DNA of 60,268 nt, the filler included, from Sphacelaria rigidula (lineage: Eukaryota), in assembly GCA_964200075.2 (NCBI GenBank). It is 8 parts of 8 records of this genome, joined end to end, with 100 filler letters (N's around TTAATTAATTAA, not from the genome) between each part and the next. Parts side by side here need not be neighbours in the genome. Positions count along the whole stretch, not along the records: positions 1 to 7,446 come from CAXNAA020014879.1; 7 more parts are not named here. One strand, written 5' to 3'. Position 1 is the stretch's first letter, and each line of letters opens with the position of its first letter. Both the position numbers and the translations under genes were made by a program. The notes under the pieces are model-generated. The model made no database searches, was not told the origin of the DNA, and saw only the letters and a program-made list of their open reading frames with translations. Below, in pieces: positions 1 through 60,268 of the stretch.

Positions 1-1222
1 ATCAGGCGCTGTATGGCCATTTTTTTCGTGACCCTTTTAGCTGTTTTTTTGGGGGGGGGGCTGTCGTAGAAAGTGTTCCAAATCATTATCTACTATCGTG
101 GTGTAAACTGTTCGCTCTCCATCGCTTTTACTTTTACTTTCCCTTGCTTGGTTGTTTCTGCGTTGGTCTTTGTCTATTTGCTTCGGGCCGCTATGTCCCC
201 TCCGCCTCCCCTTCTGAGCACTTTCCTGTTCCTGCCTCTCTTCCCCTCCGTTTACCCGTGGACTACATCCTAGGTTTGTAGCTATGCATACTCTCCATCC
301 TATTCTTCTAACCCATGCCGATACCTTACTTGTTCATCCTTTCCCACTCCTTGCTCGCGCTCTGTTTTAGCGTGACTCGGAGGTGTTCTCCCTCCCTTTT
401 TACTTTTCCTCTTGCCCAAGAGTGTGGTCCAACTCTATTGCATTTCATTTTACACTCTATTCTTGTCATATCGCTACGAAGTCCGAATACCAGCACTACT
501 AGTACTTTACCCGTCCACTCGTTACTTCTCCGTCCGCCCTTCCTTACCGTCTCTCTCTCGATCCCCTTCGAGAGAATCTCCAGCTTAATCGTTTCGAACG
601 TATTGGCGAAATGTAGTGAACATACTGCGACATCCTAATACTAGCACTTGTCAGGGGTCTGGTGCCGTCTATTTTTTTTTCTGGCTCACCGACACTAAAG
701 AATGCCTCCAACACGGGCTCGTAGCCTGAAGCCAAGTTCAACACCTTTGACACAAGTACCCCACGTTTACGCCAAGCGATCTTCATGGTAGACCATCCAG
801 ACGTCCCACGATCGTATCTTCTATCTTGCCCCGCTGCTGCACTGGTTACTTTCCTCCAGGGAGGTCATTTTCAACGTGTAAGGTTCAAGGACGGCTTGCA
901 TATCACATGGTCTTACTCACATCGGGATGTCCCGTACATCACTTTTTCCACTCCGTGTGTACGCTTCATCATTTGTCGCTACTCCACTAAAGCTTCCGAG
1001 TAGACCTTCGCTGCCGGAAGCTTGACCAACGATGCCCCCACACTTTGTACCAGCTTCTATCCTTCAAGATCTCAAGAAGTCCATGTACCGCTTGGTGCTT
1101 CTTCTCGTAGGTCATGTGGTCGGTCGTTGGTAAGGTGATTGTTTCATGAGTGCAGGAGGTCTTGACGTTTATGTCATGCATTATCCACCCGTTCCCTTCA
1201 TTAGGCGTCTTTTGCACCTAAT

Positions 1223-1615
1223 AACAGTGGATTATCAAAAATGGGGTTGAGAAAAAAAACGAGGTTCAACTCAAAAGCCGTGCTTTCCTAGACCTAAATT
1301 CATGACTTTTATATCGACGATCTCGTCCCTCCCGACCTCCCTAAAACTATTTCGGGGGATTTCTAGCATTCCGTTCCCCCACAGGGTATGTGCGAATCAC
1401 ATTTTTGCCTCGATTTCGGATAAAAAAATCGTGCTTTCGCACATACCCTTTGAGGGAACGGAAGGCTAGAAATCCCCCGGAATAGTTTAAGGAGATCGGG
1501 AGGGATGAGGTCGTCCATATGAAAGTAATTTGTTATGAATTTAGGTCAGGGAGAGCGCGGCTTTTGAGTTGAGCCTCATTTTTTTTCCAACCCCCACTTT
1601 CGAGAACCCACTGTT
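1223..1615. mobile_element. Foldback MITE (~393 bp, nearly fully palindromic) with a 4-bp TAAT TSD
   Basis: Termini AACAGTGG...CCACTGTT. The left half is the imperfect reverse complement of the right half (e.g. gggtatgtgcgaa/ttcgcacataccc, ctcaaaagccg/cggcttttgag). TAAT lies at 1219-1222 and 1616-1619. Confidence 0.85.
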
Positions 1616-1661
1616 TAATGTCGAAAATTTCGGGAAAATGGCTGACCAGACTCCCACCGCC

Positions 1662-1920
1662 TGTAGACTCTAGCCATCATTGTTACCTAAGGTTAGGGGC
1701 ATTTGTAGGTGGAGTTGCGGGTCTGATTGCCGGACTCTGTGATGGTGACCTCCATGACGAGTAGGCCCGATTTTGCCACTCTGTTGGGGAGAGGCTATGG
1801 TCTTGTTCTTCTGTACTATGCTGAGGGTTAATACATGAATACCTAAAGCTGCTGAAGTCCATGTGCCCGTGATGGAAGGAGTTCACATGGCAATCTGATC
1901 TTGAGTGACAGAAGTCTACA
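1662..1920 (+). repeat. 5' LTR of element 1
   Basis: TG...CA with terminal inverted TGTAGA/TCTACA; direct repeat of 5515-5773. Confidence 0.95.
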
Positions 1921-2402
1921 ATGAACGTTCATTAAGACCGCTGATAGTGGTAGGTCCGCTGAAAGCAGCTGACACTTCAAGATAGGGAAGTCTGCAGGCC
2001 TGATCAGTTTGCAGCAAACAAGACCAACTCAAGGAGTTGGGGAAGTAGAGCCGAGGAGTTCTGAGGCAGTGCTAGGGCGGGCTGTGGTATCGCTCGTGCC
2101 TGAGGTGCGGGCGATCGATCGACAGCTGGCGAGCCCAAGATCGTTCTAGAAAAGCGGCGAAATTACTGCCTTTTGGAGCCAGCGAGAGTTGCTTGTTCCA
2201 CGCTTGGCCAGGTACGGCCAGGAAGAGGAGTCTAAGGACTTCAAACACGTGGTGAGACCTGCGTGAGGAAGAGGCGCTGTGGCCGTTGTCGTTGTAAGGT
2301 GGTACAGCGCGTCTCGGTATAAGGAAAGAGTTGTTGTTCCTGTGAGAGGGAGGCGACTTCGTTTTTAAAAAAGGCGTGTGGAGTGCTGTACTGCTGACCG
2401 AA

Positions 2403-4231
2403 ATGTACGAGGTGCAGGAGTATGTCGCGGTGGACGGCCATGTTGTTCGTGCGCCGCAACAATATGTTGTCATCGATGGTCGCGCTGTCCGTGTACGATT
2501 TCTGGATCTGCCCTACTACGGTCGCAAGTTCTCAAGTGAAAAATCTGCTCAGTTTCTGCGGAAATATGAGGACTACCTTCGTGAGGTGCACGCAACAAAC
2601 GAGCGTCAAGCACGCGGGCACGTTGTTGAAGAGCCAGCGGTCTCTGACCTCATGCCCGCACATATCGAGAACTGTCTATGTGACACATTTTTGGATGGCG
2701 CGAATTGCTCTTTGCGCTGCGCAAGCATGCATCTTATGCATCGCCGAATGTGGTGCAATATAGTGTCAAGGTCGGCGGCGGTAGAGACAGGCACGACAGT
2801 GCACCCGCCGAACGTGCAGTAGGTGCTGCGCGTTTGAAACGACGATACAGGGCAGCTGCATGCCCTGTGAAAGCCGAGAAACATGTGTCTGCCCGAGGGG
2901 ACAGGCACGACAGTGCACCCGCCGAACGTGCAGTAGGTGCTGCGCGTTTGAAACCACGATGCAAGGCAGATGCTTGCACTGTGAAAGCCGAGAAGCATGT
3001 GTCTGCCCGAGGGGATAGGCGCGATAGTGGACCCGCTGAACGTGCAGTCAGTAGGGCGCGTCTTAAACCACGATACAGGGCAGGTATTTCCATTGTGAGG
3101 AGCGGGAAGGAGACACATAACGTGTCTGTTAAAGCGGGTATGCATGAGAGCGCGCAGGCCGACAGTTCCACGGTAAGCATTGGTTTGGATGCTGCTGGTA
3201 TTGCTGCCGGAGAGGGCGAATATGTCACGCAGCTCGAGTAGACTGCAGGCAGCTTAGCTGCCTCTGTTGCCGCTCAGGAGTGCGCTGAGTAGAAGGTGGT
3301 GGCCGAAGCGGGAATATTTGATCCAGCCGCTGCTGCCGCTGCTGCCGCTGCTGCCGCTGCTGTCGGAAGCGCGAAGCCAATTTGCTCCGATGAGCTAGCG
3401 CTGAGAGGCAAAGGTCCAGGTTGCTTGTGGCCGCCGGACCAGCGCGTGACTGGGGACACACCTTGCATGCTCACCGCTGCAAGGGGGTGTTATCTTCGTG
3501 ATGAGAGTGAGCAGAGCAAGCTTGGGGCTCGCGATGCTCAGGGTGAATCTATCTGCGCCAGTGACATGGCGAGAGATCATTTAGATGATTCGCAGGGGTG
3601 TCTGCTGGAAGGACAGGTGGATGCCGGGTTGGCGGAATTGCCGCCGGAGCAGCGCGTAGCCGTGGACACGCCTTGTATGATCGAAACAATAGGGGCGTGT
3701 GACCCGCGTGAAGCGGGTTCGCAGAGCGAGCTGCAAGCTCGTGATGCTGTTAGCGATCACAATTCTGACGACGACGACGAGCGTTGCGTGGTGTTGGGGT
3801 GGTCGTGTGCACTGCTGTTTACACGGACAGCTTTGGCGTATTTGGCGGCGATGGCGTAGGAGTCTCCACTGTTTTGCCGCGGGGTGTTTGAGGAGGATAG
3901 TGTGCCATCAGGGGGGGTTGCTGTTCGGGACTGTGTAGCTGTTCCCGTTCCGCCTCTGGTTTCCTCTGTAAAACTGACTGAAACACAGGTGTTCAGTACT
4001 GCCCAAGTATCTGTGGAGGCAGATGATCTGTCGCGTTGGTTTGGCGGTGCGAATACACCGTTGAGAGGCGTGTTGAGCTACACCATGTTGGTGCCAGGTG
4101 TAGCGAGACCGAAGGTGCAAGGTGGGAGTGTCCGAGAGGAAAAGCTGCTCTACGCTGTGCACGGGGTTGTGGTTCGAGTGCTGCTGTTTCTCTGGAGCGG
4201 GCTGGAGGACTACAAAGAAGGCATTTCGTGA
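2403..4231 (+). pseudogene. Degenerate gag-like reading frame of element 1 with low-complexity/repeat extension
   Basis: LDLPYYGRKFSSEKSAQFLRKYEDYLREVHATN aligns by eye with DLRPPQYGDRYSESAPRTFHTRYLGYKNCVEHAN of the gag at 8214. It continues through frameshift and stops into ORFs 2705-3241, 3296-3859 and 3884-4231. Confidence 0.6.
2786..3128 (+). repeat. Three tandem 114-bp (38-codon) repeats
   Basis: Units start at 2786, 2900 and 3014 and translate as DRHDSAPAERAVGAARLK...KAEKHVSARG. Confidence 0.9.
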
Positions 4232-5514
4232 GGTGTTTGCTGTTGTGGTGAGCGCCGAGTTGGGTACTGATGTTGAGGAGCAAGTGCTGTGGGGATTTGA
4301 GTGCTTGTTGAGAATGAGGAAACACATTATGACTTGTATTCGCGGATCGTTTTGAGAACGATTGCAGCTTGTCATTGTGTGGTTTGTGGTCATGTTTGCG
4401 CATGAAACATGGTTGTTGAGCGAGTACGATCGTATCGCGTGTGCAGGGTAAAACTCTGGCGTACACGTGTATATTTGGCATGTGTGTGTGGTGCTGATGT
4501 GGTTGGCACGGAAGATGCATGGTGTTTGCTGCGAGGAAGGTGGCATTGCATGTGCTGGGTGAAGTATTGACATGCATGTGCGGATTCTCATATGGTGAGT
4601 GGAAATTTGGTAGGCATGTGCGAATTTCTGCTCGAATGGTACTGATGTAAATGGTATCTGGTGACGACCTAGGGTGGGGCAGTTTTCAATATACTGCTGT
4701 ATACTAAATAAAGAGAAGCTCGTATAACCTTGTTCGCGTGGGAACACAGTCGAACCATATTTGGGCGTTTTGCACGTACTGACTGCAGGATATATGGATT
4801 GCTGCTGTTAGCGTAAAAATGAGCTGAAATAAACGAAATGCGTAGGCCCGTCGCCGTTGTTGGATTGGTATACATGACTTGGAAAGCGGTGTGAGCCATG
4901 GCTTTCCTTTGATTGTCTTTATGAAATGAAGGCAAGTTGAAGCATTGAAGCTTTGACGGCGGGGAGGCATCCGATGCATACGTTTTTTACGGGGTCGTAG
5001 AAGCAAGAGGCCAGGTGCGTTTTAGACGTGTTGGGGTGCATATTTCCTTCTCGCGTGAGGATGATGCATCATTTGGCTGTTGAACTCCGTTGCGCAGGTG
5101 TTGAACGTACAAAGAGTGAATTTTGTATGCTGAGAAGTACCTTGTCTCGGATGAGAGGGGTGATGAGTCACGAATGCTCTGGAATTTAACGTTTGCTGAC
5201 ATTTCCGGTTTCGAGCCGATGACGAGTCAAAAAACTTGTTTTGGGCGAAGATTTGAGAATCTAGCGCTAGCTATCGCTTTGTAACTCGAAGTTGTGCAAG
5301 TAGCGTGATTGCATGATCATAATGAACGATATATTGTTGGGATCTCTTGCGAGTTGTTCGGAAGTAGGGCTAGCTTGTATGAAGCTGTTGTCGAAAGCAG
5401 CGTAAGAGGTTGCTAATCTTTGCGGAAACGACGGTACTATCAGGCACCAATGGTGTCTGAGTTTGTCAAGCTCTGATGTATCTACTTGTTGGCAGTAGAG
5501 AGCTTTGGGGGTGC

Positions 5515-5773
5515 TGTAGACTCTAGCCATCATTGTTACCTAAGGTTAGGGGCATTTGTAGGTGGAGTTGCGGGTCTGATTGCCGGACTCTGTGATGGTG
5601 ACCTCCATGACGAGTAGGCCTGATTTTGCCACTCTGTTGGGGAGAGGCTATGGTCTTGTTCTCCTGTACTATGCTGAGGGTTAATACATAAATAACTAAA
5701 GCTGCTGAAGTCCATGTGCCTGTGATGGAAGGAGTTCACATGGCAATCTGATCTTGAGTGACAGAAGTCTACA
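5515..5773 (+). repeat. 3' LTR of element 1
   Basis: Direct repeat of 1662-1920, preceded by TTTGGGGGTGC and followed by the TSD CGCC. Confidence 0.95.
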
Positions 5774-5929
5774 CGCCCAAGAGAAACCGGTAAGGTTTTA
5801 CGGGTATCTCACTACGAGACCCCAACCTGCATATAAATTTAACATGGAGGGGGTGATGACCCTACCCTATCCGTACTTCACACGCGGCCATTCGGCTACC
5901 CCCCAAAATACTCTGTTCCGGTCAACTTT

Positions 5930-6191
5930 TCGAGCCTCCAGAGGAATTGAACGCGTCCAGAGGGTGCGCGGCCCTCCAGAGGGGTGGGATCAAACGCCTC
6001 CAGAGGCTTGTTTTTCCTCTGGAGGGCCGCGCATCCTCCGGAGGAATTTGGAAGATGCGCGGCCCTCCAGAGCACCATCTTTTTGGTCACTCTCGAGTGA
6101 TTCAGACCTCAAAAGTCACTGGAGCATCAGATGCCCTCCAGAAGATTCGTTTATGATCGCACCTGGGAATGAAATACCCTCTAGAGGGTAT
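5930..6191. repeat. Cluster of quasi-palindromic CCTCCAGAGG motifs in both orientations
   Basis: About eight copies of CCTCCAGAG(G)/CCTCTGGAGG, several within GCGCGGCCCTCCAGAG, ending in the palindrome ATACCCTCTAGAGGGTAT. Confidence 0.65.
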
Positions 6192-7446
6192 TAGAGAGTT
6201 TCAGACCCCCCCCCCCCCAGAACTCAGGAATAAGCGAAAAACGTATGGATTCTTTACGCTTAAACGCCAGGTTTGTTTTTAATTTTTTCACCACGTAGGT
6301 GTGGACGGTGGGCAACTTTTCAGGGTTTGGTATTTTCCGTTCCGAATGCCACGTGGTCGGTGTCATGAGTTGAAGAGGTAACCGTCGCGCCGTGCTGTTC
6401 TGCGTTTGTACCCTGCGCTCGCCAATGCGGTGCTACCTGTACAGCGCGGAAGAGCATGTACCGAACCGTGCTACAATAAGTTGAATGTTTAATCCCAGGA
6501 AAAAGAGGAGTCATAGATGGGTGTTTCGGACAGCCTGTCACGGATCGGTGGTAAAGGCCTAGAGGAAAAGAGGTGCCAGTCTGTGGGCACCTGAGCACCA
6601 TCAGGCTCATGTACATTTGGGTACCATCGATTCGTACCGAGTTCGCGGTACGCATATCGTGCTCAGCAGCGAAAAGGAGGGATGCTACGGTAGGGGTGCA
6701 CAAATATTTTCTTAATTTAGAATTGTTGGGAGCCCTCTATCTCATCTAAAACACGTGTCATTAAATATGTGAGAGTACACCAGGAACCCTATCCCAATGT
6801 CCTGGGAATATCCCGAATGAATTTGCAAACGGGGATGTCCTGACCCATATTCTTGTGCATCTAGAATTTTTAGGAGCCCCTGAACCAGACAAGATTTCGC
6901 GCAAAAAGTGCAACCCTACCGTAGCATTGCTCACAGGCTTCGGGTTGTCACGCAGGTGCTTAAGCACATCGGCTGCATGCGATTCAGGCTTACTTTAGAA
7001 GAAGACCAGAGACACCTCTGATAATGCAGTCCTAGAGATGCGCAGATCCTTCTTGTATTATCGGCGAACAGGCTGATTGCTGCTGTGCTAGTTGAGATCA
7101 GTCGTAGAAGCTCTGTGAGCACATCAAGGTAGACAGACGGGTACCAAGCATGATAAGGTGTGACACACAGATACTAGTCGACTGGAAAACGACGAGTCAA
7201 TATGGAACATCCCCCTAGCCTTATCTATAAGGCTAAACAACAATACTCAAGGCCTGGAAGGGCCGGAACAAGACAAAGCCTGTGCATCATACGCCAGAAG
7301 ATAAAACGAGAAAAACCAACAAAACTACAGTGTTGGGGAAAACTCGTTGCAGATCTAATGGATAGGTAAACCCTGTAAAAACAGCCAATCATCTATGTTG
7401 AGGATGGTGCTTTTGATTGAGGATGAGAACCCGGAGGATTAAAATC

Positions 7447-7546
7447 NNNNNNNNNNNNNNNNNNNNNNNNNNNNNNNNNNNNNNNNNNNNTTAATTAATT
7501 AANNNNNNNNNNNNNNNNNNNNNNNNNNNNNNNNNNNNNNNNNNNN
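7447..7546. other. Artificial linker (N44-TTAATTAATTAA-N44). Also at 14993-15092, 22539-22638, 30085-30184, 37631-37730, 45177-45276 and 52723-52822
   Basis: Identical 100-nt spacers with six-frame stops at an exact 7,546-nt period; 8x7446+7x100=60268. Confidence 0.99.
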
Positions 7547-7652
7547 TACTCCTCGAACTGTGGCGATGTCAAAATCGATGGGAAAGTCGATTGCGTCGGG
7601 TCTGACTTTGAATCTGAAACTACGTTCTGAATCTCACGAGTGTAGTGTTAAG

Positions 7653-7904
7653 TGTGACGAAAATACGCCGTTACGTTGAGTTGGTAGTGATGATATGGAT
7701 AATGACCGTAGGTAGTGATGGCCTGGATAATGACCGGGGACACTAGGTTGATGCGCTGGCGTGTCTAGGTGGGTGGGTGCCTTGGAAGATCACTCCTGGA
7801 AAATGAAAATGTTGTCAAGGCTGACAACTGAAACTGAGGCCAGTAAGACTGGGGAGTCCCTCAACAGCTGTGATTCAACAGTGCTTCTACTGGCTGGTGT
7901 CACA
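7653..7904 (+). repeat. 5' LTR of Gypsy element 2
   Basis: Direct repeat of 13300-13547; TG...CA. Confidence 0.95.
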
Positions 7905-8213
7905 ATGTCGATATTAGTGCTAGTGCTAGTATTAGTACTGCTAGAAATCTGCTGAGAAAGATTTCGGCGGAGTGAGTCTGGCAGCTGGGGACAACCTGAC
8001 ATCACGGACTCATGACGAGGGTTCAAGTTAGTGGTGGCTGCAGAAAGGCGGCTGGCCTGTGATTGATCAAGACTGAAGACTTGCTGAAGCTGCGTGCAGC
8101 GGGAGTTTGGAGGCTCCTACGACTGTGTGGTGCGGCGACGAAGCAAGGAAAGTGCAATTCGCGAAGGTCCGCTGGCCTGCAGAGGTGGCAGGTAGCCGGT
8201 TGCAGTTACAGTT

Positions 8214-9113
8214 GTGGCTACCGGCTCACGAGGTACGTCCACCGTGTCACCCGTGGTCATGCGGGAGGACTTGCGACCTCCCCAATACGGGGACAGGTAC
8301 TCAGAGAGTGCACCTCGTACTTTTCACACGAGGTATTTGGGATACAAGAATTGTGTGGAGCACGCTAATGCAGGAGGGGCCGTGCGGTATCAGGTGGTGA
8401 CAATGGCTCAACAAGTACCGACTCATGTACAGAGAGCGTTAGCTCCTTCGGAACATAACGAGAGCACCATCACCTCGCCGCAATTGGTTGCGGCGATCAA
8501 AAAGCATGCTGGGCATGCGGCGGGCGCCGAGGTAGATCTGACCCAAGCGTCCGCGGCCGTGGCGAAAGCTGTCGCAATGCATTCTCGGGGGAAAACGATG
8601 TTGGAGCGTGTGGAGCCCATCTTGGCCAATTTGGAGAAGTATTTCACGGAATATCCGAACGTAAAACTAGTATATCGTCCCCCCGATGGTGAGTTCATTC
8701 CCGGCCCGGCAGCAGTAATCACTAAGGCTTTGGTGAAGGGGTTGGCACCGGAAAATATCAAGCAAGCCGTGCTTGTCAAGCTGCAGCACCAAATAGATTG
8801 GAAGGACGACCCGTACTTGGTGATGAGCACCACTGTCGTGGCCGAGGCCAACGAGTGGCGGAAAATAGAGGTGTTCGGCCAGTCGTCCACCTCTTCGCCG
8901 AACTCTTTGCGCAACCATGGCTCGAAATCGGCTTGTCGCGCCGCGAGTATTACTTGCCACCGCTGTGGCCAGGTCGGTCAATACGCGCGCGATTGCCCAA
9001 CGTCTTCCGGTGGAGAGTCTGGGCAGTCTAGTGCCGCGCGCCATCAGCATCGTCAGTACAAGGCCAAAATACGAGATAATCGTGGTGGTGGCGGCAGATC
9101 TTCCGGCGATTGA
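8214..9113 (+). CDS. gag: Gypsy Gag with degenerate CCHC zinc knuckle
   Basis: 299-aa ORF downstream of the 5' LTR containing CHRCGQVGQYARDC (knuckle His replaced by Gln). Confidence 0.8.
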   Translation: MATGSRGTSTVSPVVMREDLRPPQYGDRYSESAPRTFHTRYLGYKNCVEHANAGGAVRYQVVTMAQQVPTHVQRALAPSEHNESTITSPQLVAAIKKHAGHAAGAEVDLTQASAAVAKAVAMHSRGKTMLERVEPILANLEKYFTEYPNVKLVYRPPDGEFIPGPAAVITKALVKGLAPENIKQAVLVKLQHQIDWKDDPYLVMSTTVVAEANEWRKIEVFGQSSTSSPNSLRNHGSKSACRAASITCHRCGQVGQYARDCPTSSGGESGQSSAARHQHRQYKAKIRDNRGGGGRSSGD

Positions 9114-9563
9114 GGGTCGTAGGCGAGCCCTCAGTAGCAGCAGCAGCAGCAGCAGCAGCAGCGGCGGCGGCGTCATCATGGGCCTGGCTCTGGGTCCGGC
9201 GCCGCCGTAGGTGCTGCTGCTCCGCAACGGGCGGTGCAGGTGGGCTCGACCTCTACAGAGTCGAACACTGCCCCAGCGCCGGTGGTGGCGCCGGCGGTGA
9301 CACCGGTAGCAGCGCTAGGCGCGACGCCTGTTGACGCACTGGTCGGAGGTTCGCCAAATTCTTGGTTTGCTGGATGATGGGCGTACCCGCCGGCGGTGCC
9401 GTTTGAACCTGCCGGGGCGTCTTCGCCTGCGCAGCTTGCGCCGCCGTGGCGTCAAGTAGGATTAGCGGCGCATAGGTCAACAGAAGAAGTTCCCGTAGAG
9501 CTTGCCGACAGATATACTCGGGCGGAGTTATGACTTCCGAATCAACGGCAGCGTGGAGTCATT

Positions 9564-10942
9564 GTGGTTCGGTCTGTGTTGGATTCTGGCGCCCATTTCA
9601 CTAGTCTGCTGGTTCAGATGAGATGCTGGAGCGACAACTCCCAGGTGTGCCGCTGCGCATCCTGTTTTCGCTCGGGGCGCGGCAGGCAGTCACTGCGTGA
9701 GGTCAGCATGTTTCAGTCACGGAGCGTACCGTTCCGTTGCAGCTAGCCTTCAAGACTGCTTGGGCGCTGGCGCCGTTGCCTCCGATCTCGTTTGCGGTTA
9801 TGCCAGGGTCGGATGACCTTGTTCTTCTGGGGCTGCCGACGCTACAGGATCTAGGAGTCGACTCGTATGAGCGGTTGAAGGACTCCATCAAGACGCGGAT
9901 GTCTCCACCTGGTCCGCATGTGGGGACGCCCATCTTTTGGGGCAGTCGTCGCGTGAGCTTGTCGGTGGATGCTTTTCAGGAAGCTGGAGGGCAGGTGATC
10001 GAGGAGCGGGATGCGGCGGTGGAACACTTAGTAGAGCGCGGCCCGGATATGTTTATGGACCCGGCGGAAGAGGCGTCCGCTCGGAAGGTCGCGCTGGAGG
10101 AGAGCGTGACGGATGCTGTGGCGAAAGGCCTCAGCGTCCCCAAAGCGGAACGCCTGCGCGGTATCTTGCATCGGCGCGTCAACGCGTTTCGTCGTCCGCT
10201 GCGGGGTGATCCCCCTGCGCGCGTGGAGTCTATGCGTATTCACCTGAATCCTGGGGCATCCGGGTGAAGGCAAAGCCGCGGCGGTACGATCCGGTGAAGT
10301 CGAGCTGGTTGGCGTCGTGCGTGGTGGCTCTTTTGGCGCTTGGGTTGGTAGTCCGGAACATCCAAGTGGTGTGATCAAGTCCGGCGATGGCGGTTCCCGA
10401 GAAAGACTCGTTTCGCCTGGTAAGCGACTACAAGGCTGTAAATGATGAGGTTGAGAAGTCGCCGGGTGTGATGCCCAATCAAGAGTCGGACATGCGTGAT
10501 CTCTTGAGTGCTCGTTTTTTTGGCAAGTTGGACCTCCTCCAAGGTTATCGGCAGATGCCGTTGGCGGAAGAGGCGCAGGAGATTACCATAATCACGACCC
10601 CGTTAGGCTTGTTTACACCGAAGCGAGTACCGCAAGGCGTGTTGAATGCCACGGCATATTTTCAAGGTATCCTGACAGAGCTGCTCGTCAGCTTGAAATG
10701 CAAGATATGGGTGGATGATGTTTTTTTTCGCGGATACGGAAGACAAACTTTTAGACACGCTTAATGCTACCCTGGCCCGTTTAGAGAACGTTGGTTTGTT
10801 TGCGGCGGCGCACAAATGCACTCTCTTCGCGAGTGAACTCGTATGGTGTGGGGAAGTGTACTGACACGGACGCGTATCTCATGACCCTGTCAGATTTCAA
10901 GGCTCGTCTGACATACGGCGCCCGGAGACGGCCGCAGAACTC
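9564..10942 (+). pseudogene. pol: Gypsy pol: aspartic protease and reverse transcriptase, frameshifted
   Basis: Protease motif VLDSGAHFTS. RT motifs FRLVSDYKAVN, FGKLDLLQGYRQMPL, RVPQGVLNATAYFQ and KIWVDDV. Split over several frames. Confidence 0.92.
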
Positions 10943-13225
10943 ATGCGATTCCTGCAGGCCGCGAATTGGCTGCGTACCTCATTGCCGCGTATGGCAGAAA
11001 CCGTAGCTCCCTTGCGTGTTTTCCCCGGAAACCTCATGGCTGGTGCTGCGAGGCGGACGAATCGTGTTGCTAAAAACCGCGCTATCCCGCCTGCATCTTG
11101 GACGGAGGGTAGCTTGCAGGCGAGAGCGGCAGCGAAGGATCTGGTGGTTCACGCCGTGACGCTGTTCCATCCTCGTCCTGATCGTCAGGTGCTAATGTTT
11201 CCGGATGCACCTGAGTGTCATTGGGGTAGTTTTGTCACGCAGGTACTTACAGCGGAAATGCAACGACGCCTGCCAGTTGAGGATATGACGCATGGATCGC
11301 TGGCTTTCCTCAGTGGTAATTTGAGGGGTTCGCGGTTGCGTTGGGCCACAATTGATAGGGAAGGTTTTGCTATCGTAAGCACTTTTCGTCGTTTGGAGCA
11401 TTTTTTGTGGGATAGCGTGCACATTTTCACGGATCACCGGAATCTCGTGTATATTTTCAACCCGGAAGCGTGCGTTACGTCTGTGTCGAAAGCATTGGCA
11501 CAACGTTTGGAGGGTTGGAAAGCTGTTCTTGGCCAGTGCCGGTACAAGATTTGTCATATTTCGGATGAGCGTAACGCGTGGGGTGACTTGCTGTCGTGCT
11601 GGGTAAATATTCCTACTATGCCTACGCGCGCTGTGGCTGTGTATGGTCCGTGTGAACCTGATGACTCGATGCCGTCCAAATCCGTTGTCCGCCAAGCGCA
11701 ACGAGAAGATCTTGGGGCCGAAGATGCGGATGTGCAATCTTTCGAGTCGGACGTTGGTATTACTATCTTGGACAATGAAGGTCTGTTTCGTGTGCATGTG
11801 CGTGGCCGAAACGTTTTGTGGATTCCAAGTTCTGACAAGCAGTTGCAGGTATGTCTGATGATTTGCGCGCACATGCGCAACGCCGGGCATCGTGATGTGG
11901 CTGCGACGCTCGTGCGCTTGCATACGTTGTGTGTCTGGCAGGGGATAGAAACTCATGTGCGCGAATGCCTTCGCCAGCGTTTTCACTGTGCTGACTCGAG
12001 GGCGGGCGATGTTTTTCCCCACCCGCTCGGCGAAACGGTCCATGGGACCGAGCCGAATGAAGTCGTTCATTTTGACTTCTCGTACGTGGGCGAGAGTGGC
12101 CCGCTAGCTTCCCAAGGTTTGTCGGAGGATGCTGGGTTTCGATACATTTTGGTAATCATAGATGATTTGAACAACTTTGTGGCTCTAGAACCAGTAGCAG
12201 TGCGTACTGCTGAATCGACCGCTGCATCTTTGCTGAATTGGTGCAAAACTTTGGGGATGCCGCGTGTGTGGGTGAACGATACCGCCACGCATTTCAAGAA
12301 TGCGATCTTGGCCCGATTGCGAGAGGCTTTGCGCGTTGATGACCAGTTTGCGGTAGCGTATTCTCCGGGGTCTAACGGTACGTGCGAACGCATCGTAAAG
12401 GAAGTAGTTCGTGCTCTTCGCTCTATTCTTCTCGAGCAGCGTAGAGGGGGTTTCGAGTGGGTGGACGTGTTGCCGGCGGTGCAATGGGCGCTTAATACAG
12501 CGTATCGTCGTCGTTACGATAGTACGCCGTACCACGTGATGTTTGGTCGTGCCCCTCGGACGTCTTTCTCGGTGCTGCCATCTTCGTCGGCGGGAAAATG
12601 GAAGTGTGATGTTTTGGACGACGCTCAAAACAAGAGTGCATTGCAAGGAGTCTTGGACTTGCAAGAACGTCACCACGTTCAAGTGCAAGAACGTGTTGCC
12701 GCTGAACGTGCGCGTAGACGTGAGGGATCCTTGTCGGGGCTGGAATTGCCGAATTTTGAGGTAGGCGACTATGTCCTGTATGCACGCGTGCGTCGTCCGG
12801 GTGCTACGCCCAAGTTGATGATGAATTGGACTAGTCCATGGAGAGTGGTCGGTGCTCACCACCCACACGTGTTTGAGATTCAGAACATTTTTTCGAGTCG
12901 TGTTCAGACCGCCCACATAGCTTGTTTGCGTTTTTATGCAGACTCGCAGCTTAATTTTACGGCTGACGTTAAGGACGTGTTCCAGCATGCTTTCAATCAT
13001 GGGCAATTTCAGATGGCTGGTATGGTCCGAGTGGTAGAAGCAGATGATCGTTCGTTGATCGTGTTGGCCGACTGTGTTGGTTTCGGAGTTAACGAGCGTA
13101 CGTGGGAGCTATTCCAATATATTTTTGAGGCCGCTCCAGAATTACTTACGAAAGGCTTGCGTAAATTGCGCGTGACTCGTGCCGTTGCTGCTCGCATTAC
13201 GAGTGAGTTTGGTATTCAATTGTGA
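10943..13225 (+). CDS. pol: Gypsy pol C-terminal part: RNase H, integrase and chromodomain-like tail
   Basis: RNase H motifs MFPDA..CHWG, WATIDREGFAIV and IFTDHRNL. Integrase HHCC remnant H...GH and core VVHFDF, DTATHFKN, SNGTCER. Tail LIVLADCVGFGVNERTWE is chromodomain-like. Confidence 0.92.
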   Translation: MRFLQAANWLRTSLPRMAETVAPLRVFPGNLMAGAARRTNRVAKNRAIPPASWTEGSLQARAAAKDLVVHAVTLFHPRPDRQVLMFPDAPECHWGSFVTQVLTAEMQRRLPVEDMTHGSLAFLSGNLRGSRLRWATIDREGFAIVSTFRRLEHFLWDSVHIFTDHRNLVYIFNPEACVTSVSKALAQRLEGWKAVLGQCRYKICHISDERNAWGDLLSCWVNIPTMPTRAVAVYGPCEPDDSMPSKSVVRQAQREDLGAEDADVQSFESDVGITILDNEGLFRVHVRGRNVLWIPSSDKQLQVCLMICAHMRNAGHRDVAATLVRLHTLCVWQGIETHVRECLRQRFHCADSRAGDVFPHPLGETVHGTEPNEVVHFDFSYVGESGPLASQGLSEDAGFRYILVIIDDLNNFVALEPVAVRTAESTAASLLNWCKTLGMPRVWVNDTATHFKNAILARLREALRVDDQFAVAYSPGSNGTCERIVKEVVRALRSILLEQRRGGFEWVDVLPAVQWALNTAYRRRYDSTPYHVMFGRAPRTSFSVLPSSSAGKWKCDVLDDAQNKSALQGVLDLQERHHVQVQERVAAERARRREGSLSGLELPNFEVGDYVLYARVRRPGATPKLMMNWTSPWRVVGAHHPHVFEIQNIFSSRVQTAHIACLRFYADSQLNFTADVKDVFQHAFNHGQFQMAGMVRVVEADDRSLIVLADCVGFGVNERTWELFQYIFEAAPELLTKGLRKLRVTRAVAARITSEFGIQL

Positions 13226-13299
13226 CTTACTCATCGTTTTGGCGTTTTCTATGTGTCAAGCTTGTTGATCGACTTTCGTGCAACGCGCTTTGGGGGTGC

Positions 13300-13547
13300 T
13301 GTGACGAGAATACGCCGTTACGTTGAGTTAGTAGTGATGATATGGATAATGACCGTTGGTAGTGATGACCTGGATAATGACCGGGGACACTGAGTTGATG
13401 CGCTGGCGTGTCTAGGTGGGTGCCTTGGAAGGTCACTCCTGGATAATGAGAATGTTATCAAGGCTGACAGTTGAAACTGACGCCAGTGAGACTGGGGAGT
13501 CCCTCAACAGCAGTGATCCAACAGTGCTTCCACTGGCTGGCGTCACA
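13300..13547 (+). repeat. 3' LTR of Gypsy element 2
   Basis: Direct repeat of 7653-7904, preceded by TTTGGGGGTGC. Confidence 0.95.
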
Positions 13548-14300
13548 AGGGTTTGGCATCGTCTAATTTCCACTCATGATACGTGGGAAAGGCTCAGGGA
13601 GCCTCGTGACGATTTCCCTTATATCTGCTGTAGAAAAACTCAGATCATCCTCAAACTTAGCAGTACCGTAGGAACTGATTCCCTAAAGGGAAGGATTGTG
13701 TTCTTGGCACAAGTTCAGAGTTTCTTCGTTCTGTACCGGCTTCCGGGGGTCCCAGTACAAAGACCCCCGGAGGGCAGTACAGAATGACAAAAAAACAAAA
13801 CAAAATCATGCGTCCCGGGATAGCCCAAGGAACACATGAGCAAAGTTTGGTGGAAAAACTCGAAAGTCTCATTCAATTTTCCTGTCTTGACGTAAAATTC
13901 ATCCAAAAAAGATGTTTTCATACTAAAACCAAGTAGTTGGGAGTTTGCACGTTTTAAGCTCACATCCTCGCACAAACGCTTGAACCTTTACTCAGTTCTA
14001 AGGAGTTAGACGCTGAAACTTTACACAAGTGTGGTATGAATCATTACGTACGCTTCGATCAACGAGGTTTTTTTAATTCTTGGATGTTTTACCGTTTCAC
14101 GGCGGTCCGACTGGATCGAAGTTTCCTCGAAAAAACTTAGACCCCGGAAAAACGGTGAAAAAAGTAAAAAAGTAAAAAAAATCAACTCGACCCAGAAAAA
14201 TTGCGTGATCACCCGTAAAAAATCTGTGCGGACTTTCAGTGTCGAACTCTTTACAACGGCGTGAAGTTTTGCTGATGAGTGTTTTTTGGGTATTTTCCTC
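13548..14300. mobile_element. Non-coding repeat family with internal direct/inverted modules (putative non-autonomous DNA transposon)
   Basis: Homologous to 33190-33487 plus 34842-35650 (e.g. tgtagaaaaactcagatc, taccggcttccggg, caaagtttggtgga, ggagttaga). Confidence 0.75.
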
Positions 14301-14615
14301 GCCATGGACAATCGAAGGCATATATTGCGGTAGCAATAGAATTCACCGTAATAGACAAGTATATTTCCGAACGTAATGGCTATCAACGATGAAAGTTCTC
14401 CGTCCATTGCACTGACCGTGTGTATTGACACAAAAAATGAAAATCGATTACTGGTGACCATGTGTATTGACGAGAAACATTATAGAACAGCCGATTGTAA
14501 ATTTTGGGGTTCAAAACTAAAATGGGGCTGAAGTCGCATGTTTCTATTGCAGGGAAGATACGAAAGAGTAACACAGAGCGAACATATCTTCCCCCCCCAA
14601 ACTCCGCAGGAGGAC

Positions 14616-14727
14616 TTGACCGTCAGACCGCTAGAGTAGGTCACCTGCCAAAGCGGCATCAATATTCACTTGGAAAAAGTACACGCTTGGTCCAGATGGA
14701 CTACGGGCACCGCGGTCCAAGGGTTAA
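14616..14727. mobile_element. ~110-bp piggyBac-like MITE (copy 1)
   Basis: TTGA-CCGTCAGACCGC...GCGGTCCAAGGG-TTAA; homologous to 34055-34162. Confidence 0.6.
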
Positions 14728-15092
14728 GCAACTCTGGCTAGGTGCTCCCAACAAAATGCGGTGTACACGCGTGTCGATGACGATATCACCAGAGAGAGAA
14801 GCAACGACAGAGAGGAAGCTCCTCGCCCATGCCCTTGGTGTGTCCCCGCTCGGTGATTACCAAACTCTCGAGAGACTGGTATCCTTGATCTTATCAGCAT
14901 GTGCCATTTTTTTCATATGCCAGAGCATCGACGTGCGGAGCAATTCCGTGTCTCTTCTCGCCTGTTGCCATCGCGAACATCGATTTCTTTCTNNNNNNNN
15001 NNNNNNNNNNNNNNNNNNNNNNNNNNNNNNNNNNNNTTAATTAATTAANNNNNNNNNNNNNNNNNNNNNNNNNNNNNNNNNNNNNNNNNNNN

Positions 15093-15825
15093 AATATTCC
15101 AACCCTCCCCCACATACACAGAACCCAGAATCATCTAGATCTACGAAGAACGTTCTGTGAGTGTTTTCAGAAGAATTCAGCATACTTACAGCAAGTTCTA
15201 CGAAGATACAGCAACCTGTGTACTAGTCAGATCCTTCTCTTGGTTGCACCTGTAGTGCTACTACTGTTACTGCCCAGACTGAGACTAGTTGCTGCAATCG
15301 TCAACAAAGGTAAATCTGTATCTGATTGCTTGCATTCATACATACCATTCCCCTGACACGACCCCTCGATCAGGCAACTAGTTCAAGATAATGGAGGGAG
15401 CACTGTAAAGCTTGCCAACTGCCTCGACCCCTTGGCTAGTATCGTATCAAAAGTATTCTACCACACACGACCGATTCCTGATCATGGCAAAAATACACCA
15501 GGTATAACGACTCGTCCAGTCATCATCCTCCTCGACCCCTTAGTTGGCTACGTATCAAAACTAAAGAGACAAAAAACACTTATCCGATGCAGACCTTTTG
15601 CGCCTATCCAAGTCTACATGACTGCTTCACGTCCTTTATTCAACAACTGAAGTCCTTGATATGTTTCACAATTGAAGCGAAATGGTGCTTCGGTAGATGA
15701 TTTGTTGCCAAGTCAGCGAGCTGTTTCTCGCTGGGCTGGTGGTGGAGTCTGATCTGGTTCCGCTTGATGAGCTCCCTCACGAAGAAGTAGCGGAGTGCTA
15801 TGTGCTTGGTATGAGAGCTGAACAT
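15093..15825 (-). mobile_element. 3' remnant of a second Ty1/Copia element (RNase H end, 3' UTR, PPT, LTR start)
   Basis: HTKHIALRYFFVRELI...QLADLAT at 15640-15825. On the minus strand GGGGGAG is followed by (t/g)GTTGGAATATT near 15093-15111. Confidence 0.8.
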
Positions 15826-15879
15826 AGCATCATGTAGCTTTGCTAATCCATAGCACTCCCCTCAATGGAAGTTTCGTGA

Positions 15880-16345
15880 TGTTGCAATTTTAGACAGGAC
15901 AGTCTATGTTCTTTGTGTGTGATTGAAATTGCCGCTAAACGATACTGTACAGCATAACCGGCACGACTTGAATGTTATTTGTTACGGTTCAGGAGAAACT
16001 GTAAACCATGTATGTGTCGTTTCACTGTACCTTTTTCATGGTGATATAGGGTACGTATTTAACATCTTTTGGTTTACGTACAGCATTGCTTTTTGTCCAG
16101 AGAGTGGAAAGTATTGAGGCTCGTTCTCGCTCGCCCCTCGGTTCTCACTCTCTCCAGCAACCCACTTTTGCTTCCACAGCTCTCTCTTGCAAAAGAGGCT
16201 GTTTGATAGTTTAGGCCAGAAGCGCCGAACTACACTATCTTGATTTTATTTCACTGGCTCCTCGCAAGTAGCTTTACCGCTATAGTGCAAGCCTCTGTTT
16301 ACCTGTCCAGTGAGACAGTGCTATGCCAGCGAATAATGTCCAACA
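15880..16345 (+). repeat. 5' LTR of Copia element
   Basis: Direct repeat of 21951-22416 with roughly two dozen substitutions. Confidence 0.95.
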
Positions 16346-16486
16346 AGTTTTGAGCCTTCGATTCGTGACCACATAGCTCAACAGGCTATCAGCCTCGGTT
16401 CGCGACCACACAGACCGACAGGTGCCTTCGATTCGCGACCACCTAGGTCTTCAGGTCATCAGCCTTTGAGTCAAGACTACATCGGT
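16341..16486 (+). repeat. Four degenerate ~37-bp tandem units, each LTR terminus (CAACA) + PBS-like motif
   Basis: caacaagttttgagccttcgattcgtgaccac / caacaggctatcagcctcggttcgcgaccac / cgacaggtgccttcgattcgcgaccac / cttcaggtcatcagcctttgagtcaagactac. Confidence 0.8.
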
Positions 16487-16612
16487 CAGCACGAGCGAGG
16501 AGGTGTCATATCAAGGTCGCCACAGCAGCGACATTCAAGAGTCCAAGAATCCTTATCTTTCCAATAGATCTGCAGGTGTGAAGAGAATAGTTTTATTAGT
16601 AACGCGAGGCAG

Positions 16613-19600
16613 ATGAATATGTCGGGAGAGCCATCTGTAACTCAGCTCATCAAGAGCATCAACAAGTTCGACGGTATAAAGTTCGTCGAGTGGATGCGCT
16701 CCACGCGCGCTATCATTTCTTTTACTCATCCGGGGATTGCGGATACCCTTAACGGGGTCGAACGCCCCGCGGAATTAAAAGAAGATTTTTCAGAGGTAGA
16801 TCTTCCACAACCAGCTGCCACAAGAACTACCCCTGCTAAAACTCGTTCTCAAACCACCCGCCAGCAGTTGTCCGTTCGACCGCATTTCTCATCGGTGGAA
16901 GCAACCGCTGGGGACGAGACGATTGCAGCGGTGGGTGGGACTGGACCTACCGGAGAAGACCATTTGTTTTTACGAGAATCTCGTTCTCCAAGCGTGGTGT
17001 CACATGAAAGGCGGGTTTCTCACACGCGTGAGATAGGAATTTGGGACCGATGCAATCAACAATTGTTCCACGTCTTGTATCTGTCTACAACTGGTCCTGC
17101 AGCGAGTTATTTGTTGCGTTTCCAGCCGAAGGGTTCAGAGGGACCAAACGGCGAACGTGCATGGGAGGCTTTGATTTCCAAGCACCAAAATTATTCGAAG
17201 CAGAGAATCAGGATCTTGATGAGAGAACTTAACAGCGTCACTATTTCACCGGGGCGAGACCCTGATACTTTCTTGAGCAAAGCGTATCAGCTTCGGGACG
17301 AACTGGACAACGTTGGCGAGGCCATTTCCGAAGAAAGGCTGACTGACAGAGTGACCGAAGGTTTAACAAGCGAGTATGATCTACCGAGTACAATGCGGAG
17401 CGTGATTCAGATCGCAGTATTCAGAGCATCGAAACAACAATGCGAATATGTATGCTAATCGCATGGCGCGGAGATATATCTCCGGGAAATCGCATGCGCG
17501 ATTCATCACTGCTGGTGACATCACTGTCAAAATCTTTGAATCAACCCCAGAAATTCCGTGGAAACTGCTACACCGGCGGGAGACCAGGACATCAGGCAAA
17601 AGACTGTCGCTCCCAACTGCAGTCAAATAATGGGAGCAGGCCTGTAAAATGGTGCAGTTTCCATCACACTGACAAGCATGACTATACCGAGTGTAGATCT
17701 CAACAGAACCGCAGGAATGCAGCCGACAACGCTGGAAACAACAACAATAATCATCATCGCAGAAATCCCCGCCATCAAAATAACAACCGTGACAACGGCA
17801 GCAACAACAGTAGGAGCTACCACAACAGCAACATCGGCAGCAACAACTCCAACGGACATCAACGCCAAGCCAACACAGCCGTCGCCGATCCAGCTACTAC
17901 AGCCGTACCATCGAACAACAACGGCCTGGAAACTTCTTCATCAACAGCTGCGACAGTGATAGATACATGCTCACCACCAAACGGTATGGGATTTACTTTT
18001 CTTTCTGGTTCACATGTCACTGATACACCCGATCCAATTTATTTTCAGTTGACAGTGGATAGCGGCAGCACTGGGCATTTTTTGGATCATCAGTTACTAC
18101 CCGATATCGAACGTGAAATGGTCGAGCTGGTCACACTCGATCCACCGATGACTATTTTAACAATGGGACGCCATCTACTACATGGTACAGCAAAATGAGT
18201 TTTGAACACCGTGGTCACTGACTCTGAGGGGTACCAACGTTCTGTATGGCTCCCAGCCGTAATTGTCCCAGGTTTGGGGAAGCATCTGTTCTCCCCTGTG
18301 CAAGCTCTTGCTGAGGGGGCTTCGACTATATTTTCTCACGAGTCCCATATCGACCTCGGAAAGTTTAAAGTGCCAATCAACAGTGACAACAACGGAGCGT
18401 GACAGTACATCAGCGTGAGAGTTTCTTGGAAACCGGGTATTATTAATAACAGCTCAGCATTTACAGCTTCAATTATATCAGGAGAATCTATGGGCATAGG
18501 GTCAGTCATTGTTGCAGAAGCCATTCACCACGACATGCCGAAAAGTTCAGCAGCCATGTCTGCCACAGCGGGAGCAGAACCGACAGCTTTGACTACCACG
18601 ACAGGAGCAGACATTTGGCATAGGCGACTTGGGCATCCTACGGAGCAGGTCATGCGCCGTCTACTGAATACTCCTGAATCAGGTGTGAACTTTGAGGGTT
18701 CACTGCCACCTCGTGTAACGTGCAAGCTTAATAAAAGTGTACAGCAGGAGCACCCAAAGGCCGTGGACTCCACGAACATTTCGGAACGACTGCAATTGGT
18801 CAGCACTGACCTCACAGGGCCGATTACGCCTATGGCGCAGGGCGGCTACCGCTACATGGCAAAATTTACGGATCACTTCTCGCGCTTCAAGGTAGTCTAC
18901 TTCATCAAAACGAAGGATGAGACCCTAACTACGCTCTGCAGGTTCATCCAAGATCTGGCTATTCCTTTAGGACTCCATGTACACCGTCTGCGGTCAGACC
19001 GTGGGGGTGAATACATCGCGTACTATTTTAAGAAGTACTGCAAGACTACGGGCATCCGCCAAGAATTCACCAGTCCATATACTCCTCAGCAGAATGGCAT
19101 CAGTGAAAGAGACGGGCGGAGCATCTTGAACGTTACTCGTTGTCTCCTGAATGAAGCGAATTTGCCGAAATTTCTTCGGGGAGAAATTGCTGCAACTGTG
19201 GTCATTTTAATCAATCGCCTACCGCACACGAGCATCGGCGGCGATACACCATTTTTCCGAATGTTTCTCAAGCAACCGAAGCTATCATCCCTGCGGACAA
19301 TCGGCTCGAGGGCGTTTGTGCACAGGGAACGTCATCACAGTAAGTTAGAAGAAAAGGCTTGGGAAGGAGTGCTAGTAGGGTATGATTCCGATAGTCCATC
19401 GTACCGCATTTACAACCGCTACTCGGGAAATATACCCAGCTCCAGAAACGTCGCTTTCATCGAACAAGTAACAGGAGCTCCTTGCAGTGATGAAGATTTT
19501 CGACTTTGGATATCCAGGAACCCGACGTATCTGCAGTTGATCAGGAACAACACGACGACATCAACAACTTCAACATGAATATTTACGATGGTTATAGCTC

Positions 19601-21393
19601 AGCTAGAGGACAACTCATCGACTACAGGGCCGCCTATCGCCCAAAGGAGGTTGCGTTCAGCCGGTGGTCCCAATCATCATCCTTCTGGACCAGTTAACAA
19701 ACGGCAAGCCAGGGAGCCAAAGCGACCAGCTTTCATGTCTTCTGCGGGTCAACATGCTGCAGCAACATTGGAATGGTATGTCAGTACATACGTACTGTTG
19801 GAGTTGAACAGGTGGCACCAACCGCGTCAATTACCGTACCCACCAACTATCGACAGGCATCGAGCTCACCATACTCGAAGAAGTGGAAAGCAGCCATGCT
19901 GGACGAACTTCAAAGTATCAAGAATCATGATGTAGCCGATATCATCCCGGCCAGCTCTATTCCCAGCAACAACAACATCATCGGTACAAGGTGAGTCTTT
20001 AAGGTCAAAGCCGACGTGCGTTTTAAAGCCCGGTTGGTGGTTCAAGGTTGGTCTCAGAGGCATGGGCTCGACTGCGGGAGTACTTTCGCTCCAGTTTGCA
20101 GGTTGGAAAGTCAGCGATTGTTACGGGCAATTGCTACTGCGAAAAATTGGCCTATTTGAGCCCTCGACGTACAAAGTGCTTTCTTGAACGGCAAGCTACA
20201 GGAAACAGTATTCTGTAGACAATCGCCAGGCTTCGAGACGTTCGACCCAGCGACAGGAGGACCACGAGTGATGCGTCTTAAGCGCGCTCTACGGACTGCG
20301 TCAGAGCCCAAACGTGTGGAACGTTACAATGGATACGGAGTTACGGGAAATGGGCTGTTCAGCCACAGCAAGGGACCTACACGAAAGGATCCCATGAGGG
20401 ATATGTGATGCTTACTCTGTATGTAGATGATGTCTTGATGACAGGACCGTCAATAAGTATACTGCAACAGGTTCAGGATGCACTGAAGTCAAGATTCTCC
20501 ATCTCCGAGCTAGGGCCAGTTTTTCTTATTCTTGGTAAAGAGGTCATCAGGGATGAAGCGCGAGGAACTCTCAAGTTGTCACAGCATAGGTAGGAAGAAT
20601 CAATGCTCAAGAAATTCGACATGGAGTCATCCAATCCAGTTCACACACCGGGGACACCAACATAACTCATCGACGACGCGCCCGAAGATACCTTCCCGGA
20701 ACCGGCAGAGAAAACCAATCACCAAGCGATGGTTGGGAGTCTCATCTTCCTCGCACAGAGCACACGATTTGACATCGCATTTAGTGTCTCTCAGGTAGCA
20801 CGTCACATGAGCAGCTCGAGTCACCAAAACTCAGTAGCAGTTAAACGGATATTTCGGTACCTGAAGGGAAAACCCGATCTTCCGCTAACGTACTCAACCT
20901 CCGATAAGAATCTGCTTTAAAACGGATTTTGTGATGCTAGCTATGGTAATGCCGGACTTCAGGGGAAAATGCGATCAACAGCGGGGACTTTTTTTTTTCT
21001 ATCTAACGGGCTAGTTCATCTCACTTCGAGCTTACAACGTATAACAGCCACTTCAACGACGGAAGCCGAGTTAATTGCCCTTTCAAAATGCGGCAAATTC
21101 GGAACGTATTTCTCCCCAATCTGATACGAAAGCTTGGATGGTCATCTATTATGCCCGCGACTATCTACTCGGATTCACAAGGCGCACTTCATCTGTCTTC
21201 AAACGCCAACTTCAGCACCAGCTCGAAACACCTGGCGATACGATTCTTTAATTTAAAATATATTATTCGAGCCGGACAAGTAAGGATACACTATGTACGA
21301 TCTTTGGAACAATTAGCGGATCGTCTCACCAAAAGCTGTGATAGAATCGTACATCAGAGACTGCTGAAGGTCATAACCGAATTTGGGAGATAA
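16613..21393 (+). pseudogene. Copia gag-pol polyprotein with multiple frameshifts and stops
   Basis: UBN2-like gag, knuckle CYTGGRPGHQAKDC, protease LTVDSGSTGHF, IWHRRLGH, integrase STDLTGP/RSDRGGEY/PQQNGISER, RT LYVDDVL and RNase H SKHLAIRFF...QLADRLTK. Confidence 0.95.
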
Positions 21394-21425
21394 CGGATAC
21401 TAATCTGGCAGGATATTTTCTTCAG

Positions 21426-21592
21426 CATCATGGTCAACGCTCAACTTCGATCATCATCGTCAACGCTCAACCACGATCATCATCGTCAACGTTCAACTTC
21501 GATCACCGTCGTCAACGCTCAACTTCGATCATCATCGTTAACGCTAAACTTCGATCATCATCGTTAACGCTAAACTTCGATCATCATCGTCA
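21426..21592 (+). repeat. 26-bp minisatellite (~6.4 copies) in Copia 3' UTR
   Basis: Unit CATCATCGTCAACGCTCAACTTCGAT. Confidence 0.92.
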
Positions 21593-21950
21593 CCGGAGTT
21601 GGAGGAACTTGATTTTGTTTGTTGTTTCGGTTAAAAAATGTTGGCATCTGTAAGTTATCGTTGATTGCTACATCGCCATATGATGACCAATTCGCGGTTT
21701 GATGTTACCGCACAATTGTTTTTGTTTGCTTATTTATTTTATAGCTCACGAAAATCTGATGCACATGCAAATACATGCGCATGCGAGTGGAGATTTGTAA
21801 CAGTGACTAGCTTCTTTTCTCAATTGGTGTTGGTTAAGTCGTTTTTCGACACAGTACAGATACATGAGTTGTACAACAGTACGAGTGCGTATCTCGACGA
21901 TTTAAGGTACACCATCTTTCTTTGATAGCGACATGTCAATCACGGGGGAG

Positions 21951-22416
21951 TGTTGCAATTTTAGACAGGACAGTCTATGTTCTTTGTGTGTGATTGAAAT
22001 CGCCGCTAAACGATACTGTACAGCATAACCGGCACGACTTGAATGTTATTTGTTACGGTTCAGGTGAAACTGTAAACCATGTATGTGTCGTTTCACTGTA
22101 CCTTTTTCATGGTAATATAGGGTACGTATTTAACATCTTTTGGTTCACGTACAGCTTTACGTTTCGTCCAGAGAGTGGAAAGTATTGAGATTCGCTCTCG
22201 CTCGCCCCGCGCTTCTCACGCTCCCCAGCAACCCAGTTTTGCTTCCGCAGCTCTCTCTCGCAAAAGAGGCTGTTTGATAGTTTAGGCCAGAAGCGCCGAA
22301 CTACACTATCTTGATTTTATTTCACTGGCTCCTCGCAAGTAGCTTTACCGCTATAATGCAAGCCTCTGCTTCACTGTCCAGTGAGACAGTGCTATGCCAG
22401 CGAATAATTTCCAACA
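21951..22416 (+). repeat. 3' LTR of Copia element
   Basis: Preceded by PPT, followed by TSD CGTGA. Confidence 0.95.
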
Positions 22417-24060
22417 CGTGATACTGCTCCAAAAATAAATACTTCACATTTATCCAAAGACATACTAACAGCCGATTTTATATTTTGGGGTTCATACAAA
22501 ATATGGGGTTGAAGTGGCAATATCTCTCTTGAACGGGANNNNNNNNNNNNNNNNNNNNNNNNNNNNNNNNNNNNNNNNNNNNTTAATTAATTAANNNNNN
22601 NNNNNNNNNNNNNNNNNNNNNNNNNNNNNNNNNNNNNNATTCATTCACTGATTGACCGCTTTTCACTCTCAATCGTATCATCTACTCTCAATCTCACGAA
22701 AACACTGTTTATAGTATGTCGGCTATGTCTCTTTTTATCAGAGTACCTCTGTGCTTTTTACTTGCTGCCTCAATTTTGGTGGAATCAGTACACAAATTAA
22801 TCACCCCCTCGCTTCCGTCGCCAGATGTGAACTTCAACGCTGCAGACAGCTGAGCGAGCGCTTGTCCACCTTGCGGGAGAGGGGGGACCGCCGGTACTGT
22901 GCCTGTCCAAACCGTACTCAGCTCGAGCAGTTGTCCACACTAGCATCTAATATAATGAAGTTGCAATATAAGCAGGATGACACTGAAGCGAGTAGAACAC
23001 TGTACACGGTAAGATAAAATCTTACTTCTAATAAAAAAAAAAATCACGTTATGCTCGACACCCCCACTCTCTGCGCGAAATCCAAAACTTCTGTACTAAA
23101 ATCGACATAATATAAAAACGCGCGAATTCACCACACCAGTCCATCACGGTCTGAGACAACAGGAACAGAATTTTGCATGCTTCGTCTATTATCCCAACTT
23201 TCCTAGACCAAATAGCCCATGTAGGGGTACACCCGGTTTTGATTTATTCGATACACTTACTGGAACTTAGCGTTCCCCTATAACCCCCCTGAGACCAGCA
23301 CCTCCAAGTGTGGGGGATATAGCCTAGTGGATCACGGGGATGAGCGGGGTAGAGGCGGACTAGGGTGAAAAATGACGCGTGACGAGAGAGGGGCAGGCAG
23401 TCCGTACGCGCTCGTCCTCTCCACGGAGTATGATCAAAGTCGGGTGACGAAACGGAGGACGGACGATCAGGGGTTGTAAACCAATCGTCCCAAAAGAACA
23501 TTCGCAGAAACATGCTGAGGGACGATGTCTCGCCGGATGTCCGTGTGAGTGTTTATGGCAGGGATTCTTCCTGGTACTAGCTCTGACCTGAGAACACCGA
23601 CGGAAAAATAATTTTGGAATGTCGACTGTAGGGGTCTTGGTTCTCCCTTTATCGTTACGGGAACCCTCAGTCAATGCAACATTCGCTCATCTAAAAACGT
23701 AGTTCGAGACGCCGTACCACTGTAGTTCATGGAGGCGCCCAATCTTGGCATCAACCAATGAAAGCTGAACCGACGGATACGTTGGATGCTGGCATGATAA
23801 CTACCAAGCATTATGCTCAAACACATCCGAGAAAACGAATAACTACCCTTGCGGTGTATTTTCCTCCACGAACTATCGTTGCCGCAGCTCTATAAGGAAC
23901 CGGTATACGGCAGAACGCTTGTTTTCGAACGAACTTTCGAAAATCCACGAGTCGGAGGAGCGCCTCATGTCCCCTCCCGGCGCCGCTGCTGCTGTCTCCA
24001 CTCGCCGAACTCAGCCGCCATACGTTTCAACTTGATGAATGAGTATGAGTACGAAGCCAA

Positions 24061-27000
24061 TCATCCTTTAGCCATCGCCCTCCGCGCCTCCTTCGTTGTC
24101 GGGTGGTCTTCTCCTAGACACACACACCTGATTTCCGTAGCTCTTGATAGAGCTGCTTTGCGCTCGCTGCCCCCCGCAGAAATTTGACGTTTCGGAAACG
24201 GCGAAGGGCGGAGCGGTGGATTCACAACTCCTTGCCCGGCAGCAACCTCACGTATTCCCCCCTCCCGTAATCATGGATCGAGGAAGAGCTACGGCATTGA
24301 GCTTCAAGCTACAAAACACAGTTAGCTCCTTGGCTAGTTCGCGCACAGTTGCAAGTTGGCCTTCCAAAGTGACAAATAAAGGGCGCGGAGTGTCTGGCTG
24401 CGGATAAGAGTGTGATATACTCGTGACACAGCAACGGACGCCTTCCAGATCTCACGGTGATCAAACGCTTCAGTCTTGACACGTGCGGCATTTTCATATT
24501 TCCCCTCTTCCAGGGATAAGCACTGCAAGAGCCCACGACTAGATAAAATAGAACGAGGCATCCGTCTACCGACTGAGTGGCGTTTGAGAACATCGAAATT
24601 GACTGACTGAGGCCGCCAGCACGAACTCCCACCTGGACACTTGATCCCTCGTCTTGCGCGGCAAAAGCTGCGCTCGCTTGTCCAAAAGCGCAGTGAGAGC
24701 CTCGCCCAGGGCGGCATAAAAATCTCCAAGCTCTGGGAAATTTCGCGGATAGACAGCCTCCATCGCCGTGATTGCTCTTCGCAGATACCTGTTGAGTTGG
24801 TGGGGGATGTACTCATGATCTTGCATGCCGTAGTTGTATGACAATTGACCTCGCATCCCTACAAAGCCGGGGCCGAGCACGCCCGGGTTTCGCCAGACCA
24901 GGGTCGCAGTCAATCACCAAGCGTCACGCACCGTAGTGTGTTGGATGAGTCGCATGAGGGGTGACCTCATCCTGCCAAGACTGTTCGGCCCCTAGCGTGC
25001 TGATGATCTTGGATATGGATTACAGCCTTGAATGGGTGTTTTCATTTTTCGGGACCGCCACTTCCAGAGACAAGCCACGGGCAACACACTGCATCATGGC
25101 TGTCTCACCATTCAACACTACGCAACACGACCACCCCCTTCGCGCAGAATTGAGGTTCTCCACCCCGCACGAAAAGATTAACTCGAACACCACTCATGGT
25201 TACCGCAAGAAAAACGCAAGCGAGAAATCAGTCAGCAACCTGGTTGCCTAGCTTACGCAGTGAGTGGCGCGTTTTACAGCGCCGTCGCCACCCGATGTAA
25301 ACCCTACAAGGGGAGAGTATTGAGTCAGTGGAGTGAGGGTGGGTCTCGTTGGACCGAGGGCACGATTCAGGGGTCTCGAAACTTTGCAGGCATGAGCGCG
25401 ACCGAAGAAATGATTGCTGGGATTAGTCAATAAACGCCTAATGGAGAAAACTTGTCGGCTACCCTGCATGTATACCCATCCTACATGCAGCAATATCTTG
25501 CGCATCGCGTCGAGGCTAAGGTGCAACACATCCTACTTGATTCGGTATTCTCGACGCACATGCAACGTTTCTGTGGAATCTGCGACAAACAAGCTGGTAG
25601 CTACCCACGCCAGCAGGACGAGGTTTGGGAGCGCTGTGCGATAGGGAAACGGCAGTTGTTCAAGGTATACCGACTTACCTGGCACTACCCGAGAAATCTT
25701 CCTCGTAGTTGCAGCAGTTGGCTGTGGGCACCAGCGTCTGCACCACCGTAGCATGCATCGGGTGCAGCTTCAACTTCCCCTTCTTAGCCATGCTCTTTTT
25801 GTATGTAGCAGTAGGAGGCGCGGACCCTAGAATATTCACGGAAGATGAGTATTGTCGCGCGAATCCGTGAGGAGTGCTGGCGACGAGTGCACGGCGAATA
25901 TCTGGAGTATCGCGAATGGGTTAGGAAGGATTCTGTGCGCTCTGGAATCGGAGAATTTGGACGGATTTCCAGCTCCAGCAGCATTGTGAGAACACCTCAT
26001 GCCTTGCCCTTGTCCACTGACACAAAACGTTCGACTCGGCAGGCACTTACCGGCATCGTAGTCCTCCAGCCACTTTTCTAACTTCTTACGGGCACCAGGG
26101 AAGTCTTTCGCCCGGAGCACCGCCATCGCCGCATCCCTAACCTCGCAACAAACACAGCAAAATTGTATGACCATCATGTGTTATTATGGTAGTGAAAGCC
26201 CGTGAAAATCTCGGTGTTGACGTGCTACTCTCTCTACAGACGAACCAGGACGATCACACAGGTATAAGGGAACACCATTTGCACCATGGTCGGTAGAAGT
26301 CTCCCTTCCTCAACCCTTTTGGAATCATAGAAAAGTGACGATTTACAATTGACGTTTTATTGGGCAATACATGCTTGTTTTTCTGCAACTGTTGATGATG
26401 ATGCACCCCCCCCCCAAAATGGTGCACCACTGTAAGTTCAAGTATATTAATGTGACAGATTCGTAACCCGAACTCGAAGTAGCGTTTTTCCGGTGACGAA
26501 TCTGTCACATTCATATACTTGAACTTACAGTGGTGCACCATTTGGGGGGGGGGGCGTAATCATTTGTTGCTTGCCTTAGTCGTTTGACCATTGACCACAT
26601 TTTTGGGGGGGGGGTGCATCATCATCAGCAGTTGCATAAAAACAAGCATGTATTGCCCAATAAAACGTCAATTGTAAATCGTCACTTTTCTATGATTCCA
26701 AAAGGGTTGAGGAAGGGAGACTTCTACCGACCATGGTGCAAATGGTGTTCCCTTATACCTATGTGATCGTCCTGGTTCGTCTGCAGAGAGAGTAGCACGT
26801 CACTTTCCCATCAACGGTCTCAAAAGGGTCGACATCTCCATCGACTACTACTGCAACGCGATGGTTGAATCGAACCCATGAAACACCGCAAAACGAGTAA
26901 CAGGCACTCGAGGGCGAGGATACGGTACATCGGAACGAACCGTACCAGGCGGCCTTTGCACGAGCCACACCTTCCTCCACGGCTGTCCTTTGATACTCTC

Positions 27001-28851
27001 GCCCACACGATGAACAGTAAAACATGTTCCCAGTAGTGCCATTTCTGCTGTTGATACCAATGGCAGCGCCATTACACCCGCCCTGTGCCGGTTTTGACGA
27101 CGAACGACTTGCAGTGTCCTCACCCCCTGAGGCTGCCGAACTTCCTGATCCTCGGTTGGCTTTTTTCTTTCCCTTGCCCCCGCTGCCTTTACCACCCGAC
27201 TTCTTGGTGCCGGTGTCGGTCGAGTCTTGCCCCAAAAGCATCAACTGAGCGGCGATGTCTTCTTCTTGGGTTGGAGGGGGGCTGGCGTGGCGAGCAACAG
27301 GTCACGCCGTAATTTGATCAAGTTTGGTAGGCGCAGGATCATGCCGTGTATCCAAACGACAAAACCCGTACTGAGCGTGTTGGTGGCTGGATGAGTTTTG
27401 GAGGACATGCGATACATACTGCGTGTTAAACACTACGGTCAGAGTCCACACGATACACGATAGTTGTGCAGTCCCATACATGATCCCGCTGGATTATCGC
27501 GTGCCCAATGCAAGCTACCCTTACAGTACTTCGTTGACGGAAAACAAACTCGATCGATGCATTTTTCGGCTACTCACGTTGCGGCAAGGCACCCGTCCTG
27601 CCCACAGTCGAGACAGCATACCCCATCCAGGTACACATCTGCCAGCCCCCGGGTCTCACACCTGCGCAAATGGGTCAAAGGTTACACGCGATTACAACTT
27701 CCACGTTTTGGCCCGATTGGCCGAGGAGACGCTGCGTCATACAGTAGTTTAGTTGTTCGAGTCGCGAAGACGTACCCCGCTACAGGCAGGAAAACGAAGC
27801 AAACGCGACCAGAAACTGGGAGATTGAACACAGCTCTGTGCCTCAGTGAAACAGTGAGTACATGTAGGAGTGATGAGACTACAATGGCCATCTTGCCTCG
27901 GGCAGCAGCACAAAAAATGCTTGGACTCCAACAGCATCCGTTGCCGGTCGGCGGTGGACTGAAGCAAGTCGATGTAGTACACCGTCAACTCAGTTCCAGC
28001 CTTCACAGGCTCCAGCGTCCGAACCATCATCTTTTCCCCTGTCGAGAGGAAACGGTCGAGGGCAGCGTAAGTTATACTCACGGGACGTGTTTTCGTCGTG
28101 TGACGTGAGAGTTAACTCTCGGTAATGCACCAGCAACAAAGGGAGACAGAAGATCAGCAGGTATTTACAGCAGCAGCGGCGATGGGACCTCTCGTCCTCG
28201 TCGAAACTGGCCGCTTCCTGAACTAGACATCAATCCTTCCGTCTCCGATCCTTCCTAAAAAGTCAAACATGTCGAGTTTATCCGGTATGGTATCAGAATA
28301 GTGAGAACAGTCACTTGAAATCGTTGCACACAGATGTAAACTGCAGGCGCGGGGGTAAGCCGAAACATCCTCAACAAGTTGCTAGCCCCCGACCATCCCA
28401 TGTCGTATACCCCATGCATGGCAACGCCTCTGTCACCATGGCTTTACCAGGACAATACACTTTTAGCTTGCGGGTCGACGGTCGCCCATAGGTCACGAAC
28501 AACTGTGACGAGACATTGGATGGATTGCAAAACCTCGCATGTTGGGAAACCAAGAAGACGTGAGGGAACCGTTCAACATTAAAGACGCTGGTGCATGACA
28601 CTAAACAAGCAAAATAAAGTATCACCGGGCTTTCTCCTTTACCGTGATAAGTGAAGGTGCAGTTGGGCCTGCACGAGTGATTGATCATCGCCGCCAGAGG
28701 AAACATGCCCACACCGACTACGAAGTTAGAGCCGGAGTCATCTCGGAGGCCGTGGGCATTGACGTTGACGCGGCAGGCAAGCTCTACCATCTCCTCCACA
28801 TCGCATCGCGCCCACTTCGGGATAATCTGCATCGCATCTGTCGCCGCAGCC
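24061..28851 (-). CDS. SMYD-type SET-domain lysine methyltransferase, 3' eight exons (28643-28851, 27897-28038, 27578-27661, 26946-27281, 26051-26136, 25679-25826, 24633-24788, 24061-24166)
   Basis: Spliced in frame by hand: VGMFPLAAMINHSCRPNC, GTELTVYYID, post-SET HFLCCCPRC, CLDCG...CSSCG and a TPR-like tail ending RCVCLGEDHPTT...KG-TGA. All acceptors are AG; donors are GT except one GC. Upstream exons not located. Confidence 0.9.
24810..25319 (-). mobile_element. ~510-bp intronic repeat (MITE-like), copy 1
   Basis: Reverse-complement homolog of 38806-39322 (cggctttgtagggatgcgaggtcaat, ctacggcatgcaagatcat, cgccactcactgc). Confidence 0.8.
26218..26802. repeat. Intronic 585-bp foldback element: ~200-bp near-perfect inverted repeats enclosing a second hairpin
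   Basis: 26218-~26420 is the reverse complement of ~26600-26802. The inner stem aatggtgcaccactgtaagttcaagtat...atacttgaacttacagtggtgcaccatt spans ~26405-26555. Confidence 0.93.
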
Positions 28852-29937
28852 CTGTGCATGTTGGAGTATGCAATAGGAGCTGCGGTACATAAAGTAGACG
28901 TATTGTACCTATCAACCTATCCAGTCCTATTGTACCTTCCAATCAGGGAAAACAGTCGGATACATGCTACTTATTTTACCGCTAATCAAATGAGTAAGGA
29001 TCGCCTTGGACTGCGGGAGAACCGGTGAGTTTTCGCCAGACTGGGTGTCTAGCGTTTGACGGAGATTGAGTATCCGAAGAAGAGGGTATCCTAAGCAATT
29101 CATCGACCGGTGTTTGTTGGGCAATACTTCGCCGAGCCACGCGAGGAGCGGTTTGTATGACAGCTGCTAGCGGTGGGAAGAATTGAATACAGTATGTATA
29201 TATATATATATAGTCATGGCATTGGCCTCGTCAATCAGTGGGAATTTAGAACTCGACATTTCCAGGAAATGTCGCTTAATGCCTGATGAAACAGTTACAC
29301 TTCCGAAAAGCCCCCCAGGACTTATACTAGACCATCTATATTTTCTGTGGTAGCTTGTCACTGCACTAAGCCTCTGATATCCCTGAGTAGGATATCGGCG
29401 TGTGGTTGTGAGCACACGGCATTGTCACAGAGAGTGAAGCCCACACGTATTTTTTTTTCATCAAGTCAGAGCGAATTATGAAGCGCACCCTCATCCGGCC
29501 AGAACCTTCTTCAGATGGTTCCGTAGTATAGGCGTCGCGTAATCAATTCATGGCGTTCCGGCGACAGTCAAACTTCAAATACATACTGGGCATCAGGGTG
29601 ATGCAAGTCACTTGAGAGAAATTTGAATGTATGTACGAATGTTTTGTTTTTTATTTTGTTACACTCGAACCCCCCTCCCCCCTCCCCTCCTCGGGATGAG
29701 CCTGTGCGTTCTGACAGTCTGTAGACAGCAATTGAATAAAAAATGGGGCAGTGAACTCCATCGTAGTCTTTGCGTTGTGGTACGAGGGCACGCAGATCGA
29801 TGGATCACGTACAATATACTACAGCTGTGCAACAACCTTACATATGCGCCGGACATATCATGTCGAACTCGAACAATATAACTCCACGTCACTATAGCAA
29901 CTGTACTGTATTGCTCGAGTACTCTTCTTTTTTTCCT

Positions 29938-30084
29938 CACACTTTGAACCCCTCTCCTTCCTCGGGATGAGTCCGTGGTCTCAAGGGATCACCCCATCTT
30001 TCCCCCGGTACCCGCCTTTCATTTTGGTCTCGCGGATTGGATCAGCACTCCCACACCGCGTCAACTCACATCACACAAACCTAG
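29938..30084 (-). mobile_element. SINE family 2, 3' part (cut by linker)
   Basis: Matches 38097-38250 (cactttgaacccctc...tctcaagggatca...ttttggtctcgcggattgg). Confidence 0.75.
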
Positions 30085-30564
30085 NNNNNNNNNNNNNNNN
30101 NNNNNNNNNNNNNNNNNNNNNNNNNNNNTTAATTAATTAANNNNNNNNNNNNNNNNNNNNNNNNNNNNNNNNNNNNNNNNNNNNAAAGCCAAAGGCCGCC
30201 CCCCCCCCTCCCCCTACCCGCGGTCGAGAATGAGGAAAATGCCAAATCCATTGGGGAAAAACCTTACTCTTCCTATTTCTCCACTAGTATACGGAATTGA
30301 ACGATCATTCAGATATCTCCAGGGTGGCCTCAACGTGAGCAGCCCAAAACCGAGGAGGTTTGGTATGTCAGTTGTTCTTGTGGCGATCGGGGAGCAATTT
30401 TGCCGGCTGGAAAATGACTTTGGGGTCGCGGTGATCACTGGATAATGAATGCCGAGCCCCGCTGGCTTTTGCAAGACCGGTTGTTAATACCGACCTGGCA
30501 CTATCGCAGTGATACGGCCGCCATGTTGAAGAGGGCGGTGTACGAACAGTTCTGCACTGCCACT

Positions 30565-30930
30565 GTGTTGTGTTGTGTGTGTTGTCATCCCATCTATTCT
30601 GGGCGCTGGTCAACACCTTTCGGTATATGTGGGCGCACCAGCCATGGTCATACAGGAGGAAGGTCAACACAGGAGCTTTTCATTTTTCATTTGTTTCTAG
30701 TACCCCACCGTCCTTCTGCGGTGCATGCCTTCATTTTTTATTGCGAGAGGGGCTTAGCAGTCCCTTTCCCTCGTCAACCGTTAGGTCGAATTTTGTGTAC
30801 CCACGACATTTTCGCTCTCCACTGTTGGACATTGTGTGAGAGAAAATCCCAGATCGCTCCAAGAATTGAACCCACGACCAAACTGTCAGAGGGTTTCGAG
30901 GTTACCAACTAAGCCACCGGGGCGACCGGC
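30565..30930 (-). mobile_element. tRNA-derived SINE family 1, copy A
   Basis: Head GCCGGTCGCCCCGGTGGCTTAGTTGG (A box)...GGTTCAATTC (B box); tail AGATGGGATGAC(AAC/AC)n. Four homologous copies in the window. Confidence 0.85.
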
Positions 30931-33497
30931 TCTACTGGATGACTGAAACGTACATGCAGTACTCGTAAGTCGACTGTGTGGTGTCACCAGCCGACACGAA
31001 AATGTTCTGATATTATGGACGGTGCACAATGTGTGCGTTGCAGAGAATCACGTACTTGGCCCGCGTTTGGGCAGACAGCCGTGTTCATACAACGCCTATA
31101 TAATATCTACATACCGCAATTGATCCTGCACTGCGACACAAGAGAGGGAGAGGTTGCGAAGGGGAATATTATGGTCGTGGCATTGCGAAAAATAATATCC
31201 AACATCGAGGTAGCGGCAGTCATGAAATGTAATTAACGTGATATTAATATATTGTTATGCCCGCAACGGCAGATCCATGCAAACTCCTGGGTGCCAGGCG
31301 TGCGTGCCCACTTCACGTTCACCCCTTGCAAGACTTCTGGAATCTACGGCACCGTTCCAGCGTCGGTACCATCAGCGCTTTGACCTTCACTCCCCGTTTC
31401 TGCGGACATGTTCTTCTCTACTTGCTTCGACTTACCCCACAGTACCACCTACCGTTTCGGTACACCCCACGCAGGCCGACGTTACCGGCAAACACGCGCA
31501 GTGCAGTATAGCAACTACTATCGCCATCATCAAAAGATCAGGGGGGTACCCCCGCTCATGAAATTGGACACCCCCCCTCCTCCAACCCAAGAATGAGGTT
31601 CGTGCGGCGAAAGAGGGGGTGGCTCATGGATTTCCCGATATGGGGCCCCTCGGGCTCAGCCCTCACGAGACTGTGATTGGATCATGACCTTGGTTTGTTT
31701 CAGTGCGGAAAAACTTGATGATGACGTTTTTTCTGTACCGTAATGGGGGAATATTCGGGCCAATTTCCCCATCGTTTCAGCAAGCAGCATATTTGAAAGG
31801 CTGGTCGGGGCAACCTTCCATGGAAGTACGTTCATGTTACGAGTTTCTTGTTTCTTTTCTATCGCGTCTGTGTGAACTGTTTATGGGTCCAATTATTTTT
31901 TCATGACTTTCTTTTACCCTGGCTTGGGGTGGTTAGCCTGTGGCCACGGATGGTATTCGCATCAGATGCCCAGTACAGAGTACCACGTGGATATCACAAC
32001 GGTTTTCAATGTGAAGACAACAACGACAACGACAACAACATCCGGAGAGTGGTCCAAAACCTCCGGATGAACACAGCGTGCCGCAACCCCATGTCATACC
32101 AACACCCCGAGTATTAGAACACAACGAATAAAAAAAAACGTACGCCATAAAAGGCTACCTAATAACAATCAAATTTCGGTGCAGCGGTTTTGGCCTAGTG
32201 TACATGTGTGGAATTCGTACTCGTATACATGCGTTTTCCCTTTACCCTCAGGGGATCGGCTCTCAGAAAGATATGGGGGTTTGCACACAAGGATCTTTTC
32301 GTGAGTAGACATCATTTCAAGTCGTTTTCGAGTCAAAATGATGCCCATCAACAAAAAAGCTCCTGCGTGCAAACGAAATGTCTGTGTGCGTTCGGCCCTA
32401 GAAGGGTCAGTAGACTTCACCGACATTGGGGCTACAAATGTTCATGGTTGATATTACTTGATTCGAGTGTGGACAATGAGAATCCGATCTTTAGTAGGGT
32501 TGAAAGTTCCTTGTGTTCCTCGCGTGGGCAGACGCGTTTTCGTTTAAATCGGCGCCACAGGCGCCGATTTGGGGTCTACCAAGGCCACAATTTGCCCAGG
32601 GAATGAATGCATCGCCCTTGCCCGAGGGTTCTCGGTATGCGTTGGGTTGGGGTTGGGGTAGAGGGTGGCGATACGTGTAAAACTCTGTCAACCATGAATA
32701 TGTGTAGCCCGACGCCGGTAAACTAGCCTCAAAAGGGTTGTTGGCCCTTCGACAGCGATCCTCTCGCACATGGACTGAGGCAGAGTATGACACATTTGGG
32801 GTTCAGAGCAACTATTTTTTCGCTACAGGCTGGTTCACGCTCATCACACAAAAGAGTGTTATCAGCAAATGCCCTTCGCAATACCTACCCAATAGTCGCA
32901 TACATGATGTTATACTGACTGCCATGAACAGCTGAAGAGCGTGACATAGCCGGATTTGTGTGTAAGGCCATAGTGGTAGCGCCAAGGGCGAAAATGTATA
33001 TCGACCAATCAGCGCCCGTCAAACTGTGCCGAGATCGAAATTACGAATTCCAAGCCAAATTTTCACCCGATCTCGACATGCTTCAAATCGTAGTAACCGT
33101 CATCGACTCGGGAATCTAACGAAAAAACATATTCCAAAACGGTTACTACGGGGTTCGAATGATACCCGAAACCGTGATGTTTTTGTGATGTCAGGTGTTG
33201 GCGTCACCTATTTTCCACTAATGATACGCACGGAAGACCCAGGGAGCCTCGTGATGGTATCCCTTACATCTGTTGTAGAAAAACTCAGATCGCCCTCAAG
33301 CTTATAGCAGTTCCGTAGGTTTTCATGTTCCAGATGGAAAACGTTGTACTCTTGATAATCATAAGTTTTCCGTTCTCTACCGGCTTCCGGGCGTCCCAGT
33401 ATGAATACCCCCGGGAGGCGGTACAGAATGCCCTGAAAAAAAACATATATATATGATGAGTCGCGCGATAGTCCAAGGAACACAGGTACAAGGTTTA

Positions 33498-34841
33498 ACA
33501 TGTCGGACAACTCAACTCAGGTTACCACAAGTTGACTCTTTTTGGCGTAACTCACCAGTGAGTTATAGCAGCATCGCTCAGCGGTGCCCATTTTGGCCGG
33601 GTGAGTTGTACAGTATCACTGAGCGATGCAAGATCTGGCCAGGTGAGTTGTAAACTATAACTCAGTTATGCATATCTTGAGTAGTTGAGTTACTGTATAA
33701 CTCAGCGGTGCACATCCTGGCCAGGTGAGTTATAGAAGATAACTCGTCGATGCATACCTTAGGCAGGTGAGTTATAGAAGATAAATGAGCGGTGCACATT
33801 CTGGCCGGGTGAATTTAATTGTAGAGTAAAAACCAAAGAATAAAAAACGTGATGTGGAGCAGCTCAGGTATGTGTTCTGAGTTCTGAAACAGCTCATTCT
33901 GTACAAAGAGATGCACCTTATATTCGAGTTCTGAGTTGGAAGATAGCTCACCTGTACGCCTCAACTTATGTAACACAGCCGTGTCACTTAGTTCCGTGTT
34001 CGGGGTTCTGAGCAATTTCGTGCTCGGAGTTCGGAGATAACTTATCTTCGCCCCTTGACCCTTTGACCGCCACGGTAGGTCACCTGCTGAGTCGGCTTCA
34101 ATTTCACTTGAAAAACTATGCGTTATCCAGATGGACTACTCGCATCGCGGTATGAGGGTTAACGCATAACATGGCCACATCACTCGCTCTTGTGTTCGGA
34201 GTTCCGATTTTTTTAGATAGCTCGTCTTCACCCCTCAGTTTGTGTGACACCCTCTTTTCCACACACACACACACACACACACACGCACGCACACACGCTG
34301 GGCGCGTGCAAGACGACCACATAGAGAGTTGCCTTGCATGCGACACACGATACGATCGTCTACTGCGGCATCCACCACAGACTCCAGCGGTGCTACGCCA
34401 CATGATACCCTCTCCCCCCCCCCTCCGACCGAAAACACGCGGAAGACATTGATCAACACTAGTCACTGATGGTAGAGGAAACGCGTGATCACGTAACACA
34501 TCTGCTGGTATGCGCAGCGTGCGAAACCTCAAAATATAGGCGGTCGGGTGAGTTGTTATTCATCACTCATTTTCCACTAACTCACCAGTGAGTTATAGCA
34601 GCATCACTGGTGCTCACTCTGGTCGGGTGAGTTATACACCATCACTCGGTTATGCACATTTTGGCCGAGTGAAGTTTGACTATAACTCAGCGGTGCATGT
34701 TCTGGCAGGGTGAGTTATACTGTGTAACTCAGCGGTGCACATTCTGGCCAGGTGAGTCATGGAGCATAACTCAGCGATGCACATTCTGGCCGGGTGAGTT
34801 ATACAGAATAAATGAGTAAACTCATTAGTTGTCCGACGTGT
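33498..34841. mobile_element. Non-autonomous TIR element (Mutator-like 9-10-bp TSD) with subterminal ~41-bp palindromic arrays
   Basis: TIR ACATGTCGGACAACT / AGTTGTCCGACGTGT. Flanks ACAAGGTTTA and ACAAAGTTTG. Arrays at ~33549-33815 and ~34545-34815. Confidence 0.75.
34055..34162. mobile_element. ~110-bp piggyBac-like MITE (copy 2)
   Basis: TTGA-CCCTTTGACCGC...GCGGTATGAGGG-TTAA; shares gtaggtcacctgc and tccagatggactac with 14616-14727. Confidence 0.6.
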
Positions 34842-36625
34842 ACAAAGTTTGGTGGAGAAGCTCCAATATCTCATACAGTTTTTCTGGTCTCAACGTAAAA
34901 TTCACCTCAAAAGACGTTTCCATCCCAAGTTAGTAGTTGCATGTTTCAAGCGCACGTGCTCCACAAACGCGCAAACCTTCACGCTGTTATCTGGAGTTAG
35001 ATCCTGACACTTTGCACAAACATGCCATGTATCATTACGCAACTGCCTATGGACAATTTTTTTCACTCCTTGATTTTTCACAGTTTTTGGGGGGTCCAAC
35101 GGGATCGACGTCATTTTTCGAAGTAGTCTCCATTTTGGGACCCCGGAAAACCGGCACTACGATTTTCTTTCATTTTTTTTTGAACGAGCTGTCGCCACAT
35201 AACCCGAGCAAGGGCCCCACGAAATTTCGTCGCAAAAATCGATCAACTGATGCTTGAATTTTCATATTCACGTCGAAGAAGGCCCAAAAACGCCGTCTTC
35301 GTACTCAAATCAAGTAGTTGGCGGTTTTACCGCGGCAAGTCAAAGTTCATCGCACCGAAGCGAAAAACCTCACGCCGTTTCAAGGAGTTAGACCCTGATG
35401 TTCTACACAACTGTGCTATGGGTTATTACGCAACTTTGGATTAACGAGGGTGTTTTTTTGTTTTTATTATTTACCGTTTTACGGGGGTCCGATTTGATCG
35501 ATATTCCCCCAAAAACGGTGAAAAAGTCGAAAAACTTCGACCTTCGAAAGTTGCGCAATGCCCCATAGAAATCCCGTGCAAAATTTCAGGATCTAACCCT
35601 TCAAAACGACGTGAGGTTTTGCCGATGACTGTTTTTTGGGTGATCGACTCTTTCATGTAATTAGTCTGGAGTTTGTGAAAAAATGAGGGAGGACTTTACG
35701 GCTTGTAAGGAATAGCAGAGACAGCATTGGAAAAACGAGCCTACGTCTGTGACCACGGGTTCGAGATATCGGACTAACGTGCAAAAATAATAATTAATAA
35801 TGATGAAAACAGCCTGAACCAGCCTGTACACAAATCGCATTCTTCACGGAAATGTGGATACTTGGAATCTACATAAAAAACAGTCCCGGAAAACCCCGGA
35901 CCGATTTTGACTCTGCAGTTAATATCGTGCAGTCAGTCTCATGTATGTGTGCTATTTGTCTTCGCTGGATACAACGGCACGAGACACTATGAGTGCGTCA
36001 TCGCTCTCGACCGGACACAATTTACTGCATGCTGCTGATGCCCCTGCCTAGTGCTCAACGATAACACTACAGTGTGAAGCGATGCTGGCAAGACATGAGG
36101 AGTCAGAAAGACCGCATTTTGTATGATTGAGTTGCCATGACCAAAATGAAATATACCGGTAGACAACGAAGAAGTCCACCTGCAGGGGAACTATGTGCTC
36201 GTAGTGACGACCATGATTGGTCAGGATTGTCATTCCACACCTCTCGGGCCTCATTCCTGGCCTAGAATCTTCCGCGGGGAACTTCCACAGATAGATGGTT
36301 GACTTCGTGAGCTTTTCGGCTGCTCTCCAGACAGACCCCCCCCCCCGTCAAAAACTGCCCCCTGCCGGCCACTGGAAACCCTCGGATAACTCCAGACTGT
36401 CAGCCTGTAAAACTGTTCCGAGGTGACGCTCGCTGCCCAAGTGTTGACTGTTATCATTTCACTACAACTGTAAATAAATGTGTTTTCGTTCTGGTTTTGA
36501 TCCTTCAGGTCACTCCTGTCGTTTGTGTATTCGTTTGTTTTGTATTATTGCCTTTGCTCTCATATCTCCTTTACTCCAGCAAGCGTTTCTGTTTTGTCGC
36601 CATTGGTACGTCCATGTGCTGGATA

Positions 36626-36973
36626 GTGTGTGGATGTGTTGTCGTCCCATCTATTCTGGACGCCGGGCTACACCTTTCGGTATACGTGGGCGCACCAGCC
36701 GAGGTCTCATAGGAGGAAGGTTAACACATTTTTTTCTTTTCATGCCCCATCTCCCTTCTGCGGCGCTTGCCTTTCCTTTTTACCACGAGAGGGGTTCAGC
36801 AGTCCCCTTCCCTCGTGGACCGTTACGTCGAATTTGGTGTACACCCGACATGGATGCTCTCCATTGTTGGGCATGGTGTGAGAAAGAAATTCCAGATCGC
36901 TCCGAGAAATGAACCCACGACCCAACCGTCGGTAGGTTTCGAGGGTACCGACTGAGCCGCCGGGGCGACCGGC
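36626..36973 (-). mobile_element. tRNA-derived SINE family 1, copy B
   Basis: Homologous to 30565-30930 with A/B-box head. Confidence 0.85.
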
Positions 36974-37235
36974 GACCATAACTGTAACCCTCGGGAATCA
37001 TTGAATATGCGACAATCAATGAACCAACCAAGTCGAGGTGGAAGGTGTGATGAGTCCTCGGGAGACGCTTGTGGTGAACCATTCTCTTGTATGGGCATCG
37101 TCCACACGTCAGGTCTTCCTCTGTCGGAATATACGTACGCGGAGTCTTGAATCTCTTGAACGGGCACGGCATCCTGCAATCTGCAATGAATAAATAAAAC
37201 GAGAATGAACACAAGATGAGGGACAGAACGCACAC

Positions 37236-37328
37236 CTGGTAAAATATATGAAAGTTTCGCTCTCCCTTCGCCTGCGACACGACCCTCTGCTTTTCCAGCA
37301 AGTAGTTTTCGATCCGCGCTCCGCACAC
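37236..37328 (-). CDS. Myosin motor-domain exon (partial gene)
   Basis: AG|VCGARIENYLLEKQRVVSQAKGERNFHIFYQ|GT, containing the conserved myosin LLEK...ERNFHIFY motif. Confidence 0.9.
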
Positions 37329-38079
37329 CTAGGAGGAAAAACGTGAGGAAGAATAGCAAGAAGTGGGGAAAAAACAAAATTGAACCAAAAAAGACGGGTT
37401 CATGTGTGCTTCGAGTCTCGACGGGACAGATACATTCCACAGTCTACAGTCTCTTTTCGAGCCGAGTCTGGCTTCGCGGTTGAAGACGCAGGGACGTACT
37501 GCGCGTTTTACCGGATGAAAGTCGACGCGGTGCCCGGGAAGCGCTGATCCAAACCGCAGCACCAAAATATCAGACGAGTAGCGGTAGAAGTTATCGAATA
37601 CAGCTAAACAAAAAAAAAAAACACACACACNNNNNNNNNNNNNNNNNNNNNNNNNNNNNNNNNNNNNNNNNNNNTTAATTAATTAANNNNNNNNNNNNNN
37701 NNNNNNNNNNNNNNNNNNNNNNNNNNNNNNGTTTTGTGTTTCGCGTTTTTTTTTTTTTGTCGTTGTGCTGTACGTCATGATTCCGTGAATGGATGATGGC
37801 TCTGAGTGTTTATGTTTTTGTCTGTATATATATATATATATATATGTACGTATTTGCATGTACGTATGTGTGGGTGTGTGTAGATATCAAAACCTGGATA
37901 ATGGCTATGATTACATCGGCAAAACGTGTACTGCGTACACTATCGACTATCGCATGGTAAATATGCACGTGTTTTAGTTGCAGGTTTGTGGCATATACTG
38001 TCCTCATGTTTTGAATGACCGAAATTAGATACTTCACTCATGGGAAGAAGGCCGATTGGATGTGTTCCGATATTTGGTT

Positions 38080-38396
38080 TCGTGTTTTTTTTGTCGCACT
38101 TTGAACCCCTCCCCTTCCTCGGGACGAGTCCGTGATCTCAAGGGATCAACCCATCTCTCCCCGGTACACGCCTTGCATTTTGGTCTCGCGGATTGGGTCA
38201 TGACTATCACCACTCCCGCGCCGCGTCAACTCACGTCCAACAAACTCAGTCAACTGCTCTTGTTTACTCATGTTCTCACGCTTTCCACGGTGGAAACCAG
38301 AGACTAGGAAGAAAAAACCCAAACCATAGGGAATCGAACTTTCGTCCTCTCCACCCTAATGGCGACAATGGGACCATTACACCACCGGGGCGCGGC
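38080..38396 (-). mobile_element. tRNA-derived SINE family 2
   Basis: Head GCCGCGCCCCGGTGGTGTAATGG (A box)...GTTCGATTCCC (B box); A-rich tail; second copy at 29938. Confidence 0.8.
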
Positions 38397-38805
38397 GTGT
38401 ATCAATCAAATACTCGTATACCGCCGGGGCGGGGTGGCATGGAAATAGCAAACGGGACCGTCTCAGCGTGCTTGAGATCATGGCATGTTTACGCCGTCCT
38501 ACTGGTGATGTCCGATGTTCTGTCGCTCGTACCTATGGCGAAAGAGAGACTTCAGACTGAGGGGATTCCAAAGTACATCCGTACAGGCTAGTAGCGGTGA
38601 TGTTTGCCATCTGTCACCGCCGAAGCACAGTGGCTGCGGGGCCCCCGAATTAAATCGCTCCCTTCGCCATTTGTCTTGTCGTCTGAAGCGAGCTGACGGA
38701 ACCATAAGCCATTTTTCTTCAACGTATCTCGTCTCGTACAATCTCACAAACTTCCTTCCGCCCCGAGGTCAAAGGTCCTATTACTGCGGTATGCAGAACC
38801 ATGAG

Positions 38806-39322
38806 TACCCCGCCCCTCCACCCCCCCTTTTGAGGGTGGCGTCGATTGGCAACGGTGCTGTAAAACACGCCACTCACTGCATAAGCCCGGCAACCAGGTT
38901 ATCATATTTTTTTTTGCTTGCGTTTTATTTTTGGTAGCCATAATGGTGGTCGAGCTAGATCATATTGTGCTGGGTGAGAGAACCTCAATTCCGCGCACAG
39001 GGGATGATCGTACCACGCAGTGTGTAAATGGTGAGACACCCATGAGGCAGAGTAGAACTCGTGGCTTGTCTGTCGAAGTAGCGATATCAGAAAATAGAGC
39101 GACTCATTGTTGGCTGTCATCCAAATGCAAGGTAATCAGTATGCTTCGGGCCGAACAGTCTTAGCAGGATGCAGGTATGCGACTCGCCGAATATGTGACG
39201 GCGCTTCGCGCCTGGTGATTGATTGCGAGCCTTGTTTGGCGACAACCTGGCGCGCTCCGTCCCGGCTTTGTAGGGATGCGAGGTCAATGGTCTCACGACT
39301 ACGGCATGCAAGATCATTAGTA
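38806..39322 (+). mobile_element. ~510-bp intronic repeat (MITE-like), copy 2
   Basis: Homolog of 24810-25319. Confidence 0.8.
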
Positions 39323-39361
39323 CCCCCCCCCCCCATCCTCCCCCTTCCCCGAACTGAACAG

Positions 39362-40842
39362 CACAACGCCACATTCCGCGCGGACAAGACGTTTACTCTC
39401 ATCCAGCGGCTGGCGCACAACGTCATCAAGACGGGGCTTCGCAAGATCAACGCGTCATACTCCAGGGTATCCCTCCAAGATCTATGCGAGAAGGTATGCG
39501 CTTATATTCATGTGCAGGATGTGTGTGTAGATGGGGGGAGCGTCTCAGATATCTCGTGTCTGCAGAACGGTACATCGGCTTGTTTTTCTTCCCCGCCCCC
39601 TTTTTTTTCCTTTTGTGAAACTTTTCACTGGTGTGCAGGTCTTCAACTTACCGAAGTATTCAGTGTATCGTTGTCCGTGTCGTTGATATGTTTGCCTGAA
39701 CTGCGACTGACATGAGGACGGTTGCTGTGGGCATCTTTGGCGTCAAAGCAAATGTTTTTTGTTGGAAGGTTCTTGGTCCATCATAGGATATGTGTGCAAC
39801 TCTTCTGTAGCAGACTCGACCCCCCGGGAATAGGTTTTCAGAACTTGAAACTCCTGTGAACACTCGGAGGTGAGATGTTTCCAAGAGAGGAATGACCCGC
39901 AAGATGTACCTTGCTCGGCGTACAGTAAAATAAGCACGGTAGATAGCAGGTATGACGCCAAGAACAGCCGAAAACTCGTGACCTGACGGCGTGATTGAGG
40001 GAGTAAGTATCCAACCGAAGCGTGATGAAAATACTCTCCTTATTTTTTTGTTCAAACGATACGTTTTTTTTCTTTTTGCTGAGGCTTCATCTCGAATGAG
40101 AAACGGCATTTTTTTTTCACGTGTAGACGTTTGACGCGGGTGTGTAGCTCGCAAACAACTGGACTGCGTTTTATATTTGTACTGTTTTTTATCTTGTTTT
40201 CTCTCATTATTGTCGACTGTCTTCTTGTGTTCCGCCCCTCTCTTCATCTAGACGAGTGCGTAGTCTCCAGGGATTATATGTACATGGAAGATATGTATAT
40301 ATATATGTATCAACCTTTCCCTTCCCCCGGTACAGTCATTACCTTCCTGGCATTTTGTGATCGAGCATTGAAAAACCCGCACTTACGCAGCCCATCCACT
40401 TCATCCATCGTGTCTATTTATTTGTGACTATTCTTGGCCCAAGTAAGCTCTCGTTCATTCTCATGCTTTTGATTGGAAAAGAAAAGAACAAAAACAGAAA
40501 AAACTGAAAGCTCTGTACGCTGTCTGAGAATATTTCTATCTAGCAAGAGTAACCCGAAGCAACATTTGCCTTGTACTTGCTTGGCCAACGGTACGTAGCG
40601 GCAATTTTTTCAAATGTGAATATGGAGGACCCCTCCGCCCCCGTCTCCGTCCCCGTCCCCTCCTCCTCTGCGCGCAAAAAATAAAACAAAAACAGGTGCA
40701 ACTGGAGTCTGTCCAGAGTGCGGAGTTTGTTTGTGCCAAAGCCATCCGGGACGGTGTGATCGATGCGGTCATCGATCACGATGCGGGGTGCCTTCGCAGC
40801 CAAGACGTGGTGGACGTGTATGCTACGGATGAGCCGCAACAG
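39362..40842 (+). CDS. RPN3: 26S proteasome regulatory subunit RPN3/PSMD3, two internal exons (39362-39493, 40696-40842)
   Basis: FRADKTFTLIQRLAHNVIKTGLRKINASYSRVSLQDLCEK|VQLESVQSAEFVCAKAIRDGVIDAVIDH...VDVYATDEPQQ, matching the PCI domain of RPN3. Phase-0 GT-AG boundaries. Confidence 0.92.
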
Positions 40843-42392
40843 GTACGTACAGACCATCACTGACTGTGCCTTAGGCTTACACAGCATCACGGAATGATCA
40901 CGGCTGATCAGTTAGGGGGTCCCCCGAAAAACACATCACTCGGGGGTGAGAGGGGGGGGGGGGGGGGGTATCACCACAGTGGGGTCCTTTATAGTGCGGG
41001 GTCCCGTTGATGGTGCGGTCAAGATGATTTGTTACAAATTCGATACGCTGTACTAATATCAAGTACTTACATTACATTGGTGTAGTGCACGCGCTCTATC
41101 TCGTATAAGGAGCAACGGTGACGGTACTGGAAAGGCGAGCGTGCGTCTGTGAACGCGGGTTTCGAGAGATCGGGCTGATGTGCGGACATGAATAATGACG
41201 ATAATTACTAGGGTCTCAAGCATAGTACGGTCATACCGGGTTGGCAACCCACTCCACTAGGCTGAGAACTATCCTTTCTTATTTTCGTCACACTTTCACT
41301 CTCCTCCCACAGATGGGGGCAAAAGAGTGTGAATTGTGTCGTCTTCGCGCAAAGCATGATTTTGGCCGGGCGTTCAAAATCGGAACCCGGCAAAATTGAG
41401 GACCCGCTCAAAATCAGGCGAATAACTACAACATTGGATACGTCATGCTATACTGAACTCTAGCACAAACGCACCCTATCTCATGTGATGCAGCTGTCAC
41501 TGTACTGCGGTGTGCGTAGACCTTGCGAAGACGGTTTGGTCTCCGCTGGGATTACCTGAGCTACTACTGTACTGCTGTTGTGTTTGCCTCTGTACAAAAT
41601 AGTTTTAGTCGAAACTTGGTGCTGTCTACACTCTGACTGTTGAAAACACCATGGTGTGTTGACCGTTCCCTTCTTCCGTACCCGTATCACGGACAAGTCG
41701 GTGCCCACACCCATCATTTATATGCTGTTGTTGTCGCTGTACTGTGGTGCGTTCGAATCCTATGGACACGGTTTGACTCGCGCTGGAGAGTGCTTGAACT
41801 GCTGTACTGCGGCTGTTTTGATCCGTACAGAATTGGGGTGGGATCAAAGTGCTGTCTATACAAGGTTAAAAAAATTACGTGATGGCTATGTAACCGTTCA
41901 GGTGTCTTCTTTGGCGTTAACCACAGAAATCCTATACTATGAAGAAAACAAACAAACCGCTGAACTGGAAATACCGATAATAAAGGAAAGACAACGCCGG
42001 AAATTTACCGCTTGGGGACGTTATTCTCGGAGGAGGGGGTGTTTTGAAATGTCCGTGCTCAAAATATAGCGACAGAGGGGTGCCAAAAGTAGCCAAAAAC
42101 CTATTGCCGAGTGATGGCGTTGTCTTGAGGGAGTGTTAAATAAACGCCCGACAACTCAGGGTGGTAATGCCGACGCCGACATTGACACCAGAAACAGCCG
42201 AAGTATTATCACCGGAGGATGATATTTGGGGAGTGTTATTCGGCGTCCCCCACTACCGTTTTGTAAAAAACATTAGTACGAGAAAGAAAATGGGGGAAAA
42301 TGTATTGCTCGGGAGCGATCTTCAAGGTACCGGTGGTATACTAAAAGGCAGTGTTTTTCATGATGTGTACCCAATGGTGGTGTATGCTGGGC

Positions 42393-42494
42393 TGTTCTTT
42401 CCAAGGTTGTCTTCCGTAGGGAATAGTCGGAAGGGGGAGATTTTGTTCTTTCCAAGGTTGTCTTCTGTAGGGAATAGTCGGAAGGGGGAGATTT
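42393..42494 (+). repeat. 51-bp tandem duplication
   Basis: tgttctttccaaggttgtcttc(c/t)gtagggaatagtcggaagggggagattt occurs twice. Confidence 0.85.
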
Positions 42495-43478
42495 TCGGTT
42501 GGCATGCAAAACCACACACCGAAAATGTATATCGAACATCCCGGTATGGTTCGACGGGGTGTCAAGCCGTGTCCCGAGCACTCCGGTATGGTCGGGAAGC
42601 GTAGTTGCCGATGAAAAAAACATTTCATACTTCTGTGAAGAGCTGAATGTGAGGAGGTATGCCCTACATAACACTTCCTTCAATCGCCGCAGGACATTTT
42701 CCGAGAATTTTGAACTCTGCTACAGAGGGTGTCCACTTGTTTTTTGGCTGTCCCTATTTTGGTGGAACCCGTCCGAGATTTGAACCCGGAACCTTCTGTT
42801 CGTGAAGCGTACGAGCTATCTCACTGGTGTCACCAATGTGAAATGGCGATTCCTTGACAGACACTCGTGGAAATTTGTCTCTTCTATGTGCTGGTTCCCA
42901 CATCAGTGCACAAATATTTATCACATGCCCGACGGCCGAAGGTTCCAGCAAGCCGCGTTCACGGATTAGGTGGTCCGAAATAGAGGTTTTATATTTTTGT
43001 CCCTTTGTTGTCCGTTTTCACTCTATCAAGCGTGCTTACCTCGCCATTACTTGTGCAACACCTGGCCTCGCTGCTTGAATCACCAACTACGCCTCGGAAA
43101 CCGGAGATCTTATTTAAGCCAAAGCTTTCTCGTGCAGTATCTTTTTTTTTTCTTGTCTTCTTTCCTTGTACAAAGACCATGTCAAATTGTTCCTCCTCCT
43201 TTTTTTTTTTTAGTGAAATATTTTATTTTCATTGGTTGATTGGTTGACTAATTGTCGCATATCAATCAGAGAGTGGACGCTATATGCAACGAGGCGTTTT
43301 TGTTTGTTTGCGGTATATATTTGTCACACTTTACCTGACGTCCGAGGAATCCAGCTCCATGGTCATTATCCACAATATAGACGTGCCCCCAAGGCAAAAT
43401 CAAAACGGAATCACTCGCTGAAGGAAGCTTGAGATAGGAGAAATGAAAAATCTCGATGTATATTCTCGTACGTGCATA

Positions 43479-43837
43479 GCCGATCGCCCCGGTGGCTCAG
43501 CTGGTAACCTTGAAACCCTCTGACGGTTGGGTCGTGGATTCGAATCCTGGGGCGATCTGGGATTTTTTTCTCACAAAACGCCCAACAGCGGAGAGTGACA
43601 ATGTTGTGGGTACGCACAATTCGACTTCACGGTCGACGAGGAGGGAAAGGGACTGCTAAACCCCTCTCGCGATGAAACATAGGGCAAGCACCGCAGACGG
43701 AATGTGGCGTACCGAAACAGAAGGAGAACCGAAAATTTCCTGTCTTGGCCTTCCTCCTGTGTGACTCCGGCTGGTGCGCCCACATATACCATGAGGTGTA
43801 GGCTGGCGTCCAGGGTAGATGGGACGACAATACACAC
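43479..43837 (+). mobile_element. tRNA-derived SINE family 1, copy C
   Basis: A box TGGCTCAGCTGG, B box GATTCGAATCC, tail AGATGGGACGACAATACACAC. Confidence 0.88.
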
Positions 43838-44247
43838 TACTTGGCTAGGGTTGTAGGATGTTTCCGGGGGTGCATCTTCCCGAAGGATATCCAAAGCGAG
43901 GCGTATTTCCTCTCGACACTTGGACAAGAATCGACCGTGACTTGGGTGTTCGGCAGTCGGAGTTTAATCTGTGAAGGGCACGAAGCAGAAGTGACTCACC
44001 CGGGGTCGACCGTCGCTCTGGTTATGTTGGATCTCCTGCGGTCGACATCTGTTACCGAAGGTCCCGGAAATTTGGCTCTATGATGTGAGAGTTTCGGACC
44101 TCTCAGACGAGCTGCTGATGGGCCTGCTTCTGTAGCTGGCCCATCTCCGTTTTACATGTCGTACAAGGTACGCACTTCGCACACACAACGAGAAAGGCTT
44201 CCACAACAACATACAGGCTGGGCCGCCTAAGACGCGGACAGGGATGT

Positions 44248-44885
44248 GAACACGCGATTTAACAGCTGAGTTTCAGGTCGTTTTCTATGAAATTTTGACA
44301 CGATCTTCAGGATGTATGTACCAAGACGCCACCTTTTCCCCCATGAGTTTTTTCTTTTCTTTTTAAAAGTTATTCACGATTTTGTTCCGAAAAATATGTT
44401 CTGAAATTTTTGGTTGCCGATGACTAATGGGGAAAAATAAAATAAAATAGGGGGGAAAAGGTGGCGTCGTGGTACATACATCCTGTACATCGTGTCAAAA
44501 TTTCAGTGGAAACGACCTGAAACTCAGCTGTTGAATCGCGTGTTCGTGTCCAAGACTGGTTCCTATGTGGAGATGGACCAGCCACGAAAAAATGAAACGC
44601 GGTTATGCTGTTGAATGTTAAGTTTTTCTTCACGGAATTTCGATACGATGCGCATGAGGTATGTTTTGAACTCCCAATTGTTCCCCCTTGACATTTTTTT
44701 TTCTTTCTAACTAGTTGTCGACGCTTTTTCACCAGAAAAACTGTTTCGAAATTTTGATCACCAATAACATACGAGGAAAAAAAAAAAGACGGGGCAAATA
44801 GAAGGGGCTTCACATATACCCCATGTATACCGTGTCAAAATTTCATGAAAAACAACCTCAAACTGAGCAGTGAAATCGCGTTTTT
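44248..44885. repeat. ~95-bp modules in inverted and direct arrangement (foldback-like element)
   Basis: 44248-44343 is the reverse complement of 44450-44546; a third degenerate copy lies at ~44810-44885. Confidence 0.75.
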
Positions 44886-46037
44886 TTGCCGAGAACCGGT
44901 TCACTTGCTTTTAGAGTTCAATAAGTAACCTCAGCCGGAACTGTGACGTTTTCTACAAGCGCGACGCCTTGGCGCGCTGGAGGTCTCGTCTGCGTGCCAT
45001 CTCAGACACTGCGCACCTACAGTACGACATGCCTTGTTGTACAACAACAACTAGTGCAGCACCATCACATTGCGGCCGCAGCACAACTGACTGTCACCGT
45101 TTTCCCCCCGTAATTCCGCCGCACATGCCATCTTCAACTCTCTACACTTCGCAGCTGACTGCAGTTTGGTATTTCGNNNNNNNNNNNNNNNNNNNNNNNN
45201 NNNNNNNNNNNNNNNNNNNNTTAATTAATTAANNNNNNNNNNNNNNNNNNNNNNNNNNNNNNNNNNNNNNNNNNNNTTGAAAGACGTCGATCCTGAGGTG
45301 TTTTTAACCACGGCGCGGTCCTCTAAGCACGCGGTCCTCTCACGCATTACACATGCAACGACAACAGTTGTCAGCTGGATTGATTGATCATCGCATACTA
45401 GCTGATCCCCCAGGTAGTCATTATCCAGCCGTGGTCACTATCCACAAGACAGACGTATCCGAGATCAACGAAACGGAAACAACACACGCCGAAGAGAAGT
45501 GAAGAGACGGCAAGGTGGAACAGAGGAGCGTAGACTGAATCAAGACCTAAGGATCACTGGCCTCTGAAACGGCCTTGCGCGAAGGCACATGCACATATAC
45601 TCGAACGAAAATAAGAGCAAAAAGCCGTGGGAACAGATTGCGGCTCATATCTTCCGGCTATACTACTTTGGGTATAAGCTCTCACCCATGAACCCTTCGG
45701 ACGCAAAGCACTAAACTGCGACTTGCATACACTGGGAGGAAGGAATCACAGCTATGGAATGATGAAAAGAGAGAAAATGATCACGTGCGATATTTTGGTT
45801 TGTTTTTTCCGATGTTCCCTGGGTACGTCTGTCATGGTACTTACCTTTAGTTTCGGTCTTGTAGGGAGAGTGGAGCCTTCCCAGCCGTCGTCGACCGCGA
45901 GCTTCCCTCCGCCGAATCTGGTTCTTACCCACACGTGTCCTATTTCTATCAACGTGGCTTCGGTGACAATAGCTCTAGTGCCCCAACTTCGGGTAAAACT
46001 CTGCAGCTGCAGGGTTGAGTTTTGGTCCCACTACAGT

Positions 46038-46675
46038 GCCTGTCGCCCCGGTGGCTCGGTTGGTAACCTCGATACCTTCTGATGGTGGGATCGTGGGTTC
46101 GCATCGCGGTGCAGTCACACGATCTGAGATTTTTTCTCACAGAACGCCCAACAGTGGAGAGCGGCAACGTCGTGGGTACACAAAATTCGACTTAATGGTC
46201 AACGAGGGAAAGGGAGAGCTGAGCCCCTCTCGCGATAAAAATAAGGCAAGCACCACAGAAGGAAGGTGGAGAACCAAAACAAAGAAGAAATAATACTCCT
46301 GTGTTAGTTATCCTCCTGTGCAAGGGTCGAACGAAGCAATGATTCATCAGAAATTACTTGATTTTAGTGTGATTGATTCGTACCGTACGAGTCAATCCCT
46401 ATAGGCTTTGTTTTCAGCGTTGCAACCCAGGCACGCGCAGCCCAGGCACGTGGAATGGCGCAAAAAATGCGTGAGACCTCTTTGACCAGCGGTCAACTTG
46501 TTTATCTCTTTCGAGCAACCAGGCCTGAAACATGGTGGATTTGGTGATTCGAACCGGCGATGATTTGTCTGCACCGTGCTCCTATGTGACCCTAGCTGGT
46601 GCGCGCGAGTATACCGAAAGGTGTGAACTGGCGTCCAGAATAGATGGGATGACAACACACACACATACACACACA
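46038..46675 (+). mobile_element. tRNA-derived SINE family 1, copy D, interrupted by a 258-bp insertion (46321-46578)
   Basis: SINE homology breaks at 46320 and resumes at 46579; flanks CTCCTGTG / CTCCTATG. Confidence 0.8.
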
Positions 46676-47214
46676 GGGTACAATTCAGCAGCTACAGGGT
46701 TCAGTCTGTACTTGCAACGCTGTCGGCATGGCCCACAAGCTAGTCTGTGTATTGATCACCGCTGACACAAACGCAGACTAGTCTGTAGGTGATGCCACTC
46801 TCTCCCACACGTTCCTGCACCGTCTGGTTGCTTCTGGATCTTTTCTCGACCCGTCACGACCATCCCCGGTCCGACAGCGGACGGGGGTAGACATATTATT
46901 ACTGTGTGTGTATATATATATGTAACATTTGCCGTAACTTCAGTCGTACTGCCATTTACCTTCGACCTTGTCCTGATAAGCCCTTGTTTCTACTTGTCCC
47001 TACGTCTTGTGAAAAACCAACATCGTGCCGCTAACCGTGCCCGGGACCGAACTTACGACTAGCGAGCTCCATCAAGAGGATATCTACCATGCTCTCATAC
47101 TGCTTTGACTCGAGTGGTATCTATCCTTGTTGATACAAATATTCCACTGATTCTTGGAACCGCTTGCTGTTCGTGTCACTGTTTGAAAACATATGAATCA
47201 TCAGTACACTGAGC

Positions 47215-49284
47215 CAGTGATGGTGGAAGAGGCCAAGACGGGTGAGTACGATTGCCCCCAAGGCGGGGACGACTACTTCTTCGATCCTGTGGATGGCCTT
47301 CAAAAGGAGTGCGTATGCGTCACCGGCATGGTGAGCTGTGTGATCCAATACGCTACATACAAACGCGGTCGTGGTATAGATGTAGACTGTGCAGAGAGAT
47401 AAGCTAGCCTCGGAGTGTCATATTTTGTAGCATTTCCAAACTTTCGACGATGCATAGTTCACCTGCGTTGGTTTTCTGCCTCTTTTGGATCTTGATGCAG
47501 TTGTGCCTTGTGTAAGTGAGGCAACAATATGTGCGCGCTGCGTTTTCTGTCGCTTCCTCGGTGAAGCTGCATGGACGTCATGATGTTGTCTACTTATTTT
47601 CTTCTTCACATGCCTGTGGCGCTTTGTCGTTGACGAAAGTGCCAGCGATCAATAGAGCTTTACATCTTATTTCTTCAGTCTCTCATCGCTTGTACGCCGA
47701 TTTTGTTTGAGCTGACAGCCCACCCGCACTTACTCGGCGTCCTTCGGTGGTGGCTTGAGTTGCCTCGTCTGCCATTATTCCCGATAGTCACACTCGTATG
47801 TTACTGAGTTCGATTATGGAGTTCGCGTAGTCGGATCCCCGCCGTACCTTGTCCTATTTCTGGTTTCCGTCGCCCGAAAAAGTGAAGAAACGCCGGTCGG
47901 TGAAACTAACTTCTGGGTGAGAGTCAATAATTGTGAGAAAGGCGAGTTGCAGGGAAGACGTAGATGGATCTTTTGAGATTATACGGGCAAGGCCATCCCG
48001 AGGAGGGGGCGGGTAAGCCTAGCCTTACCACAGAAAGAATGCACAGTAAAATTATGTTTTTTTTCAATTCTCGCGTCAACATTTTGAATGTCACATCATA
48101 TACCTACAAAATGTGTTGTCATCGAGGGGTGAGTTATAGTGTGGTGTCCAAGTCCCTCATGTGTTTGTCGTCGCCCCCTCTCGATCTGTACGATGCGATC
48201 CAAAATGAAAATCACGCGCCCAGTCATGCGTGCTGTTGAGGGATACGGAAACAAACTCGGGTTGTCAACCGGAGTTATCAATCGCTCGACATATTTGCCT
48301 CATGTGCACCCTGCGTACCTATCTGTCATGTGACACAGGACGAATCTTGGCAGGAGAGACATATGAGTGACGGCGATAGCAGCGGAGGTGAGCCGTTCCA
48401 TGATTAGGATGGGGGGGATGGGGGGTTTGGGGGAGGGTTAATGAAACGTCATCCCGCGGAACAGTTCACCGTTAACTACGTGCGACGAGTACCCCCGGAA
48501 ACGTGCCAGTAGCTGCGAACACGTGCTTTAGATGTTCTGGAATCGTGATTTCTGCGGGGCGATACATCGGCATTAGTTGGAAGTTGCTCACCACTAGTGT
48601 TCCTAGGGGAAAGGGAGAAGCGCGATCATTAATTGCGACCTCGAGAATTATAACCGGAACACCCCTGCTCGGTGTCATTCACAGAATCAGGCGATACATT
48701 CTGGGCCATGAACCCCTCGGTCTACAGCTCTTGCAACGGACAGTTGATCTGCGGTCGCCCCAAGGTGGCCTACACCGTGAAGCCCAAGCGGAAAATCGAC
48801 ACTCCTTCCTACGAACTTGGTGCATACAACTTCCTCGGACCGATCGACTCAGACGGAACGCCCATCAGGTGAGACACCTACTCACGCAGATACTATACAA
48901 GAGGTGGCGAAATCTCTCAAGAAACTCTTCTTTAGGGCGACGCTCGTTTCCCACGACTGCAGTGTCGATGACAAGTCTCTTATTCGACGAGCATCTTGCA
49001 TCTCTCAATTTCTCGTTATATCGTTGTTTTCGCCTTGATCTCAGCAAAATTTCGTGGCATCATATTCTTCAAGTTTGAAACATCTGAGCCTCGATTTCTC
49101 AACAGGTAATTTATGAACCCTTGAACCGCGAGGGTAGTCCATCTGGGTCATGCATAGTTTTTGCGAGTGGAATCATACCGATTCAACAGATGACCAGCTT
49201 TTGCCGTCTAAGGGTTCAATGATGTCGCCACCTGTACAACAACGGCAACAGCGACAACAACAGCAGCAGCAACTACTACTACTT

Positions 49285-49328
<44 letters not shown>

Positions 49329-49994
49329 GTGTAAATGGTGTTGCAGCCCGCCATTGTGACGGCAAATACAGTAGCTATCCCCGTAATCGGGACCACTTAT
49401 TCGTGATCTTACCCTCCTTTCCATATTTTCCTTTTCTCTTTTCTTTCTTTTCCTTTTTTTCCGGAGTCCATCTGATTTCTTTTGTCTCGCGTTTTTGTTC
49501 AGTTTGCCCTAGTCGCTCCATCTCTCCTCCGTCGTCTTCGCCCTTCCTCTCAGGTGCCGTTCACCAAATAGACCTCGAGTATGTATATCTCGTGACCCCC
49601 ACGTACATACGTGGGGGTCTCTCGGGATCAGCTCGTGCATGACGATCAATCAAAATTAATCTAATATTCTACGAGGACATCAACCTCCTCGCCAGTGTAA
49701 CATAATAACCCTTCTCCTCCCGACTCCCCTCGCTCGATCGTCTCGCGTGAAAATCTATTGTTCACAAAAAGCAGACTTATGGTAGACTTGCACTACTCCT
49801 AGACCCCTCCCCGTCCCTACAGCTCAATATGTGTACCGTCATGCCATACCTCTCCCCGTTGCGGCAGCGCTGCCGACGATGCAAATGGCCCGGACGGGCT
49901 GTTCAAAGAAGCTTGTGGATGGGAAGATGATTCAGAGCTGTCCAACGGTGATTACGAGGCTCCCGCAGTCTGTCTGTGCAAGCCTGAGGGTTGA
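47215..49994 (+). CDS. Putative 3' exons of an unknown cysteine-rich protein (~47215-47330, 48685-48868, 49823-49994)
   Basis: 48685-48868 is bounded by CACAG / GTGAGA and splices in frame to 49823-49994 (SICVPSCHTSPRCG...ACGW...VCLCKPEG-TGA). Boundaries of the upstream candidate exon (YDCPQGGDDYFFDP...ECVC) are uncertain. Confidence 0.5.
49236..49328. repeat. Compound trinucleotide microsatellite (CAA/CAG then CTA)
   Basis: Direct inspection. Confidence 0.95.
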
Positions 49995-51796
49995 CGGCAC
50001 CCAGCTGTTTTATACAGCAAAACCGAGAGGCCATGGAATCGACTGCTTTTGGTGGAATGGAGGCTATGAAGCTTGGATTATCTGACTGTACAGGGCGATG
50101 CGTCGGTTCTAGAGTAGCATATGTGGATCTGACTGCTATTGGCGGGATTTGGCCGAAATGGTGCTCTATGTATGTCGGGCGTGTTTGCGACCAGACAAGG
50201 GGGTGGTGCGCCCAACCCTTCTGTCTCCGTCAAACCTTTAGGAGCATATACAGTCGCTCGGTCTCGAGCCTTGAACCAGGGGCAACGTGACTGCGACTGT
50301 TGGCCTGGATGTTCATGTAGGGTATGCGAATAAAATGAAAACCGTTGTAGCTTGTTTCGAAATATGCGATGCACATGCATAACATATACATACTTGCCAT
50401 AGACCGCATAAAGATTTTTCTTCTTCTGAACGAAAAGGTGGCGCGACACACGTTTGATCCCAGGCGGAAAATCGTAGATATGAATCTGGACAGAGATCAT
50501 TGAGTGAGACGTGAGGGAGATTTCGGGGTTACTTGTTTTGTTGACGTACTTTGCAGGGGCACTCACATACATACGTGTAGTATGGAATGTTTTCAGAGTA
50601 GAGTACTTTGCGGGGGCATTTATATACGTGTAGTATAGAGTAATTTTAGAGTAAAGTACTACACGGGTATTTTGCTTATCCACAGTGCAGCGTGCCGAGT
50701 ACGCATAAATCATACTGGTAGATGAGTGGATTGTTTGTGAATTATATGTAAATGAACAGTGACCCTGGTTCTTCAAACTAAGGGGTGCTTGACGTGCGTG
50801 CGAGCTGGTGTGCTGCAGCGGCCGCAACGTGGCGGGCTTATACCATTGTTCCTAAAACAGACGCACCGTTGGTTGTATAACGGGCCTGACAGTGTAAGAA
50901 ACACCCTTGTCAAGAGATCCGGGTTGGACAGTTTGGGCGGGATGAGAAATAAGGTGTTGATATAAGTAGGATTGACCTGGAACACAACATTTAATGATAG
51001 TGATAATAATAAGTTGAGGGTCGACCCTGGAGCTGAAGCTGCGTTTCTCGAGAGGAGACCTTCTCTGTACATGCTTCACAGTGCGATATATACAGCCCCG
51101 GTGTATTGGCGCTGTGAAAACTACAGCGAAAAATGTGCAACAAAGGAAATCTGAATCAATGTAGTAAGTACACACAAAATATGTATGAGGTATCATCGTA
51201 GTTTGAACTAAATAGTTGTATCCTTTGTTATCGGAGAATGCCTTGGCAGAGTCGAACCTCTGTAAAAGGGATCAGACGAAAAGTGGGGGCTAGCAGCAGC
51301 GACGCTGCCAGCCTGAGCATGGTACCGTAGTCATCCACTCGACTGCCAGTACCCGGGCGTCAGCATACATCTATCCGCACAGGTACATGCTCACTCATCG
51401 TACCTGCTCACATAATCACCCCCTCTGAACTGGTACAACACCAGTCGTCATGGCTATCTCTGAAGACAAAATTAAAAGGAGGAAACTCGACCATACAAGC
51501 AAAAATCCTCTTCCCTGAGCTGCTTGTGCTCCATCTAGATAATCTATGAACGTCGATCAAGGCAGATATGTCATGTCAGGAAACGTCCTCCTACAAAACC
51601 CATGTCCCTCAAAATAGCGTGGGTGGCTTAACCCAACATGCGTAAAAATGCATTACATACAAAAACCTGAAAATGCCCGGAGCTAGCACAACAACAAGGG
51701 GGTACACACAAAAAACGTGTCTACTTGTCACCTTCCAAATTCATCAAAACCCGTCTGTGCCTCGCAAATAAGTTGATCGAGAGAGGCTTCGGACTG

Positions 51797-52034
51797 CTGC
51801 CGAGATAGCCCCCACCCCAGACCGGCCAAAAGCGTGCACGGAGGCGATGATCTTAACTGCCGTTAAAGGTGGTTTCGTGCTGCACGACGCGACTGATTTG
51901 GGCGTTATCGCTGATTTCCGACTGCTACACGCCTCTCATGTGGGCGAAATCGCTGCAAACGAGCCCAATAGTGGGATCGCAGCCGGTTCGTTGGATGTTG
52001 CCGGTGGGCTTTTTGCGGGGGGGCTATCTCGGCA
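51797..52034. mobile_element. Short TIR element (TGCCGAGATAGCCCCC); inverted partial homolog at 52823-52980
   Basis: tgccgagatagccccc...gggggctatctcggca. 51785-51935 matches the reverse complement of 52823-52980. Confidence 0.7.
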
Positions 52035-52037
52035 TTA

Positions 52038-52150
52038 TTAGTCTTCGTCAAAATATCGGCATGCTGCCATCCCGAATCTACATGCATGGCCGTGATCTTT
52101 GCCGTCCCCACCAGCTCGCGAATAAAGTGATACCTCACTGTGAACGTGAC
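52038..52150 (-). pseudogene. Ty1/Copia RNase H C-terminal relic
   Basis: VRYHFIRELV...HVDSGWQHADILTK. Confidence 0.75.
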
Positions 52151-54012
52151 ACGTGTGTTCTTCAGATTATACAAACGAGGCAAGACTAACTATCAATTTT
52201 TGGAATCGGCATCGTCTTAAAAATTCAATCGTCACGCACAACATGCTCAGCTGGTGAGCAGCCATGGCCTCTTCAAACTATGACGTTTGCCTTTACGCAA
52301 CGCACAATAAGCTACCACCGGTGCTCATGTATCTGGGATATCGATCCACTGATCGTGGCGGCGAAGCCGCCGAAACTCTTGTATATATATATATATATAG
52401 GCTCTATTGGAATGTGGAGCGGAGATAATTACAATATCTTCAGATCCTCAATGTGATGAGCGGTGGCAAGCGAAATAACTCAACAAAATCGTCAATTACG
52501 AAGAAATTACCAATATTAACAAATCACGAAGAAATTGCCAATATTAACAGCTCAGGCGTGTGACGAAATAACGCCGTTACCAGTGTTACGCCGGGGGAAA
52601 TTTTCTTTTTTTTAATAGTCTTTTAAACGCCTCCGCGAAAAACGGTGAAAACCGTTCGATGATGGCAAATATCCTGTTTTCGCAAGCACGGTCCGCACCT
52701 GCTGTGCATTCAAGAGCGGCCCNNNNNNNNNNNNNNNNNNNNNNNNNNNNNNNNNNNNNNNNNNNNTTAATTAATTAANNNNNNNNNNNNNNNNNNNNNN
52801 NNNNNNNNNNNNNNNNNNNNNNGAGGCGTGTAGCAGTTTGATATCAGCTATAACGCCCAAATGAGTCGCGTCGTGCGGCACGAAACCGGCTCTGACGGCA
52901 TTTATGATCATCGCTTCCGTGTACTTTTTTGGCCGGTTCGGGGGGGGGCTATCTCGGCAGCAGTCTAGCTCTGAAGCTCTGAAACCAAGCACCCACTTGG
53001 TCCTGCTGTTAAGGTTTTACAGCCAGTCTTTCAGATAATCGCAATCGATCGAAGGGTAAAACAGGAACGAAGGGTATATAAAGGATAAAATACGCACAAC
53101 TCTCCACGACTCACGTGGTCCAAGCTGTGGACGTAAAGACCAGGCAGAACTGAAGAGATCAGAAGGGAGACAATACTTGAAGACTCTTTTGATGAGCTTT
53201 CTACGGTAACCCTATATCCAAAGAGATGCAGGCTGCTGGACTGTGAACTCAAGTTCGAAGGTGGGGGGTGGGCAACGTGCCGCTCGACTTTTTACCCTGC
53301 CTCGCGTACAAACCTGTCATACTACAAAATCAGCCTGGTGCGTGCCTTCAACCGATCAAGCGTTGGCACGCGTATCCCCCATATGACTAATCCGGCACAG
53401 GCTATGTCCAAACACAAATTCATGAAAACGCTAAATAAGCCTAGCAAATAGTCCAATTTCTACTTTTCACAAGCACCCTTTCGACTAGGATTTCCTCATA
53501 CCCGCCGATCGTTTGTGAAACGATCGTGATATCCCACTCTGCTAGTTCAATTCTCCCACGCGGTCATATACCATCACAATCCGTACCTTATTGCTCCCCG
53601 TACCAAAGTAAACTTGATCTTTGAAATGAGACTCAATTTTCTGTGGTGTGGGAGTGGTGTGGCTCGATACCAGTTTGTTCCTTCTGAGAAGGAAGTGCAC
53701 TTGAACGATACAGGGTGGGCTTTTGTGATGGTATGTGTGTGTGAGAGAGAGAAAGAGAGAGACATAGAAACAGAGACAGAGAGGCAGAGAGACAGAGAGA
53801 GAGACCAACATTTTGATGGTCCAGGTCTACGGGGCAACTCTGGGCAAACTAGGACAGCAAACAACAGAGACCATCTCAGCAACCCACGAGTTTTTCCGCA
53901 GCCAGGCAAGATTATTACATGATAGGGCAACGAGCCCACGCGATCGTTGTACAAGTACGCGACAAAAACAGTATTCACTCTTGGGACGGATCGTTGAAGG
54001 CAGGGAAGAGTC

Positions 54013-54560
54013 TTGAATCGAAGTTTCGGGTGTTCCATGTACAGCTGTGCAGACTCTCGCCATGGAATATGTTATGATTCTCTTTTTTCACGGACCCGTA
54101 TTCTTGGGTTTCACCAGTCGGAGGCAGACCTAAAGAGACAGCATGGATGTGAGGCAGTTGATATGGCTCAACGAGCTTGGGGAATAATCTTGGAAAAAAT
54201 CGCCGCACCTCAGATGGTGGAGCACCAAGCGATCCTTGGTTCACCTCGCACAGCATGGGATTATTTTGTTCAGTAGTTTAGTGTTTCCCTTACTGCTGAA
54301 TAGGCTCGTTTCGAACAAGAGAGGAATGACCTGGGAATGGGTTTGGGTGAGTCACTTTTGATTTTCTTAAGCAAAGCAAATGTTATCATGCACAAGAGGT
54401 ACCAACATGGAATTGTAATTTCGGAGTTTGACGCCAACAGGCACTATACGCGTAGACTGCCATCAGATTACGAGATTCAAAGGGTCATATTGCTAGCGAT
54501 GCATGAGATCGATACTGAATCTTTAGAAAATACAAAAGAAGTGCGCACGCAGAACTAGAG
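54013..54560 (+). pseudogene. Ty1/Copia gag (UBN2-like) relic followed by Pro/Gln/His-rich decayed sequence
   Basis: GSPRTAWDYF...ARFEQERNDLGMGLGES...FLSKA...RLPSDYEIQRVIL with in-frame stops. Confidence 0.6.
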
Positions 54561-56779
54561 TTGTCAAGGAGCAGGGTAGGATCGCCAAAACATCATGCCC
54601 TTGCCACTGCAGTTCATAACGCTTCCCACAGTTACGCATCGGTCGGACGACGTGAGCGTGGGGGGGGGGAGCGGAAGGCGAAGCAATCAAGATGCATGCT
54701 GCACCCATAAGGACCACCGCAACCACAATTCCGATCCACCATACATGAACCACAAGTACTCATCCCGCTCACATCACCAATCACACCATCAATGCCGACA
54801 GTATTGCTCGGATCGTAGTGGGCATCACATCTCAGATCAACGATCCACTACTTCGTCACCATCACACCGAAACCACAACTCCTCCCCCCGATCATCATCA
54901 TGCAATTCGCGTAACTGCCAATAATGTTATGATCGAGGTATTGAACCCCATGCACAAGGTGACGGGCGTAGAAATATCGATCGCCGATAAGGCAAACGAG
55001 GTCTCAGACGCCCGAAATAGCGCGCTTCGCATCACGGGGGAAACCATCCCCCATGATTACCACTCTAGAACTCTCACCCAAGTGCAAACTTTGTACAACG
55101 TTGTGAGGATTCAGTCACTGACGATGACTTCGGCCGACAAAATAGGGACGGTTTCGACGGTACTGGTTACGCTCACAGCGTGCAGAGTCAACCACAAACA
55201 TCTCCGAACTCCCAGACATCCCCGTCTCACCAACCTCAGCCTCAACATCATCCACACCTGCCGACTGCTTACTACACATTAACCTACTCTCATCATCACC
55301 CACTACATCCTCCTCAACTCACCTACCGACCTTCTCCATCAACACCCTACTACCCTCAACACCACCAGCAACCCCCGTTCGAATACTACCAGCCGTGCCA
55401 CCACCAGCAACACCCTTATTACTATCCTTTTCATCAGTACACCCCACACTAACAACACCACCAACCTGCAGCCCCTCATTCGACTTCAGCGCCTCCTGCC
55501 GATGCATCACAACAGCCGGAGCATCTGCAGTTGTTTATGGCGTATTCTACGCCCAAAGGCGAGTCTCGTTTTCGGCTTGGTAGTCTTGATTTGCGTAGGC
55601 ATGATGTGGTACGTAGTGGGATTGCATCGAGTAGGGGTGGTAGTGCGGAGAAGTGAGCTGCGGATGCGGGTGCTTCACACCACATCACAGGGAATGCAGA
55701 TGGCGTTTTTGATTTACAACCCCCTCCTCAAGACATCGAAAACGTCACGATGGGTGACTGGACCACATTCTCAGTCAAGGCAATAGGTAGTCTGAATTTA
55801 AGATTCCACATGGGATCTTAAGATTTTCATGCCCCCCCCACAGACTTTTCTGTTCAGTTTACCGGTGTCGACGTCGTAGAAGGTGTCAAGTTTAATATTT
55901 TCTCCCTTCATCACGTGCAGGAGTGACATGATATAATTATAAACTCGACTGTAGTACATTTACTTAATGGCAGATTACGGTGTGACCGCACGTCGCGATT
56001 TTCATCGCCGTTGGCCACGCGTCTCCCCCCAACACATGGTCGTATTGCAGCGCCTACAGCTGCAACCCCTTTATTCCCCATGGCGAAAATGATTCTTCTA
56101 CGTCTGTAGAGCTTCGTTCTTCGCCTGAACCCTCCACAAAAGTGGCGAAACTCGTTTTCCCCCTACTCCCGTATAATCTCGTTCCTCAACGAACGGAATT
56201 GTTTTTTCTTGACGTAGTAGCGGAGCTGATTCGCATTCTTCGGTGAAGTCTTCACCGAATGCTGCCCGGCCTGTTTCCGATGAATCTTATTGATCGTCCT
56301 CTACTGTAGAGCCAGATCCCACTACTACCTTGGAGTCTTGCTCCCCCACGAGTAAAAATTGATTCCGCCTCTACTGCAGAGTCAGATGACCCTACTACTG
56401 TAAAACCCCAGTAGTCCCGTGCTTACCAAAGCTCGCCAAAACAGCAATCACAAGAACAAGATATAGCAGGGATATCATCACAACAATACGCACGGTATGG
56501 TGCTGTACTGGACCCTACGATACCGTCCAGGACAGCGCCATACCGTGCAGGTACGTGTGGTGGCGTATATATTACAGAGTTAGCGCGGCGACATGCGCTA
56601 TACGTATGGCTACACAATGTGGATGCCTGTCAGTTAAGGTTTAGATATATGGGGGTGCCACATACCGTCATGCAGCCGAGTTAGGTAAATCGTTATATGC
56701 AGTCATGATCAGCAAGCACGTAATAACTCAAAACAGCCACAGCACGAAAATAACAATCCGTTTTGAAAGGGAGTACTCT

Positions 56780-58220
56780 AACACCATGTTCGGTTGAAAC
56801 GTTTCTCTCCCGGATATATTTGTAGCCAGCGTTACCCCCCAACTCGCCGGCCAACTCGCCGGACTCTGATCACAACATCGTCTGCGCCTCAGTACGGCTC
56901 CTTGGTCGCTTCGCACACAACAGACCTAGGCGAATCCTAACTGGGCGTACACCGATCAACAGACGGGCAATAGTATCTGACCCCGGCAGACGTGAGAAGC
57001 TCACCCAGCTCATCATCAGCGAGCTCGAACAGAGTATACCTGGTGATACAGTCAGCTCACTGGCTATGAACCTTGCCGACGTATTCTTGAGTGCCGCTGA
57101 AAAGGTGGTACCCCGTCTGACCCGAAAGCCACGTATACCGGGGTGGTTCGAGGATGCTGAAATCAAAGCGGAATTCGAAATCGCTTGGATGGAGAGAGAA
57201 AGGGCGAGATCAACGGGGAGACTGGGATCATCTCGAGATAAACTCGCATGGCGCACATTGCGAACATCATGCAAAAAAATAAAAAGTGATCCAAGCTGGG
57301 GTTGACAAATATATGGATGTGTATACTAGAGAACTAGAGGAGCATACCCGAGCGGGGGACATGAGAGGATGGTACAGACATCTTAATGGAGGGTGGAGAC
57401 TGTCTAGACGACCAATCGAGAGTGAACAATACATTCGACATGAGGACGGTAATTTACTGCGGGACAGAGGTTTGATCAGTCGGAGATGGGAACGGTACTT
57501 TTCTACATTGCTGAACGCCTATCGGCAACTATCGACCGCAACATCATCGAGAAGATTGCTCAACGACCAATAGCGTTGTCACGAGGAGACCCACCAAGTC
57601 CAAGTGAAACTGTGGAGGCTTTGAGAGCTATATCGAACGGCAAAGCAACCGGTCCGAATGATATTCCTGCTGAAAGCCTGAAGCTTTGACTCAACGGGGA
57701 GGCGTCTAATATTTTGTACCACTTCCACGACATCGACTCTGCGGTTTGGACATCTGGCGAGGTGCCGCGAGAATGGAGAGATGTCACCATCAAAGTGCTA
57801 CACAAAAAACAAGATAGGACCCAGTGTAGTAACTACAGAGGCATTTCACTTGTGGCACATACTGCTAAATTTCTCCTCAAAATCGTAGCCAACAGGCTCG
57901 GTGATTTTTGTGAGGAAACAGATGTCTTCCCGGAAGAGCAGTGTGGATTTAGGCGCCAAAGGTCGACCATAGACATGATGTTCGTAGTACGCCGACTCCA
58001 GGAGCTGGGACGGGCGAGCAACATCCCAACAAGCACGTGCTTTATCGACCTGCAGAAAGCCTACGATTCTGTAGACCGCACGCTCCTGCGGGAAGTGCTT
58101 GCTCGGTTCAGAGTCCCGTCGCGAATGATCAAGACCATCCGTATGTTTCACGACGGCATGCGAGCCCGAGTACACCTAGATAGTGGCGAACGATCAGCGT
58201 GGTTCGACGTCTACCAGGGA
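56780..58220 (+). mobile_element. RTE-like non-LTR retrotransposon relic (endonuclease end and N-terminal RT), truncated
   Basis: SDHNIV, GKATGPNDIPAE, NYRGISLVAH, PEEQCGFRRQRSTIDMMF and FIDLQKAYDSVDR. Stops and frameshifts; ends at QG before the YADD motif. Confidence 0.92.
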
Positions 58221-58221
58221 T

Positions 58222-60024
58222 GTACGCTAGGGTGCCGGCGCTGCAGTGCGTGTCGAACAGTCGCGTCAGTGCCCGGTGAATGGAGGTGCATATAAGATTG
58301 CTACCTGCGAAACAAGTACACGGCAGAGTGGTGGCGGGTTGGTGGGACGGACAATGTGCGATGTTCGTTAGGTTTGTGGAAGAAATGCTGTGGTGGACTG
58401 TGGTGCAGTGTGCTGTACCGAACCACGCGCGTCGGCGGTGGACGTATCGAACGAACAGACTACGGCAGACGAACAGTTACTTACTTCGTATTGGGTGGGC
58501 GGCGATACTACGCTAAAAGAAAATCGAAATGCGAACGAATCATGCCGACGATCGCCTCACAGTATAAATCGGCGACTGCATAACACGAGCACCGTACTCG
58601 AACTCACCGCCTCCAACGGTCTGAGGTGCCAGGAAGAAATCCACGGACTGTCCCTCCACGAGAACTGCCATGATTTTTTGGCGTTCGGCATATCCCCTGT
58701 CAGTCGGCACATCGCGCATCGTGCATAACCGCGGAGTCGTATCAGACACGATATAGTCTACATCGACGTCGACGCACGCGCGAGTGAATATACACCAGCG
58801 CCACGACTGTGGGTGTACGCGAGTGTTGGAGGCGCTAACCAAAGGGGGGCACCGTCGAATGCACGGTCAATTGCCGTTCGTACTCACTTGTCTGTGTCGT
58901 GCGTCACTGGAGAGCACATAGGTAGAGCGAACACCGTTTGGGCTGCTGCACCGGCTTGTAAAGACACGAACTTCAACGGCTCCTGATTGGCCTTCGCTCG
59001 AATGGCAGCCTGACTGATGAAAGCCAGGCGCTGACGGTCTAGAGTCAACAACTGTAACGGTCGAGGGGATGTGCGCATCGTAAGATTGATGAGGAATATC
59101 TCGAGCTTTGTATCTACCAGTGGGATTCACCATGTGCCTCAAGCCGTGGTTCCATGAGAGACGAACTCGGGATTGAAGGAAGCACAGAAACACCCGCTCA
59201 GGAGGCGTGAAGTAACCATAAATATTGAAAATACAAACATAGCCAATAAATTCAGGTCAACATACGCACTATGCCTCCAAGGAGGGAAGCTATCGAGATA
59301 AATCAATCTACACCACAATAAACGAAACCAGTCCGAAATAACGAACTAAAAATAAGCTAGGTAAATGATAAGAGAAGCGGTCGGCTGTTGATACGCGGCT
59401 CGGGCGGAGAAAGTTTTCGCCAAGACCACGTGTAACTGGGAAACGCCACTCGACCGCATAGACCTGGCAAACTTGAATGGAGGGGCACTCGCGACCTACG
59501 ATACCGTGATGCAATGAGCCGAGGTCGCATAGGGAGATGGAGATTTACTCGACAGAATTTCGATGCGTACTCGCGTCGAAGCATTTGATATCGACGGGTC
59601 GCTGCAGGTACGAGCTGAGGAAATATAATGGTCGGGAAATATCCTCCCCTTGACTGATTCGATACAACTGCGGCTGCTCCGGATGCTATTTGTGGCGTAA
59701 TCTCCCAAATTGCGTATCGTCGTTTTTCCGGTGACATGACGAGCTGCCGACAATTTCGACGAGAAGACGACTCACATGCAAGTGCGCCGTCTGCTCCATA
59801 GCGACCTCCTCCATCTTGCCGGGGTCAGCGGTGACTCTCACACCAGAACTTCCTTTGAGGGTGTCATGGTACAGAGTGCACGCGTTACATTTCATGAATG
59901 TGCCGCCGACCTTGGCCTTGTAGTGGGGTCGGTCCTTGCGCATCGTGGTGTAAAAATAGCTTAGACTTGCGGCCACCCCCTCTCCCGCACTACGCATATC
60001 TTCCACGAACGCATCATACACTTC
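58222..60024 (-). CDS. Intron-containing DDE-transposase-like gene fragment (DUF7869/Sola-like); exons 59776-60024, ~58888-59051, 58608-58696, ~58222-58304
   Basis: In-frame GT-AG splicing gives SLSYFYTTM...FMKCNAC...AHLH|...KFVSLQAGAAAQTVFALP...DK|GYAERQKIMAVLVEG...GG|GSNLICTSIHRAL. Family assignment is from motif recall only. Confidence 0.65.
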
Positions 60025-60268
60025 CTGTCATTGAGGATGTAAGGTGGTCGCGTGTTTCGAGGGCTCGTGCGCAGGAAATTGAGCCCGCAACGCCGGATAG
60101 TTACGCTTTACGGCTAGGAAAATATGCGCGCGCATTAAGCCAAACAGCGAGCACACAAGCGCGATGCGCTGCGTCCTGGGCGCGGCGCGTATGAGTCATC
60201 CTACGATAGGGGGGGGGGTATTTGGTTGCACGGAAAAAGAGGCTCATAGGTGTGTCAGACGACCTGCC

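Follow-up and report, generated by a model that had tools for sequence, protein, structure and literature searches.

A self-complementary junction site at the primer-binding position of an LTR element in Sphacelaria rigidula and of chromovirus-type Gypsy relatives

The closest described counterpart of the site considered here is found in the GalEa Copia elements of Pezizomycotina, which carry a Conserved Hairpin Site and no tRNA primer-binding site (PBS) (2017, BMC Genomics 18:410; PMC5445492). There, a 9-nt sequence follows the 5' LTR and becomes palindromic once the final A of the LTR is counted. This sequence is nearly fixed, two variants being present in 85% of the families, and a second, inverse-complementary copy (CHSeq2) located 12-41 bp downstream leads to a hairpin; the same text states that the site could be fitted to no known priming model (PMC5445492). 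Among Gypsy elements, the Tf1/sushi type is defined by a PBS that can pair with the opening bases of the transcript, which lie in the LTR (PMC4600332, PMC2864245). Self-priming has also been predicted for the Tcn1 and TAR lineages (PMC6317226), whereas both a tRNA site and a site for self-priming are reported to be missing from SM-Tcn1 (PMC2864245).

The site described here lies in a stretch of 60,268 nucleotides from Sphacelaria rigidula (GCA_964200075.2), hereafter the window, in which the PBS position of an LTR element (element 1) is occupied by the palindrome AATGAACGTTCATT (Table 1). This junction palindrome is closest to the GalEa site, a known but unexplained kind of site, and it generalises to Gypsy relatives. 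As in GalEa, there is no tRNA PBS, the palindrome includes the final A of the LTR, and no complement of the Tf1 kind exists in U5 or the LTR. GalEa is a fungal Copia group, whereas the elements studied here are of the chromovirus-type Gypsy kind, with a brown-alga-like host and oomycete-like relatives; and in place of the near-fixed 9 nt reported for GalEa, these junctions show 10-14 nt, mostly of distinct sequence (17 of 22), with no partner copy. The preliminary description of the locus missed two points: nearly the same motif had been published for GalEa (PMC5445492), and element 1, being devoid of pol, is non-autonomous. In the literature covered, most of it outside subscription journals, no palindromic PBS or junction palindrome was found for Gypsy elements.

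Like Tf1/sushi elements, and like Tcn1 and Tj1 for which this is predicted, the elements belong to a chromodomain-bearing Gypsy lineage without a tRNA primer, whose primer is thought to come from its own RNA, and the priming proposed below would likewise need a cut in an RNA/RNA duplex. Unlike Tf1/sushi, they possess no LTR complement, the site being complementary only to itself. A non-TGG site adjoining the LTR also marks the Copia elements that use half-tRNAs as primers (Osser, Bianca and others; PMC6317226). Their sites have a conserved sequence that corresponds to an internal portion of a single tRNA, whereas those described here are self-complementary and variable.

Table 1. Coordinates of elements 1 and 2 within the window
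Feature	Coordinates	Strand	Remarks
Element 1, 5' TSD copy CGCC	1658..1661	+	identical 4 bases at 5774-5777
Element 1, 5' LTR	1662..1920	+	259 bp, TG..CA, 8-nt terminal inverted repeat; 98% identity to 5515-5773
Element 1, junction palindrome AATGAACGTTCATT	1920..1933	+	PBS position; first A is the final LTR base
Element 1, internal region	1921..5514	+	without RT, RNase H or integrase
Element 1, polypurine-tract-like site	5497..5514	+	directly 5' of the 3' LTR
Element 1, 3' LTR	5515..5773	+	repeat pair with the 5' LTR
Element 1, 3' TSD copy CGCC	5774..5777	+	4-bp target-site duplication
Element 2, 5' LTR	7653..7904	+	repeats 7653-7905 / 13300-13548, 91-95% identical
Element 2, near-palindrome AATGTCGATATT	7904..7915	+	12 nt, one G.T pair; starts with the final LTR A
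Element 2, polypurine-tract-like site	13285..13299	+	core same as in element 1
Element 2, 3' LTR	13300..13547	+	repeat pair

Element 1 displays the features expected of an LTR retrotransposon, namely paired TG..CA LTRs, a CGCC duplication and a purine-rich tract. Its borders derive from direct repeats at 1661-1920 and 5514-5773 (98% identical), within which the TG..CA ends set the LTRs as listed in Table 1. The LTR pair and the CGCC duplication uphold the preliminary description in letting the palindrome begin with the terminal A of the 5' LTR. No Pfam family was found in the internal region (11 plus-strand ORFs), and tblastn of the 11 ORFs of element 2, a second LTR element of the window, returned zero similarity to it. 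Since both pol domains and tblastn similarity are absent from 1921-5514, element 1 is, judged from its sequence, a 4.1-kb non-autonomous LTR element. It does not show the order of RT, RNase H and integrase, with a C-terminal chromodomain, that characterises autonomous Ty3/Gypsy elements of the chromovirus type, and its tie to this group consists only of the polypurine core, the style of the LTR ends and the junction palindrome that it has in common with them. Elements 1 and 2 have in common an identical stretch of 14 nt that covers the polypurine core and runs into the LTR start; exact matches to it occur only at 5504-5517 and 13289-13302.

Several additional repeats accompany element 1. Three 114-bp tandem repeats are located inside it, at 2786-3127. 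Just 5' of it, a foldback (inverted-repeat) element at about 1300-1590 reaches the top abundance in the runs compared (X1 depth of up to 2.2 million); it yields sub-threshold miRNA-precursor-like Rfam matches at 1364-1468 and is probably a MITE-like repeat. A 20-bp perfect palindrome is present at 6173-6192, about 400 bp 3' of the element, with sub-threshold hairpin matches nearby (5950-6090). In runs X1 and X3, contigs pass from leader position 2009 through one additional G into the LTR start at 1662; the resulting arrangement (LTR, 89 nt of leader, LTR again) corresponds to a deletion or tandem variant of the element 1 family.

The sequence AATGAACGTTCATT equals its own reverse complement, confirming the perfect 14-bp palindrome that had been claimed at the 5' LTR end. 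By itself, such a palindrome is unremarkable in the window, where perfect palindromes of at least 14 bp other than (TA)n number 6, while 200 block shuffles gave 3.3 on average; it is therefore the position, rather than the palindrome per se, that matters and needs explaining. For any given position, a palindrome start exactly at the LTR end amounts to a coincidence of about 1 in 10^4, and related elements show it again. Variation within the family was followed on contigs of four runs, placed on 1400-2780 with a likeness of at least 80%, which reveal a highly repeated family. The runs that contain the stretch carry algal labels, none is recorded as RNA, and the four used here are only presumed to be RNA. 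Diverged copies bridge the junction: among the records listed, five span 1920-1933, with 12-36 differences each. Loss of the palindrome from most intact copies had been named in the preliminary description as an observation that would speak against its reading; the family appears to keep the site, as among the variants listed none falls at 1884-1936, those listed including 1876, 1883, 1937, 1945, 1948, 1954 and 1956. Rare variants may still occur among 173 substitution rows and 26 indel rows beyond those listed. The self-duplex of the element 1 palindrome has an energy of -16.5 kcal/mol.

No TGG-initial sequence adjoins the 5' LTR of element 1. The nearest TGG, at 1948-1950, lies 27 nt downstream, and the majority of copies in the family have C in place of its T (X1 depth 6230.7 of 8993.2), so that it does not represent a conserved PBS. 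The earlier statement that a TGG-type PBS is missing stands, and the junction site is, to all appearance, no canonical tRNA 3'-end PBS. In addition, no tRNA gene was detected in the window, and an Rfam search of 1200-6200 returned nothing at the LTR or the palindrome, only sub-threshold miRNA-like hairpins on the flanking foldback repeats. Regarding complementarity of the Tf1 type, no exact complement of at least 7 nt was found between the element 1 LTR and the 30 nt from 1920, as the preliminary description had maintained when it set the site apart from Tf1/sushi elements; shuffled LTRs give a complement of that length in 41 of 200 trials. Likewise, in none of the five elements with defined LTRs could a stretch of at least 7 nt within the LTR pair with the 30 nt that begin at its end, and no second copy of the palindrome (up to 3 mismatches) was found within element 1. 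Within the elements, the junction site has no complement other than itself, and it is also the only pairing partner common to all of them.

Element 2 represents the chromovirus-type Gypsy element of the window. Its pol contains RVT_1 at 10375-10761, followed by RNase H and integrase within 10865-13225, which is the Gypsy order. The pol ORF (P0001) shares 78% identity with a protein from Scytosiphon promiscuus, a brown alga; a chromodomain (PF00385) is annotated in the relatives P0005, P0010 and P0013, while P0001 itself did not score. Around element 2, no target duplication could be made out. Its 3' flank (13548-13848) recurs at 33193-33496, 19.6 kb off in the window, with 77-81% identity, indicating that the element sits within another repeat family. 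The window itself consists of 7446-base blocks joined, every 7546 bases, by 100-base linkers (44 N, TTAATTAATTAA, 44 N) that introduce a stop in all frames (7447-7546, 14993-15092, 22539-22638, 30085-30184, 37631-37730, 45177-45276 and 52723-52822), and continuity across blocks is therefore not to be assumed.

Other repeats of the window include a Copia-type element (element 3, 15880-22419) with 469-bp LTRs at 15880-16348 and 21951-22419 (95% identical), gag, integrase and SH3 domains, and 26-bp tandem repeats at 21400-21633. It is also without a TGG site after the LTR; its post-LTR bases are non-palindromic and might form a half-tRNA-type site. A further repeat pair, at 30578-30930 and 36635-36973, has the look of LTRs and is actually a tRNA-derived SINE-like repeat. 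Such tRNA-like stretches are present at 43479-43553 and 46038-46112 and, on the reverse strand, at 30844-30930 and 36887-36973, with T-arm-like motifs of the GGTTCGAATCC type; ARAGORN called none of these four a tRNA.

Relatives were collected through their pol proteins. A search of metagenome and viral contigs with a single pol protein returned no related loci. An alignment of P0001 with eight homologues (A1) gave no match in viral contigs and retrieved 80 metagenome loci, at 22-45% identity. Self-comparison uncovered repeat pairs in 11 loci, three of which were judged true internal LTR pairs (L016, L044 and L055), the other eight being set aside as contig-end overlaps from collapsed LTRs or as otherwise non-LTR. 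In all three, the 5' LTR end coincides with, or lies at most 1 nt from, a perfect palindrome of 10-14 bp. Scanning of all loci, together with the windows expected from the pol match, added 16 metagenome loci with a junction palindrome, which in them follows the bases of an LTR-end motif (CTAC-A or GCAC-A in most cases). For L001, L003, L008, L011 and L019, a terminal inverted repeat and a preceding purine tract gave independent evidence of the LTR start. The distance from the palindrome to the start of a gag or gag-pol ORF, which reaches up to 1781 codons, is 12-47 nt in 12 loci, leaving no space for another PBS before gag in most autonomous relatives.

A protein-similarity scan of prokaryotic genome records provided five further contigs (L081-L085), of which only L083 (42% identity) has enough upstream DNA. 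It presents a different perfect 14-bp palindrome after a GTCACA LTR end, together with the polypurine core of elements 1 and 2 and the TGTG..GTCACA LTR ends of element 2. The five contigs are filed under bacterial MAGs (Robiginitomaculum, Planctomycetota, Rickettsiales, Bacteroidetes and Myxococcota); they encode a eukaryotic chromovirus pol, 40-80% identical to that of element 2, and most likely represent algal or protist contamination of the bins. The named relatives of one palindrome-bearing element are mostly oomycete proteins, plus Plasmodiophora. The domain order in the relatives is that of Gypsy, which sets them apart from the Copia-type GalEa clade.

Elements 1 and 2, 19 metagenome loci and L083 constitute the 22 junction elements. 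The palindrome overlaps the terminal A or CA of the LTR in 17 of 21 elements and starts 1-2 nt after the CA in the other four (offsets determined by eye, L083 being left out). A second palindrome in L001, at 5740, lies within coding sequence and was discarded as a chance occurrence, the one at 2730 adjoining the LTR end being kept. The AT-rich palindrome of L070, which has no preceding CA, and the ambiguous L056 and L013 stand outside the 22. No AC-preceded palindrome was found in the scanned windows of nine loci judged long enough for a junction (L010, L013, L023, L034, L037, L048, L066, L070 and L077). In the pol tree, palindrome-bearing loci are found on both sides of the midpoint and spread over the whole tree. 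Five of the loci without a palindrome are placed in it, and four of them sit beside positives (L010 with L044, L037 and L066 in the L055/L040 clade, and L013 next to L002/L003), L023 being the exception; longer LTRs or cut contigs are thus likely to explain the absence.

The 22 elements harbour 17 distinct junction palindromes, of 10 nt (7 elements), 12 nt (10) or 14 nt (5), meaning that the pairing is conserved and the sequence is not. Each of the five inner pairs is represented by 3-4 Watson-Crick pair types, with the proviso that these pairs are perfect by selection, because most of the junctions were found by palindrome search. The sixth pair, which is outside this selection, is Watson-Crick in 15 of the 22, and farther out pairing drops to chance level. 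Pairs were counted by script on the unshifted matrix, as MAFFT displaced two of the 22 short junction sequences. Covarying palindromes in related Gypsy elements, which the preliminary description had proposed to look for, are therefore present.

Two further counts bear on the position of the palindromes. Overall, palindromes of at least 10 bp occur near the chance rate (258 in 230 kb, from 59 non-redundant loci). If only those of at least 10 bp with an initial A and an AC directly before it are counted, the 59 loci have 19 on the pol strand versus 3 on the opposite strand. Moreover, a palindrome of at least 10 bp is present in the 130 nt upstream of a bounded gag start in 7 of 8 loci, versus 38 of 289 control windows; this comparison picks no palindromes beforehand, and one of the seven, that of L070, is AT-rich and doubtful.

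The junction palindrome is very probably a selected cis-acting replication signal at the PBS position. As a more tentative proposal, to which we give a little less than even weight, it would act as a functional stand-in for the PBS by means of RNA-RNA priming, in a large chromovirus-type Ty3/Gypsy group and in non-autonomous derivatives such as element 1. In such a scheme, the palindrome would pair two genomic RNAs packaged together, or else a full-length RNA with a short one made up of R, U5 and the palindrome, and a cut at or within the RNA duplex would free a 3' OH. The Tf1 enzyme reportedly cuts its own RNA/RNA duplex. The freed end would then be extended along the U5 and R of the partner to generate minus-strand strong-stop DNA; as the palindrome takes in the terminal LTR base, the C of the closing CA would be where synthesis begins.

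The main competitor of this RNA-RNA priming proposal is that the palindrome serves only as a dimerisation or packaging signal, minus-strand synthesis being primed by something else, which we consider unlikely without being negligible. Like the dimer initiation site (DIS) of retroviruses, it is a short palindrome that would allow two genomic RNAs to pair; a dimer site would be expected to stay self-complementary while its sequence changes freely, and the GalEa authors themselves raise the comparison (PMC5445492). Against this, retroviral DIS palindromes are displayed in hairpin loops and exist in addition to a PBS, according to the same text, whereas here the palindrome lies exactly where the PBS must be, next to U5 and with the last LTR base included, and no PBS is seen. 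Moreover, leaders as short as 12-47 nt could not accommodate a separate PBS, and the sequence 3' of the palindrome is not conserved between elements. The monomer folds display no loop context common to the elements.

Still less likely is that the palindrome is a by-product, recreated each time the element replicates, through fold-back or a template switch at the U5 boundary, and hence perfect without any selection for pairing. Such a process would account for the perfection of 21 of the 22 palindromes, old elements included (the LTRs of L055 are 87% identical), and the sole imperfect one belongs to element 2, whose LTRs are 91-95% identical. However, we know of no step in the cycle of LTR elements that generates such a repeat, and the length is held at 10-14 nt and anchored on the terminal A. 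Even this reading would still imply an unusual priming chemistry.

A third, improbable alternative is a snap-back in cis, in which the palindrome folds within one RNA and its cut 3' end primes on its own U5. The preliminary description had suggested either this or a duplex of two RNAs, and the duplex turns out to be the better of the two, priming itself being a proposal in both cases. The snap-back would also account for the inclusion of the last LTR base in the palindrome. However, with a minimal loop of 4 nt, a 10-nt palindrome (7 of the 22) would leave a stem of 3 bp and a 14-nt one a stem of 5 bp, and the monomers fold into marginal hairpins or none. Considering these stems of only 3-5 bp and self-duplex energies that span -4.4 (the weakest, L006) to -21 kcal/mol across elements, pairing between two RNAs is favoured.

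The three remaining explanations are very improbable. On one hand, a Conserved Hairpin Site of the GalEa type would have the palindrome pair with a second, inverse-complementary copy 12-41 nt downstream; the junction palindrome with its final LTR A is the same as in GalEa (PMC5445492), but none of 18 elements contains a complementary repeat of at least 7 nt within 150 nt on either side, L003 alone offering a single downstream 6-mer. On the other hand, to an equally small degree, part of a host tRNA or another host RNA could act as primer, or the palindromes could be due to pure chance. Half-tRNA priming is known in some Copia lineages (PMC6317226), but sequences that differ between elements, 17 among 22, cannot match one host RNA, no site is TGG-initial, and a perfect 14-nt palindrome would probably fit a tRNA arm poorly; chance, in turn, is excluded by the strand and gag-start comparisons given above. 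Least probable of all is self-priming of the Tf1/sushi type, in which the transcript 5' end inside the LTR would pair with the site, as despite the chromovirus-like nature of both groups and the self-priming predicted for the related Tcn1 clade (PMC6317226), neither the LTR complements nor, in element 1, the second palindrome copy that were searched for came to light.

The authors of the GalEa and SM-Tcn1 studies left the priming of LTR elements without a tRNA PBS unexplained (PMC5445492, PMC2864245). A covarying, clade-wide junction palindrome in Gypsy elements converts what was a single oddity into a testable rule, for which natural compensatory variants are at hand. It is conceivable, although we hold this more loosely than the proposal for the group studied here, that a widespread set of LTR elements primes by an undescribed mechanism, in which two co-packaged genomic RNAs pair through a palindrome next to U5 and one of them is cut to serve as primer. 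Such a set would take in stramenopile and other protist Gypsy elements of the chromovirus type and perhaps also, independently, GalEa Copia. Common annotation tools search for tRNA-type PBSs, so palindrome-bearing elements may be under-called or flagged as having no PBS, and the motif would provide a simple diagnostic for them. Finally, PMC7472051 describes 3' tRNA fragments that silence elements by targeting the PBS; if the proposed mechanism is true, the elements considered here would be independent of host tRNAs and would hence escape silencing based on such fragments.

Follow-up and report, generated by a model that had tools for sequence, protein, structure and literature searches.

The window analysed here, 60,268 bases of DNA from Sphacelaria rigidula, consists of eight pieces of 7,446 nt each, joined by 100-nt linkers (44 N, TTAATTAATTAA and another 44 N). 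Three of the pieces carry complete LTR elements, which we call element 1 (1662-5773), element 2 (7653-13547) and the Copia element (15880-22416). Because elements 1 and 2 lie on different pieces, their succession in the window does not imply that they are neighbors in the genome. The features of element 2 are as follows:

7653..7904, plus strand: 5′ LTR, 252 nt, TGTGAC...GTCACA
7904..7915, plus strand: palindrome AATGTCGATATT, lying in the primer-binding slot and made up of five Watson-Crick pairs plus one G:T
8196..9113, plus strand: gag-like ORF with a weak zf-CCHC zinc knuckle (18.7 bits, below the cut-off of 20.8)
9429..13225, plus strand: pol, in the order RT, RNase H, integrase, followed by a degenerate chromodomain-like tail
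13288..13299, plus strand: polypurine-tract motif CTTTGGGGGTGC, adjoining the 3′ LTR and the same as in element 1
13300..13547, plus strand: 3′ LTR, 248 nt

The Pfam domains of element 2 occur in the order RVT_1, RT_RNaseH, rve, and its relatives have the same Gypsy domain set. Its pol is 80% identical to that of an intact relative, P0001; relative to this protein, it runs through frames 3, 2, 1 and 2, and at least three frameshifts must thus have occurred. The two LTRs are 91.3% identical over 252 columns, and no target-site duplication was seen. With its pol frames broken and its LTRs 9% diverged, element 2 is a decayed Ty3/gypsy copy. Among its named relatives, the closest comes from Scytosiphon promiscuus, with 78% identity across 58% of the query, and we assign the element, on sequence similarity, to a brown-alga-type Gypsy lineage. 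A prior reading of this DNA, made from the sequence only, had spoken of a lineage of chromodomain Gypsy elements. For some intact relatives of element 2 this description is supported: a C-terminal chromodomain was detected in P0004 (28.1 bits vs. a cut-off of 25.1; P0001 scored 20.6 bits). The chromodomain of element 2 itself, however, falls below detection: its C-terminal tail has no Pfam match at E values up to 1, and it aligns with the conserved WVGF...TWE block, in which W is replaced by C.

Element 1 has a palindrome in the same slot. Its features are these:

1662..1920, plus strand: 5′ LTR, 259 nt, TGTAGAC...GTCTACA, with the target duplication CGCC in front of it
1920..1933, plus strand: palindrome AATGAACGTTCATT, a perfect 14-mer whose base 1920, an A, is the final base of the 5′ LTR
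5503..5514, plus strand: polypurine-tract motif CTTTGGGGGTGC, letter for letter as in element 2 and directly before the TGT of the 3′ LTR
5515..5773, plus strand: 3′ LTR, 98.1% identical to the 5′ LTR and followed by CGCC

A sensitive blastn comparison of the two elements aligned a single stretch of 54 nt, located just 5′ of the 3′ LTR. The LTRs could not be aligned, in agreement with what the sequence-only reading had stated. It had also called element 1 a Gypsy element, and this label found no support, because the element has no detectable gag or pol. None of the four plus-strand ORFs that we scanned contains a Pfam family, and tblastn gave no match in element 1 to the gag or pol of element 2, to P0001 or to the polyprotein of L003, a contig described below. 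What the element does contain is a 114-nt tandem repeat and an orphan ORF with two homologues, both unannotated. From these sequence features, element 1 looks like a non-autonomous element.

The palindrome of element 2 comprises the pairs A:T (bases 1 and 12), A:T (2 and 11), T:A (3 and 10), G:T (4 and 9), T:A (5 and 8) and C:G (6 and 7), with the G:T at window positions 7907 and 7912. Since the 5′ LTR ends at 7904, the first A of AATGTCGATATT is the final LTR base, and the other 11 bases begin the internal region. The prior description of this site, self-complementary with one G:T and placed as in element 1, was thus accurate on both counts, as AATGAACGTTCATT also starts on the final A of its LTR.

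Would such sequences be expected at an LTR edge by chance? Background rates were counted over the 59,568 non-N bases of the window. Perfect palindromes of at least 14 nt have 22 centres there (16 of them within (TA)n runs), a rate of 3.7e-4 per base; for palindromes of at least 12 nt in which no more than one pair is G:T, the count is 119 centres, or 2.0e-3 per base. With the former rate applied to element 1 and the latter to element 2, both junction placements together would be expected about 7e-7 times. One further palindrome in the window, a 20-mer at 6173, was considered as another case and rejected: no LTR end precedes it, and it lies within an array of CCCTCCAGAGG-like motifs. Beyond the elements themselves, the window held no other family members that could be found by tblastn (gag and pol of element 2, P0001 and the L003 polyprotein) or by blastn (both LTRs).

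A third case came from outside the window. An alignment of the pol family was searched against a collection of bacterial and archaeal genomes, and five contigs with relatives were recovered (L001-L005), presumably eukaryotic contaminants of MAGs. A 5′ LTR junction was reached in L003 only; L001, L002, L004 and L005 end before one. L003 (JALZUV010000215.1, 7,108 nt) is a contaminant contig of a bacterial MAG. It runs from a pol C-terminus through a 3′ untranslated region, CTTTGGGGGGGTGC and an LTR of about 282 nt (TGTGGCG...GACGTCACA) to ATACGATCGTATT and the leader, which is followed by 1,769 codons of open gag-pol frame. This circularly permuted order is what would be given by a collapsed multi-copy assembly or by a tandem pair sharing an LTR; if the former applies, the contig would approximate a family consensus. 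L003 shares 42% pol identity with element 2 and is thus remotely placed within its lineage. The contig was examined after the palindrome had been predicted. Indeed, bases 1509-1522 (AATACGATCGTATT, the final LTR A included) form a perfect 14-nt palindrome. Two palindromes of that kind are present in the contig, the junction one included, for a background of 2.8e-4 per base (2 centres per 7,108 nt).

Thus, each of the three palindromes has the terminal A of its 5′ LTR as its first base (window positions 1920 and 7904, and L003 position 1509). From the measured background rates, the joint chance of this exact placement is about 2e-10. The Copia element (15880-22416) served as a control: no palindrome of this kind is present at its 5′ LTR junction. 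Judged computationally from three elements of one lineage, the placement of the palindromes is real and not a product of chance.

The three sites were then compared pair by pair. The outer pairs, A:T, A:T and T:A (AAT...ATT), are constant, and the four inner pairs vary. All 19 pair cells across the three sites are paired (18 Watson-Crick, one G:T), and four of the seven pairs are altered on both sides. When the 3′ partner was shifted by one to three columns, 25–43% of the cells were paired and no pair was altered on both sides. Column shuffles reached the observed covariation in 17 of 500 trials, a figure obtained with three sequences and with a structure derived from those same sequences. With n = 3 and a structure read from the sequences under comparison, we regard this control as weak when taken alone and as persuasive in combination with the positional test. 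These results bear on two claims of the sequence-only reading. That the symmetry is conserved while the core differs was borne out, as L003 keeps the frame around another core. The proposed AATG...ATTA frame was correct in part: AAT...ATT is found in all three sites, and the longer frame no longer holds once L003 is included.

The other end of these elements behaves differently. A polypurine tract of the form CTTTGGGGG(GG)TGC is kept in all three, the L003 version having two extra G residues. All three also keep a TCAAG(C/T)T box, located about 40 nt 5′ of the tract. Allowing three mismatches, the motif of the tract has six matches in the window (1.55 expected), of which two are exact; those located elsewhere than in the elements are at chance level. 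The tract is fixed and the cores differ, which suggests that a sequence read by protein is held constant, and that the core of the palindrome is free to vary as long as it stays symmetric.

Some further features of the leaders were noted. An 8-nt block, AGGTCCGC, lies 3′ of the palindrome in element 1 (+30) and in L003 (+18). In a MAFFT alignment of the three leaders, in which L003 was misaligned, no common structure other than the AGGTCCGC block was found. This block was rejected as a primer site, as it lies downstream, whereas the edge at which the minus strand starts adjoins the palindrome. The idea of an upstream ORF was also rejected: the ATG after the LTR opens a frame of four codons in element 1 and of 16 codons in element 2, and L003 has ATA.

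Nearly all LTR retrotransposons and retroviruses start DNA synthesis from a host tRNA. Tf1-type self-priming is, to our knowledge, the only exception that has been worked out. The LTR edge is the point at which minus-strand DNA synthesis starts, and the primer, whatever its nature, must therefore bind there. We searched this edge for both types of site. No TGG, as expected of a tRNA-type site, is present in the first 20 nt 3′ of the LTR in element 1, element 2 or L003; the first TGG after the 5′ LTR of element 1 is at +27. ARAGORN found no tRNA genes in the window, and there were no Rfam matches in it. Some Copia and Ty5-type elements use half-tRNA primers, i.e., an internal tRNA fragment. Such a fragment was considered as the partner of the present sites, and the lack of conservation of their cores counts against it. 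As for a Tf1-type complement, the longest Watson-Crick run joining the LTR to the leader (first 70 nt) was 7 nt in element 1, equaled by 239 of 500 shuffles, and neither element 2 nor L003 had a run of 7 nt or more. RNAduplex pairing was no better than in shuffles, and no LTR had a complement of the initial 30 or 70 nt of its leader beyond chance.

Partners elsewhere in cis were sought as well. Within 150 nt on either side of the palindromes, the best candidates matched 6–8 of 12–14 positions, a result reached by 675–1000 of 1000 shuffles; a second, downstream site, of a type known from fungal GalEa elements, was matched at best at 6–7 of 12–14 positions (978–1000 of 1000 shuffles). The sequence-only reading had suggested that the site is independent of tRNA, and the lack of either a tRNA-type or a Tf1-type site in the three elements agrees with this. 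In the light of these negative results, the primer-binding slot is best read as holding a self-complementary site that does not depend on tRNA.

Predicted energies distinguish pairing within one molecule from pairing between two. As hairpins, the three sites are weak (−2.2, −0.9 and −1.5 kcal/mol). As homodimers they are strong: the predicted gains are −14.7, −16.9 and −14.8 kcal/mol, matched in fractions of 0.01, 0.00 and 0.02 of 300 shuffles. At the junction of the Copia control, the homodimer gain is −3.9 kcal/mol, and 0.80 of the shuffles are equal or better. The two intact sites are predicted to pair with the surrounding 160–260 nt at P ≤ 0.03; the right half of the element 2 palindrome is predicted to pair with the end of U5 at P ~0.43.

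The lone G:T of element 2 fits neutral decay. From the LTR divergence, about 4.5% change per site can be calculated, so that a 12-nt site would have a roughly 40% chance of one change. The G:T is found only in the decayed copy; the other two sites, in young element 1 (LTRs 98% identical) and in L003 with its open frame of 1,769 codons, are perfect.

How do these sites compare with known systems? GalEa elements are a Copia clade of Pezizomycotina in which a tRNA-type primer site is missing (PMC5445492). They have a Conserved Hairpin Site, a 9-bp sequence that adjoins the 5′ LTR and becomes a palindrome once the last LTR base, an A, is counted; variants of it differ at paired positions (PMC5445492). 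A second 9-bp site, 12–41 bp downstream, pairs with the first, and the long hairpin that results has an invariant A/A mismatch; the authors report no Tf1-type complement and no model that fits (PMC5445492). The likeness lies in a palindrome that includes the final LTR A and in the lack of a tRNA primer site, both found in 3/3 elements here. The differences are several. The GalEa palindrome is a 10-mer, whereas ours are 12- to 14-mers of unrelated sequence; GalEa has a second complementary site, whereas none was found here within 150 nt; and GalEa belongs to Ty1/copia, with integrase before RT, whereas element 2 is a Ty3/gypsy element with the order RT, RNase H, integrase. By analogy, the GalEa Conserved Hairpin Site appears to be the closest precedent.

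Retroviral kissing-loop dimer sites are self-complementary leader sequences through which two genomes pair. In Ty1, the leader palindromes PAL1 and PAL2 are reported to drive dimerisation (PMC6844567), and in MMTV, palindromes inside the primer site are reported to have proved dispensable for it (PMC8096270). The present sites resemble these in being self-complementary sequences in the leader of a packaged RNA, with an intermolecular duplex predicted here. Ty1 and MMTV have a normal tRNA primer site as well, whereas no separate primer site was found in our elements and the palindrome is alone in the slot. The Ty1 and retroviral palindromes are also shorter (6–10 nt, vs. 12–14 nt here) and are usually located in hairpin loops.

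Tf1 and Tj1 prime themselves, and RNase H is reported to cut the RNA duplex and to release the primer (PMC4600332); self-priming elements including Tf1, Tf2 and Tj1 have been listed (PMC6934838). Elements of this sort encode their own primer, so that primer and site co-evolve. Like the Tf1/sushi group, the relatives of element 2 are Gypsy-type and some of them bear a chromodomain, and under the reading that we propose, their primer would be encoded by the element and independent of tRNA. In Tf1, a non-palindromic site is described as pairing, over about 11 nt within the LTR, with the 5′ end of the mRNA that carries it. In contrast, our elements have no complement in the LTR, and the only partner of the site is the site itself.

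Among brown algae, Ectocarpus offers a comparison. Its chromodomain Gypsy lineages are reported to be unrelated to chromoviruses (PMC12477816). The centromeric retrotransposons ECR-1 and ECR-2 are described as a pair in which a chromodomain Gypsy element goes with a related LTR element from which no coding region was recovered, with about 64 bp in common, including the polypurine tract, and with 4-bp target duplications (PMC11541908). From this description, the relation between elements 2 and 1 can be likened to that within the ECR pair: they have 54 nt in common, the tract included, and element 1 has a 4-bp duplication. The main texts of PMC11541908 and PMC12477816 make no mention of a primer site or a palindrome. 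More generally, our literature searches turned up no earlier description of a primer slot with a palindrome, either in stramenopiles or in elements of the Gypsy type.

Taken together, the 12-mer in element 2 is best explained as a self-complementary cis-element that is under selection and has decayed slightly in this copy. On the same explanation, this cis-element is common to the brown-alga-type Ty3/gypsy lineage and to a non-autonomous element with the same polypurine tract. We consider it likely that the palindrome has been selected as an element that pairs with itself and occupies the primer-binding slot. The identification of its primer with a sister RNA is possible, though doubtful. For the two combined and read loosely, i.e., for a selected RNA self-pairing element that probably also primes, our judgment leans slightly in favor.

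Four other explanations have to be weighed. The palindrome could serve only in dimer linkage or packaging, with the true primer being a host RNA, e.g., an internal tRNA fragment, bound at or beside it. The dimerisation of Ty1, driven by self-complementary sequences of its leader (PMC6844567), makes such a role plausible, and the homodimer energies favor pairing of this sort. A host primer, however, would be expected to hold the sequence of its site constant, as the polypurine tract is held constant, and only AAT...ATT is. A pure dimer site would have no need to begin exactly on the final LTR base, as the palindrome does in 3/3 elements; a contiguous 14-nt palindrome is impossible as the complement of a tRNA stem-loop; and the absence of TGG within 20 nt of the LTR is contrary to priming by a host tRNA. 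We thus consider this explanation unlikely. A smaller chance still is given to a hairpin formed in cis beside U5, which would position the reverse transcriptase, as proposed for the GalEa Conserved Hairpin Site. GalEa does have a palindrome at the same place and a predicted hairpin (PMC5445492), a partition-function calculation places the intact sites in a local 5-bp hairpin in 64–68%, and the hairpin of element 1 is flanked by a 4-bp stem (GUCU/AGAC). But these hairpins are very weak, and those of 25-nt stretches around two of the sites were matched by 35/200 and 146/200 shuffles. Folding in this manner would waste the centre of a contiguous palindrome as a 4-nt loop; the second site on which the long GalEa hairpin depends was not found within 150 nt; and a hairpin provides no primer.

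Dimeric proteins that bind DNA typically use palindromic sites of 12–14 bp, and the palindrome might therefore be a DNA site at the border of LTR and leader for such a protein, be it a host transcription factor, a repressor or a protein of the element. There is precedent in mammals, where host repressors are reported to target primer-site DNA (PMC10602909). A protein site should nevertheless keep its bases. Four of seven pair positions have been altered on both sides with the symmetry alone preserved, which is the signature of nucleic-acid pairing, and a protein site would leave these elements without any primer site; we hold this explanation to be very unlikely. The slimmest prospect is that of chance or of functionless shared ancestry, in which the sites would be coincidences or relics of one ancestral sequence. 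It is true that there are only three cases, that the outer AAT...ATT might be inherited and that related sequences are able to beat shuffle controls without any structure. Yet the joint chance of the exact placement is very small (see above), the inner cores cannot be aligned as inherited sequence although all are complementary, and the third case, L003, turned up after the prediction.

We return to the preferred explanation, a selected self-pairing element, and to the manner in which it might act. The palindrome would act at the RNA level, where its identical copies on two genomic RNA molecules would pair into a duplex of 12–14 bp and so link the molecules. A cut at the 3′ edge of this duplex on one RNA would leave a 3′-OH paired to the partner RNA. 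The duplex would adjoin the last base of U5, which is why the partner RNA could prime minus-strand DNA into U5. The cutting enzyme would perhaps be the element's own RNase H, as in Tf1, and the outcome would be self-priming in trans, without a tRNA. Because the palindrome would be primer and primer site at once, its core would be free to drift separately in each family, provided that both bases of a pair change. The polypurine tract would be read by the element's proteins and would hence stay fixed. Element 1 would need to have only this tract in common with a helper, and its private core fits that expectation. That brown-alga Gypsy elements start DNA synthesis in this hitherto undescribed way, with two RNAs paired and one, cut at the edge of the duplex, priming the other, is a tentative proposal that we rate as somewhat unlikely.

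Priming in trans would also bring difficulties of its own. The primer would have a long 5′ tail unless it were cut on both sides, and nothing obvious would stop the synthesis of plus-strand strong-stop DNA. A palindromic primer site also carries the risk that DNA ends fold back or pair with one another. Further points against the preferred explanation are the small number of elements (three, of one lineage), the predicted pairing of the element 2 site with the end of U5, the AGGTCCGC block common to element 1 and L003, and the dispensability of the MMTV primer-site palindromes for dimerisation.

A palindrome in the primer slot has been published once before, in fungal Copia elements, where it fitted no model of its authors. 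That the design recurs in an unrelated superfamily, and in another kingdom, suggests a recurring solution rather than an oddity, and the covariation described here indicates that each site has a copy of itself as its partner. The manner in which elements lacking a primer site initiate DNA synthesis thereby becomes a testable question, and Ectocarpus, a laboratory brown alga in which elements of related lineages have been active recently, is well suited to it. Elements of this kind will be marked as defective by annotation tools that insist on a tRNA primer site. If the proposed mode of priming is true, dimer linkage, primer and primer site would be one element of 12–14 nt, and the same solution would have arisen independently in the GalEa Copia elements of fungi. 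It would also explain how non-autonomous partners can have a private primer site and only a polypurine tract in common with their helper.

The window is made up of eight 7,446-nt pieces and does not represent one locus. The pieces are joined by linkers (44 N, TTAATTAATTAA, 44 N), the first at 7447-7546 and the others following every 7,546 nt; features that lie on separate pieces may thus not be neighbors in the genome. The features considered here are listed below in window coordinates, except where the contig JALZUV010000215.1 (L003), which carries a distant relative of the decayed Ty3/gypsy element (element 2), is named.

Features of the window and of L003
1950-1957 (+30), LTR element without detectable gag or pol (element 1), and L003 1526-1533 (+18): 8-nt block AGGTCCGC, downstream of the palindrome
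2346-2822, element 1: orphan ORF of 158 codons; only two homologues, both unannotated (72% and 58% identity)
2786-3127, element 1: three 114-nt tandem repeats
5435-5514 (element 1), 13220-13299 (element 2) and L003 1149-1227: tract region
5930-6200: CCCTCCAGAGG-like motifs, some forward and some inverted, forming an array
15880-22416: complete Ty1/copia element; 466-nt LTRs, ~95% identical; 5-bp duplication CGTGA
26218-26802: inverted arms, 202 nt each and 98% identical, ~180 nt apart
43479-43553, 46038-46112 and, on the reverse strand, 30844-30930, 36887-36973: four tRNA-like sequence copies

The Copia element has the coding order gag, integrase, remaining pol. Neither TGG nor a palindrome was found in the sequence that follows its 5' LTR (AGTTTTGAGCC...). 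Its leader carries a 42-nt repeat with a spacing of 70 nt, and seven 26-nt tandem repeats are present in its 3' part.

Other repeats and palindromes were also encountered. The array of CCCTCCAGAGG-like motifs is closed by a perfect 20-nt palindrome, AATACCCTCTAGAGGGTATT (6173-6192), and no LTR ends there. The inverted-arm region contains ACAGTGGTGCACCATT twice, with the copies facing each other, and this sequence includes the palindrome TGGTGCACCA; the region may be the end of another kind of retroelement. Adjoining the arms are G-runs followed by TGC, which are reminiscent of the polypurine motif. The tRNA-like copies are 80-86% alike within each pair, and each is set in longer repeats. None of the four was called a tRNA by ARAGORN or Rfam; they look like the heads of tRNA-derived SINEs.

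Turning to the elements with palindromes, we found a frame of ~516 codons, interrupted by two stops, at 2684-4231 in element 1. No target-site duplication borders element 2: its flanks differ (TTAAG at 7648-7652 vs. AGGGT at 13548-13552), which is consistent with a decayed element or with one formed when two copies recombined. L003 (1-7108), whose bin carries a bacterial label, comprises one circularly permuted element, reading pol C-terminus, tract, single LTR, palindrome and gag-pol. This order reflects either an LTR common to tandem copies or the assembly collapse of a multi-copy element.

At the position aligned with the 8-nt block of element 1 and L003, element 2 has AGTACTGC. All three elements retain the polypurine tract CTTTGGGGG(GG)TGC and, ~40 nt 5' of it, a box of sequence TCAAG(C/T)T. 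This retention of tract and box agrees with the common tract region of ECR-1 and ECR-2, the centromeric retrotransposons of Ectocarpus, as reported in PMC11541908.
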